From assembly GCA_007119395.1 (NCBI GenBank), contig SKPS01000251.1, positions 1-37,874 on the forward strand: DNA of 37,874 bases, written 5' to 3'. The DNA is from Lentimicrobiaceae bacterium (GTDB lineage Bacteria > Bacteroidota > Bacteroidia > Bacteroidales > SKPS01). Below, piece after piece: positions 1 to 37,874 of the stretch. Each line of letters begins with the position of its first letter. Within the stretch, counting starts at the first letter, position 1. The notes under the pieces were generated by a model. That model made no database searches. It saw only the letters and a list, made by a program, of their open reading frames with translations, and was not told the DNA's origin. A program made the translations under genes and the position numbers.

Positions 1-1061
1 TATATATATGGTATAAAGACAACCACCGTGATCTTCCGTGGAGATCCACCACAGATCCTTATCTGATCTGGGTTTCTGAGATTATTATGCACCAAACCCG
101 TATTTCACAAGGACTCGACTATTACCACAGGTTCATTGCAGCATTTCCTGACCTTCTCTCCCTGTCGAAGGCACCGCTACAGGATGTACTGGGTGTATGG
201 CAGGGGCTTGGCTATTATCGCAGAGCGGTTCATATGCACCGTGCTGCCATCATGGTGCAGACAGATATGGGTGGGGTGATGCCTTCCGATTACCAATCTC
301 TGCTCTCACTCCCTGGCATTGGTGATTATACCGCCAGCTTGATCTCTTCGGTTTGTAATGATGAAAAGCGTGCAGCCATTGATGGTAACGTGAACCGCTT
401 TGCTGCCCGATGGCTTGACATGCCAATCCCGCCGCAGGTGGCCGAGGGCAGAAAAATTGTGAGACAGCTTGCGGAAGAGATCATGGGAGAGTATGACCCG
501 GGTGTGATGAACAACGCTTTGATGGAGTTTGGTGCGCTGCAATGTGTGCCACAAAACCCCAACTGCTGTGTATGCCCGCTTACAGGTTGCCTGGCACTGG
601 CCCGAAACAGGGTCAACCTACAGCCTCTCAAAAAGCCCAAACGACCTGTGCCCACACGGCACTTTCACTATCTGGTCTTCCTTTGGCATGACCAACAGAA
701 GGAGTTGCAGTGCTTGATCAGACTAAGAAAGGGAGACGACATATGGGCGTTTCTGCATGATTTCCCATGCATTGAAACCAGCTCTTCTGATGATTTTAAC
801 CCCAACAATACCCAACAGATTGAACAGTGGTGCAGCTCTTCTCAAGGGTATACCCTCTCAGAGTCTGTGAAAAGCTATAAACACCAGCTTACACACCGGC
901 AAATCGATGCCCGCTTCCATGTATGTCATTTGAACAATGCTCCGGAATCATTTGCTGAAGGCCTCATCTCTGTTCCGGTCAAAGAACTGGGGCAGTATGC
1001 AAAACCCAGGCTGATCGATCGCTTTGTGACCGATTATCTCATCGATTTGTGTTTCCATTGA
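1..1061 (+). CDS. mutY: A/G-specific adenine DNA glycosylase MutY, 5'-truncated by the window edge (frame enters at base 3)
   Basis: The frame is open from base 3 and reads YIWYKDNHRDLPWRSTTDPYLIWVSEIIMHQTR, matching the MutY N-terminal LPWR..DPY..W.SE motif, so the ATG at 87 is internal. Also present: HhH-GPD loop LLSLPGIGDYTA, an Fe-S Cys cluster CVPQNPNCCVCPLTGC, and a C-terminal NUDIX-like domain. Confidence 0.9.
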   Translation, partial: YIWYKDNHRDLPWRSTTDPYLIWVSEIIMHQTRISQGLDYYHRFIAAFPDLLSLSKAPLQDVLGVWQGLGYYRRAVHMHRAAIMVQTDMGGVMPSDYQSLLSLPGIGDYTASLISSVCNDEKRAAIDGNVNRFAARWLDMPIPPQVAEGRKIVRQLAEEIMGEYDPGVMNNALMEFGALQCVPQNPNCCVCPLTGCLALARNRVNLQPLKKPKRPVPTRHFHYLVFLWHDQQKELQCLIRLRKGDDIWAFLHDFPCIETSSSDDFNPNNTQQIEQWCSSSQGYTLSESVKSYKHQLTHRQIDARFHVCHLNNAPESFAEGLISVPVKELGQYAKPRLIDRFVTDYLIDLCFH

Positions 1062-1220
1062 TTATTGTATTTTTGCCCTGCCATGCAGCAAGGGTTCGTT
1101 TGCTGCGGCCTCAGCATGCCGTATTAGGCTAAGTTTTTGTTTATGAGCATGATGAGTGATCGTTCCGTGTGGTTTAACAGAACTGCACGTATTGTTTATA
1201 CATTTAATAACCTTGGTGTT

Positions 1221-3095
1221 ATGAAAACAAAAGATGAAAACGAAAGGCTGTTTTCTGAGTTCCCACCGGTCAGCACCGAAGCATGGGAGCAGCAGATTCA
1301 GTCTGATCTGAAGGGTGCTGATTACGATAAGAGGCTTGTTTGGAAGACGGATGATGGTTTGCGTGTAAAGCCCTATTATCGTGAAGAGGATCTGGAGGGA
1401 ATGGAATATCTCTCTTCTGTTCCGGGTGAATATCCGTATGTACGTGGCATGTCGGTGCAGAGTAACGACTGGGAGGTGAGGCAGGAGATCCGTCTTGATG
1501 CCATAGAGCTTGCCAATCGGTTGGCTGTGGAGGCCATTGAGCGTGGTGCTGAAGCTGTTGGTTTCAGGGCGAAGGAGGTGGAAACCATGGAAGACCTGTC
1601 TGATATGCTTCGGTATATCGAACTGGAGAAGACAGCGGTACACTTCACGGCAGCCAGAGAGTACTCATATATAGCCGAGCTGTTCATCCGCATCATGAAG
1701 CTTCGTGGTGCCAACCCTGAGCTGGTGAAAGGTTCCCTTGCATTTGATCCGTTCAGCTACTTTATGCTTTATGGCGATTTTTACAACAGCCTCGACGACA
1801 ACATGAACGAAGCGAGGTATCTGTTGACCACGATGGGTGCCGAACTGCCTGCCTTCAGAATGATACATGTCAGTGGCAACCTTTTCCACAATGCCGGAGC
1901 CAGCGTAGTTCAGGAGCTTGCATACTCACTCGCCTCTGGCAATGAATACCTTTCAAAGCTCTCCGATAAGGGGCTAAGTGTGGAAGAGACAGCATCACGG
2001 ATGCATTTTACCTTTGCATTGGGTTCAAACTACTTCCTGGAGATTGCAAAACTGCGCGCAGCCCGGTTGTTATGGGCCACCATCACAGATGAGTACAAGC
2101 CATCAAACCGGGATGCTGCCACCATGTATATCCATGGAACCACTTCACTCTATAACAAGAGCCTCTACGATCCTTATGTAAACATGCTCCGCGGAACCAC
2201 AGAGACCATGTCAGGTGCCATCGGAGGTGCAAACAGTATCTCTGTAAATCCGTTTGATCAGGTGTTCAGATCACCCGATTCTTTCTCTATGCGTATGGCC
2301 CGTAATACACAGATCATACTGAAAGAGGAGAGTTATTTAAACCGAATTGCTGATCCGGCAGCCGGTTCATACTATATTGAGAAACTAACCGATTCAGTGG
2401 CTTCTGCAGCCTGGGATCTTTTCCGTAAGATTGAGAAGGATGGTGGTTTTCTTGAGGTGGTGAAATCGGGTGCCTTACGTGCCGATATTGAGGCAACGGC
2501 AGCTGAGAAGAGTGAAAAGGTTGCCCGTCGCAGTACGGTAATCCTGGGGACCAATCAGTATCCCAACAGTCAGGAGCAGATGCTGGAACAGTTTAATGCT
2601 GATGCGATCAAGCGTTATCCCGGCCTTACGATGTATCGTGCTGCTGAAACCTGGGAGGGGCTCAGACTGGCCACCGAACGGCATGTAAAGGCTGGCCAGA
2701 CACGTCCGGGTGTTTTCCTTCTGAATATAGGAAATGTTGCGATGCGAAAGGCCCGGGCAGGCTTTGCGTCTAATTTCTTTGGTTGTGCAGGATACGAAAT
2801 CTTTGATAACAACGGGTTTGAAAGTGTTGAAGATGGCGTGGCTGCAGCACAGCAGTCGGGCGCGCAGATTGTGGTTGTGTGCAGCTCCGATGAAGAGTAT
2901 GGAACCATCGGCGCTGACATTGTCACACGCCTGAAAGGCATCGAAAACCCACCACTTGTTGTGATCGCAGGCAACCCCACAGAGGCAGTTGAACAGCTTT
3001 CCAACGCCGGTGTCGATGAGTTTATACATGTAAGAACGCACGCCCTGGCGGCACTGAGGAAGTTTCATCACCTGTTGGGAGTTACATCAGTTTAA
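1221..3095 (+). CDS. mutA: methylmalonyl-CoA mutase small (non-catalytic) subunit
   Basis: Track ORF 1137-3095; I moved the start to ATG 1221 ([16 protein letters not shown]...). MCM-family motifs are present ([36 protein letters not shown]). The C-terminal Rossmann-like domain lacks the DxHxxG cobalamin His loop. It lies 19 nt upstream of the large subunit. Confidence 0.9.
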
Positions 3096-3114
3096 TCAGA
3101 AAAAGAAGAGATCC

Positions 3115-5265
3115 ATGAGACCAGATTTTCAAAATACAGACTTCAGAAAGGCAGTGTCTGCCATAGATATACGTGAGTGGGAAAAGGCCAACCAGATCAC
3201 CAAAGGTTGGATTACTCCTGAGCAAATTCCAGTGAAGCCGGTGTATACGGCCGAGGACTTGAAAAACATGGAACATCTGCAGTATGCAGCCGGCCTGCCA
3301 CCATTTTTGCGTGGCCCCTATTCAACCATGTATGTGCAGCGACCATGGACCATACGTCAGTATGCTGGGTTCTCCACTGCAGAAGAGTCAAATGCTTTTT
3401 ACCGTCGCAACCTGGCGGCAGGCCAGAAAGGGCTCTCTATTGCCTTTGACCTGGCTACACACAGAGGTTACGACAGCGACCATCCACGTGTGGAAGGTGA
3501 CGTGGGTAAAGCCGGAGTAGCCGTTGACAGTATTCTGGATATGAAAATACTGTTTGACCAAATCCCACTCGACAAAATGTCGGTTTCTATGACCATGAAT
3601 GGAGCCGTTTTGCCGGTGCTTGCATTCTATATCGTAGCAGCCGAGGAGCAGGGAGTGCCCCCGGAAATGTTAACAGGTACCATACAAAACGATATCCTTA
3701 AGGAGTTTATGGTACGTAATACTTATATCTATCCGCCTGAACCCTCGATGCAAATCATTGCTGATATCTTTAAGTATACTTCTGAGCGAATGCCGAAGTT
3801 TAACTCAATCAGCATCAGTGGATATCATATGCAGGAGGCAGGTGCTACGGCTGACATTGAAATGGCCTATACCCTGGCCGACGGGCTGGAGTACCTCCGA
3901 ACCGGCATCAATGCGGGAATGGATATCGATCGGTTTGCACCGAGACTGTCGTTTTTCTGGGCTGCCGGCATGAACCATTTTATGGAGATTGCCAAGATGC
4001 GCGCTGCACGCATGTTATGGGCCAAACTGGTGAAGCAGTTCGATCCGAAAAACCCCAAATCACTGGCTCTTCGTACCCACACACAAACATCAGGGTGGTC
4101 ACTCACTGAGCAGGATCCTTATAACAATGTGGTGCGCACCTGTGTGGAAGCACTGTCTGCCGCCTTGGGGCATACGCAATCGTTACATACCAATGCCCTC
4201 GACGAAGCGATTGCTCTGCCAACCGATTTCTCGGCACGTATTGCCAGAAATACACAGATCTACCTGCAAGAGGAGACCAATATCTGCAAGGCGGTGGATC
4301 CCTGGGCAGGCTCTTATTATGTAGAAGCGCTTACCCATGAGCTGGCACAAAGAGGATGGCAACACATTCAGGAGGTTGAGCAGCTTGGAGGTATGGCCAA
4401 GGCCATTGAAACGGGTATCCCCAAAATGCGTATCGAAGAAGCTGCCGCCAGAAAGCAGGCTCGTATAGATTCCAAGCGCGACACCATTGTGGGTGTGAAC
4501 AAGCACCGACTTGCCAAGGAGGATCCGCTGGAGATCTTGGAAGTTGACAATACAGCTGTAAGGGAAGCACAAATCAACAGGCTGAAGCGGCTGCGTGAAG
4601 AGCGTAACGAAGCGGAGGTTGAATCAGCATTGAATGCGATTACCCAAGCTGCTTCCAGTGGCGATGGCAACCTTCTGGAACTGGCAGTTGATGCAGCCAG
4701 AAAGAGAGCCAGTCTGGGCGAGATCTCAACGGCTTGTGAAAAGGTTTTTGGAAGATACAAGGCGGTGATACGAACCATATCCGGAGTTTATTCATCAGAA
4801 AATGAAGATGACATGCAGTTTGACAAAGCGCGTGAAATGGCAGATACTTTTGCCGGAATGGAAGGGAGAAGGCCGCGTATCATGATTGCCAAGATGGGGC
4901 AGGATGGTCATGACCGGGGTGCTAAAGTGGTGGCTACCGGCTATGCAGACATTGGCTTTGACGTGGACATTGGACCCCTCTTCCAGACACCGGCAGAAGC
5001 TGCACGGCAAGCGGTTGAGAACGACGTGCACATACTCGGTGTCTCAAGCCTTGCTGCAGGCCATAAAACCTTGGTGCCACAAGTGATCGAAGAACTCAAA
5101 AAGCTCGGCCGTGAAGACATTATGGTGATCGTAGGTGGTGTAATCCCACACCAGGATTACGATTTCCTCTACAAAGCCGGAGCCGTGGCAGTATTTGGCC
5201 CCGGAACAGTGATCTCAGATGCCGCCATAAGATTGCTCGAAATCATGATCGAAGCTAGAAAATAG
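3115..5265 (+). CDS. mutB: methylmalonyl-CoA mutase large (catalytic, B12-binding) subunit
   Basis: 716 aa. Motifs include [41 protein letters not shown] and [12 protein letters not shown]. The C-terminal cobalamin domain carries [11 protein letters not shown] (DxHxxG). Confidence 0.95.
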
Positions 5266-5276
5266 AACCACACTCT

Positions 5277-7133
5277 GTGTTGAAGCGCATTGAAAATCAA
5301 AAACATCCCATCACTTCCTGGTTGCCGATGTCGTTGGATGAGGCAGCAAAAAGGGGATGGGATGGGTTTGATGTGGTGCTCGTAACGGGCGATGCGTATG
5401 TTGACCACCCCAGTTTTGGCACTGCAGTCATTGGTCGTGTATTGGAAGCGGAAGGGTATCGTGTGGGCATCATCTCGCAACCAAACTGGAGAGATGACCT
5501 GCGAGATTTCCGAAAGCTTGGTACCCCATCCCTCTTTTTTGGTGTTACAGCCGGAAATCTTGATTCGATGGTGAATCACTATACCGCTGCCCGCCGACTG
5601 CGCTCAGATGATGCCTATACAGCTGGAGGTCGTTCAGGATTCAGGCCCGACTATGCTTCTGTGGTGTATGGGAAGATTTTGAAAGAGTTGTTCCCGGATG
5701 TGCCGGTGGTGCTAGGAGGCGTAGAGGCTTCCATGCGCCGCATTGCCCATTACGACTATTGGTCTGATGAGGTTAAACCTTCGGTGCTGCAAGATGCAGA
5801 CGCCGATCTGCTCGTGTACGGAATGGGTGAAGAGGCAATCCGCTCTGTTGCTGAATGGTACAGAGAAACAGGCGGTCAGTGGGGAAAAGAGAGGCTGCAG
5901 CAATGTGCCTTTCTCGCTTCTCAGGAGGAGGTGGATGCCTGGGTGCCTGATCATCAGCAGGTGATACATCTCCCCTCATTCGAAAAGTGCCGCCTCGACA
6001 GGAAAGAATATGCCAGGTCATTCAAGCTGGCAGAAGAAGCTTCCAACAGCAACCTGCATCAATACATTATGCAGAAAACCGGCGACCGGGTGCTTGTGAT
6101 TAATCCGCCGTTGACGCCCCCTGCAACCGAACATCTTGATGAGATCTATGCACTCCCTTATACCCGTTTACCTCATCCCCGCTACAAGAGAAGGGGGGAG
6201 GTGCCCGCCTACAACATGATCAGGCATTCGGTGACCATCCACCGCGGTTGTTTCGGAGGTTGCAGTTTTTGCACCATCAGTATGCACCAGGGGAAACAGA
6301 TCAGCAGCCGGTCAGAAGAGTCAGTAATCAATGAAGTGAAGCAGATCGCTTCAATGGACGACTTCTCGGGGGTGGTTACGGACCTGGGTGGCCCCAGTGC
6401 CAATATGTACAGAATGGGGGGTGTTGACCAGGCGCTTTGCAGGAAGTGCCGAAAGCCATCCTGCATCTGGCCACAGGTGTGTCGTAACCTTTGTTTCGAC
6501 CACAAACCTCTGATCAGCCTCTACCGTAAAGCGCAACAGGTGACTGGCGTTAAAAGAGTGTTCATTGGCAGTGGTATCCGCTACGATCTGTTGGTTGGAC
6601 ATCGGTATGAAACCGATCAGAAGTACCACCTTACTGAATATGTTCGAACCGTTGTGAGAAATCATGTGTCAGGTCGGTTGAAGGTGGCACCTGAACACTC
6701 CGACCCACAGGTTCTCAAGCTGATCAGGAAGCCCCCCTTTGATCAATACCTCGCATTCCGTACAAAATTCCTTCAGGAAAGCCGCCGGGCAGGATTGAAC
6801 CAGCAAATTGTGCCATACCTCATCTCATCGCTGCCCGGTTGTGATACCGGGGCCATGGGCACACTGGTGTGTGACATTGCACAAACAGGCTATCAACCCG
6901 AACAGGTGCAAGAGTTTACTCCTACACCCAATACACTGGCCACTACCATGTACTATACAGGCATCGATCCGGTTGCCGGGAGAAAAGTGCATGTGGTGAG
7001 GGACGAAAACGAACGTAAACTGCACAAGCAGCTACTTTTCTGGTACAAACCGGAGAATAAAAAAAGGATCATCGACACACTAAACAAGCTTGGGAGACGG
7101 GATCTGGTTCAGAAAATTTTCAGCAAGAAATAG
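5277..7133 (+). CDS. ygiQ: YgiQ-family (UPF0313) radical SAM protein
   Basis: 618 aa with a GTG start 11 nt after the mutB stop. The N-terminal signature is LVTGDAYVDHPSFG. The radical-SAM cluster motif is CFGGCSFC (CxxxCxxC). Residues before the first internal Met (SWLPMS) resemble YgiQ N-termini, which supports the upstream start. Confidence 0.88.
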   Translation: MLKRIENQKHPITSWLPMSLDEAAKRGWDGFDVVLVTGDAYVDHPSFGTAVIGRVLEAEGYRVGIISQPNWRDDLRDFRKLGTPSLFFGVTAGNLDSMVNHYTAARRLRSDDAYTAGGRSGFRPDYASVVYGKILKELFPDVPVVLGGVEASMRRIAHYDYWSDEVKPSVLQDADADLLVYGMGEEAIRSVAEWYRETGGQWGKERLQQCAFLASQEEVDAWVPDHQQVIHLPSFEKCRLDRKEYARSFKLAEEASNSNLHQYIMQKTGDRVLVINPPLTPPATEHLDEIYALPYTRLPHPRYKRRGEVPAYNMIRHSVTIHRGCFGGCSFCTISMHQGKQISSRSEESVINEVKQIASMDDFSGVVTDLGGPSANMYRMGGVDQALCRKCRKPSCIWPQVCRNLCFDHKPLISLYRKAQQVTGVKRVFIGSGIRYDLLVGHRYETDQKYHLTEYVRTVVRNHVSGRLKVAPEHSDPQVLKLIRKPPFDQYLAFRTKFLQESRRAGLNQQIVPYLISSLPGCDTGAMGTLVCDIAQTGYQPEQVQEFTPTPNTLATTMYYTGIDPVAGRKVHVVRDENERKLHKQLLFWYKPENKKRIIDTLNKLGRRDLVQKIFSKK

Positions 7134-7157
7134 CAGTTTGGAGGGCTGTGCCGGGGG

Positions 7158-7397
7158 CTATTCGTCTTCGGTTACATGGATAAACAACCCATCACCTGCA
7201 CATGAAGGGCAATATGGCTCTTCGAAATGAAATGTAGTGGAACACACTTTGCAGGTTTCACGTTTTTCTGTTTTACCCGACATGTCCACCTGTGGAGCAA
7301 TCCAATGGGTGAAAGGGATAAACAGCTCAATAAACGAAGGCAGCAACCTGATCGGAGCCTGGTTTGATGCTGTCAATAAATTGAAATTAGATTTCAT
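7158..7397 (-). CDS. hypothetical small protein with a C-terminal CxxC...CxxC zinc-ribbon-like motif
   Basis: 79-aa ORF co-directional with and downstream of rsmA. It contains CKVCSTTFHFEEPYCPSC. A TAnnTTTG box lies 60 nt upstream. No family recognised. Confidence 0.35.
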   Translation of the reverse strand: MKSNFNLLTASNQAPIRLLPSFIELFIPFTHWIAPQVDMSGKTEKRETCKVCSTTFHFEEPYCPSCAGDGLFIHVTEDE

Positions 7398-7457
7398 AAC
7401 GAGCTGATGTGTTTTTGGTGTTTAACGTTTCCGAAGCGGATAGGGTTACACCACGGA

Positions 7458-7465
7458 CAAAAATA
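7458..7465 (-). promoter_or_regulatory. candidate Bacteroidota -7 promoter box (TATTTTTG on the minus strand)
   Basis: The + strand reads caaaaata, which is TAnnTTTG on the minus strand. It sits in the rsmA / small-ORF intergenic gap, 60 nt upstream of ATG 7397. Confidence 0.3.
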
Positions 7466-7504
7466 GAAAAAAAACGGATTCAACAAATATTTGTAAAAAA
7501 ATTA

Positions 7505-8281
7505 TTAACAACAGGTATGTTTTTTTATTGCTTTATACAAAGTAAAGAAATCATTCACGGAGAGTTGTTCTGCTCTTTGTGTTTCGAAAGGGATAGAAAT
7601 CTTTGATCCGAAGCCTGCTTGCAGGGCATTTCGGAGCATTTTTCGTCGTTGGTTAAAAGCGGTCTTTACCACGCGTACATAGAGTTTGGTGTCTTCAATG
7701 GTATGATATTCAGTTTTTTTAGTTAAAAGTAATACAGCGGATTGTACTTTTGGGGGGGGAGAGAAAGCTTTCTCACTCACTGTGAAAAGAAGCTTTACAT
7801 CGTACCACGTTTGTATCAGTACCGAAAGAATGCCGTACTGTTTATTGCCATGGTTAGCGGCAATACGTTGTGCCACTTCTTTTTGAAACATGCCGCACAG
7901 CAGTTCAATGTCTTGGTAGTTTTCAACAATGCGGAACAGAATCTGTGACGAGATATTGTAAGGGAAGTTTCCAACGATTCCGTAGGGTTCGGAGAAAAGG
8001 GATGGCAGGTTGGCCTGCAGAAAATCGGCTTCCATCAGTTGGTGATGTTCCAGTTCTGTAAGGTTTTCTTTGAGCCAGGTCACCGATTCATGATCTATTT
8101 CGATCACTTTGAGGGTGTTATTTCGTTTCAGAAGAAACTGTGTGAGCATGCCTGTTCCCGGCCCGATTTCGAGCAAGGGTATGTGGTTATCGGGAATGGA
8201 GTTGGCGATTCGTTGTGCAATATTTTGGTCGTGCAAAAAGTGTTGCCCGAGGTGTTTTTTCGCCTTTACGTAATGTGTCAT
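7505..8281 (-). CDS. rsmA: 16S rRNA (adenine1518/1519-N6)-dimethyltransferase RsmA/KsgA
   Basis: 258 aa. The N-terminus KKHLGQHFLHD and the SAM-binding loop LLEIGPGTGMLT are present. Its ATG directly abuts the TAA of the upstream TPR gene. Confidence 0.95.
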   Translation of the reverse strand: MTHYVKAKKHLGQHFLHDQNIAQRIANSIPDNHIPLLEIGPGTGMLTQFLLKRNNTLKVIEIDHESVTWLKENLTELEHHQLMEADFLQANLPSLFSEPYGIVGNFPYNISSQILFRIVENYQDIELLCGMFQKEVAQRIAANHGNKQYGILSVLIQTWYDVKLLFTVSEKAFSPPPKVQSAVLLLTKKTEYHTIEDTKLYVRVVKTAFNQRRKMLRNALQAGFGSKISIPFETQRAEQLSVNDFFTLYKAIKKHTCC

Positions 8282-10120
8282 TTAGTTGATTGTTAAGCTA
8301 CGCAGCTCCCTGAATCGTCTGCGGGCCTCTTCAATAAACACGCTGCCGGGATGTTTGTTGATGAACTCTTTATAGAGTTCCAGCGCCCGTTCGGGCTGAT
8401 TCAGGTGGTAGTCGTGGATTCGAGCCCTCAGCAGCAGAGCATTGTCGGCCAGGATATCGTGGCTGTGGAACTGCAACAGCACATCGAGCAGTGAGTCAGC
8501 TTTTTCAAAGCGTTGTTGGGAGACCATGATTTCAGCCTTTTTCAGCAAGACTTCATCCTGAATGTTGTGATAGGGGTATAGTTGACTCAGCGAGTCAAGT
8601 ATTTCCAAAGCCAGATCTGGTCTTTTCCTGAACACATAGAGATCGGCACGGGCATACATTGCCAGAGGCACGATGTTTTCGTCATTATCCAGGTTATCGG
8701 ATATCAGCAGAGAGAGTTCCATGGCATCGTTGGCGATCAGTTTTGATGTGGCAGCACGCAACACGTCAAGCTGGTTCTTTGCCCATTCAAATTCACCGAT
8801 GTAGAATGACAGCTTTGCATTTCTGAGCTTGGCGTCAAAGCCTACCGGGTCATACTTAAAAGCTCTTTCTACCTGACTGTAGAGCAGTGAGGCTTCCCAC
8901 ACTTCACCGGTCATCAGGTAGATATCCGCCAGATCAACCTTGCACTGTGCTTCAACCGTCGGGCTCACGTTGGGGATTTGGATTGCTTCTTCCAGGAGGT
9001 CGGTTGCTTTTTCATGGTCTTCGAGATAGAATGCAAGCAAATGGGCATAGTTCCGCATCAGGGTGATGGTTGTTGCCCTGCGTCCGGCCTCTTCAATAAC
9101 CCGTGCATACTCTTTGGCAAGTTGTTGTATCTCTTCCCGGTCGTCCACACCACGGTGTTTCATCCTCGAGAAACGAGCCTCCAGCATAAGCATCTCGGCA
9201 CGGTGGTATAGAAAATGCTGCGGCCCCTTCCGTTTCACATGCCTGAAAGCTTCAATCGCTACATCGTAATAACTGTTCGAGGCAGCCAGCTCGCCAATCT
9301 GTAAAACACCCTCACCCTCGTCACGTGTGCGCCGCTCCATTGCCATAGCCTGCGTTAACGCCAGCTCAAACTCTTTTTGCTGGATGGTATACCATAATAA
9401 TAGCTCACCGTAAATGATCATGTTGGGATTGCGCTGTGCCCTCTCCAATATCTTGGTTCGAATGATCCGGTTGAAGTTTTCATCGTTGAAAGTGTTCATC
9501 AGATGCTGCAATGTGTTTTGTACCACATTGACTCGGTTCTCATCAACTGCAATCAGGTCCAGGTATTCATCCATCATGGAGGCGTAGTCACGCATCGACT
9601 GGTATACATTGGCGAGCTCCAGATGAAAGCCGTAGCCATCGGGTACTACCTTCCGCCCTTCCTGATAGGCTCTCATGGCGTATTCCGGTAAGCGCCTGAT
9701 AAGAAAAGCATTGGCAAGATCAGTGACACCCAACCTTGTGGGCTCAAGCCTGTTCAGTGCTCGTTCAAACTCCCGCTCGGCACGCCTTCGCTCACCCTGC
9801 TGCATGTAAATATACCCCAACTCTACCGTGAAGTTACGCCGAAGCTGACGGGTAGGAGATAACCCCCGAACCAATCGCTCCGCCGCACGGTATTGCTTCG
9901 ACTCCAGCAGTGAATTTAAGTAATAGTTGTAGTAAAAGGTGTTGGGCGTCTCCCTGAATAGCTCACCATACAGCTCCGCTGCCTTTTCAAACTCACCGGA
10001 GTTGAAATACTGCAATGCCAGTTGCTCTGTGGTGTTGTCCTGTGACAACACCGGCATCCATGCATTGAATACAAATGCCAGCGTTATGAAAACCTTGAGT
10101 ATGGTGAATGTGCTTTTCAC
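8282..10120 (-). CDS. exported tetratricopeptide-repeat (TPR) protein
   Basis: 612 aa. The N-terminus is signal-peptide-like (MKSTFTILKVFITLAFVFNAWMPVLSQ). TPR-like helical pairs recur throughout (GEFEKAAELYGELF, YDVAIEAFRHV, QPERALELYKEFI). Confidence 0.8.
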   Translation of the reverse strand: MKSTFTILKVFITLAFVFNAWMPVLSQDNTTEQLALQYFNSGEFEKAAELYGELFRETPNTFYYNYYLNSLLESKQYRAAERLVRGLSPTRQLRRNFTVELGYIYMQQGERRRAEREFERALNRLEPTRLGVTDLANAFLIRRLPEYAMRAYQEGRKVVPDGYGFHLELANVYQSMRDYASMMDEYLDLIAVDENRVNVVQNTLQHLMNTFNDENFNRIIRTKILERAQRNPNMIIYGELLLWYTIQQKEFELALTQAMAMERRTRDEGEGVLQIGELAASNSYYDVAIEAFRHVKRKGPQHFLYHRAEMLMLEARFSRMKHRGVDDREEIQQLAKEYARVIEEAGRRATTITLMRNYAHLLAFYLEDHEKATDLLEEAIQIPNVSPTVEAQCKVDLADIYLMTGEVWEASLLYSQVERAFKYDPVGFDAKLRNAKLSFYIGEFEWAKNQLDVLRAATSKLIANDAMELSLLISDNLDNDENIVPLAMYARADLYVFRKRPDLALEILDSLSQLYPYHNIQDEVLLKKAEIMVSQQRFEKADSLLDVLLQFHSHDILADNALLLRARIHDYHLNQPERALELYKEFINKHPGSVFIEEARRRFRELRSLTIN

Positions 10121-10127
10121 AACCGAA

Positions 10128-10745
10128 TCACTTTTCTGATACCTTGGCTTTGGGACCTAATGCCCGATAGTATTGTAAGGCTTCGTCAGCATATTGATGC
10201 AAACTGTCTAACGTACGATGGATCTTGATCAACTCAGGGGTGAAGTGTACCACCTCCTGATGCGTCTCGGAAATATACATGGTCTCTGACATCACGTAAT
10301 GCTCCACAGAATCTTTGGGAATATGACTCCTTCGAATAGATTGGCGCAAAGCGTTCAGTTGATCGCCATTGCGTTCATGCCTCTCCAATAAACGGTAATG
10401 ACGCGTTAATAGTTTCCTGAGGCTTCGGTCGTTGGCAGAGTAGAGTGTAATAAACTCCCATTTACCTCCATCCCTTACCATCTCCTCGCTTTCGACCTCT
10501 TCAATCGCCTCAGAGATGTCACCCCACTTGCCGGCAAATATTTCCCTTGAACTTTTGGCTCCTACAGTATCCACTTGCATAAGGATTGCATTTGTCTCCT
10601 GATGAATGGCAAGCAGACTGTCGATCTGCTTGATTTCATCTGCAAATTCATTGTTTTGGCATGCTCCTGTCAGGAAGAGTAACCCGAGGGCAAAAGCCAG
10701 AGAGAAATATCCGATTCCTTTTAACATGATTACGCGTTTCTTCAC
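10128..10745 (-). CDS. hypothetical lipoprotein
   Basis: 205 aa. An N-terminal hydrophobic segment ends in LTGAC (lipobox-like Cys). It lies 7 nt upstream of the TPR gene. No family recognised. Confidence 0.6.
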   Translation of the reverse strand: MKKRVIMLKGIGYFSLAFALGLLFLTGACQNNEFADEIKQIDSLLAIHQETNAILMQVDTVGAKSSREIFAGKWGDISEAIEEVESEEMVRDGGKWEFITLYSANDRSLRKLLTRHYRLLERHERNGDQLNALRQSIRRSHIPKDSVEHYVMSETMYISETHQEVVHFTPELIKIHRTLDSLHQYADEALQYYRALGPKAKVSEK

Positions 10746-11007
10746 AGTGTTTCTGTTTTCGTTATCACTTATTTACATTCAATTTCACGGCGGGCACACG
10801 CCCCACGTGCAGTACAACAGAAGTATGCTGTTTCCGGTACAACATTAGCAAGGCCGATGGGTGCCGGGTATGTTACCGTGAAAACGCATCTTTTGTTCCC
10901 GTATTGCTGTGCCGGCTTGATTCTGACGGCAAAGATACAGAAAAAGGGTGGATATTGGCTTCTTAAGGTGAGCCGGGTAACATTGGACCAACGGTTTATG
11001 ATCAGGG

Positions 11008-12279
11008 TTAATCGATGAGATCGAAGCCGGTATAGCGTCTCAGCACTTCAGGGATGATGATCCCTTGGGGTGTTTGGTTGTTTTCCAGCAGTGCGGCCAC
11101 GATCCGTGGCAGTGCAAGTGCAGAACCATTGAGTGTATGCGCCTGAACAGATTTGCCGTCTGCATTTTTATATCGCAGCTTCATCCTGTTTGCCTGGAAT
11201 GACTCAAAATTGGATACCGAACTCACCTCAAGCCACCTCTTCTGGGCCGCTGAAAAGACTTCAAAGTCGTAGGTCATGGCAGAGGCAAAGCTCATGTCGC
11301 CTCCGCAAAGCTTCAACACCCTGTATGGGAGGTTGAGCTTCCTGATCAATGAAGCTGCATGCTCACGCATCTCCTCCAGCGCCTGATTCGAACGTTCAGG
11401 ATTGGTGACCTGCACAATTTCCACCTTGTCAAACTGATGCAAACGATTCAGTCCCCTGACATCCTTGCCGTATGACCCTGCTTCTCTCCTGAAACAGGGC
11501 GAATAGGCAGTAATTTTAATTGGGAAATCGGATTCACGAAGGATTACGTCTCTGAAAATATTGGTTAGTGTCACCTCTGATGTTGGGATCAACCACAGTT
11601 GGTCATCAGTGATGCAATACATCTGACCGTCTTTGTCAGGTAGCTGGCCTGTGCCGTATGCCGAATCCTCGTTTACTGCAAGAGGCGTTTGGTACTCTGT
11701 GTAACCGGCTTCCGCTGCCTGGTCTAGGAAAAAGGTGATCAGCGCACGCTGTAGCTTGGCGCCTTTTCCTTTGTAAAAAGGGAACCCCGCCCCGGTCACT
11801 TTTGAGCCCAGCTCAAAATCGATGATGTCGTATTTGGCTGCCAACTCCCAGTGAGGGAGTGCATCCTGAGCCAGTGCAGGCATCTGCCCATGGCTCTCAA
11901 CTTCTTCGTTGTCATCGGGAGTACGCCCCGCCGGTACTCCCTCCTGCGGAAGATTGGGCAGTTGAACCATCAGGTCGTGAATGCGAACAACCAGCTTCGA
12001 CATGCCTGCCTCCAAAGCCTTTGAAACACTCTTTAGCTCCTGTGAACGAAACTTCAGAGAATCCGCCTCTGCTTTGTTGCCCTCTTTAAAACACAAGGCA
12101 ATCTCTTTCGACAAACGATTGCTCTCGGCCAAATGGTCGTCAAGCATCTTCTGCGTCTCCCTCTTCTGACTGTCAAGATCGATCACAAGATCGATCATCT
12201 CACTGGCATCAAAGTTTTTAACCTTTAGCCGTTCAATGACCCATTGCGGGTTTTCTCTGATGGTTTGAATTGATAACAT
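11008..12279 (-). CDS. serS: serine--tRNA ligase
   Basis: 423 aa. It has an N-terminal coiled-coil arm, the class II core CFRREAGSYGKDVRGLNRLHQFDKVE, and the C-terminal GSALALPRIVAALLENNQ. Confidence 0.95.
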   Translation of the reverse strand: MLSIQTIRENPQWVIERLKVKNFDASEMIDLVIDLDSQKRETQKMLDDHLAESNRLSKEIALCFKEGNKAEADSLKFRSQELKSVSKALEAGMSKLVVRIHDLMVQLPNLPQEGVPAGRTPDDNEEVESHGQMPALAQDALPHWELAAKYDIIDFELGSKVTGAGFPFYKGKGAKLQRALITFFLDQAAEAGYTEYQTPLAVNEDSAYGTGQLPDKDGQMYCITDDQLWLIPTSEVTLTNIFRDVILRESDFPIKITAYSPCFRREAGSYGKDVRGLNRLHQFDKVEIVQVTNPERSNQALEEMREHAASLIRKLNLPYRVLKLCGGDMSFASAMTYDFEVFSAAQKRWLEVSSVSNFESFQANRMKLRYKNADGKSVQAHTLNGSALALPRIVAALLENNQTPQGIIIPEVLRRYTGFDLID

Positions 12280-12329
12280 CCAATCTTTGGTTTTTGGTGG
12301 GATGGTTAAGATCAGTTTCTGTTTTTGAC

Positions 12330-12365
12330 AAAAAAAAACCCGGTGATCAGGCCGGTATTTTTTTA
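12330..12365 (-). terminator. putative intrinsic terminator after rplU-rpmA
   Basis: The minus-strand RNA reads ...ACCGGCCUGAUCACCGGG followed by U9. The stem is a short GC pairing (CCGG/CCGG). It lies 16 nt past the rpmA stop. The stem is weak (4-5 bp), so confidence is moderate. Confidence 0.45.
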
Positions 12366-12380
12366 CAATATTGTAAGGTA

Positions 12381-12650
12381 TCAGTTGGCCTCAGTGCCAA
12401 AAGGCTCTACCGATACATACGATCTGTTTTGTTTTTTCTTTTGAAATTTCACCACACCATCAACCAATGCGAAGAGGGTGTGGTCTTTGCCCATCCCTAC
12501 GTTTTCACCGGGATAATGCGCGGTGCCACGTTGACGAACAATGATGTTTCCGGCAATGGCAGCCTGACCACCAAAGATTTTTACTCCCAATCGTTTGCTT
12601 TCCGATTCGCGGCCGTTCTGTGAACTACCCGCACCTTTCTTATGAGCCAT
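12381..12650 (-). CDS. rpmA: 50S ribosomal protein L27
   Basis: 89 aa. [29 protein letters not shown] is the canonical L27 N-terminus. Confidence 0.97.
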
Positions 12651-12671
12651 GATATATCCTCTTTTTTGTTA

Positions 12672-13070
12672 TTATTCTGCGCTGTCACCGGTTGTTTCCG
12701 GAGTAACTGATTCTGCCTGAGGAGCCTCTTCGGTAACAGCTGCCACAGGTTGTGCTCCACGGGGTGAGATCTGATCGATACGCACCTGGCTTAAATTCTG
12801 CCTGTGACCGTTCAGTTTCTGGTATCCTTTTCTTCTCTTTTTTCTGAAGATCAATACTTTATCTCCTCTCAGGTGCGAAAGAATGGTCGCCGATACAGAT
12901 GCTCCGTCAATCACAGGTTGCCCTATCTCAACTGAACCATCCGAATCAATCATTAACACCTTGTCAAATACTACAGAACTCCCCTCTTCACCTTGCAAAC
13001 GGTGAATGAAAACTTGCTGCCCCTCCTGAATCCTGTATTGTCTGCCGTCTAAATCAACAATTGCGTACAT
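12672..13070 (-). CDS. rplU: 50S ribosomal protein L21 with an acidic C-terminal extension
   Basis: 132 aa. MYAIVDLDGRQYRIQEGQ is the canonical L21 N-terminus, and KKRRKGYQKLNGHRQ is present. It lies 21 nt upstream of rpmA. Confidence 0.95.
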   Translation of the reverse strand: MYAIVDLDGRQYRIQEGQQVFIHRLQGEEGSSVVFDKVLMIDSDGSVEIGQPVIDGASVSATILSHLRGDKVLIFRKKRRKGYQKLNGHRQNLSQVRIDQISPRGAQPVAAVTEEAPQAESVTPETTGDSAE

Positions 13071-13094
13071 CTTCTCTGCGTTGTTTGTCCTGCA

Positions 13095-13114
13095 TTATCA
13101 CAGAACAGTGATAA
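13095..13114 (-). promoter_or_regulatory. 7-bp inverted repeat (hairpin) in the putative rplU 5' leader
   Basis: ttatcac-agaaca-gtgataa is a perfect 7-bp stem with a 6-nt loop. It lies 25-44 nt upstream of the rplU ATG and downstream of the candidate -7 box. Confidence 0.3.
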
Positions 13115-13173
13115 AAATCATTCGTTTTAACCTCCTCCGGTACCCCTGCGGATTCAACCCGGATTTTGGGCTG

Positions 13174-13181
13174 CAAAGATA
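13174..13181 (-). promoter_or_regulatory. candidate Bacteroidota -7 box for rplU-rpmA (TATCTTTG on the minus strand)
   Basis: The + strand caaagata is TAnnTTTG on the minus strand, 103 nt upstream of the rplU ATG. Confidence 0.35.
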
Positions 13182-13238
13182 ACAAGATTTTTGAAAAACA
13201 ATAGGGTAAGAAGAAAAAATTATAAACGGTTTATTCTG

Positions 13239-13246
13239 TAGTTTTG
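13239..13246 (+). promoter_or_regulatory. candidate Bacteroidota -7 box for lptB (TAGTTTTG)
   Basis: Exact TAnnTTTG match, 22 nt upstream of ATG 13268. The ispB box has the same spacing. Confidence 0.4.
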
Positions 13247-13267
13247 CAGGATGAACATTCACATACC

Positions 13268-13993
13268 ATGATATTAAAGGCAGAACATCTTACGAAGAGA
13301 TACCGGAACCGAACGGTGGTTAACGATGTGTCAATCCAATTGAGCAAAGGTGAAATTGTTGGATTGCTTGGTCCCAACGGAGCCGGAAAGACCACCACGT
13401 TTTATATGATTGTTGGGCTGATCAAGGCCAATGAGGGGAAGATTTTTCTTGATGATCGTGAGATCACCAAAATGCCGATGTATGAGCGGGCCCGGCATGG
13501 CATCGGGTATCTGGCGCAGGAAGCTTCCGTATTTCGGCGTATGAGCGTTGAAAACAATATTCGGGCAGTGTTGCAATTCACACCACTCACCCGTCATGAG
13601 CAGGACCAACGTCTGGAGGTGCTGATAGGAGAGTTTGGTTTGGGTCATGTAAGAAAGAGTCTTGGCATCACCCTTTCAGGCGGTGAAAGGCGAAGAACTG
13701 AGATTGCCAGGGCGCTGGCCACTGACCCCGGCTTTATCCTGCTTGACGAACCGTTTGCCGGTGTGGACCCTATTGCTGTTGAGGATATCCAAACCATTGT
13801 ATCCCGGCTGAAAGAGAAAAACATCGGGATACTGATAACTGACCACAACGTGCATGAAACCCTGTCCATCACCAACAGGGCCTATCTCCTGTTTGAAGGG
13901 AGTATTTTGAAGTCGGGCACGGCAGAAGAGCTGGCGATGGATGAACAGGTGCGAAAAGTGTACCTTGGAACCAACTTTGAACTGAGAAAATAA
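13268..13993 (+). CDS. lptB: LPS export ABC transporter ATP-binding protein LptB
   Basis: ABC motifs are present: Walker [10 protein letters not shown], signature LSGGERRR, Walker [13 protein letters not shown]-loop ITDHNV. It is a stand-alone ATPase of about 241 aa. I set the start to ATG 13268 because the track's TTG at 13244 lies inside the putative -7 box. Confidence 0.88.
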
Positions 13994-14043
13994 AATCCGG
14001 GCCGTCGGTTTTCTCTGTAAGACCAGAGGCGGTCAGCACGATA

Positions 14044-15759
14044 TTATCGCTTTCTGAGTTTTTTCGGAACAATAGCATACGACAAAACAATCAGCAACAT
14101 CAGCACTGTAAAGACTACTGCCATTCGGCCGATGTAATCACCGTATCTCACATAGAATGTGATGGTGTCATTGGTATATATTGTATGGCTAATGGCATCG
14201 GGCACCCAATAGGGTGTTGGCTGGATCATATCACCTCTTCCGTTGATAAAGCTGGTGATGCCTGTGTTTGCTGAGCGGGCAATCTCACGTCGTGTTTCAA
14301 TCGCTCTGAGTGAGGCAAACGCATTGTGCTGCCGGTGTCCGGGGGTATCCCCCCACCATCCGTCGTTGGTAATGATAAACATAAATTGTGCACCGTTCCG
14401 TACAAACTCCCCATAGAATTCACCAAACACCGATTCATAGCAGATGGCCACACCATATTTGGTTTGTGTATGGGTGTGAACAAACACACTCCGCTCACTG
14501 TCGATGCCAAGGGTGCCTACGGTACCACCCAGGTCGATGGCCATATCACCAACCAATGGCGCCAGGTACTTTTTAAAAGGAAGTCTTTCTACACCTGCCA
14601 CCAGTTTTGATTTGTGTGTGATGCCGGTTACACCTGTGGTGTCTATCGCCATTCCAAGGTTGTATGCATTGTAGTATTTTGTGGTGATTTCTGGGTCAAC
14701 ACCATGGTAGTCGGCATACCATTTTTGAAAATAGGGTTGCATCTCTCTGGCCGATAATTCTATTTCTTCATCAATATAAAACATTCTGAATGAAGATGCT
14801 CCGGCGATTACTGTGAGGTGGGGGCGCTGTTTGACAAATGCCCTCAGGCTGTCGATACTGGGAGAGTGGTCGAAGTGAGGTTCCCAGATGTTTTCCTGGA
14901 TCATCGACTCAGGTCCCACCACGAAATGTGTATTGGGCTTGATCAGGGGTTCTGCCAGGGTAAGGAAGTTGTTGATGGCTGCGAGCGGGCCGATGGTGTA
15001 CTGCTCTTTGTACGGGTCGATATTGGGTTGAACAAGCACTACGTTGATGGGTTCTCCTGTTGGTTTCCAGGTGTGGTATTTTATGATGGAGATGGCAGAA
15101 GGGATGAGGATCCATGCCACCAGCACGCTTATCAGAATACGGTGTTTACGCAAGGGCAGGGTAGGGGAGGATGGCACAAGGCGCGGTCGGGCCAGAATAA
15201 ACACCATTATATTGATGACCAGCAACCAGAGTGTTCCGCCGGCCACGCCGGTATATTCGTACCACTGCACCCATGAGGGCCAGGCTACAAACACATTGCC
15301 AAGGGAATACCAGGGGTAGGTGAGGTCCCAATTGTGGTGCAGGTGCTCAAAGGCGAGCCAGTAACATATCAACAGATAGTAACCGGCATTGCCCGATTTG
15401 AAGTGTTTGCGACCGGAATGAAAGAGCACCATGACCAGGCTCATCAATAAGCTGTTAAGCACTACAGCACTGATCGCTCCAAACAGAGATGCATTTTTCA
15501 GCCACCAGCTGCCGGCTACACCATATATCACAAACGCTACCATTGAGAGCAGAAAGAAAGCACCTGTGAAATGGTGCCCTCTGTTTCTGTGCATCACCTC
15601 CTCAATCCAGAGCAGAGGAACGAGAGCAATAAACATCAGCCATGGGACTCCCCGCACCGGAATGGTGGCGGAAAGCAACAAGCCGGTCAGGATGGCCGGT
15701 ATCAGCAGATGATAAAACCGAAATGGAACTGTGTGAGCATCCGTTTTATCTGGTTTCAT
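14044..15759 (-). CDS. lnt: apolipoprotein N-acyltransferase
   Basis: It has a multi-TM N-terminal half and a CN-hydrolase domain with GVAICYES (catalytic Cys) and HKSKLV. I set the start to ATG 15759 (MKPDKTDAH...), 13 nt after the upstream gene's stop, rather than 15813, which would overlap that gene. Confidence 0.88.
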   Translation of the reverse strand: MKPDKTDAHTVPFRFYHLLIPAILTGLLLSATIPVRGVPWLMFIALVPLLWIEEVMHRNRGHHFTGAFFLLSMVAFVIYGVAGSWWLKNASLFGAISAVVLNSLLMSLVMVLFHSGRKHFKSGNAGYYLLICYWLAFEHLHHNWDLTYPWYSLGNVFVAWPSWVQWYEYTGVAGGTLWLLVINIMVFILARPRLVPSSPTLPLRKHRILISVLVAWILIPSAISIIKYHTWKPTGEPINVVLVQPNIDPYKEQYTIGPLAAINNFLTLAEPLIKPNTHFVVGPESMIQENIWEPHFDHSPSIDSLRAFVKQRPHLTVIAGASSFRMFYIDEEIELSAREMQPYFQKWYADYHGVDPEITTKYYNAYNLGMAIDTTGVTGITHKSKLVAGVERLPFKKYLAPLVGDMAIDLGGTVGTLGIDSERSVFVHTHTQTKYGVAICYESVFGEFYGEFVRNGAQFMFIITNDGWWGDTPGHRQHNAFASLRAIETRREIARSANTGITSFINGRGDMIQPTPYWVPDAISHTIYTNDTITFYVRYGDYIGRMAVVFTVLMLLIVLSYAIVPKKLRKR

Positions 15760-15772
15760 AAAATGGAGTTTT

Positions 15773-16888
15773 TTAGGAAGGGTCAGGCAATTGGGGTCTC
15801 TCTTTGTTGGCACTCAGATTGAGTCTTAACGAGAAGATATTTGAATAGAGAGCCGAAGAGGCATTGCCCAGGTTCGTCAATGCGTAGTCGATAATCACTT
15901 TGTTTCTGAAGACCAGTCCTGCACCCATATTGGGTTGAAAGGTTGTGATTCGTTTTCCGTCGATGGCGTACTCTTGCTGAATGTTTCCAACCCCACCCCT
16001 GATAAAGATAAAATCGCCCACTGAGAGCTCCAGTCCGGCGTGGGGATCTATGCTGAAAGGTTTCGAGCGAATAAGGGTGTTTCGTCTGCCATCGGAAGTG
16101 ATGTCGAGGTTCACTTCAGCATACAATGTGATCCGTTCACCTAAAGAGAAGCTGCGACCTGCTCCGGCCAGCAGTCTGGGCATTGTAATTTCCAGTGAGT
16201 TTTCAGGGATCTCATTGCCGGTTTGTGTGAATACATCAATCATTTTATCGGTCAGGTTAAACGACCAGGCATTGAAGGTGCTGGTAATGTCTCTGCCAAC
16301 GAGTCCAAACTTCCATTGATTGTATGAATACTGCACTCCAATGTCAAAGCCAAATCCCCATGCACCGGCAAAGTCACCCACTTTGCGTCGTATCACTTTG
16401 GTGCTTCCACCCAGGGTGAGCCCTTCGATGCCCAGCTCTTTGGCATAGGAGAGCAGCAGTGCGAAGTCGATGGCTGAGAAGGAGCGGATTCTGTCGTAGT
16501 TGATGTTTCCATTGGCGTCGATCAGTTCTGAGGTATCGGGGATGTCATCCACGGCAAAGCGTATGAACGTGATGCCTGCGGTGCTGGTGCGATCCATTTG
16601 TGCCACTACGCTGCCATAATCATACTTCGCGATGCCGGCAAAATATTCAGCATGCATCAGTCCCAGTTGCAGTCGGGTTGGTTTTTTCATCATACCGGCC
16701 GGGTTCCAGTAAGCAGCCGGAGCACCCTGGGCGGATGCCACCACGCTGTTGGCCATGCCGAATGACCGGGCATCAACACCCAGTGTCAGGAATTCATTGC
16801 TGTACTTGGGCGCCTGAGCCTGAACGAGAACCGGCAGGGATAACAGCAGCACCATGAATAGTGAAATCGTTCCGGTATTGTATCGCAT
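15773..16888 (-). CDS. porV: PorV/PorQ-family outer-membrane beta-barrel, probably PorV (T9SS shuttle protein)
   Basis: 371 aa. The signal peptide is MRYNTGTISLFMVLLLSLPVLVQA. The family-like N-terminal motif is FLTLGVDARSFGMANSVVAS...AAYWNPAG. Alternating beta-strand patterns run to the C-terminus. It lies 57 nt downstream of the PorU-like gene, as in the known porU-porV arrangement. Confidence 0.65.
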   Translation of the reverse strand: MRYNTGTISLFMVLLLSLPVLVQAQAPKYSNEFLTLGVDARSFGMANSVVASAQGAPAAYWNPAGMMKKPTRLQLGLMHAEYFAGIAKYDYGSVVAQMDRTSTAGITFIRFAVDDIPDTSELIDANGNINYDRIRSFSAIDFALLLSYAKELGIEGLTLGGSTKVIRRKVGDFAGAWGFGFDIGVQYSYNQWKFGLVGRDITSTFNAWSFNLTDKMIDVFTQTGNEIPENSLEITMPRLLAGAGRSFSLGERITLYAEVNLDITSDGRRNTLIRSKPFSIDPHAGLELSVGDFIFIRGGVGNIQQEYAIDGKRITTFQPNMGAGLVFRNKVIIDYALTNLGNASSALYSNIFSLRLNLSANKERPQLPDPS

Positions 16889-16945
16889 ATCTTATGTTAT
16901 AATTTTCTGATCATTAACGTAAAACAGTGAATGTTATTTCGGGGT

Positions 16946-19900
16946 TTAACGCATCAGGTACATTTTCCCCCACCCTTCTCTGAAGTAGGGGTCTGCTCCC
17001 GATGCCGCTCTTTCAATTTGCCGGTCACGAATACTGGAGTGTACACGATATAGGTATACACCGTTGGCTACACGGTCACCAAACTCGTCTGTACCATCCC
17101 AATAGCCCATGGTGATGTTCCGTCCAAGATTGATTGGCCCCAGTTCAGCCATTGTAAGCTCACGAATCACCCTGCCCGAAATGGTCATGATCTGAATCCT
17201 GAAATCGGTTGGCACTTCATGCCCGGTAAGGGTGAATACAAAATGGGTTTTTGTGGTGAAGGGGTTGGGCCAGTTGAGCACTTCGGTAATAGAAGCCTGG
17301 CTGATCACTTTGAAGGAGATCTGATATGAAACCGACCCTGACTCACCATACGACTTATCGGTTGCTTCCACCCTGAACAGGTAGGTTCCGTCACGCCCCA
17401 GGAAGTCAGCAGGAAAGAGAATACGGCACTGGTTGTTTGTGCCCGAAGCCGGATAAAAGATCATTTGTTCCACGCCACCTTTTCTGAAAAACAGTTGTTG
17501 AAATTCGCTTTCATGTGGCGACCTGAGGTATACTCTGAAAAGGGCGGTGTCTTCTGGTTGGTTGAAGAGGAAGAATGGGTTTTCATCGTTGAGTTGTATC
17601 TCAATCATGGGTTGTGCTGAGATGATATCACCATCGAGAATACGGATCCCGTCAAAGGTGACATCAAGCAGCGGGCTTTGGTCATCGGCAGTAACTTCGA
17701 AGTGGATTTCAGCCATGTTGTTGATGTGCGTCTGTTCCGGTTGGTCGTAGAATCCTGTTTGAGGATTTACTGGGTTCACTTCGATTATGAGGGTCGCGAG
17801 CCCCGGGGTGAGGGTTGCTGTAGGCAAGGTAAAATGGTCAATGAACAAGGTGTCACCGGCGGGATGTTCACGGTATCGCCGGTAGGTTGATTTATGTGTT
17901 TGGCGGTGGCTGTCAACGATCCAGCTGTGTACCAGTAGGCTGTCCATTGGCTGGTTGCTGATATTTCGTGTTGCAATGGAGAAGCGCAATGAATCTCCTT
18001 GCTGGATGGTGTCATGGTGAAACGTAAAGCGACTGGATGGGTCGAGTGCTGTTTCTCCAACGGGGGTGTAATACACCATCCAGGAGTGTAGCTGAGCAGG
18101 TGTTCTGTAGACATCATCGCGCATCTTTGCCTCGAAGCGGAGGGTTGGGTACACTTCTGCGTCCAGTATTTGGCTGAGGTTTACAATGCTGTCGGGATGA
18201 GGCTTGATATCGGCAAGGGCAGCTATGTGGTGAGGGTTCCCAAAGCGATCGATGGGTACCAGGGAGAACTTGACGGAGTCAGTGTTCTGCGGATCTGATG
18301 CGAGTGGCGACTGTTTCCAGAAGGCACTGCCCCACTCTTTTGCCGGTCCGATTTCGGTTGAGAGGATGGTTCCCTGATACCAGTTGATGTCCAATAGCCG
18401 GAGGATCCGTGTGGTGTCTGAACTGCCGGTTGACACCACTTCATGCACTTTGTTCGGGTCACCGATCGGAGCCCCTTTCTGGCCGAATATGATATATGAA
18501 CTGCCCGATGGCAGGTTTCTGATGGAGGCGCTTCCAATGGATTCGAATCCTTGTAGCACCGCTTCGGGCAATGATCCGGCATGGTGGTCTTTGATACTGT
18601 ATGCCAACACATAGTGCCCTGCCGGTATGGAGTCGAAAAAGGCTGCCAGCCGACTGGTCCAGTGAGAACTGTGTGTTGGAAACTCAAACGCGTTAAGCTG
18701 GGTTGCCGGGGCTTGGTAGTTGCCCCAATTGCCACTCCAGGTTGAGGAGGTGTTGATGGCACGTATTGGCTCTGCGGCGATGGTATCAAACACGGCAAAG
18801 ATGAACCCTCCCGGTAAGCTGTGCTTGATGATTTCGGAGGATTGATATTTGAAATTTCCGTTGATGGAGTAGTAGTGCTGGTTGGCATGGAGGGAGGGAA
18901 ACATCCCGGTTTGTGCGATAATCTCCCGCTGCCCGCTGATGAATTCAAAGACCCCTGCTGCCGGGTGGTGTACAATGTTCTGGTATTGGTTTTTGGTGAA
19001 CTGATGCGGGTGGGCCTGTGCCCATCCTGTTCTTCCAGGGATATACCTGAAAGAGCTGTGCCTCCAATCGGTAATCCCTTCCGGGTGGTCGAGGCTGTCA
19101 ACGCTTACACGCCAGAAATAGACAGCGCTGTCAATCAGCGTTATGGGCGGAGTCCAGCTAAACACCCCGCCGGTGCCCTGCAGAGATGAGGATGCCAAAA
19201 CGGTTGAGAATCCGGGGTTGTCAGACAGCTCGAAGTGGTATCTCTTATGGCTTGAAAAGGGATCAATGGTGCTGGCATACAATGTCACCTGCGGGTCAGC
19301 TACCACAGCGTATTCGTAAGGATATATCGGAAGCAGGCTCGATGCCTTGATGTGCAACGGAACGGAGGTGCTGTTGTTGGTCTCATCCGACTCCTGTATC
19401 TGAAACAGGGCGTCAAGGGTCACCTCAATCGTATTGAGGCCTACCCCAAAGGTCTTCTCCACAGGGAGCATCACCACAAAGGTGTCAATGAATGCTGTGC
19501 TGGGGAGATGCAACAGTGTGTCAAACAATTGTTGATCGGGGAAGGTTCTCCGAATGCTGACGGCAAAAGAGTCTTTGACCGCTTTGCCGGGGTTTTTGCT
19601 GATGATATGAACTGCAAAGCTATCAAGCTCATTGGAGATATCGGATGGTTTGAAAAAGACCTGTGACGGACTGATTTGGTAATCGGGCAGCTCCTGAACC
19701 GACAGTACAATGGCGGGGTCGCCATGCAATGTTGTTTGCTGGTAGGAAGCGACATGGTAAAAGATGGTGCTTGTGCTGAGCGGCCTCATGGCATGCCTGG
19801 TTAGCTCGCCCAGTGTTTTACCGTAACCAGCTCTTGACATATAATGATACAGCGTATCGTTGATCAGGTTGAGCGCATCAATGGTTGAGTAGTTGGAAGA

Positions 19901-22090
19901 ACCTAAATAGGCAATGGCTCCTTTGTTGGGGGTGAGCACAAACTCCTCACTTTTGGTGAAGGTGTTGTTAAACAGATCACCCGAATAACACGAATTGGCT
20001 ATGACAAGCGGATACCTCCCCTCATTTTGGTAGGTACTGACGGCATCGGTGCTGATATCGAACCCTGTAGCAGAACCGTGACCATAGAACGACATGATTC
20101 TGATCCCACTGTTGATCAGGTTCATCAGCTGTTGTGACTGGATAATCTCTATAGGCTGTGTTGTGGTTTTCAGGAAAGTAGTCACCTGTCCACCGAAATA
20201 GGGTGCTTCCAGTTTCTTCTCCCATTTGGCAAGGCTCGTTCTGATGGCTGTTTGTTCGCCCGCATTGATACCGCCTCCCAGATGAATCGCCCTTTTCATC
20301 CACATCTCATTGCGTAGCCTGAGAGAATCTTCGTATTGCCTCACCTTGTGCAGGTATGACAAAACCTGCCCCGGATCAGTCGCAGCCAGCCGGCCGATGC
20401 TGTGATCCTGCACATGCACAGGGCTCAGCCGGTTGATATACTTGTTGTCAGTGGCAGGATGCCCCCAGCCCGGCACCAGTGAATTCCTGAAGGCGTTGGT
20501 GTCTCTTCTGGTATGCAGTGTTGAATACCCCTTGCCAATGATAAAAATGGTTTGTGGCAGCACCTGGTGGTCGTACAGGTACTTCAGGAAGTTCTCAATG
20601 GCCAGCGGGTTGTTTCTGATGCCGTAAGAAAACTGTTCATACAGCGATTCCACGTTCTCTATCACAGGATCGTAGAGCGTGGGATACCCATTGTTGCGGC
20701 GGTATGTGGCATACGCATCGGCTGCCTGTTGCAAGGAGGGGTGTGTGATGATCAGGTAGTCGTGGCTGTTTTGCTGGTAATAGGTGAGGTAGTCGGTAAA
20801 CCTGTGACCTGTGGTTAAAGGGTATAACGCTGTGATGTTACGGATCATCCCTTCTGACGAGAGGAAGCACTCTTTTTCAGAGGGGTTTCCGGGCAGTGAG
20901 TTGGGTATAAGCATCTCTCTGGTATTGCCGGTAGTGGCTACCACGATGCGTCGTTGGTTGGTCAGATCGTACAATATGGGTTCTCCGAAAGGGACGGAGA
21001 GTTGCGTAAGCGACAAGTATGTTTTGGTATGGTTGGGATGATCGGGGATATACATCCAGCGTTCTGTGGCGTTGTTGAGGTTTGTGCCATGAGGGAAGGT
21101 GAGTTCTGCTCTGACAATCGAGTTACGGTCGCTGCGGGTGGGTTCCATCGACGGGTTGGTGCTCAGGTCATCAACAGCGGCGAAGTGAAATGAGGTTGAG
21201 AACCCTGTTGAGAGGGAGGTTGCAGGAATCTGTACCGAGCGCCTCATTACCTGGTATCCGAAGTAGGTGAAATCATCGAGGTGCCCTGATGCACCGGCTA
21301 TGGATACCCTTACATGGTGGTTCTTCCCCGGGTGAGCCGGAAACTGGTATATATACCTCGACCGCCCTACAATAGTGTACTGTAGCGTGGCAGGCGGTCC
21401 CTGCTGATAAACACCACGGGTTTGAAGATTCACTACCCTGGGGTTGGTCATGTTGGGGTCGATGCCGAAAGGGAAGTCAACCCAACCCTCCCCATCCATG
21501 TACCTGGAGTCCTTTGAAAAATCACTTCCAAGATACCCACCGGCGAAATAGGTACCCGCAGGCTCAAACCACGATTTGGTCTTAAAATAGGGCGCAGCAG
21601 CTCCATAATTCCCGAAATCCACGCTGCTCTCAATGATCAATCGCTTGTTGTTTGTGCCGGAACCGATGGTGAGGAAATAATACGCCGTATCTGTAAAAAG
21701 GCTGTATCGCTGGTTCACAGCAAACGAAGAGTCATGAAAGAGTTGCTTGTCGGGCTGTGCATCGTTGCCACTGCCGAAGAATTCAATGTAGTCACCATCA
21801 TTGAAGACGCCATCCTGTTCACCATGTACATAAATCGCCACCTCTTCCCCGTTACGGAACAGTTGTAGTCGTCGCGGATCAAAGCCCGGTGAGGTAAGCA
21901 CCCCTGAAAGCGCAAGTGTAGTGGAATCAATACGGTAAATGCCGGTTTGAACCACCGGAAACTTCCAGTAGTCCTGTTGTAAGGTTTGTAACACCCAATC
22001 ATTGCCGGTGCTGTGCTGTGATATCAGGGCGCCGGGAGCAAAGAGGGAGATGCCCAATAACCAGAACCATATAACGAGCTTGTGTCTCAT
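16946..22090 (-). CDS. porU: PorU-like C25 (gingipain-family) cysteine peptidase / T9SS sortase, unusually long (about 1714 aa)
   Basis: The start is set at ATG 22090 (MRHKLVIWFWLLGISLFAPGALISQ, a signal peptide); ATG 22099 is an alternative. PorU-type N-terminal motif: YWKFPVVQTGIYRIDSTTLALSG. C25 motif: DYLIITHPSLQQAADAYATYRR. A His/Cys dyad is formed by SFYGHGSA (His codon 20078-20080) and IANSCYSG (Cys codon 19988-19990), 30 residues apart. The C-terminus is CTD-like: NWPNPFTTKTHFVF...NGVYLYRV. Confidence 0.8.
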   Translation of the reverse strand: MRHKLVIWFWLLGISLFAPGALISQHSTGNDWVLQTLQQDYWKFPVVQTGIYRIDSTTLALSGVLTSPGFDPRRLQLFRNGEEVAIYVHGEQDGVFNDGDYIEFFGSGNDAQPDKQLFHDSSFAVNQRYSLFTDTAYYFLTIGSGTNNKRLIIESSVDFGNYGAAAPYFKTKSWFEPAGTYFAGGYLGSDFSKDSRYMDGEGWVDFPFGIDPNMTNPRVVNLQTRGVYQQGPPATLQYTIVGRSRYIYQFPAHPGKNHHVRVSIAGASGHLDDFTYFGYQVMRRSVQIPATSLSTGFSTSFHFAAVDDLSTNPSMEPTRSDRNSIVRAELTFPHGTNLNNATERWMYIPDHPNHTKTYLSLTQLSVPFGEPILYDLTNQRRIVVATTGNTREMLIPNSLPGNPSEKECFLSSEGMIRNITALYPLTTGHRFTDYLTYYQQNSHDYLIITHPSLQQAADAYATYRRNNGYPTLYDPVIENVESLYEQFSYGIRNNPLAIENFLKYLYDHQVLPQTIFIIGKGYSTLHTRRDTNAFRNSLVPGWGHPATDNKYINRLSPVHVQDHSIGRLAATDPGQVLSYLHKVRQYEDSLRLRNEMWMKRAIHLGGGINAGEQTAIRTSLAKWEKKLEAPYFGGQVTTFLKTTTQPIEIIQSQQLMNLINSGIRIMSFYGHGSATGFDISTDAVSTYQNEGRYPLVIANSCYSGDLFNNTFTKSEEFVLTPNKGAIAYLGSSNYSTIDALNLINDTLYHYMSRAGYGKTLGELTRHAMRPLSTSTIFYHVASYQQTTLHGDPAIVLSVQELPDYQISPSQVFFKPSDISNELDSFAVHIISKNPGKAVKDSFAVSIRRTFPDQQLFDTLLHLPSTAFIDTFVVMLPVEKTFGVGLNTIEVTLDALFQIQESDETNNSTSVPLHIKASSLLPIYPYEYAVVADPQVTLYASTIDPFSSHKRYHFELSDNPGFSTVLASSSLQGTGGVFSWTPPITLIDSAVYFWRVSVDSLDHPEGITDWRHSSFRYIPGRTGWAQAHPHQFTKNQYQNIVHHPAAGVFEFISGQREIIAQTGMFPSLHANQHYYSINGNFKYQSSEIIKHSLPGGFIFAVFDTIAAEPIRAINTSSTWSGNWGNYQAPATQLNAFEFPTHSSHWTSRLAAFFDSIPAGHYVLAYSIKDHHAGSLPEAVLQGFESIGSASIRNLPSGSSYIIFGQKGAPIGDPNKVHEVVSTGSSDTTRILRLLDINWYQGTILSTEIGPAKEWGSAFWKQSPLASDPQNTDSVKFSLVPIDRFGNPHHIAALADIKPHPDSIVNLSQILDAEVYPTLRFEAKMRDDVYRTPAQLHSWMVYYTPVGETALDPSSRFTFHHDTIQQGDSLRFSIATRNISNQPMDSLLVHSWIVDSHRQTHKSTYRRYREHPAGDTLFIDHFTLPTATLTPGLATLIIEVNPVNPQTGFYDQPEQTHINNMAEIHFEVTADDQSPLLDVTFDGIRILDGDIISAQPMIEIQLNDENPFFLFNQPEDTALFRVYLRSPHESEFQQLFFRKGGVEQMIFYPASGTNNQCRILFPADFLGRDGTYLFRVEATDKSYGESGSVSYQISFKVISQASITEVLNWPNPFTTKTHFVFTLTGHEVPTDFRIQIMTISGRVIRELTMAELGPINLGRNITMGYWDGTDEFGDRVANGVYLYRVHSSIRDRQIERAASGADPYFREGWGKMYLMR

Positions 22091-22188
22091 AAACAACATA
22101 TTGTCAGTGCTTTTGCCATGTTCAGGTGAAGCGCCCGGATGGGTGGATCCGGGTTGCCGTTGGCCCGTTGAACAGGTTCTGCACGCCA

Positions 22189-22196
22189 CAAAGATA
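22189..22196 (-). promoter_or_regulatory. candidate internal -7 box upstream of porU (TATCTTTG on the minus strand)
   Basis: The + strand caaagata is TAnnTTTG on the minus strand. It lies in the only sizeable gap of the array (about 173-182 nt, MBOAT stop to porU start), 90-99 nt upstream of the porU ATG. Confidence 0.3.
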
Positions 22197-22272
22197 GCGA
22201 TCAAATAGAAACCAACGCATAATGAAACAATCCATTGTATGGTTTGTTGATGCAGCAACCACAAGACCAAGG

Positions 22273-23940
22273 CTAAAACTGGAAATAGATAAATGGCTGC
22301 ATGTCGGCTGAGATCGACTGGTAAATGATAAACACCACTACACAGCTGATCACGACCTTCGCCCACATCGGAGTGCGTATAAACCATTGCTGATACTTCT
22401 CTTTCAAACGGCTTGGCCACCAATGCAGGATAAATCCAAACAACATCATCAAAAACACATTTTTATACCCCACTAAGATATCCGGAATCAACCCCCACTG
22501 GAAGTCGTTGGCAATCTGATGCATCAGTTCATAAGTGCCCTCCATGGATTCACCCCTAAACCAAATGCGCGTAAAGGTGATAAAATTGAAGGTCAGAAAG
22601 ATCTTCCACACCGTAGCAAGTCCGTGATTTGCTTTTTCCCACGGGCTGATCCGCCGCCAGTACTTGTAAAAGATCACCCCCAAGCCATTCAATCCACCCC
22701 AAATCACGAACATCCAGCTGGCACCGTGCCATAAGCCGCCCAGCAACATGGTGAGCAGGATGTTGATGTTGGTAGTGATGTGTTTCTTTAGTGATGGGAT
22801 CAGCCTGGTAAGGAGCCAGATAATTGAGAAAGAGCCTGCCATGATGGGTATCAGCAGCAGTTCGCCCGATATCATAATCACAAAGAGGAGGATGGCGGAG
22901 AGACTGATCCAGGTAAACAGTGACCCGCGACGGTTTCCTCCCATTGGGATGTAGAGATAATCTTTCAACCACGACGACAGAGAGATGTGCCACCTTTGCC
23001 AGAACTCGCCCGTGTTCCTGGCTTTATAGGGTGAGTTGAAGTTCTTCGGCAACCGGAAGCCCATGAGCAGTGCAACCCCTATGGCAATATCAGTGTAGCC
23101 TGAGAAATCACAATAGACCTGAAGTGAATAGCCGTATAGGCTCATCAGGTTTTCAAACCCTGTGTAACTAAGGTGGTTGCTGAAGACCCGGTCAATGAAG
23201 TTCACCGCGATATAGTCGCCAATTAAAATCTTCTTGATCAACCCCTTCAGGATCATCCAGACAGCCAGTCCAAACTCAGCCTTTGTAAGGGAAAAGTCTT
23301 TGTATAACTGTGGGATAAAATCGGCAGCGCGAACAATAGGCCCCGCCACCAGCTGAGGGAAGAACGAGACATAAAATCCGAAATCGATCAGGTTGTTTAC
23401 AGGCTTCACCAGCCCTCGGTAAACATCCATCGAATAGCTGATGGTTTGAAATGTGAAGAAGCTGATGCCAACGGGTAGCAGAATAGCCCCTACATCGAAC
23501 CGGGTTCCGGTGGTAGTATTGGCAATCAAGGCCAGGTGATTCACCACCTGGTACTGTGTTCCGATGAAATTGTTGAATGACTCAACAAAGAAGTAGGCGT
23601 ATTTGAAGTAGCTGAGCAGTCCCAGGTTCACAAAAATACTCAAGCCGACCAATAGCTGTTTGGCGAGGGGTTTTTTACTGCGGTATATTCCCCTGCCTAT
23701 AAAAAAGTCGGCAAGGGTTGAGAATATCAGAATAAAGAAAAAGAACCCTGACGATTTATAGTAGAAGAACAGGCTTGCGAGGAAGAGGTATCCGCAACGG
23801 ACTGTTTTGTTTTTTGATTTTCCCAACACCGAGTAGAATATCAGCACCACCAGGAAGAATGCCCAGAAGGCGAACCGTGTAAAGATCAGCGGTTGCTCTT
23901 CGTTGTAGGTGAATATGGCATGTAGATATTCCTGTATCAT
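22273..23940 (-). CDS. MBOAT-family membrane O-acyltransferase (AlgI/PatA/DltB-like)
   Basis: 555 aa and polytopic. Motifs: FFTFQTISYSMDVYRG and the conserved His block FWQRWHISLSSWLKDYLYIPMGGNR. Confidence 0.9.
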   Translation of the reverse strand: MIQEYLHAIFTYNEEQPLIFTRFAFWAFFLVVLIFYSVLGKSKNKTVRCGYLFLASLFFYYKSSGFFFFILIFSTLADFFIGRGIYRSKKPLAKQLLVGLSIFVNLGLLSYFKYAYFFVESFNNFIGTQYQVVNHLALIANTTTGTRFDVGAILLPVGISFFTFQTISYSMDVYRGLVKPVNNLIDFGFYVSFFPQLVAGPIVRAADFIPQLYKDFSLTKAEFGLAVWMILKGLIKKILIGDYIAVNFIDRVFSNHLSYTGFENLMSLYGYSLQVYCDFSGYTDIAIGVALLMGFRLPKNFNSPYKARNTGEFWQRWHISLSSWLKDYLYIPMGGNRRGSLFTWISLSAILLFVIMISGELLLIPIMAGSFSIIWLLTRLIPSLKKHITTNINILLTMLLGGLWHGASWMFVIWGGLNGLGVIFYKYWRRISPWEKANHGLATVWKIFLTFNFITFTRIWFRGESMEGTYELMHQIANDFQWGLIPDILVGYKNVFLMMLFGFILHWWPSRLKEKYQQWFIRTPMWAKVVISCVVVFIIYQSISADMQPFIYFQF

Positions 23941-23945
23941 TGGGT

Positions 23946-25235
23946 TTATGGATGTTGGGTGATGATAGGTTTTTGTTCCAGGTGATCGCCATAGCTTTTC
24001 AAGAGGGCACTGAACATCAGGTCACCTTTGAGGAGGTATCCTTCGCGGGTGAAGTGAATGCGGTCGTTTTGCATGAGGCCGTGTGAGTGCCACCGAGGTA
24101 CGGAATTGAACCCTCCCATCACCTGAAAAAAGTTCCAAACGCCGCAGTGGTGTTTTTGTGCAAGGCGGTAGATAACGGTCTCTTGTTGTATTGTAGCGGG
24201 GTTGGCGCGGCGACGGCGGAGGTACACATCGTTGGGTACTGTTAGTAAAATATCGGCTTCGGGTACGGCAGTTTGGATGGTTCTGATCAGCTCTTCATAG
24301 TTGCGTTCAAATACGCCCGGGTCGAAGCGGGTAGAGTAGCCGTCGTTGGTGCCCAGGGAGATCACCACCAGGTCGGCTTTGATGGCCTGGAGCTGTTCAC
24401 CCATCAGGTTGGCACGAAGGAATGAAGGGATGCTGGCTCCGTTGACACCGAGCGCTGAGTAGATCACGCCTGGGTGATCTGTGGTGGACTCAATGCCGTG
24501 CACTTCAATAAATGCAGGGCTGTTGTCGGTCTTGTAAAACTCCAGTGTAAAGGTGTCAACCGGTGCATTCAGCCGTATCTCTGTTATGCCTTGATGAACC
24601 TGTTGTATCGAATGAACCAGCCATGGGTCATCGGTTGCCATGGTGATGCGGTAGTTGTGTGTGGGATCGTAATGGTGCACCCTGATGATATCGCTCCCGA
24701 AAGGCAGCGATGTGTCACGGTTTGAGATGGTGATGGTGGCAAGGCTGTCACCTGTTACAACCATCATCCCTGCAAGACCGAAGTTGCAGGTTGCGTTTCG
24801 GGTGGTGTTCCTGCAATGTTGCCAACGTCCGGTATAGCCTACCGTGAAGTTGGTTGGGTTGTTGCTTCCGGTGACTCTGACGGGGAAGATCAATCCGCGC
24901 CCTCCATGCATACCGGGCTGAAGCTGCTGCAGTCGCTTGCGAACCTGGTGGGTGTAAATATCGGTTTGGATATGTGACCCGCCGATATGCACAATATGGA
25001 CCTGCCCTGTGCCATAAAAAAGCAATGAATCGAGCTTGTTGAAGAAATGCCCCAAGAGGGGTCTGTCGCCGGGTTGAATGAGCCTGTTGGTGTCGTAATT
25101 GATAAAACTATATGGCGTTACAAAGGTGGGGTCTTCCAGTGGTGTCTGACCGTTCAGCGTACAGAGAGGTGCAGCCACAACCCAAAGAAACAAAAGGATC
25201 TTACGTATATTATGATGCTGCTCCTTTCTCCCCAT
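23946..25235 (-). CDS. exported SGNH/GDSL-fold hydrolase or acyltransferase (PatB/Ape/AlgJ-X-like)
   Basis: 429 aa with a signal peptide. SGNH blocks: I HIVHIGGSHIQTD, III VISLGTNDG, V DRIHFTREG (DxxH). It lies 5 nt upstream of the MBOAT gene. Confidence 0.75.
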   Translation of the reverse strand: MGRKEQHHNIRKILLFLWVVAAPLCTLNGQTPLEDPTFVTPYSFINYDTNRLIQPGDRPLLGHFFNKLDSLLFYGTGQVHIVHIGGSHIQTDIYTHQVRKRLQQLQPGMHGGRGLIFPVRVTGSNNPTNFTVGYTGRWQHCRNTTRNATCNFGLAGMMVVTGDSLATITISNRDTSLPFGSDIIRVHHYDPTHNYRITMATDDPWLVHSIQQVHQGITEIRLNAPVDTFTLEFYKTDNSPAFIEVHGIESTTDHPGVIYSALGVNGASIPSFLRANLMGEQLQAIKADLVVISLGTNDGYSTRFDPGVFERNYEELIRTIQTAVPEADILLTVPNDVYLRRRRANPATIQQETVIYRLAQKHHCGVWNFFQVMGGFNSVPRWHSHGLMQNDRIHFTREGYLLKGDLMFSALLKSYGDHLEQKPIITQHP

Positions 25236-25236
25236 C

Positions 25237-26685
25237 TTACCGTGTGTTTTGTTTGTATTGCTGATACTCCCATATCAGGGCATTGTAGAACATATTGCCG
25301 ATGAGTCTGGCACCGCGAGGGGAGAAGTGGATATAATCGGGTGATGCCAATGGGGGATCGGCTTCAACCCATGCAGGCATCGAGTTGTATCCGCCCATCG
25401 CTTCGTACATATCCCAAAATACTCCTCCGGCCCTGAAAGTGGCATCCTTCAGTGCATCACGCACACTCTCCAGCAGGGGATAGGTCACATAGTACTCACG
25501 CTCCTTGATCGACTTGTCCGAAGGACCAATCACGATGATACAAGCTGAAGGGCGCAAGCGTTTCAAGGTGAGCAACTGGTTGTAAAACCACTGACCATAT
25601 CTGATGCACTGCTCTTCGTCTTCAAGATATGGCAAAGGGTTGCCGCCAAACTGCAGGATAAAGAGCTCTACATTGAGTTCGTTGTACATTTGCCTGAGCT
25701 GCTCGCGGTTCATTCTGTTGAAGATGGTTCCTGAGCTCCCTCTCATGGCGATGTTGTCAACCATCACTCCACCACCCGAAGAGAGGTCTACACCGTACAC
25801 ATCGGGGCTGTCATACCCTGAGAACGTAATGGTGACATTACCGGTTCCGGTGTAGGCATATACCGACTTCATGTTTTCAAAGATGGTATCACGCCGCAGC
25901 AGCCCGTCGTCACCTGTAATGGTGATGGCCACCGGCGAGTGTGTATTGCCTGCAAACACCCGCAATTGGTTGAAAGGGTATCGGGTTTCAGAGAAAGTGA
26001 CACTGGCACTTTGCCACAGAGAGTCTACAAACACTGAATCATGCACGATGGGTGCATACCGTGAGAAGCTGGCCATTGCGCCAAATCCGTTGTGTGGCAC
26101 GTCACTTCGTCTGCCGAACAGAGCATGTCGTTGCCAGTCCCCTTCCAGGGAGCGTTCCACTGCACGCGAATTGTAGAGGTCAACAACGGGCACCAGCCCT
26201 GGCCCGGAACCACCGAACTGTGACTGCAGGTTTCTACGCAATAAATGGGTGATACGGTCCCCTTCGATTTGTGAATCACCATAGTGCAAAATGCGAATCT
26301 GTCTTCGTACCAACGCCAGCGAGTCGAGTTTCCTGAAAAAGGGATAGAGCAACTGAGTGCGCCCTTCAGGGAATTCGAGGTGGCGGGTGGTTAACTCATC
26401 AATGCCTCTGAAACGGATCGTGAATGCACCCGTGGCTGTGTCTTCAGCCAATACAAGCTCCTCCTCTACCTCTTCTACAACCTTTTCTACCTTTTCTGCT
26501 GCCTCCTGAAAGGCGGTTACATCTTTGTATTCAGGTCTGTTCGGGCGAATCACATCCATTACCCCCGGGAAGTGGAGTGATATGGAGCCCACTTTCACGC
26601 CATCACTCGGGAACAGCCAAGCGATGACCCCAAGCAAGGCGATCACTGATAATACAAAAAGGGTGACTCGTCCGGGATTCATCAT
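25237..26685 (-). CDS. membrane-anchored SGNH/GDSL-fold hydrolase or acyltransferase (PatB/Ape/AlgJ-X-like)
   Basis: The start is set at ATG 26685 (MMNPGRVTLFVLSVIALLGVIAWLF, an N-terminal TM anchor), 7 nt after the upstream stop. SGNH blocks: ILHYGDSQIEGD, ILQFGGNP, DYIHFSPRG (DxxH). Confidence 0.75.
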   Translation of the reverse strand: MMNPGRVTLFVLSVIALLGVIAWLFPSDGVKVGSISLHFPGVMDVIRPNRPEYKDVTAFQEAAEKVEKVVEEVEEELVLAEDTATGAFTIRFRGIDELTTRHLEFPEGRTQLLYPFFRKLDSLALVRRQIRILHYGDSQIEGDRITHLLRRNLQSQFGGSGPGLVPVVDLYNSRAVERSLEGDWQRHALFGRRSDVPHNGFGAMASFSRYAPIVHDSVFVDSLWQSASVTFSETRYPFNQLRVFAGNTHSPVAITITGDDGLLRRDTIFENMKSVYAYTGTGNVTITFSGYDSPDVYGVDLSSGGGVMVDNIAMRGSSGTIFNRMNREQLRQMYNELNVELFILQFGGNPLPYLEDEEQCIRYGQWFYNQLLTLKRLRPSACIIVIGPSDKSIKEREYYVTYPLLESVRDALKDATFRAGGVFWDMYEAMGGYNSMPAWVEADPPLASPDYIHFSPRGARLIGNMFYNALIWEYQQYKQNTR

Positions 26686-26692
26686 GCCAAGC

Positions 26693-28357
26693 CTACCTGG
26701 TGGGAATTTTGATACGTTGCCCTGCCTGCAGGGTTCGGGGGTCACGGATGTTGTTAAGCCGCATGATCTGGTCAGCCGTAACACCCGGATGCCGGGCGGC
26801 TATTGCTGAGATGGTTTCGCCCCGTTGCACTGTGTGCCACGAAAACCCACCCGATGAGGGTTGGCTGGTCTGACGTGCCGATGCCGGCTGTGTTGCACCA
26901 CGCTGCTTTTCAGCAAAGGTCATCCTGTCAATGTTTCGATAACGCTGCTCACTCGCCTCGGGAACCCAGATGTCCAAGACCTGCCCCACACGGATGATGT
27001 CGCCCGGCAAATTGTTCCATCGACGGATATCCGATACACGTACACCGTACCAACCCGCTATGTAGCCCAGGTTATCGCCATCTTTTACTGTGTAGTTCAG
27101 CTTTACCCTGCCGGCCGGTTGCATGGGTGCCTGCACCACCGCTTCGGTGGCAACCTCTCCGCTTTCTGCCTGAACAGCCTCCTCTGATACATCTGCCGAG
27201 GCCTCTGCCGAAGCCTCCGCCACTGTCTCAGAAGCCTGGCTCATCACCACTCCTCTACGGGTCGGGAAGTATATCGAATCACGAAAATAATAAATCGAGT
27301 CAGCAAACTCAACGAAGCGAGCATGGTGCTCTGCCGGCAGGCGGAGCCAGAATACTCTCTCGTTGCCCGCCGGAATCACTCCACTCTTAAACTCCGGGTT
27401 CATATCCTGCAACAGCCCTTTGGAAACTCCCAGAAAATCAGCAGCCTGCCCAAGGTGCAAACGGTGCTCTACGGGAGCACGCATGCTTTGCAGAGGGTTG
27501 TGTATCGTGTAAGGTGTTAACCCAATCTCCTCTTGCATCTGCACCAATATGTAGCAAGCTGCAAGGGCCGGCAGGTAGTCACGCGTCTCAACCGGAAGCC
27601 ATGGGTAGAGGTCTGCATAGTCTCTTGACCCACCAGCTTTTCTGATGGCCTTGTTGATGTTTGACGGGCTGTTGGTATAGGCCGCAATGGCGAGCTCCCA
27701 GCTCTGGTAGATGGCATACAGGTCGTTCAGGTGTTGAAGGGCCGCTTTTGTTGACTTAGCCGGGTCACGCCGCTCATCAACAAAAGAGTCGATCTGAAGC
27801 CGATACAACCTGCCGTTGGTATACATAATCTGCCATAAGCCTGTTGCACCCCATGACGACACAGCTTGCAGATTCATGGATGAAAGGGCCATGGGCAGGT
27901 ACTTCAGACCTGCCGGCATCTCGTGTTCAGCAAGGATTGACTCAAAAAGTGGCAGATAGGAGGAGGTGAGCCCCAGCATAATCTCCACCTGCCTGCGGAT
28001 ACCCGGTTGGGTGTAGTATTTCAAAAACTCATACACCCTTGGTGTATAGGTCAACCCCAAAGCGGGATCCATGCCCTGTAACACCTTCTCAGCTTGTGCA
28101 GGGGTAACACTCTGTAGGGTTGAATGGTGATTCCTCTGCCCCTCCATCGATTGCTGCACAAAATACAACTTCTCTAAACCCCTTAACGCACTATCAAACG
28201 GGGCAAAGCCGGGAGGTAGCCCCTGATGTGCATTCACACCAATTGAAACAAAAGCCAGCATAAATAACAACCAAAACCTGTAAACCCGTAATGAATAGAT
28301 GTTCATTTTTATTATGTTGATTTTCATTTTCTGTAACAAGACAACCATATGCTTCAC
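26693..28357 (-). CDS. MltD-like GH23/SLT-domain protein with two C-terminal LysM domains; the catalytic Glu is apparently substituted
   Basis: SLT-domain core: YLPMALSSMNLQAVSSWGATGLWQIM...DERRDPAKSTKAALQHL...IAAYTNSPSNINKAI. Two LysM repeats: YTVKDGDNLGYIAGWYGVRVSDIRRWNNL and HTVQRGETISAIAARHPGVTADQIMRLNNI. ATG 28306 (MNIYSLRVYRFWLLFMLAFVSIGVNA, a signal peptide) is a plausible true start. Confidence 0.85.
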   Translation of the reverse strand: MKHMVVLLQKMKINIIKMNIYSLRVYRFWLLFMLAFVSIGVNAHQGLPPGFAPFDSALRGLEKLYFVQQSMEGQRNHHSTLQSVTPAQAEKVLQGMDPALGLTYTPRVYEFLKYYTQPGIRRQVEIMLGLTSSYLPLFESILAEHEMPAGLKYLPMALSSMNLQAVSSWGATGLWQIMYTNGRLYRLQIDSFVDERRDPAKSTKAALQHLNDLYAIYQSWELAIAAYTNSPSNINKAIRKAGGSRDYADLYPWLPVETRDYLPALAACYILVQMQEEIGLTPYTIHNPLQSMRAPVEHRLHLGQAADFLGVSKGLLQDMNPEFKSGVIPAGNERVFWLRLPAEHHARFVEFADSIYYFRDSIYFPTRRGVVMSQASETVAEASAEASADVSEEAVQAESGEVATEAVVQAPMQPAGRVKLNYTVKDGDNLGYIAGWYGVRVSDIRRWNNLPGDIIRVGQVLDIWVPEASEQRYRNIDRMTFAEKQRGATQPASARQTSQPSSGGFSWHTVQRGETISAIAARHPGVTADQIMRLNNIRDPRTLQAGQRIKIPTR

Positions 28358-28388
28358 TCGCTCAGTTCATTGCTTCTGCCACTCATAC

Positions 28389-30215
28389 CTACCGGGAGCG
28401 ACCCGGCCCAACATCCTGGTTCACGCGGGTGCGTTCACCCCTGCGATATACCACCTGGTATAAAACACTCCCCCTGTTGTCGTAAAATGTCCATGTGCCA
28501 TGTCGTTGGCCACGCCTGAATGATCCTTCAGACTTCTTTCTTCCATTGGCATAAAACTCGGTCATTTTCCCGTGGAGTTCTCCCCTTCTGTAATTCTGCA
28601 TCTTAAACGGAACACCGTTTCTGTCGTAGAATTTCCACTCACCGATCCGTTTACCGTTTCTGTTTTGCCCTGTTTCCTGAAGGATTCCTGTATCATACCA
28701 AACCGAACTCCTACCGTGTAACAGTCCATTACGGTAATGGCTCTCGGAGCGCTTAAGCCCTGAAATATAATAGTGTAGCGAAATGCCGTGGCGTACCCCC
28801 TTGTCATAAGCAACCACATATCTTGGTTTGCCATCGTCATAAAAGCCTTTCCATACCCCATCCATCTCCCCTTCAACATAGGCTCCTTCGTCTTTGACCT
28901 GTCCGTTATCAAACCAGTTCATCCAGTACCCATGGGGTTTACCATTTTTATATTTCCCCTCTTGTAGTTTCTGCCCCGATTCATACCAGGTGGTCCATAA
29001 TCCGTGGCGCACCCCCTCTGTGAAGTGACCACGTCGCCACGACTCACCGGTAGAATACCAATACGCCCACTCTCCGTGTTGCAACCCTTCAGAAAAAGGG
29101 CCCTTGCTCGCACGTCCACCCTTTTCATGGTAAAAGACCCAGATGCTGTCTTGAAGATCAGCAATCAGTGCACCCTCCATTTCCTTGTTGCCGTTTGCAA
29201 ACCACCAGGTGGCGTAACCGTGCAGACTGTCGTTTTTATAATACCCTTCAAACTCAGGGTTCCCATTGCGGTGCCATGAACGGGCCGGTCCTTTCCTGAC
29301 TCCCTGTACATAGGTGATCTCCTCGCTCAGGTTGCCGTTTACATGCCAACGGGTACTCTTTCCATCTTTTACGCCATGGTGCCAAAAGACCTCCTCCCTG
29401 AGCTGCCCCGATGAAAACCACTGACGCCAAATCCCCTCCTTCTCTCCATTCTCAATCATCCCCTCCTCACGCAATGAACCATCCTGAAACCACGACCTGT
29501 TCATGCCATGGGTCAGATTCACCTCGCTCATCTTCTGGCCATTGGAATACCAGCTCTCCCACAAGCCAATCTGGCGCCCCATATCGTAAGAACCACGCGT
29601 CTGTAGTTGACCGTTGGGATGGTAACGCTTCCACTCACCATCATTCATCCCGTCACGTAACTGCCCCTCCTCTTTGAGCTGACCATTCTCATGCCAATGC
29701 CTTGAAGGGCCGTTCTCCAAATGAATCTCGCTCATCAACACCCCTTCCGGCGACCAGGCACTCCACTTGCCGGTCCGCACACCCTCAGCATACTCCCCCT
29801 CAACCATCAACTGTCCCGACTCATAAAACCCCTTGTAGGGCCCATGTAACTTCCCGTTGACCATGGTGCCCTCCTCCATCAAACGACGATTGGAATGCCA
29901 TACACGGTACGGGCCATTGCCGTAAACAATCTCGCTGCGAATGTTGCCGTCAGGATGCCAACTGCGCCATAAACCCACCTTCTCGCCGGCGCTGGAGTAG
30001 CGCCCCTCTCGCATCTTCCGACCATTCGAATAGAAATATACCCACTCCCCGACAGGGACCTCCGCGGTGTCAACCTTTGCCTTGGCACCCCTGGTCGCCA
30101 ACTGCCCATTCGGCCAATAGGTCTCCCTTGTTTGCTGTGACAGAACACAGACTGGCAACAACAACATCAACAGGAATAGTGTCGCCGTCATACGTATCTT
30201 TGTCTTCCGTTCCAT
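28389..30215 (-). CDS. exported MORN-variant / YwqK-type repeat protein
   Basis: The start is set at ATG 30215 (MERKTKIRMTATLFLLMLLLPVCVLSQQ, a signal peptide). The rest is about two dozen tandem ~23-aa repeats of the form [WYFH]xxNGQLxxEGxYxxGxxxGxW. Confidence 0.8.
   Translation of the reverse strand: MERKTKIRMTATLFLLMLLLPVCVLSQQTRETYWPNGQLATRGAKAKVDTAEVPVGEWVYFYSNGRKMREGRYSSAGEKVGLWRSWHPDGNIRSEIVYGNGPYRVWHSNRRLMEEGTMVNGKLHGPYKGFYESGQLMVEGEYAEGVRTGKWSAWSPEGVLMSEIHLENGPSRHWHENGQLKEEGQLRDGMNDGEWKRYHPNGQLQTRGSYDMGRQIGLWESWYSNGQKMSEVNLTHGMNRSWFQDGSLREEGMIENGEKEGIWRQWFSSGQLREEVFWHHGVKDGKSTRWHVNGNLSEEITYVQGVRKGPARSWHRNGNPEFEGYYKNDSLHGYATWWFANGNKEMEGALIADLQDSIWVFYHEKGGRASKGPFSEGLQHGEWAYWYSTGESWRRGHFTEGVRHGLWTTWYESGQKLQEGKYKNGKPHGYWMNWFDNGQVKDEGAYVEGEMDGVWKGFYDDGKPRYVVAYDKGVRHGISLHYYISGLKRSESHYRNGLLHGRSSVWYDTGILQETGQNRNGKRIGEWKFYDRNGVPFKMQNYRRGELHGKMTEFYANGRKKSEGSFRRGQRHGTWTFYDNRGSVLYQVVYRRGERTRVNQDVGPGRSR
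28440..30120 (-). repeat. protein-level tandem array of about 24 MORN/YwqK-type repeats
   Basis: I counted the repeat cores by eye: WPNGQL, YSNGRK, HPDGNI, YESGQL, HENGQL, HPNGQL, YSNGQK, FQDGSL, FSSGQL, HVNGNL ... YANGRK, YDNRGS. The boundaries are approximate. Confidence 0.65.
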
Positions 30216-30234
30216 AGCTGGCAAAGATATAAGG

Positions 30235-31209
30235 TTACCGTGTACGCTCGGTGGTGTACAGCACTAATTTTTTCAACCCATCTGCAAATTGATTCTGAGG
30301 CAGTCCGTTCAACATCTCCAACGCCTCATCACGGTAACGAATCATCTGCTCATTGGCATAGTGCATGCCTCCATATTCATGCACCATCTCAACCAAACGC
30401 TTGAAATCTCCTGATGCATCTTTGCCTCTGCGAAGCAGACGCAATGCATCACGACGCTCACCAGAACCCATCGTGTTCAGCATATGGATAAACGGCAAAG
30501 TCAGCTTCTTCTCCTTTAAGTCGGCCCCGGATGATTTGCCGGTGCGGTTCCCGGTGGTGAAATCAAACAAATCGTCTTTTATCTGAAATGCAATGCCTAC
30601 CTTCTCTCCGAAAAGCTTCATCCGGCCAACAACCTCTTCAGGTGCACCGGCCGCATGTGCCCCGATGGCACAACACGAAGCAATCAATGATGCTGTTTTC
30701 TTGCGGATAATCTCGAAATAGACCCCTTCATCAATGTCAAGCCGCCGCGCTTTCTCAAGCTGCAACAACTCCCCTTCGCTCATCTCACGGGTGGCATCCG
30801 ATACAATGTGTAACTGATCATATTCACGGTGATCCAGTGCCAGCAACATCCCCCGTGACAGCAGATAATCACCCACCAGCACTGAAACCTTGTTGCGCCA
30901 TACAGCATTCAACGACAACAACCCGCGGCGCCGCCACGACTCATCCACCACGTCGTCGTGAACCAATGTGGCCGTATGCAATAGCTCCACCAAAACCGCT
31001 GCCCTGTGCACCGAGGGTGTAATCTCTCCATGCATGCCTGCCGACAGCAACACAAACACCGGCCGCATCTGCTTACCTTTGCGACGCAACATGTACCGCA
31101 TTACCGTGTTCAGCAACGGTACCTTGGTGCGGACAGTCTCGCGAAACAACCGGTCATAGGCCTGCAAATCATCTGAAACAATGGCTGTGATAGCTGATAA
31201 TCGCTCCAT
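30235..31209 (-). CDS. ispB: polyprenyl (octaprenyl-type) diphosphate synthase
   Basis: 324 aa. Both Asp-rich motifs are present: LVHDDVVDES and FQIKDDLFD. The overall layout is IspB-like. Confidence 0.88.
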   Translation of the reverse strand: MERLSAITAIVSDDLQAYDRLFRETVRTKVPLLNTVMRYMLRRKGKQMRPVFVLLSAGMHGEITPSVHRAAVLVELLHTATLVHDDVVDESWRRRGLLSLNAVWRNKVSVLVGDYLLSRGMLLALDHREYDQLHIVSDATREMSEGELLQLEKARRLDIDEGVYFEIIRKKTASLIASCCAIGAHAAGAPEEVVGRMKLFGEKVGIAFQIKDDLFDFTTGNRTGKSSGADLKEKKLTLPFIHMLNTMGSGERRDALRLLRRGKDASGDFKRLVEMVHEYGGMHYANEQMIRYRDEALEMLNGLPQNQFADGLKKLVLYTTERTR

Positions 31210-31231
31210 ATTCTACACACTTTTTATCCCC

Positions 31232-31239
31232 CAAACGTA
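31232..31239 (-). promoter_or_regulatory. candidate Bacteroidota -7 box for ispB and the downstream array (TACGTTTG on the minus strand)
   Basis: The + strand caaacgta is an exact TAnnTTTG on the minus strand, 22 nt upstream of the ispB ATG (31209). The lptB box has identical spacing. Confidence 0.4.
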
Positions 31240-31489
31240 CTGCTTTTTCCTGAAACCGTCGCAACCTTGACATACGCAAGACAATGGAATATGTGAAACA
31301 GCCATGAGAAGTGTTTTTAACATTTCGTTAGCAATATAGTTGTGTTTTTATGAACTATCTGCTTGACTTAGAGGTAGTTTTTTTCGTATTTTGATTCGCG
31401 AAAAAGAAATAACCACTGTGTCGGGCCTCATAGAATGTAAATTGTTGTTGGAATCACCCAACGGCTACAGGTAATAAAAACCACTCTGC

Positions 31490-31570
31490 ATGCAGAAAAA
31501 CAAATTCACTCTTACTGCAACAGTCACCCTCTTTCTGCTTTGGGCTCTCTTTGCTATTCCGGTCAAAGCG
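31490..31570 (+). other. Sec (type I) signal peptide of the giant ORF
   Basis: A K-rich n-region (MQKNK) is followed by a hydrophobic core (TLTATVTLFLLWALFAI) and a VKA/QQ cleavage-like site. There is no lipobox Cys. Confidence 0.7.
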
Positions 31571-34500
31571 CAGCAAATTTTTGTGTTCATCGAAATGCAC
31601 CCAATGCCACCGGCATCGCTTTATCAATGGGACCGTGAGGGGATGATGATGTTTGTTGTTGCTGACAATATGAGTACGACCACCCACCAGGCACACCTGA
31701 TGGTGGAATTGTATGATGAATATGACCGGTTGGTAGGGGAGAGCAGGTCGCCACGTGTTGTCAACATTGCACCCGGATTCACCGAGATACCTCATCAAGG
31801 GTTGCTCACCTCGGGTGGGTTTACCTTTTTGGATCCACTCCGAAGGCCGATGCAAAACACCGGAATCTTCCCGGAGGGAGAATACAGACTTTGTATCAGA
31901 CTTGTTGATGCCGTGACCAACGTGGTCCTCTCCGATGAAGCCTGCACCTTTTTTATGATTCAGGGTTTTGAAGCCCCTTATTTGCTGTATCCTGAGGATG
32001 GTGTGGTTCTTTCTGAACCGCAACTGTTGAGTACGGTATTTCAATGGACACCTTTTATGGGCGATCCTTTTCTTTCCATCGCCTATCGGTTGGTGATGGT
32101 TGAAGTCTTACCCGGACAATCTGCCTATGAGGCTCTGCTTGTAAACCAACCAGTGGTTCAGGAGACCGTGGAGGAGCCTTTCTGGCAATGGGACGACAAA
32201 TACGTTACCCCCAAGCCGGAAGCCTCCTATGCCTGGTCGGTGGTGCTTACCGATGTTGAGACAGGGCGTGACCAAACCTCCTATGCTCCACCCAGAGTGA
32301 TCGTTTTCTGGCCTGCTGATACCATTCCTGTTACCGATCCCCCTATAGACATCCCTCCGTACGATCCACCTCCCGAAGACCCGCCCGCAGAAGCGTGCGA
32401 TCCCCCCGATTACACTCCGGAACCCGCTACACCTATATCGCTCGGCATGATGGTCGACGACTCTGAACTGCACCTCTACCCAAGGGCCGTCCCCATCAGG
32501 GCAGAAGCCATCGACTGGGACCTGCTCTGGCTCTATTGCTCCGGCTGCGACGGAGGCAGAAGCGAAGAACCTATGCCGGTAATGGATGAAGTGCACGACT
32601 TTACCTGGGAACTTATCGATGGTAAAGGGTCTCTCAATATCCCCTTTGACCCTTTCAGATTCAATCAAATCAAAGACTCCCTGCAAAACATCCATAAACG
32701 CATAACCGAAATTGAAGACTCGCTCATCCAAATAGCACAAGACACACTCGAGCTACCGAATCGAACAGAAGCCCACAAAGCACGCATCGAAGAAAAAGAG
32801 ACAGAAAATACCGGCCTCGATTCGCTTATCGCACTTATCAATGACACCCTGCAGGTGATCAATCAACAACGCGGTGACCTGTTTGATGACATCAATGCTT
32901 TGATCGGCCAAACAGACAGCATCCAGCATTTGATATCCAACCTCCTGGATGAAATTGATTCCCTGAGATATTTGCTGAGCGGACCGCCATCAGAAGAGGA
33001 GCTGACACAACGAACGGTTGTTGCAGACCATCGTACGGTGCTCACAAACCTTCAGGAAGAATTGATAAAACATGAACAGGAAACAACAAAGCAATCCGAT
33101 GCCCTGAAGCAAATCATACAGGATGCGAAAGATGTGCTGGATGCAGCTGCTACTGCGTACAATGATCAAAAAGAGATATCTGAAAACATCTCAAAAAAGA
33201 TTGCTGAAGAGGAGATCAAGCTGCTTGAAGACCCCGACACCCGTGATTTTTTGCTCCACAGAAGGTTCTGGTACGGTACTGCCAGCGGCTTCATCGTTGA
33301 ATATGCCATGGGTCAGCATATTGGGCTATACAACACGATGGACAACCTGTTCAGCCAGTCGAAAAATTGCCTGATTGAAACCGATACCACCGTCAGACAT
33401 GCCTGCCATAACACTTTCGACAACAGTCTGGTAGGATTGTATCAGCAACTGACCAACCGTTGCGCTGCCCTCCCACCGCACGAACGCCACGACTGCATCG
33501 AAGCTTTCTCTTATGTAACGCAAACATATCAGGATTTCAGGCAGACCATGCAGCGTCTTGTGTACTCTGAATACCTCTATCCAGTTCAAATCGAGATCAC
33601 AATTGACAGCCTGAGGCAGGTGTTGCTGGCGATGGAAAGTGTGATGAATGCTGCACAAAACCAGGTTGAACAGTCAAACCAGGCTTACAGCCAGGCTCTG
33701 TCTGATTATGTAGAGGAAATGCAACTGCTCGACAGTCAGAAAGCTGATATGCAGCAGAACATCGTTGAACAGGCTGACTCTCTTTCAAGACAGGAGCACA
33801 AGTACAACCTGCTGGTGCAGGCACGAAAGGATGAACTGGAAAGAAACAGAGAGCAGTTCCTCGAAGGGGTGCATGCCGCAGAAAGCAGCATCAACTCCAT
33901 GGAGAGTGCAATTGATCATTTGCAGGATTCTTTGAGTACACTCTATGCTGACACCTTTGGCCTTTTCGTGATCAAAACAGAATTTGAAGAAGAGAAGGAG
34001 AGGCTTGAAGCGCTCAAAGAGAAAAACGAGGAGCTGATCCACAACCTTGTTGACCTGATCGATGCGTTGGAGCAACGTATTGAGGCCCTTAAAAGGCGAG
34101 CTGAAGAGTTGATGGATGAAATGGAAGCGCTCAGGGAGCAGCAAGAGAGTCTGGAGGAGGAGCAGGTGGAGGAAATGGCTGGCAACACCTCGGCCACGGG
34201 ATACTATGTGTACTATATCCCGCCGCCATTGGAAGAGGTGATGAAAGACAAAGGGACTTACCCGAGGTTTGAAGCGCTTCGCGACAGTGTTAAAGCTGCC
34301 GAAGACTCCCTTCAACTGGCATATTTCAAAAAAGAGCAGGTGCAGCGTATTATTGCCCTCGAAACAGAACGGATTGGAAGGGCACTGGTTGAATATAAAA
34401 AGAGTGAGGACCAGATCAATGCATTAAATGATCAGGCCACGGAAGCAGAAAAAGAGTTGGCCAGGAAAAAAAATGAGATAACGCAGGAATTTCACAACCA

Positions 34501-37500
34501 GCAATTGCAATTGCAGGAGTTGCTCAACAGTGCAGAAGAGAACCTCAACAAAGCATTGCAGCAAAAGGAGGATTACACCTCCGACAGTCTCAAGGTGAAA
34601 GAAGACCTGGAGCAGATGGTTCGGAGCATCACGCAGCATGACAGTTTACTGAGTCTGTTGCAACAAACCATCGAAGACAAGCAAAACGAGCTGAATAACA
34701 AGCAGGAGTTGTTAAGGGCAGCAGAGCCTACCCTTGCTGATCAATCCAACGAGTTGGAAGCGAAAAGGCGATTGCTCAGGGAAAGAAATACTGCCTTATC
34801 GCAGCTCAACAACCACCTGTCCAGGGCCAATGTGATGGGGGAGCAGGAAGCGATCAGGCAGGTGAGGGAGCTCATTAAAGACACTGAAGACGAAATCAAA
34901 ACGCTGGAGGAGACCGATATCCCGGCCAAGGAGCAGGAGGTTGCCGGGAGTGCAGCCAGTGTTCAATCTGCTGAAGCAAGTGTGTCAACAGCCAGGGAGC
35001 AGCTTGGGGTGTTACTCGGGAATCAACAGCAAAAACGCCTGCAGGCCAGAGAGCTGCGCGACAGCCTTGTGAAAGGGAATGAGGCATACGCCGAAGTGTT
35101 ATCCGGCCTTGAACATTGGCGTAGGGTTGAAAGATTGGCTCACCGATTGATCCGGAACACGAACCAGGCGCGTGAGGAACTCCAGGATCATGTTGAAGAC
35201 CAGATAGGTCAGGATGAAGAGGTGTCAGCACATGAAGAGAACCTTGAAAACATCAAGCAACAGATTGAAGAGCATGAAAATGCGAAAAAGGATGCCATTC
35301 ATGCTATCAATGAGTCTGTTGCAAGGAAAGAGCGTGCGATAAACGAAGCTGATAAGCAACTTGCCAAAGCCAAAGCCAATCTTGAGGAGGCGGAAGAGGA
35401 GTTTCGTGCGTTTTTGGTCGAAGAGTTTGAATCAGTGGAGATTGAAGCAACCATCCGTTTAAGAGCGAAAGACGCCGTGATTGATGCTTTTCGTGCCGGA
35501 GATGAAGAAGCCGAATTGATTAAAACGATCCGCTACGAAGGCTCCCGTATTCCCGTTTTTGAAAATGAGCCTGCAATAGAACAGATACCGGATGAGCCGG
35601 ATGTGGCGAGCGTTTGTCTGGTTCAGGAACTGCTGGAAGAAGGTGCGCTGCCTGCAGAAATGACACCCCCACGTGTTCTGCGACCCGAACCGCGTACCAT
35701 TGCACTTGTCTATGAGGATGGGAAACCTCTGTGGGAAGAATGGCCTGTGTTTAGAAATACTGATGTGATTGCCAAAGATGTGGTGGAAGTGTATGCTGAA
35801 TTCACTCCTGACTTTGATCAACTGGAGATTAAGTGCTACACAGCCGATGGTAAATGTGATGAAGTGAAAACCCTGGAAAGCATCCGTGACCAGGGACCTT
35901 ACCAATGGAAATACGAGGGTCGTAATATTGGAAACCATCCGCTCCAGAACAGGTTTCTCTGGGAACCCCGTTTTGTGGAGAAACCGCTGCCTGAAGAGAA
36001 ACTGGAAATTGAGGCGTTGCTCATTGCCAATCATTTGGCACCTGATGATCCTGTTGACAGCGATGACAGCATCCTGGTGATTCCGGGTGTGTTGGTAGAG
36101 GTAACCGACAACCTGGTGGGTATTCCGGACACAACCATGGAAGTGCAGGCACGGGTTGTTACCGGTGACCATAAAGGGTTGGCAGGCGAAGACATAGAGT
36201 TTTCAGTTGAACGAATGGCTGGTTCATCCGAAGACTATGGCTTTGATGGTGACACCATCATCACCGTTCAAACCGATGGTGACGGGTATGCGAAGGCCGA
36301 TTTTGATTTTGGTGATGGCTTTGCCCGGTTCAGGATTCATGCCAAATGGTTGCGCGATAGCGTGGTGATCGATGAGGAAAGTTTTGATGCCATCGCTCCA
36401 ATCCGATTGAGTATTCACAGGTTTTCGGCTGGTGCTCCACCTTTTGCTTTTGATGCAGCACTGGAAATAATACAATCTGAAGGTGATGTGAGTCAGGAAA
36501 AAATAGACGAGCTGACAGGCGACTTCCCCCCATCCGTTGGGGATGATGCCGGCCAGGACTATGCTTACGTTGTACGTGCAATTGCCGGACTGTTAAATGA
36601 GGAGCGTGATGCTGCTGAAGATGAAGAGGTGCTTTTTGAGCTGATGCCGGAAGAGGCAGGCATTGACCCGGAAGAGACCCGTACGGGGGCTTTCGGACTG
36701 GCCTTTGCGATCGTGAAAGACCTCCCTGATGAAACCAATCTGCTTCTCAAAGCATCAGTCGAAGATGCCTATCAACCGTTGGGCCGGCCACCGAAAGACC
36801 AGGCCACCTATAACACAAGCCTGTTCGACAGGTTCCGGATCGGCTCAAAAGACAACCTGTTTGTCGTGATCCTGGATGAGCCCGTTTCTGAAGGGGAACT
36901 GATCTCAGGAACTGGGAGACTGGGTGTGGCAGATGATGGCATCAGCGATGGTATCATGAATGAATTGATGGAGGTGAGTTTACACATCAACGAAGTAGAG
37001 CTGGCCGACAACGGCGAAGATCGTATCGCGGTTGCAGGCTCGGTTTCATGGAGCAGCGCAACATCTGTTAGCAGAAATATCCTGGGCTTTGACGTGGGTG
37101 TAGACTCCTTTGTGGTTACAGCCTCCCTGGGAGGCGGGATTGGCGGCGTTATCAGCCATAACTCCCTGTCAGCACCGGTAAGGTTCTATGCCGAAATTGA
37201 ACCTACTGGCGACTTCCTCGGAACAATAGAAAACATCCCCGCCATAGAGTTAGGTGGCTTTAAGTTAAGAGAAGGCTCCTCCTTCACCATTGACATGCAT
37301 AAAATGAAAAGCCCTCCAGGCTTTGCAAACAATTTCAGTGGCGTGGTCATCCACTCAGCAAGCCTGGAACTGCCTGCAGTTTTTGCAACCGAAGCAACCG
37401 GCAGACCTTCCCGTTTGCATGTGAAAGATTTTTTCATCGGTTCAGCCGGTATCGGCGGAGAGATCAGCTATGCCGGTTCCATCTTCAGACTGGGATATGC

Positions 37501-37874
37501 CGGTTATGCTTTCGAAGCCGACAGCATAGGCCTCAAATTTGAAAACGACAGCCTGATCTCAGGCGTCTTTAGCGGTCGAATCCACCTGGCATCACCGATG
37601 GAAGGGAGAATCCGAACAACCATCACCGCCGCCGGAAGTGGTTGGGCCGCAGATGTATCCACCGACAACCCAGTCTCCATACCACGATTGAGAACATCCT
37701 TCTCACTCCTGTCAGGTACAGGCATCCAATGGAATCAACCTACCAGTACCGGAACCCTCACCCTCAATGCCATTGTGACATCTGAAACCATCGGAGAAGT
37801 TACCGTGATGGGACTTGAAGTCAACTCAAAAGGTGAAATCAAAGCAGATGAAATCAGCATCGACAAAGCAGTGA
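31490..37874 (+). CDS. giant exported modular coiled-coil protein of unknown function, 3'-truncated by the window edge (at least 2128 codons); absent from the supplied ORF track
   Basis: I translated the frame line by line; codon starts are at positions congruent to 2 mod 3. In-frame TAA TAA at 31472-31477 is followed by ATG 31490. There is no stop through the last full codon, 37871-37873 (GTG). The N-terminus is MQKNKFTLTATVTLFLLWALFAIPVKA/QQ. An open frame of this length cannot plausibly arise by chance. Confidence 0.92.
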   Translation, partial: MQKNKFTLTATVTLFLLWALFAIPVKAQQIFVFIEMHPMPPASLYQWDREGMMMFVVADNMSTTTHQAHLMVELYDEYDRLVGESRSPRVVNIAPGFTEIPHQGLLTSGGFTFLDPLRRPMQNTGIFPEGEYRLCIRLVDAVTNVVLSDEACTFFMIQGFEAPYLLYPEDGVVLSEPQLLSTVFQWTPFMGDPFLSIAYRLVMVEVLPGQSAYEALLVNQPVVQETVEEPFWQWDDKYVTPKPEASYAWSVVLTDVETGRDQTSYAPPRVIVFWPADTIPVTDPPIDIPPYDPPPEDPPAEACDPPDYTPEPATPISLGMMVDDSELHLYPRAVPIRAEAIDWDLLWLYCSGCDGGRSEEPMPVMDEVHDFTWELIDGKGSLNIPFDPFRFNQIKDSLQNIHKRITEIEDSLIQIAQDTLELPNRTEAHKARIEEKETENTGLDSLIALINDTLQVINQQRGDLFDDINALIGQTDSIQHLISNLLDEIDSLRYLLSGPPSEEELTQRTVVADHRTVLTNLQEELIKHEQETTKQSDALKQIIQDAKDVLDAAATAYNDQKEISENISKKIAEEEIKLLEDPDTRDFLLHRRFWYGTASGFIVEYAMGQHIGLYNTMDNLFSQSKNCLIETDTTVRHACHNTFDNSLVGLYQQLTNRCAALPPHERHDCIEAFSYVTQTYQDFRQTMQRLVYSEYLYPVQIEITIDSLRQVLLAMESVMNAAQNQVEQSNQAYSQALSDYVEEMQLLDSQKADMQQNIVEQADSLSRQEHKYNLLVQARKDELERNREQFLEGVHAAESSINSMESAIDHLQDSLSTLYADTFGLFVIKTEFEEEKERLEALKEKNEELIHNLVDLIDALEQRIEALKRRAEELMDEMEALREQQESLEEEQVEEMAGNTSATGYYVYYIPPPLEEVMKDKGTYPRFEALRDSVKAAEDSLQLAYFKKEQVQRIIALETERIGRALVEYKKSEDQINALNDQATEAEKELARKKNEITQEFHNQQLQLQELLNSAEENLNKALQQKEDYTSDSLKVKEDLEQMVRSITQHDSLLSLLQQTIEDKQNELNNKQELLRAAEPTLADQSNELEAKRRLLRERNTALSQLNNHLSRANVMGEQEAIRQVRELIKDTEDEIKTLEETDIPAKEQEVAGSAASVQSAEASVSTAREQLGVLLGNQQQKRLQARELRDSLVKGNEAYAEVLSGLEHWRRVERLAHRLIRNTNQAREELQDHVEDQIGQDEEVSAHEENLENIKQQIEEHENAKKDAIHAINESVARKERAINEADKQLAKAKANLEEAEEEFRAFLVEEFESVEIEATIRLRAKDAVIDAFRAGDEEAELIKTIRYEGSRIPVFENEPAIEQIPDEPDVASVCLVQELLEEGALPAEMTPPRVLRPEPRTIALVYEDGKPLWEEWPVFRNTDVIAKDVVEVYAEFTPDFDQLEIKCYTADGKCDEVKTLESIRDQGPYQWKYEGRNIGNHPLQNRFLWEPRFVEKPLPEEKLEIEALLIANHLAPDDPVDSDDSILVIPGVLVEVTDNLVGIPDTTMEVQARVVTGDHKGLAGEDIEFSVERMAGSSEDYGFDGDTIITVQTDGDGYAKADFDFGDGFARFRIHAKWLRDSVVIDEESFDAIAPIRLSIHRFSAGAPPFAFDAALEIIQSEGDVSQEKIDELTGDFPPSVGDDAGQDYAYVVRAIAGLLNEERDAAEDEEVLFELMPEEAGIDPEETRTGAFGLAFAIVKDLPDETNLLLKASVEDAYQPLGRPPKDQATYNTSLFDRFRIGSKDNLFVVILDEPVSEGELISGTGRLGVADDGISDGIMNELMEVSLHINEVELADNGEDRIAVAGSVSWSSATSVSRNILGFDVGVDSFVVTASLGGGIGGVISHNSLSAPVRFYAEIEPTGDFLGTIENIPAIELGGFKLREGSSFTIDMHKMKSPPGFANNFSGVVIHSASLELPAVFATEATGRPSRLHVKDFFIGSAGIGGEISYAGSIFRLGYAGYAFEADSIGLKFENDSLISGVFSGRIHLASPMEGRIRTTITAAGSGWAADVSTDNPVSIPRLRTSFSLLSGTGIQWNQPTSTGTLTLNAIVTSETIGEVTVMGLEVNSKGEIKADEISIDKAV
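32312..32434 (+). other. proline-rich linker in the giant ORF
   Basis: The translation reads PADTIPVTDPPIDIPPYDPPPEDPPAEACDPPDYTPEPATP. Confidence 0.8.
32660..35440 (+). other. coiled-coil-rich rod region of the giant ORF (about 925 aa, with two non-helical inserts)
   Basis: E/Q/L/K/A-rich heptad-like sequence runs throughout, for example IKDSLQNIHKRITEIEDSLIQIAQD, EKERLEALKEKNEELIHNLVDLIDALEQRIEALKRRAEELMDEMEALREQQESLEEE and KQLAKAKANLEEAEEEF. The boundaries were set by eye. Confidence 0.75.
36068..36349 (+). other. bacterial Ig-like (Big_1/invasin-type) module in the giant ORF, tentative
   Basis: SILVIPGVLVEVTDNLVGIPDTTMEVQARVVTGDHKGLAGEDIEFSV...TIITVQTDGDGYAKADFDFGDGFARFRIHAKW follows the pattern V.D..G.P....V.F......G....TD..G.A typical of Big domains. 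Confidence 0.45.

Follow-up and report, generated by a model that had tools for sequence, protein, structure and literature searches.

Does the open reading frame that runs off the edge of this locus encode a genuine giant protein, and with which partners, if any, does the protein work? The window, a 37,874-nucleotide stretch of a Lentimicrobiaceae contig (SKPS01000251.1), carries on its plus strand a frame that begins at ATG 31490, just after a TAA TAA stop pair, and extends to 37873 without a stop (direct translation of 31472-37873). By our own arithmetic, with about 3/64 stop codons expected, a stop-free run of 2,128 codons has a chance probability of about 1e-44. The frame is missing from the mechanical ORF list because ORFs running off the source go unlisted, as the initial annotation had supposed when it proposed an open-ended ORF of at least 2,128 codons. 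Extending the sequence past 37874, a check suggested at the time, was possible with L001, an independent ENA assembly that is 99.7% identical to the window across 6,384 common coding bases. The 19 differences comprise 12 synonymous and 7 non-synonymous changes, with no frameshift across these bases. L001 brings the frame to 2,528 codons, followed by a stop; the window encodes the first 2,128 residues, starting with MQKNKF, and the last 400 codons lie outside it (L001:9560-10759). The gene is genuine, and the second assembly contains all of it; the proposed frame is borne out by translation, by L001 and by collinear homologues.

These homologues, 2,300-2,900 aa long, are found in 31 species-level genomes. 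The search returned 13 clusters in the first round and 77 representatives at E<1e-30 in an exhaustive profile search; the family is present in 31 of 185,579 GTDB species, and its carriers belong to Bacteroidota, Ignavibacteria, "Chlorobiota" and Balneolaceae. The whole protein had been left without a named family, and in our searches, too, every Pfam and NCBIfam model stayed below its cut-off. Its layout is as the initial annotation described, with a signal peptide, two beta modules, a Pro-rich linker, a long helix, and Ig-like and beta-rich modules; the picture of a giant, exported, modular protein is supported. The features are listed in Table 1.

Table 1. Features of the giant gene and its upstream region (window coordinates; residues of the giant protein).
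Feature	Residues	Nucleotides	Strand	Basis
Intergenic region; divergent polyprenyl synthase gene on other side		31210..31489	.	Promoter scans
Sec (type I) signal peptide, predicted cleavage between VKA and QQ	1-27	31490..31570	+	Read from translation
Head domain 1, putative remote TANFOR-like beta module	28-160	31571..31969	+	TIGR02542 sub-threshold matches
Head domain 2, beta module	161-290	31970..32359	+	Alignments A1, A3
Pro-rich linker	291-317	32360..32440	+	Length variation in homologues
Conserved junction module	318-392	32441..32665	+	Invariant columns of alignment A1
Rod segment 1	393-582	32666..33235	+	Heptad periodicity, composition, Pro/Gly map
Non-heptad insert in rod	583-700	33236..33589	+	Weak 3.5-residue periodicity, more aromatics
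Rod segment 2	701-903	33590..34198	+	Periodicity, Pro/Gly map
Invariant mid-rod motif G..VYYIPPPLEE	904-915	34199..34234	+	Alignment A1
Rod segment 3	916-1330	34235..35479	+	Periodicity, Pro/Gly map
Junction, motif EPRTIAL.Y..G.PLW.EWPV	1331-1430	35480..35779	+	Invariant columns of alignment A2
Beta-sandwich region	1431-1650	35780..36439	+	AF2 model, strands pLDDT 70-91
Mixed alpha/beta region leading into beta meander	1651-1888	36440..37153	+	AF2 secondary structure
Beta meander, first 240 residues (whole: 1889-2528, 640 residues)	1889-2128	37154..37873	+	Domain model

Read by eye from the translation, the signal peptide has a Lys-rich n-region, a hydrophobic core, small residues at -3/-1 and no lipobox cysteine, and homologues have equivalent N-termini. 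Together with the 12 cysteines of the giant protein, several of them conserved, it points to an extracytoplasmic character. The two-domain head that follows spans about 250 residues. Its second domain, which we read as Ig/Fn3-like from the motif pattern P.L..P..G....F.WTPV...Y...EVLPGQ...YAW.V (alignments A1 and A3), always accompanies the first, even in head-only proteins. The linker site takes variable insertions of up to ~350 aa in homologues; the junction module behind it contains the invariant motifs YPRAVP..AEAIDWD, C..C and G.GSLN.PFD (alignment A1).

The central part, spanning aa 393-1330, is a mostly heptad-type helix of ~930-1,020 aa. Its length is nearly fixed among homologues, whereas in full-length members the stretch before the rod is anywhere from 352 to 720 aa long. 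Between aligned boundaries the rod measures 927-940 aa, and the two motif-to-motif spacings span 529-546 and 476-493 aa (the latter from G..VYYIPPPLEE to EPRTIAL in 26 homologues), with a sum of 1,016-1,031. The Pro/Gly map of 38 homologues places conserved breaks in segment 1 at G498/P500 and P582, and shows no conserved Pro/Gly between aa 925 and 1330. The insert holds four cysteines (627, 639, 658 and 669), of which C658 and C669 are conserved in alignment A1. Nowhere is the rod more conserved than at G..VYYIPPPLEE (smoothed conservation 0.85), a candidate hinge, apex or binding site. With ~810 helical residues, the rod would extend ~120 nm fully stretched, or ~60 nm folded back on itself (own arithmetic).

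In its long heptad-type rod, interrupted centrally by a conserved break (VYYIPPPLEE), the protein recalls SMC, Rad50 and MukB, and by that analogy an SMC-style fold-back is conceivable. One family member is even named "chromosome segregation ATPase" in its JGI record. Yet the SMC/Rad50 matches are sub-threshold (33-56 bits, where the cut-offs are 567 or more) and confined to the coiled coil, the termini of the giant protein are beta-rich, an ATPase head is missing, and the two halves of the rod show no positive co-variation in length. A cytoplasmic SMC-like chromosome protein, to which we give next to no probability, is refuted: no ATPase motif was found, P0001 (the giant protein) has no Walker A motif, and an export signal is present. 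The initial annotation had called long coiled coils uncommon in exported proteins of diderm bacteria, which was an overstatement, as trimeric autotransporter stalks and OmpM/SlpA are long coiled coils in such proteins.

Which genes belong with the giant gene? It had been described as divergent from a 17-kb "envelope-biogenesis array", but none of the array genes recurs beside homologues, and the array is therefore an incidental neighbour. The intergenic region yielded no convincing promoter for the giant gene, whether by a sigma-70-type scan (2 weak sites against 0.9 expected) or by a search for the Bacteroidota-type TAnnTTTG box, whose single exact copy, at 31239, is on the minus strand. Downstream, the suggestion that the frame opens a system continuing beyond the window held up: in L001 the giant gene is followed, after a 20 nt gap, by a gene for a chain of Fn3 domains and then by an outer-membrane-barrel-like gene. 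All-against-all ORF clustering of 31 non-redundant loci revealed only three recurring families, in 31, 28 and 28 loci, with the fourth-ranked family in 4. The synteny of the trio was also recovered by tblastn, with intergenic gaps of 0-43 nt. The three genes travel together across otherwise unrelated genomic contexts.

All three products carry Sec signals. The Fn3-chain partner has ~680 residues and about six to seven Fn3 domains (Pfam fn3 at 3.5e-22). The third product, of ~560 residues, has signal peptides, mostly aromatic C-termini and weak matches to OMP_b-brl and TonB barrels, features suggestive of a barrel-like outer-membrane protein of a new family; it matches no Por family at E<=0.01. 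The trio would be an undescribed module of the outer membrane in Bacteroidota-type bacteria, and may point to a novel route by which they anchor or export giant proteins.

The head provides the link to known proteins. TIGR02542 (TANFOR) was matched by 6 of 13 heads, and other families never recur; its scores, 13-16 bits for head domain 1 and 13-20 bits overall, fall far below its cut-off of 67. Conversely, an HMM built exclusively from giant-family heads scores 71-73 bits against the heads of AHH-toxin proteins. The head is remotely related to the TANFOR domain that characterises predicted polymorphic toxins of Bacteroidetes, for which T9SS export has been proposed (Jana, Salomon and Bosis 2020, PMC7073777). 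Like the giant protein, TANFOR proteins are large, carry the homologous N-terminal domain immediately behind a Sec signal, occur in lineages with T9SS and are associated with Fn3. The giant protein differs in its conserved C-terminus, its lack of an immunity gene, and its additional ~1,000-aa helical rod and beta meander. The cognate barrel gene found here goes unmentioned in the TANFOR paper (PMC7073777).

In the reverse direction, we scanned metagenomes with the barrel protein as the only seed and scored heads by the giant-family-only HMM. A head-bearing ORF lay directly downstream of the barrel gene in 21 of 26 loci; four of the five remaining loci end at a contig edge. The Fn3 partner appeared in 9 of the 26, each time beside a cargo of >1,600 aa. 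Proteins consisting of a signal peptide and head only (287-330 aa) exist, and four others (P0186, P0179, P0188 and P0181) have the head alone in common with the giant protein, with a barrel gene adjacent or nearby. The head co-occurs with the barrel gene whatever comes after it: nothing, other payloads, the meander, or rod plus meander. For the toxin-type head proteins of L039 and L042, the barrel gene is absent within 8-10 kb.

Our tentative reading, to which we assign slightly less than an even chance, is that the giant protein, exported by Sec and coupled to the barrel via its head, is the cargo subunit in an envelope module that these three genes make up by themselves. After Sec export, the head would dock in or at its cognate barrel, by analogy with two-partner secretion or plug-and-barrel pairs, and the barrel would anchor the giant protein at the outer membrane or export it across. 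The rod would serve as a spacer of set length, the Ig-like and beta-meander block as the working end, a conserved payload, and the Fn3-chain protein may help large cargo. That the giant protein is exposed at the surface we purely infer, and the earlier reading as a surface or envelope-spanning fibre is plausible but unproven. It counts against the cargo reading that the C-terminal block, rather than the head, is most conserved.

The same rod could instead be a structural element or ruler inside the envelope, making the protein a barrel-held periplasmic scaffold or tether with nothing exposed, which we regard as unlikely but worth weighing. The Sec signals come with no known outer-membrane export signal, the strict rod length suggests a ruler, and a chain of six to seven Fn3 domains approximates the width of the periplasm (own estimate). 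However, a 60-120 nm rod is two to four times as long as the periplasm is usually wide (own arithmetic), a rare and patchy family is unusual for a core envelope element, and the same head is found at the front of predicted secreted toxins (AHH, deaminase), which have to get out of the cell (PMC7073777).

The last 1,100 residues are rich in beta structure and conserved best. In autotransporter-like systems, the most-conserved C-terminal block is the membrane anchor. The junction at 1331-1430 is conserved but, predicted alone, has pLDDT 31-43 for most of model residues 1-100. The beta sandwich is read as Ig-like from its model, with partial Foldseek matches to intimin D0-D1 (TMt 0.38), alpha-2-macroglobulins and Nup210; the homologue P0003 has a weak Big_1 match. 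The beta meander, modelled with ~42 long antiparallel strands (pLDDT 83, pTM 0.52), is the best-conserved part of all (46-53% mean column identity). Foldseek found no structural relative of it above TM 0.23. The list is headed by LptD, FimD/PapC ushers, SlpA and porins, at an rmsd near 30 A, and the local likenesses are to membrane beta-barrels and the lipid-binding ApoB belt only.

This ranking, the order head, coiled coil, beta domain, and the conservation of the C-terminal block would fit a fibre in which the meander is a large outer-membrane barrel anchor, the rod a stalk and the head the distal tip, as in trimeric autotransporter adhesins and OmpM/SlpA, which likewise have a globular part at one end, a long stalk of coiled coil and, at the C-terminus, a region rich in beta structure. 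P0001 ends in DVGYTIHL, an octapeptide that fits a loose beta-signal pattern. We nevertheless consider such a fibre improbable: across 36 loci the protein ends in varying residues (L, I, T, S, V, Q, F), most of them non-aromatic, no YadA_anchor or SLH match was found, the TM-scores and rmsd of the 640-aa block argue against a closed barrel like those matches, and it is the head rather than the meander that the barrel partner follows. Moreover, a homologous meander lies near the N-terminus of other proteins that have no signal peptide, and therefore does not need the BAM pathway.

That independence, and the membrane-related likenesses, would also suit a contact-dependent weapon, a non-polymorphic cousin of TANFOR toxins that shows the meander to neighbours at the rod end as a membrane-inserting or pore-forming effector. 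Its head is homologous to those of proteins that end in an AHH nuclease or deaminase and are followed by Imm11-like genes. Nonetheless, the C-terminus is conserved rather than polymorphic, ORF clustering of the 31 loci shows no conserved immunity-like gene nearby, family searches matched no toxin family in the giant protein and the TM-scores are low throughout, making a weapon distinctly unlikely. The presence of ApoB100 and LptD among the top Foldseek E-values could further hint at a lipid-handling bridge, in which the long amphipathic meander would serve as a lipid carrier or lipid binder in the manner of AsmA/TamB-like proteins or the ApoB100 belt. We judge this highly improbable given the very low TM-scores, the lack of an AsmA/TamB/DUF490 match and, because the signal peptide is cleavable, of an N-terminal membrane anchor; the 930-aa helical rod also has no known counterpart in those systems.

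Two secretion systems resemble the proposed cargo-barrel pairing. T5bSS (TpsA/TpsB, FHA/FhaC, CdiA/CdiB) likewise pair a huge exoprotein, bearing a ~250-aa conserved module directly after the signal peptide and variable C-terminal payloads including toxins, with an adjoining gene for a ~560-aa outer-membrane protein. Profile searches detected no Omp85/ShlB/POTRA signature in the barrel partner and no Haemagg_act (TPS) domain in the head, so the two-partner analogy is one of gene logic only; a beta-helical shaft was not detected either, and the present system occurs in the FCB lineage with a third, Fn3-chain partner. T9SS cargo, such as SprB-like filaments with PorP/SprF-type partners, shares the Bacteroidota setting, a giant surface-type protein and an adjoining dedicated outer-membrane protein gene. 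By contrast, the conserved recognition module of the giant protein is N-terminal, and the T9SS C-terminal domain that had been proposed as a test was not found, in type A or type B form, by profile searches. PorU2/PorV2 T9SS genes are present in the same window.

Translation of window positions 31472-37873 on the plus strand gave two stop codons, followed by an open frame that begins MQKNKF at the ATG at 31490 and runs without a stop through 2,128 codons, the last complete one ending at 37873. The initial annotation had described this giant frame and its absence from the mechanical ORF list, where open-ended ORFs are not listed, and had proposed extending the sequence past the window edge. A word-indexed protein search recovered a near-identical full-length protein of 2,528 aa (P0001), and an ENA contig that overlaps the window (L001) carries the frame to a stop 400 codons beyond the edge. 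Across the 6,384 coding bases that they share, the window and L001 differ at 19 positions, of which 12 are synonymous and 7 non-synonymous, and no frameshift separates them. Since the frame is uninterrupted in the window, near-identical in a second assembly, and carried there to its stop, the ORF is real, and a chance run or an assembly artefact is excluded. Promoter scans for the giant gene were uninformative.

The modular layout first proposed for this protein (a signal peptide, two beta modules, a Pro-rich linker, a coiled coil, and Ig-like and beta-rich modules) was borne out by the translation, the alignments and the structural models. By sequence reading, the signal peptide directly precedes the head, a two-domain N-terminal part of ~250 residues, in this protein and its homologues, and the alignments show the head to be common to all homologues.

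Features of the full-length giant protein (residue numbering of P0001)
Feature	Residues	Characteristics	Basis
Sec type I signal peptide	1-27	Lys-rich start, hydrophobic core, VKA/QQ	Read directly from sequence
Beta module 1	28-160	Forms the head together with module 2	
Beta module 2	161-290	Forms the head together with module 1	
Pro-rich linker	291-317	Homologues carry insertions of up to ~350 aa here	
Small module before the rod	318-392	Invariant; YPRAVP..AEAIDWD, C..C, G.GSLN.PFD	
Helical rod	393-1330	E/K/Q/R/L/A-rich, 3.5-residue hydrophobic periodicity, nearly no conserved Pro/Gly	
Junction motif		EPRTIAL..G.PLW.EWPV, invariant	Very low AlphaFold2 confidence when modelled on its own
Beta-sandwich domains	~1431-1650	Read as Ig-like	AlphaFold2 model
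Beta meander	1889-2528	~42 long antiparallel strands with short turns between	Second AlphaFold2 model

The C-terminal 640 aa are well conserved, with 46% mean column identity over 25 species. AlphaFold2 modelled residues 1330-2528 as nearly all beta (pLDDT 72, pTM 0.33), and residues 1889-2528 alone with a pLDDT of 83 and a pTM of 0.52. We ran Foldseek with the C-terminal 1,199 aa against the PDB, and with the beta meander against both the PDB and a library of viral models. Large membrane barrels (LptD, FimD/PapC, SlpA, porins and SprA) and the ApoB100 belt are listed among the PDB matches. For the meander-only model, every TM-score was at or below 0.23, with an rmsd near 30 Å for the top matches, so the likeness is local, consisting of long antiparallel hairpins, and no fold is shared. 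The viral library returned nothing for the meander. Sequence profiles of the C-terminal half, of the head and of the barrel partner likewise drew no match from the PDB; in these PDB searches the meander has no solved structural relative. In a head-stalk-anchor fibre the meander would itself be a membrane barrel. Against this reading stand the low TM-scores of the barrel matches, the variable C-termini, whose residues are mostly non-aromatic across members, and the occurrence of meander homologues in proteins without signal peptides, and we consider it improbable. A weak internal repeat of ~125 aa was detected in residues 1889-2528 of P0001 by profile self-comparison (hhalign, E=4e-4, probability 35%), and in P0168, a head-bearing protein of 5,511 aa, a meander unit of ~100 aa recurs at least 5 times, every ~650-700 aa.

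With the C-terminal half as query, an exhaustive profile search recovered 77 representatives (E<1e-30), and ~60 of these are full-length proteins of 2,300-2,900 aa. Scanning one genome per GTDB species yielded 31 loci, distributed over Bacteroidales, Crocinitomicaceae, Cryomorphaceae, Balneolaceae, Ignavibacteria and 'Chlorobiota', and including the cultured isolate Saccharicrinis sp. FJH54. A gene of ~680 aa directly follows the giant gene in nearly all loci, and the gene for a putative barrel of ~560 aa is placed after it or directly before the giant gene. In Saccharicrinis sp. FJH54 (NZ_JBHJHP010000001.1), the giant gene spans about 241,181-248,842, the ~680-aa (Fn3) gene 248,846-250,873 and the barrel gene 250,873-252,615. 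All-against-all ORF clustering of the 31 non-redundant loci revealed three families that recur in 31, 28 and 28 loci, the next best recurring in 4. The window's polyprenyl synthase, MORN, LysM/SLT, GDSL, MBOAT and PorU2/PorV2 genes show no recurrence near homologues. A link to the divergent envelope-biogenesis array, which was described when the frame was first noted, is thus rejected, the arrangement being a coincidence of position. Many of the MAG records with the module bear the labels Hyphomicrobiales, Chromatiales, Desulfobulbaceae, Bradyrhizobiaceae, Armatimonadota or Acidobacteria (L011, L013, L016, L020, L022-L024, L029, L034 and L036); their proteins cluster with Ignavibacteria/Bacteroidota-type homologues, and the labels look unreliable or the contigs mis-binned.

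The ~680-aa partner carries a signal peptide and a chain of roughly six to seven Fn3 domains (Pfam fn3, 3.5e-22). The ~560-aa partner also begins with a signal peptide, and its last residue is F or Y in most members, the copy on L001 ending in LRYAYHF. Among 19 such partners, Pfam gave only weak matches, to OMP_b-brl in 4 and to a TonB barrel in 1 (E<=1), and from its sequence we read this protein as a putative outer-membrane barrel of a new family.

The initial annotation could assign the whole protein to no named family, and no Pfam or NCBIfam model attained its cut-off. Scans of the window protein and its full-length homologues returned only coiled-coil noise (SMC, Rad50, CCDC and similar models) and a weak TANFOR match. 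None of the giant, Fn3-partner and barrel families, nor the beta meander, matched a curated family above threshold (the Fn3 partner matching generic fn3 alone) or has a relative of solved structure. The gene logic resembles two-partner secretion, with the exoprotein gene adjacent to an outer-membrane-protein gene in 28 of the 31 family loci, but the module falls outside T5bSS by sequence: Pfam and NCBIfam scans (E<=0.1 to 1) turned up no N-terminal TPS domain (Haemagg_act), and the barrel matched neither Omp85/POTRA (ShlB, POTRA_2, Bac_surface_Ag) or Por-family models nor any NCBIfam family. Similarly, the giant protein differs from T9SS cargo, trimeric autotransporters, SMC proteins and AsmA/TamB. 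The proposed search for a T9SS C-terminal sorting domain found none in full-length proteins (Pfam, P0001-P0003, E<=0.1; NCBIfam, P0002, E<=0.05), and no YadA-type C-terminal anchor or N-terminal SLH domain was matched in the Pfam and NCBIfam scans. AsmA/DUF490 domains gave no Pfam match, TamB is absent from the top Foldseek matches and the signal peptide is cleavable; a lipid-handling bridge is, in our estimate, very improbable. Matches to the SMC/Rad50 ATPases cover the rod only and score 33-56 bits where the cut-offs are 567 or more; P0001 also lacks a Walker A motif (G....GK[ST]), so that a cytoplasmic SMC-like protein is refuted. A member of the P0005 cluster, P0014, is called 'chromosome segregation ATPase' in JGI/IMG, a name that the evidence contradicts; given the signal peptide and the missing Walker A motif in P0001, it looks like a misannotation from coiled-coil similarity.

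TANFOR (TIGR02542) was the only curated family recurring among the 13 heads scanned. It matched 6 of them at E<=1 (best E 9e-5), all below cut-off, and scored 13.4-16.2 bits on the window protein against a 67-bit cut-off. Toxin-type relatives (P0205 and P0202) themselves reach only 16.7-20 bits with the same model, and an HMM made from giant-family heads alone matches AHH/deaminase toxin proteins at 71-73 bits. Predicted polymorphic toxins of Bacteroidetes carry TANFOR at the N-terminus; they have Sec signals and Fn3-rich neighbourhoods, and for their exit route the authors speculated about T9SS (PMC7073777). Our literature search found no other paper that mentions TANFOR. As the head is a remote TANFOR relative, the large exported TANFOR proteins of Bacteroidetes are the known class nearest to the giant protein, which differs from them in that its C-terminus is conserved rather than a variable toxin, and in the addition of the rod and of the barrel and Fn3 partners. 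No toxin family was matched in the giant protein (Pfam/NCBIfam), and the downstream genes encode the Fn3 chain and the barrel; a contact-dependent weapon with a membrane-active meander, which is compatible with the same export logic, seems to us quite unlikely.

The head also occurs apart from the rod. A word-indexed search with the head alignment returned two fragments only. The 1,785-aa P0102/P0176 combines head and beta meander with no rod, and it led to proteins with a head, Fn3 domains and AHH nuclease or deaminase toxin domains. With an HMM of the full-length giant protein, the head alone is common to P0186, P0179, P0188 and P0181, head and meander are found in P0176 and P0101, and the meander alone in P0104 and P0112, grouped as proteins without a signal peptide; P0104 is described elsewhere among the distant hits as a separate signal-bearing relative. 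P0104 also gave the one weak match to DUF6603, a family for which the literature search found no paper. Among the distant hits, a set of proteins of 1,500-3,000 aa without a signal peptide (P0112-P0115, P0125-P0129 and P0164) carries the meander near the N-terminus (aa ~180-550) and shares a distinct C-terminal ending.

A barrel gene is adjacent or nearby in all 6 non-toxin contexts examined (L037, L038, L040, L041, L043 and L044), 4 of which also have the Fn3 partner; at the toxin loci L039 and L042, neither gene lies within 8-10 kb. A metagenome scan seeded with the barrel alone yielded 26 loci, and in 21 of these the ORF directly downstream carries a head; 4 of the other 5 end at a contig edge. 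The smallest head-bearing neighbours are head-only proteins (287-330 aa) that have signal peptides, and the largest is a giant-family member of 2,829 aa; the Fn3 partner, found in 9 of the 26 loci, is always beside cargo >1,600 aa. The three-gene module is self-contained, and the genetic coupling of head and barrel is independent of the payload. This coupling across payloads indicates that head and barrel form the conserved core and that the rest of the protein is payload.

In seven of the barrel-seeded loci (L056-L058, L062, L063, L065 and L068) the barrel gene is followed by a head-only protein, an arrangement that looks like the system pared down to a minimum. Five of them (L056-L058, L062 and L065) have a second head-bearing gene of 457-755 aa located 3-5 kb upstream; in the two that were read through (L057 and L065) it ends in a Cys-rich tail. 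The toxin loci have a different layout: each gene for a head, Fn3 domains and AHH toxin (L039:3247-7941 and L042:2778-7436) comes after an unannotated gene of ~1,550-1,560 aa, whose product matched neither the HMMs of this study nor NCBIfam families. Downstream of the toxin gene, L039 has four ~220-aa genes in an array, including two Imm11-like ones, and L042 shows a single small unannotated gene of 165 aa.

We tentatively propose that the head would dock inside its cognate barrel or at it, that the barrel would anchor the giant protein at the outer membrane or export it, that the rod would hold the C-terminal block at a set distance, and that the Fn3 chain may assist large cargo; we put this proposal as a whole at slightly less than an even chance. 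A purely periplasmic scaffold seems unlikely. The reach of the rod would be roughly 120 nm if its ~810 helical residues were extended and ~60 nm if they were folded back.

The length of the rod is nearly constant. Of the 13 homologues found first, 12 have 927-940 aa between aligned boundaries, at 28-41% identity, and the remaining one (P0013) is a truncated fragment. The pre-rod region of full-length homologues, by contrast, can be as short as 352 aa or as long as 720 aa. The rod is broken at G498/P500, at P582, by a non-heptad, Cys-bearing insert (583-700) and by the invariant motif G..VYYIPPPLEE (904-915). In 26 sequences, which comprise 16 distinct proteins and close cluster variants of them, the two distances between motifs measure 529-546 and 476-493 aa and add up to 1,016-1,031. 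The rod may fold back as an intramolecular hairpin: its halves have similar helical lengths (~400 and 415 aa), and the breaks lie at matching distances from the central motif. However, the arm lengths show no positive co-variation, and conservation-profile matching ranked the predicted register only second. Should the pairing of head and barrel be a real anchoring or export device, a ~1,000-residue rod held constant across Bacteroidota, Ignavibacteria, 'Chlorobiota' and Balneolaceae would be unusual among exported bacterial proteins, and its constancy across lineages points to a ruler-like or reach-setting role.

A broader reading, which we regard as rather doubtful, is that the head-barrel pair is an unrecognised and categorically new outer-membrane route, for anchoring or export, of the FCB superphylum. 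With its signal at the N-terminus, such a route would be the counterpart of T9SS, whose signal is C-terminal, and would be analogous to two-partner secretion but unrelated to it in sequence. Its cargo would range from head-only proteins to giants of 5,500 residues, possibly including TANFOR-type polymorphic toxins, and the giant family would display a fixed-length rod (60-120 nm) carrying a putatively new beta-meander fold. A real head-barrel device would give this phylum group, to which gut and environmental Bacteroidota belong, a new outer-membrane pathway, and would offer a concrete, testable candidate for the exit of TANFOR toxins, where Jana et al. 2020 (PMC7073777) only speculated about T9SS. 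If the hypothesis is wrong, a correctly delimited, conserved and uncharacterised operon still stands.

Several other genes in the window deserve mention, all on the minus strand. A 205-aa ORF (10128-10745) between a TPR protein and seryl-tRNA synthetase has no Pfam or NCBIfam match. Positions 15773-22423 encode PorV2 (371 aa, NF052325, 482 bits) and PorU2 (1,825 aa, NF052324, 675 bits), the 'second' T9SS sortase/shuttle paralogues. The PorU2 here is of unusual length and has an ILEI-like domain and a weak PorZ-like C-terminal stretch. The run at 22273-28357, which comprises one MBOAT acyltransferase, two GDSL/SGNH proteins (one with a weak Ape1_N match) and a LysM/SLT transglycosylase, looks like a peptidoglycan or polysaccharide O-acetylation/remodelling set. 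The ORFs listed there overlap their neighbours (e.g., 22273-22423), so the mechanical starts are probably too far upstream. Finally, a 611-aa MORN_2 repeat protein is encoded at 28389-30224; L001 carries a near-identical copy (75-1877, 600 aa), which scores 142.6 bits with the LIC20035 adhesin family, below the cut-off of 250.

Follow-up and report, generated by a model that had tools for sequence, protein, structure and literature searches.

Here we describe a giant protein, predicted to be exported, in which about 920 residues form a genuine coiled coil that most likely folds into a pair of hairpin arms, each fixed in length at about 27 nm, and not into one 100-nm rod. Its gene lies in the DNA of a Lentimicrobiaceae bacterium (GCA_007119395.1 SKPS01000251.1, 37,874 nt; this whole stretch is referred to as the window). 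Our best guess is that the arms provide a fixed-length spacer in a contact-type system that depends on an outer-membrane protein. The complete account, in which an exported member of a toxin superfamily has gained two hairpin arms by insertion and is presented by a barrel as a spacer of fixed length, is one that we lean towards rather than hold firmly.

The giant protein is encoded by a single open reading frame on the + strand that begins with ATG at 31490, meets no stop codon up to 37873 and yields 2,128 aa within the window; the gene extends past the window end, and the protein encoded here is incomplete. A near-identical full-length protein, P0001 (2,528 aa, 7 residues different), was used wherever full length is stated below. 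The N-terminus, MQKNKFTLTATVTLFLLWALFAIPVKA followed by QQ, reads as a type I signal peptide, and a comparable N-terminus is kept in 37 of 48 long homologs, mostly with Ala before and Gln after the cleavage point, which bears out the export signal noted in a preliminary description of this DNA. Pfam and NCBIfam searches of full-length P0001 found no T9SS C-terminal domain or TPS domain, and the protein has no lipobox; PorU2 and PorV2 are encoded in the window, and P0001 itself gave no T9SS-cargo match in the same databases. From these sequence features, the giant is predicted to be exported through the Sec system. Its parts are as follows, with the basis of each assignment in brackets.

31490..31570, + strand: Sec (type I) signal peptide, residues 1-27, cleavage predicted before Gln28 (sequence and homologs)
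31577..32332, + strand: N-terminal two-lobed domain, residues 30-281 (hhalign, BLAST)
32441..32659, + strand: pre-coil module, residues 318-390 (invariant PRAV..D.D..C..C..D..W..G.G)
32696..33223, + strand: helix A, residues 403-578 (AF2, period 3.5, length, register track)
33224..33583, + strand: head, at the predicted tip of arm 1, residues 579-698 (AF2, alignment, period)
33584..34129, + strand: helix B, residues 699-880, 26 heptads (length, A×B covariation, mirrored break)
34130..34291, + strand: inter-arm linker, residues 881-934 (alignment, translation check)
34292..34837, + strand: helix C, residues 935-1116, 26 heptads (AF2, length, period 3.52)
34838..34843, + strand: tight turn of arm 2, Gly1117-Glu1118 (AF2 helix break)
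34844..35416, + strand: helix D, residues 1119-1309 (C×D covariation, mirrored break)
35663..35989, + strand: post-coil module, residues 1392-1500 (EPRTIAL..W..W..D.D..C..C..W)
35990..37873, + strand: first part of the all-beta C-terminal region, which runs to residue 2528 beyond the window (AF2)

The preliminary description had placed a coiled coil at nucleotides 32660-35440, corresponding to residues 391-1317, and this assignment is confirmed. The hydrophobic period is 3.48-3.54 residues in all long helices, and the power of the family-mean profile was equalled in none of 500 shuffles (z 7.8-15.4); the N- and C-terminal regions carry no heptad signal except a weak one (z 3.3) at residues 1400-1800. 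An AF2 model of residues 375-1335, read for secondary structure and confidence and giving no direct pairing distances, has a mean pLDDT of 76 and is helical from 403 to 1309 save for one 54-aa loop. The coil region thus modelled consists of four helices of about 180 aa each, whose lengths are nearly fixed across 59 non-redundant homologs of roughly 20-40% identity (A, 180±1.8; B, 182±0.8; C, 182±1.6; D, 192±2.4 aa). Helix A contains one conserved break, at 497-501 (GxPTxEE). Helices A and B agree within about 15 residues with the first two segments drawn by eye beforehand (residues 391-579 and 709-895); the supposed third segment of 385 aa is instead two helices, C and D, separated by a two-residue break. 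Glu, Gln, Leu, Lys and Ala make up 48% of residues 391-1317 versus 30% elsewhere, an enrichment short of the 'overwhelming' richness first described, and Pro and Gly together fall to 3.8% versus 15% elsewhere. The antisense reading frames seen opposite the coil were also found (84-237 aa); opposite a sense strand as rich in purines as this one (AT skew +0.23 to +0.24), such frames are expected.

Pairing between helices was assessed by covariation, with MI-APC summed along anti-diagonals at about 2,000 offsets, a measure that is blind to the difference between a hairpin within one chain and antiparallel pairing of two chains. The antiparallel C×D peak (i+j = 2238, z 5.8-7.1) ranked top of all offsets. 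Five of the six bins into which the arm was divided carried this signal, which extended to residues lying about 340 positions from each other. The A×B peak (i+j = 1283-1286, z 3.7-3.8) coincides with the value obtained by adding the helix ends of the AF2 model (403+880) and is the best outside C/D among offsets with near-full-length helix overlap; a partial-overlap offset in another helix pair reached z 4.2, above A×B. With row permutation as a control, excess MI was 0.038 for C×D versus 0.020-0.026 at 12 control offsets, and 0.027 for A×B versus 0.018-0.023. Irregularities in the heptads follow the same symmetry: the sole heptad break in A (497-504) is mirrored by the sole break in B (779-786), and the break in helix D at 1242 mirrors a register shift in C at 994-1001. 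Together, these data argue strongly for antiparallel pairing of C with D and moderately for that of A with B. Foldseek searches with the coil model returned long helical hairpins as weak, non-significant matches (E 0.6 or worse): RipA aligned over 178 columns and the colicin E2 R domain over 121, each at 6.5 Å.

The fold-back suggested earlier for the first two segments is therefore upheld at the level of the moderate A/B signal and mirrored breaks, and it extends further than had been proposed, since the third segment also behaves as an antiparallel hairpin. The continuous rod of 100 nm or more envisaged in the preliminary description does not survive, and with two arms of about 27 nm in place of a rod of about 138 nm, the paradox of a molecule wider than the periplasm disappears. 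The 'globular insert' between A and B does appear to be a head that caps an arm. Its 120 aa form four short helices and include the invariant residues Cys658 and Cys669, and its period of about 3.7 resembles an ordinary helical bundle rather than a heptad; no relative was found in the PDB. The head does not correspond to an SMC hinge. At the C–D turn, homolog length varies, showing that indels are tolerated, and the site is rich in Gly, Asn and Asp. The linker between the arms has pLDDT below 50 in the monomer model and carries the motif VYYIPPPLEE (nt 34208-34237), of which the core YYIPPPL is invariant.

The regions flanking the coil connect the giant to other proteins, some of them toxin-bearing. 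Its N-terminal domain aligns with the N-termini of relatives that have no coil (hhalign probability 99.5%, E 2.8e-23, 251 columns) and, by BLAST, with a deaminase toxin of Niastella (E 8e-13). Similarity to these coil-less relatives covers residues 24-281 and about 1900-2528, with none in 390-1320, which points to the coil being a lineage-specific insertion. It is bracketed by the pre- and post-coil modules, which are homologous to each other (hhalign probability 92%, E 7e-7); invariant cysteine pairs occur in the pre-coil module as well as in the head. The C-terminal beta region, about 1,200 aa, is conserved across the family and modelled by AF2 (pLDDT 72) as about 45 long strands, all in hairpins, with no sequence match in Pfam or the PDB. 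Its last residues, DVGYTIHL, match the beta-signal pattern, and Foldseek TM-scores to barrels are about 0.1. DUF6603 proteins, in which part of this region occurs, are distant relatives and lack signal peptides, which weighs to some extent against reading it as a membrane barrel.

The giant gene is rare, being found in 25 loci among 185,579 species genomes, and sits in a conserved cassette. A gene for an fn3-array protein follows it in 25 of 26 loci, and in 24 of 26 it adjoins a gene of about 560 aa whose product has a signal peptide and a C-terminus ending in RF. Neither a POTRA nor an Omp85 signature was seen in this partner, Pfam and NCBIfam gave it no match, and its homologs gave OMP_b-brl matches only, weak and generic; from its sequence we predict an outer-membrane beta-barrel. 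At 12 of about 19 metagenome loci with superfamily relatives, a gene of this barrel family is likewise the immediate upstream neighbour. EndoU, WHH or deaminase toxin domains form the C-termini of some superfamily relatives, and the gene order barrel, toxin, SUKH-type immunity gene is seen in Niastella and Emticicia. No Pfam toxin domain was found at the C-terminus of the giant, and its conserved cassette contains no immunity gene, the downstream genes encoding the fn3 protein and the outer-membrane barrel. Sequence comparison thus places the giant in a superfamily of predicted exported proteins of Bacteroidota and related phyla (FCB group) and shows its kinship with toxin-bearing members; a role in antagonism may be supposed by analogy with those relatives.

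Among the closest described classes are the TANFOR proteins of Bacteroidetes (TIGR02542), polymorphic toxins that leave the cell by a route still unknown (Jana, Salomon and Bosis 2020, PMC7073777); an adjacent outer-membrane barrel is not mentioned in that paper. Like them, the giant is large, with a Sec signal, a conserved N-terminal domain, fn3 neighbours and a Bacteroidota lineage, and there is clear homology between its N-terminal domain and that of toxins with the TANFOR and fn3 layout. Unlike them, it has neither a variable C-terminal toxin nor a downstream immunity gene, and what it has instead is the conserved beta region of 1,200 aa and an insertion of 930 aa made up of two hairpins. 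Its score against TIGR02542 is far under the cut-off (13.4 bits versus 67, E 0.056, residues 122-158 aligned to profile positions 110-145), and we treat the domain as related to the TANFOR delivery domain, but divergent.

On this basis, we propose that helices A and B, capped by the head, would form arm 1, and helices C and D, joined through the two-residue turn, arm 2. Each arm would comprise about 26 heptads over roughly 27 nm, the 54-aa linker connecting the two, and all four helix ends would return to a single hub at which the N-terminal domain, the two homologous beta modules and the C-terminal beta region meet. In the manner of two-partner secretion, the barrel may anchor the giant at the outer membrane or present it there, so that the giant would reside at or outside that membrane. 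The arms would then act as rigid spacers of fixed length, holding the head and arm tips about 27 nm from the hub, a spacing that could allow them to touch either a different cell or a further envelope layer.

Four other readings were weighed. The heptad signal is sustained enough for one extended rod, in which copies would pair in parallel as a dimer or trimer into a fibre of about 100-140 nm, much as M protein, myosin tails and adhesin stalks do, and AlphaFold can score isolated long helices highly, so pLDDT alone is no bar to it. We regard such a rod as quite improbable, given antiparallel C×D covariation that outranks all other offsets and extends over the whole arm, four helices of equal length with mirrored register breaks, and a two-residue turn and coil-less relatives that imply that the chain ends rejoin. 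Barely credible is a cytoplasmic SMC-like protein with a signal peptide created by gene calling: although one database calls a homolog a 'chromosome segregation ATPase' and SMC models match weakly, those matches reach 28-34 bits against cut-offs of 567-729 and cover the coiled coil only (33.7 bits for TIGR02168, cut-off 567). There is no ATPase head or hinge domain (SMC_N and AAA gave no Pfam match in the giant), and the retained signal peptide, conserved cysteine pairs and exported products of the partner genes all speak against a cytoplasmic location. The SMC resemblance noted at the outset holds only as an analogy: SMC, Rad50 and MukB likewise have long antiparallel arms within a chain that bring the chain ends together and bear a tip domain, but the giant is exported, has neither an ABC ATPase head nor an SMC hinge, and has two arms per chain.

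The remaining two keep the hairpin arms. The giant might stay inside the outer membrane as a periplasmic scaffold, hung from it by the beta C-terminus and the barrel, with arms directed towards peptidoglycan or the inner membrane as an envelope ruler or tether. Envelope widths are commonly quoted as 20-30 nm (for example, in work on Lpp length). At about 27 nm, the arms come near this, strict length conservation is what a ruler would show, the invariant cysteine pairs suit an oxidising periplasm, and the Sec signal comes without a recognised outer-membrane export signal. We consider this possible but doubtful, as the family is far rarer than a core envelope component should be, no peptidoglycan-binding or inner-membrane anchor domain was found in the giant, and relatives with the same N-terminal domain bear nuclease or deaminase toxins that must leave the cell (PMC7073777). 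Alternatively, the giant could itself be a delivered effector whose beta C-terminus inserts into membranes while the hairpins, in the way of the helical hairpin of colicin Ia, span the target envelope and the head binds a receptor. It is akin to polymorphic toxins, offers about 45 long beta hairpins in its C-terminal region, and has distant DUF6603 relatives that adjoin a phospholipase D-like gene on a Mycetohabitans megaplasmid. Colicin Ia carries a head at the tip and its other domains at the base, a layout that the giant would share. This reading is nonetheless unlikely: the conserved cassette has no immunity gene, the C-terminus is conserved rather than polymorphic, and, apart from generic beta matches with TM-scores near 0.1, Foldseek showed no resemblance to pore-forming toxins.

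The giant has partial counterparts among known exported systems. CdiA carries its binding domain at the outer end of a stalk about 30 nm long, from which the chain then returns. The CdiB/CdiA/CdiI two-partner system further shares with the relatives of the giant the order of barrel, giant exoprotein and immunity gene, as well as a common N-terminal domain with variable C-termini. It differs in that the barrel here has no POTRA or Omp85 signature, Pfam detects neither a TPS (haemagglutination activity) domain nor FHA repeats in the giant, and the stalk is an alpha-helical hairpin, not a beta helix. The OmpM, SlpA and Omp-alpha tethers have the same order of signal peptide, coiled coil and large C-terminal beta region, and SlpA was among the generic Foldseek matches to the C-terminal model (TM-scores about 0.1). 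In contrast to OmpM and SlpA, the giant has no SLH domain (Pfam), its covariation indicates an antiparallel hairpin rather than a parallel trimer, and the relatives of its beta region lack signal peptides. Pfam found no YadA-type anchor, as in trimeric autotransporter adhesins, in full-length P0001, and no AsmA or DUF490 (TamB/AsmA-like) match, nor were the latter among the best 50 Foldseek matches listed. Enterococcal PrgA, the receptor-binding hairpins of colicins Ia and E2/E3, the alpha-hairpins of periplasmic adaptors and mycobacterial RipA/RipC are all extracytoplasmic antiparallel helical hairpins that bridge the periplasm or keep a head some way off, and the weak Foldseek matches of the coil model belong to this group. 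Compared with these stalks, the arms of the giant are far longer (182 residues), paired and nearly invariant in length.

The giant protein encoded from the ATG at 31490 (+) is an exported protein with two antiparallel coiled-coil arms of 26 heptads each, one of them tipped by a cysteine-bearing head. The whole coil falls within a single plus-strand open reading frame that is still open at the window end (2,128 aa). Its full length was taken from a near-identical homologue (P0001, 2,528 aa), which differs from the window protein at seven residues. The N-terminus, MQKNKFTLTATVTLFLLWALFAIPVKA/QQ (slash, cleavage point), reads as a type I signal peptide. Nucleotides 32660–35440 encode residues 391–1317, where E, Q, L, K and A together make up 48% of the composition versus 30% elsewhere in the protein, and P and G 3.8% versus 15%. 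In every long helix, hydrophobicity has a period of 3.48–3.54 residues; in the family-mean profile this periodicity reached z values of 7.8–15.4, and none of 500 shuffles attained the observed power. The flanks of the coil were free of heptad-type periodicity, save for a weak signal at residues 1400–1800. Composition, periodicity and the helices modelled by AlphaFold2 thus bear out the coiled coil reported in the preliminary description, and an ORF scan recovered the long antisense ORFs noted opposite it, which arise because the sense strand is purine-rich. Six of the seven differences from P0001 (at 692, 711, 1002, 1003, 1080 and 1091) lie in the helical region, although it accounts for well under half of the residues compared; the one at 692 is in the head insert.

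AlphaFold2 was run on residues 375–1335 with a 12-sequence alignment (pLDDT 76), and segment lengths were compared across 59 homologues with at most 80% mutual identity, roughly 20–40% identical overall to the giant protein.

Segments of the coil (plus strand) in the AlphaFold2 model, with segment lengths across 59 homologues.
Helix A: residues 403–578, short break at 497–501; 180 ± 1.8 aa
Head insert: four short helices, residues 582–691; 120 ± 4.5 aa
Helix B: residues 699–880, 182 residues, unbroken; 182 ± 0.8 aa
Inter-arm (B–C) loop: residues 881–934, low confidence; 52 ± 1.3 aa
Helix C: residues 935–1116, 182 residues; 182 ± 1.6 aa
Break between C and D: two residues
Helix D: residues 1119–1309, one break at 1242; 192 ± 2.4 aa

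Helices A and B correspond to the first two segments drawn by eye in the preliminary description, whereas the supposed single third segment of 385 aa is in fact two helices, C and D. A period near 3.7 sets the A–B insert apart from a heptad coil, and the family alignment shows two invariant cysteines in it; the B–C loop carries the motif VYYIPPPLEE, with YYIPPPL as its invariant core. Helices B and C, at 182 residues, each comprise exactly 26 heptads. Coiled coils normally gain and lose repeats freely, and such constant length is unusual; an arm kept within one or two residues across 59 homologues is the signature of a molecular ruler, and a rare one.

Helix pairing was judged from sequence alone, by mutual information with average-product correction and a reduced alphabet, averaged on all anti-diagonals (antiparallel) and diagonals (parallel) of the six helix pairs (some 2,000 offsets). 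The strongest covariation was antiparallel C×D at i+j = 2238 (z 5.8; 7.1 with a wider band), within a cluster of offsets, 2233 to 2243, that was high throughout. Its centre, residue 1119, coincides with the AlphaFold2 break, and five of the six bins into which the arm was divided showed the signal, among them 935–965 against 1273–1303; being spread to such distant residues, the signal is not an effect of closeness in sequence. The runner-up among near-full-overlap offsets was antiparallel A×B (i+j 1283–1286, z 3.7–3.8; six of six bins positive), where 1283 equals the sum of the modelled helix ends, 403 + 880. As a control, sequences were permuted in one helix, and twelve control offsets were shifted by whole heptads. 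Excess information was 0.038 at 2238, versus 0.020–0.026 at the twelve controls, and 0.027 at 1283, versus 0.018–0.023. Given the permutation control, neither peak is an artefact of column variability. Register irregularities also face each other: the sole register break in A (497–504) lies opposite the sole break in B (779–786), and the register shift in C (994–1001) opposite the D break at 1242. The weak Foldseek matches of the coil model in the PDB are long hairpins as well, namely RipA, the colicin E2 receptor domain and SMC arms, although none was significant (best E 0.6). No clear peak emerged when smoothed conservation was correlated across mirrored positions.

These data suggest that the protein carries two antiparallel hairpins. 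The covariation is equally compatible with antiparallel pairing between two chains; pairing within one chain is the simpler reading, because the turn between C and D is only two residues long. In-register covariation was absent for A×C, A×D, B×C and B×D, so the arms are treated as two separate hairpins, with no claim that all four helices form one bundle. The fold-back proposed in the preliminary description, antiparallel arms flanking an insert, is therefore retained for A and B, and the covariation extends it to the third segment, which also folds back, as C on D.

At 0.1485 nm per residue, each arm would span ~27 nm, versus ~138 nm for a single rod; a single long rod is unlikely in the light of the antiparallel covariation, and the earlier paradox of an exported rod wider than a periplasm dissolves, as two ~27 nm arms require none. 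A cytoplasmic SMC-like protein is also unlikely. Against this reading, an N-terminus with a similar signal, usually ending in A/Q, occurs in 37 of 48 long homologues; the 11 that have no clear hydrophobic stretch there look truncated, several of them starting at non-ATG codons or inside the conserved N-terminal domain. The main rival to a location at the outer membrane, to which we give about a quarter of the weight, is that the protein remains periplasmic and works there as a ruler or tether.

Paired modules flank the arms, which are an insertion in an exoprotein related to TANFOR, an N-terminal domain class of Bacteroidetes polymorphic toxins (TIGR02542). A module of ~70 aa before the coil is homologous to one after it (hhalign probability 92%, E 7e-7), and the fold-back brings the two together. 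Relatives of ~1,700 aa align to residues 24–281 and about 1900–2528, with nothing in 390–1320, and carry fn3 domains in place of the coil. Since these coil-less relatives share both ends only, the coil is an insertion into an older architecture, and hairpins are exactly what allows an insertion whose two ends return to one point.

The C-terminal region was modelled by AlphaFold2 (pLDDT 72) as all-β, ending in ~45 long strands with tight turns. Foldseek with this model returned generic β matches only, with TM-scores near 0.1 (among them the ApoB belt, LptD, SlpA, the FimD usher and alpha-2-macroglobulin), and profile searches of PDB and Pfam gave no match. An exhaustive profile search with this region found roughly 45–50 near-full-length family members among cluster representatives, plus remoter proteins; tblastn of phage genomes with the same region found nothing. 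PDB profile searches with the head insert, the N-terminal domain and the barrel partner gave nothing meaningful, and a homologue search with the N-terminal domain profile added little, mostly short fragments. The terminal residues, DVGYTIHL, fit the outer-membrane β-signal pattern; however, residues ~1920–2330 of P0001 (window 37250–37873 and beyond) are distantly related to DUF6603 proteins, which lack signal peptides. One of these (2,496 aa), from a Mycetohabitans megaplasmid, is encoded next to a phospholipase D-like gene (locus L027, 11905–19395).

The family was found in 25 species-level genomes, mostly of Bacteroidota, Ignavibacteria, Chlorobiota and Balneolaceae and including the cultured Saccharicrinis sp. 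FJH54, which has the coil form (locus L002). Its gene is accompanied by those for a dedicated barrel and an fn3 protein, and only these three are conserved together. The fn3 protein (~675 aa), encoded directly downstream, combines a signal peptide with five or six fn3 domains in tandem. The predicted barrel (~560 aa), encoded next to these two, has a signal peptide, and its C-terminal residues are YAYHF in this organism, against RF in the family consensus; it gave weak generic outer-membrane barrel matches only, and all its homologues are named 'hypothetical'.

The barrel family also lies directly upstream of coil-less relatives in 12 of ~19 metagenome loci with upstream sequence. In many large relatives from metagenome loci, the N-terminal domain is kept and the C-termini differ; these include EndoU and WHH nuclease and, more weakly, a restriction-endonuclease-like family and a pre-toxin domain. 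In Niastella sp. OAS944 (locus L053, 10001–17900), the barrel gene precedes one for a 1,607-aa protein with a C-terminal deaminase toxin, and SUKH/SMI1 immunity genes come next; on the Emticicia oligotrophica plasmid pEMTOL03 (locus L055, 7028–17544), a 614-aa barrel homologue (E 1e-42) is followed by a 2,719-aa 'HNH endonuclease' and an SMI1/KNR4 gene. This order of barrel, toxin and immunity gene parallels cdiB–cdiA–cdiI and, with the varied C-termini, fits the TANFOR class, whose members combine a Sec signal and a ~147-aa N-terminal domain with variable toxins and frequently carry fn3 domains (PMC7073777). The N-terminal domain of the giant protein is homologous to that of the toxin-bearing relatives (hhalign 99.5%, E 2.8e-23). 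Scored directly against the TANFOR model, it reached only 13.4 bits (cut-off 67); we therefore regard it as a divergent relative that falls outside the class under the curated rule.

As a kind of system, large exoproteins related to TANFOR are already known from Bacteroidota. The export route of the TANFOR toxins was unknown as of 2020 and tentatively assigned to T9SS (PMC7073777), in a paper that mentions neither coiled coil nor barrel; our literature search found no later work on the mechanism. The barrel, whose gene adjoins these genes in most loci, is hence a concrete candidate for the outer-membrane route. For the giant protein, we infer that the barrel most likely presents it or anchors it on the outer membrane, much as two-partner secretion does, and that the arms are rigid spacers setting a reach of ~27 nm. 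Going further, we tentatively suggest, as a possibility on balance doubtful, that the barrel is the export or presentation partner of TANFOR proteins in a two-partner, CDI-like pathway built of unrelated parts, with the giant protein as a structural exoprotein form whose twin 26-heptad ruler arms set reach. The literature searched held no description of twin fixed-length hairpins, the conserved non-toxin C-terminus or the barrel partner, and nothing specific on this family, DUF6603, or exported SMC-like or periplasm-spanning coiled coils. Genetics and imaging are feasible, as related cassettes occur in the cultured strains Saccharicrinis sp. FJH54, Flavobacterium sp. GT3R68, Niastella sp. OAS944 and Emticicia oligotrophica. 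The cultured Flavobacterium sp. GT3R68 could be an experimental model: its coil-less cassette (locus L052, 10001–18535) encodes a 558-aa barrel, a 1,634-aa exoprotein and a 641-aa fn3 protein, and adjoins a LytTR-type two-component system and a thioredoxin gene.

Two further features were seen in the window.
15773–22423 (−): PorU2-like C25 sortase (1,825 aa; NF052324, 675 bits) and the adjoining PorV2-like protein (371 aa; NF052325, 482 bits)
28389–30224 (−): exported 611-aa protein made almost wholly of MORN-variant repeats, two genes upstream of the giant gene

The PorU2-like sortase and its neighbour give the genome a second T9SS-type sorting pair, yet no T9SS sorting domain is present in the giant protein. 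The MORN-variant protein scored below the cut-off for the LIC20035 adhesin family. Seven homologous loci (L003, L009, L010, L015, L017, L020 and L022) come from MAGs labelled Armatimonadota, Hyphomicrobiales, Desulfobulbaceae or Chromatiales. Their cassette is the same as in Bacteroidota-type loci, and despite these labels the family signal peptides mostly end in A/Q; the labels may stem from binning errors or gene transfer.
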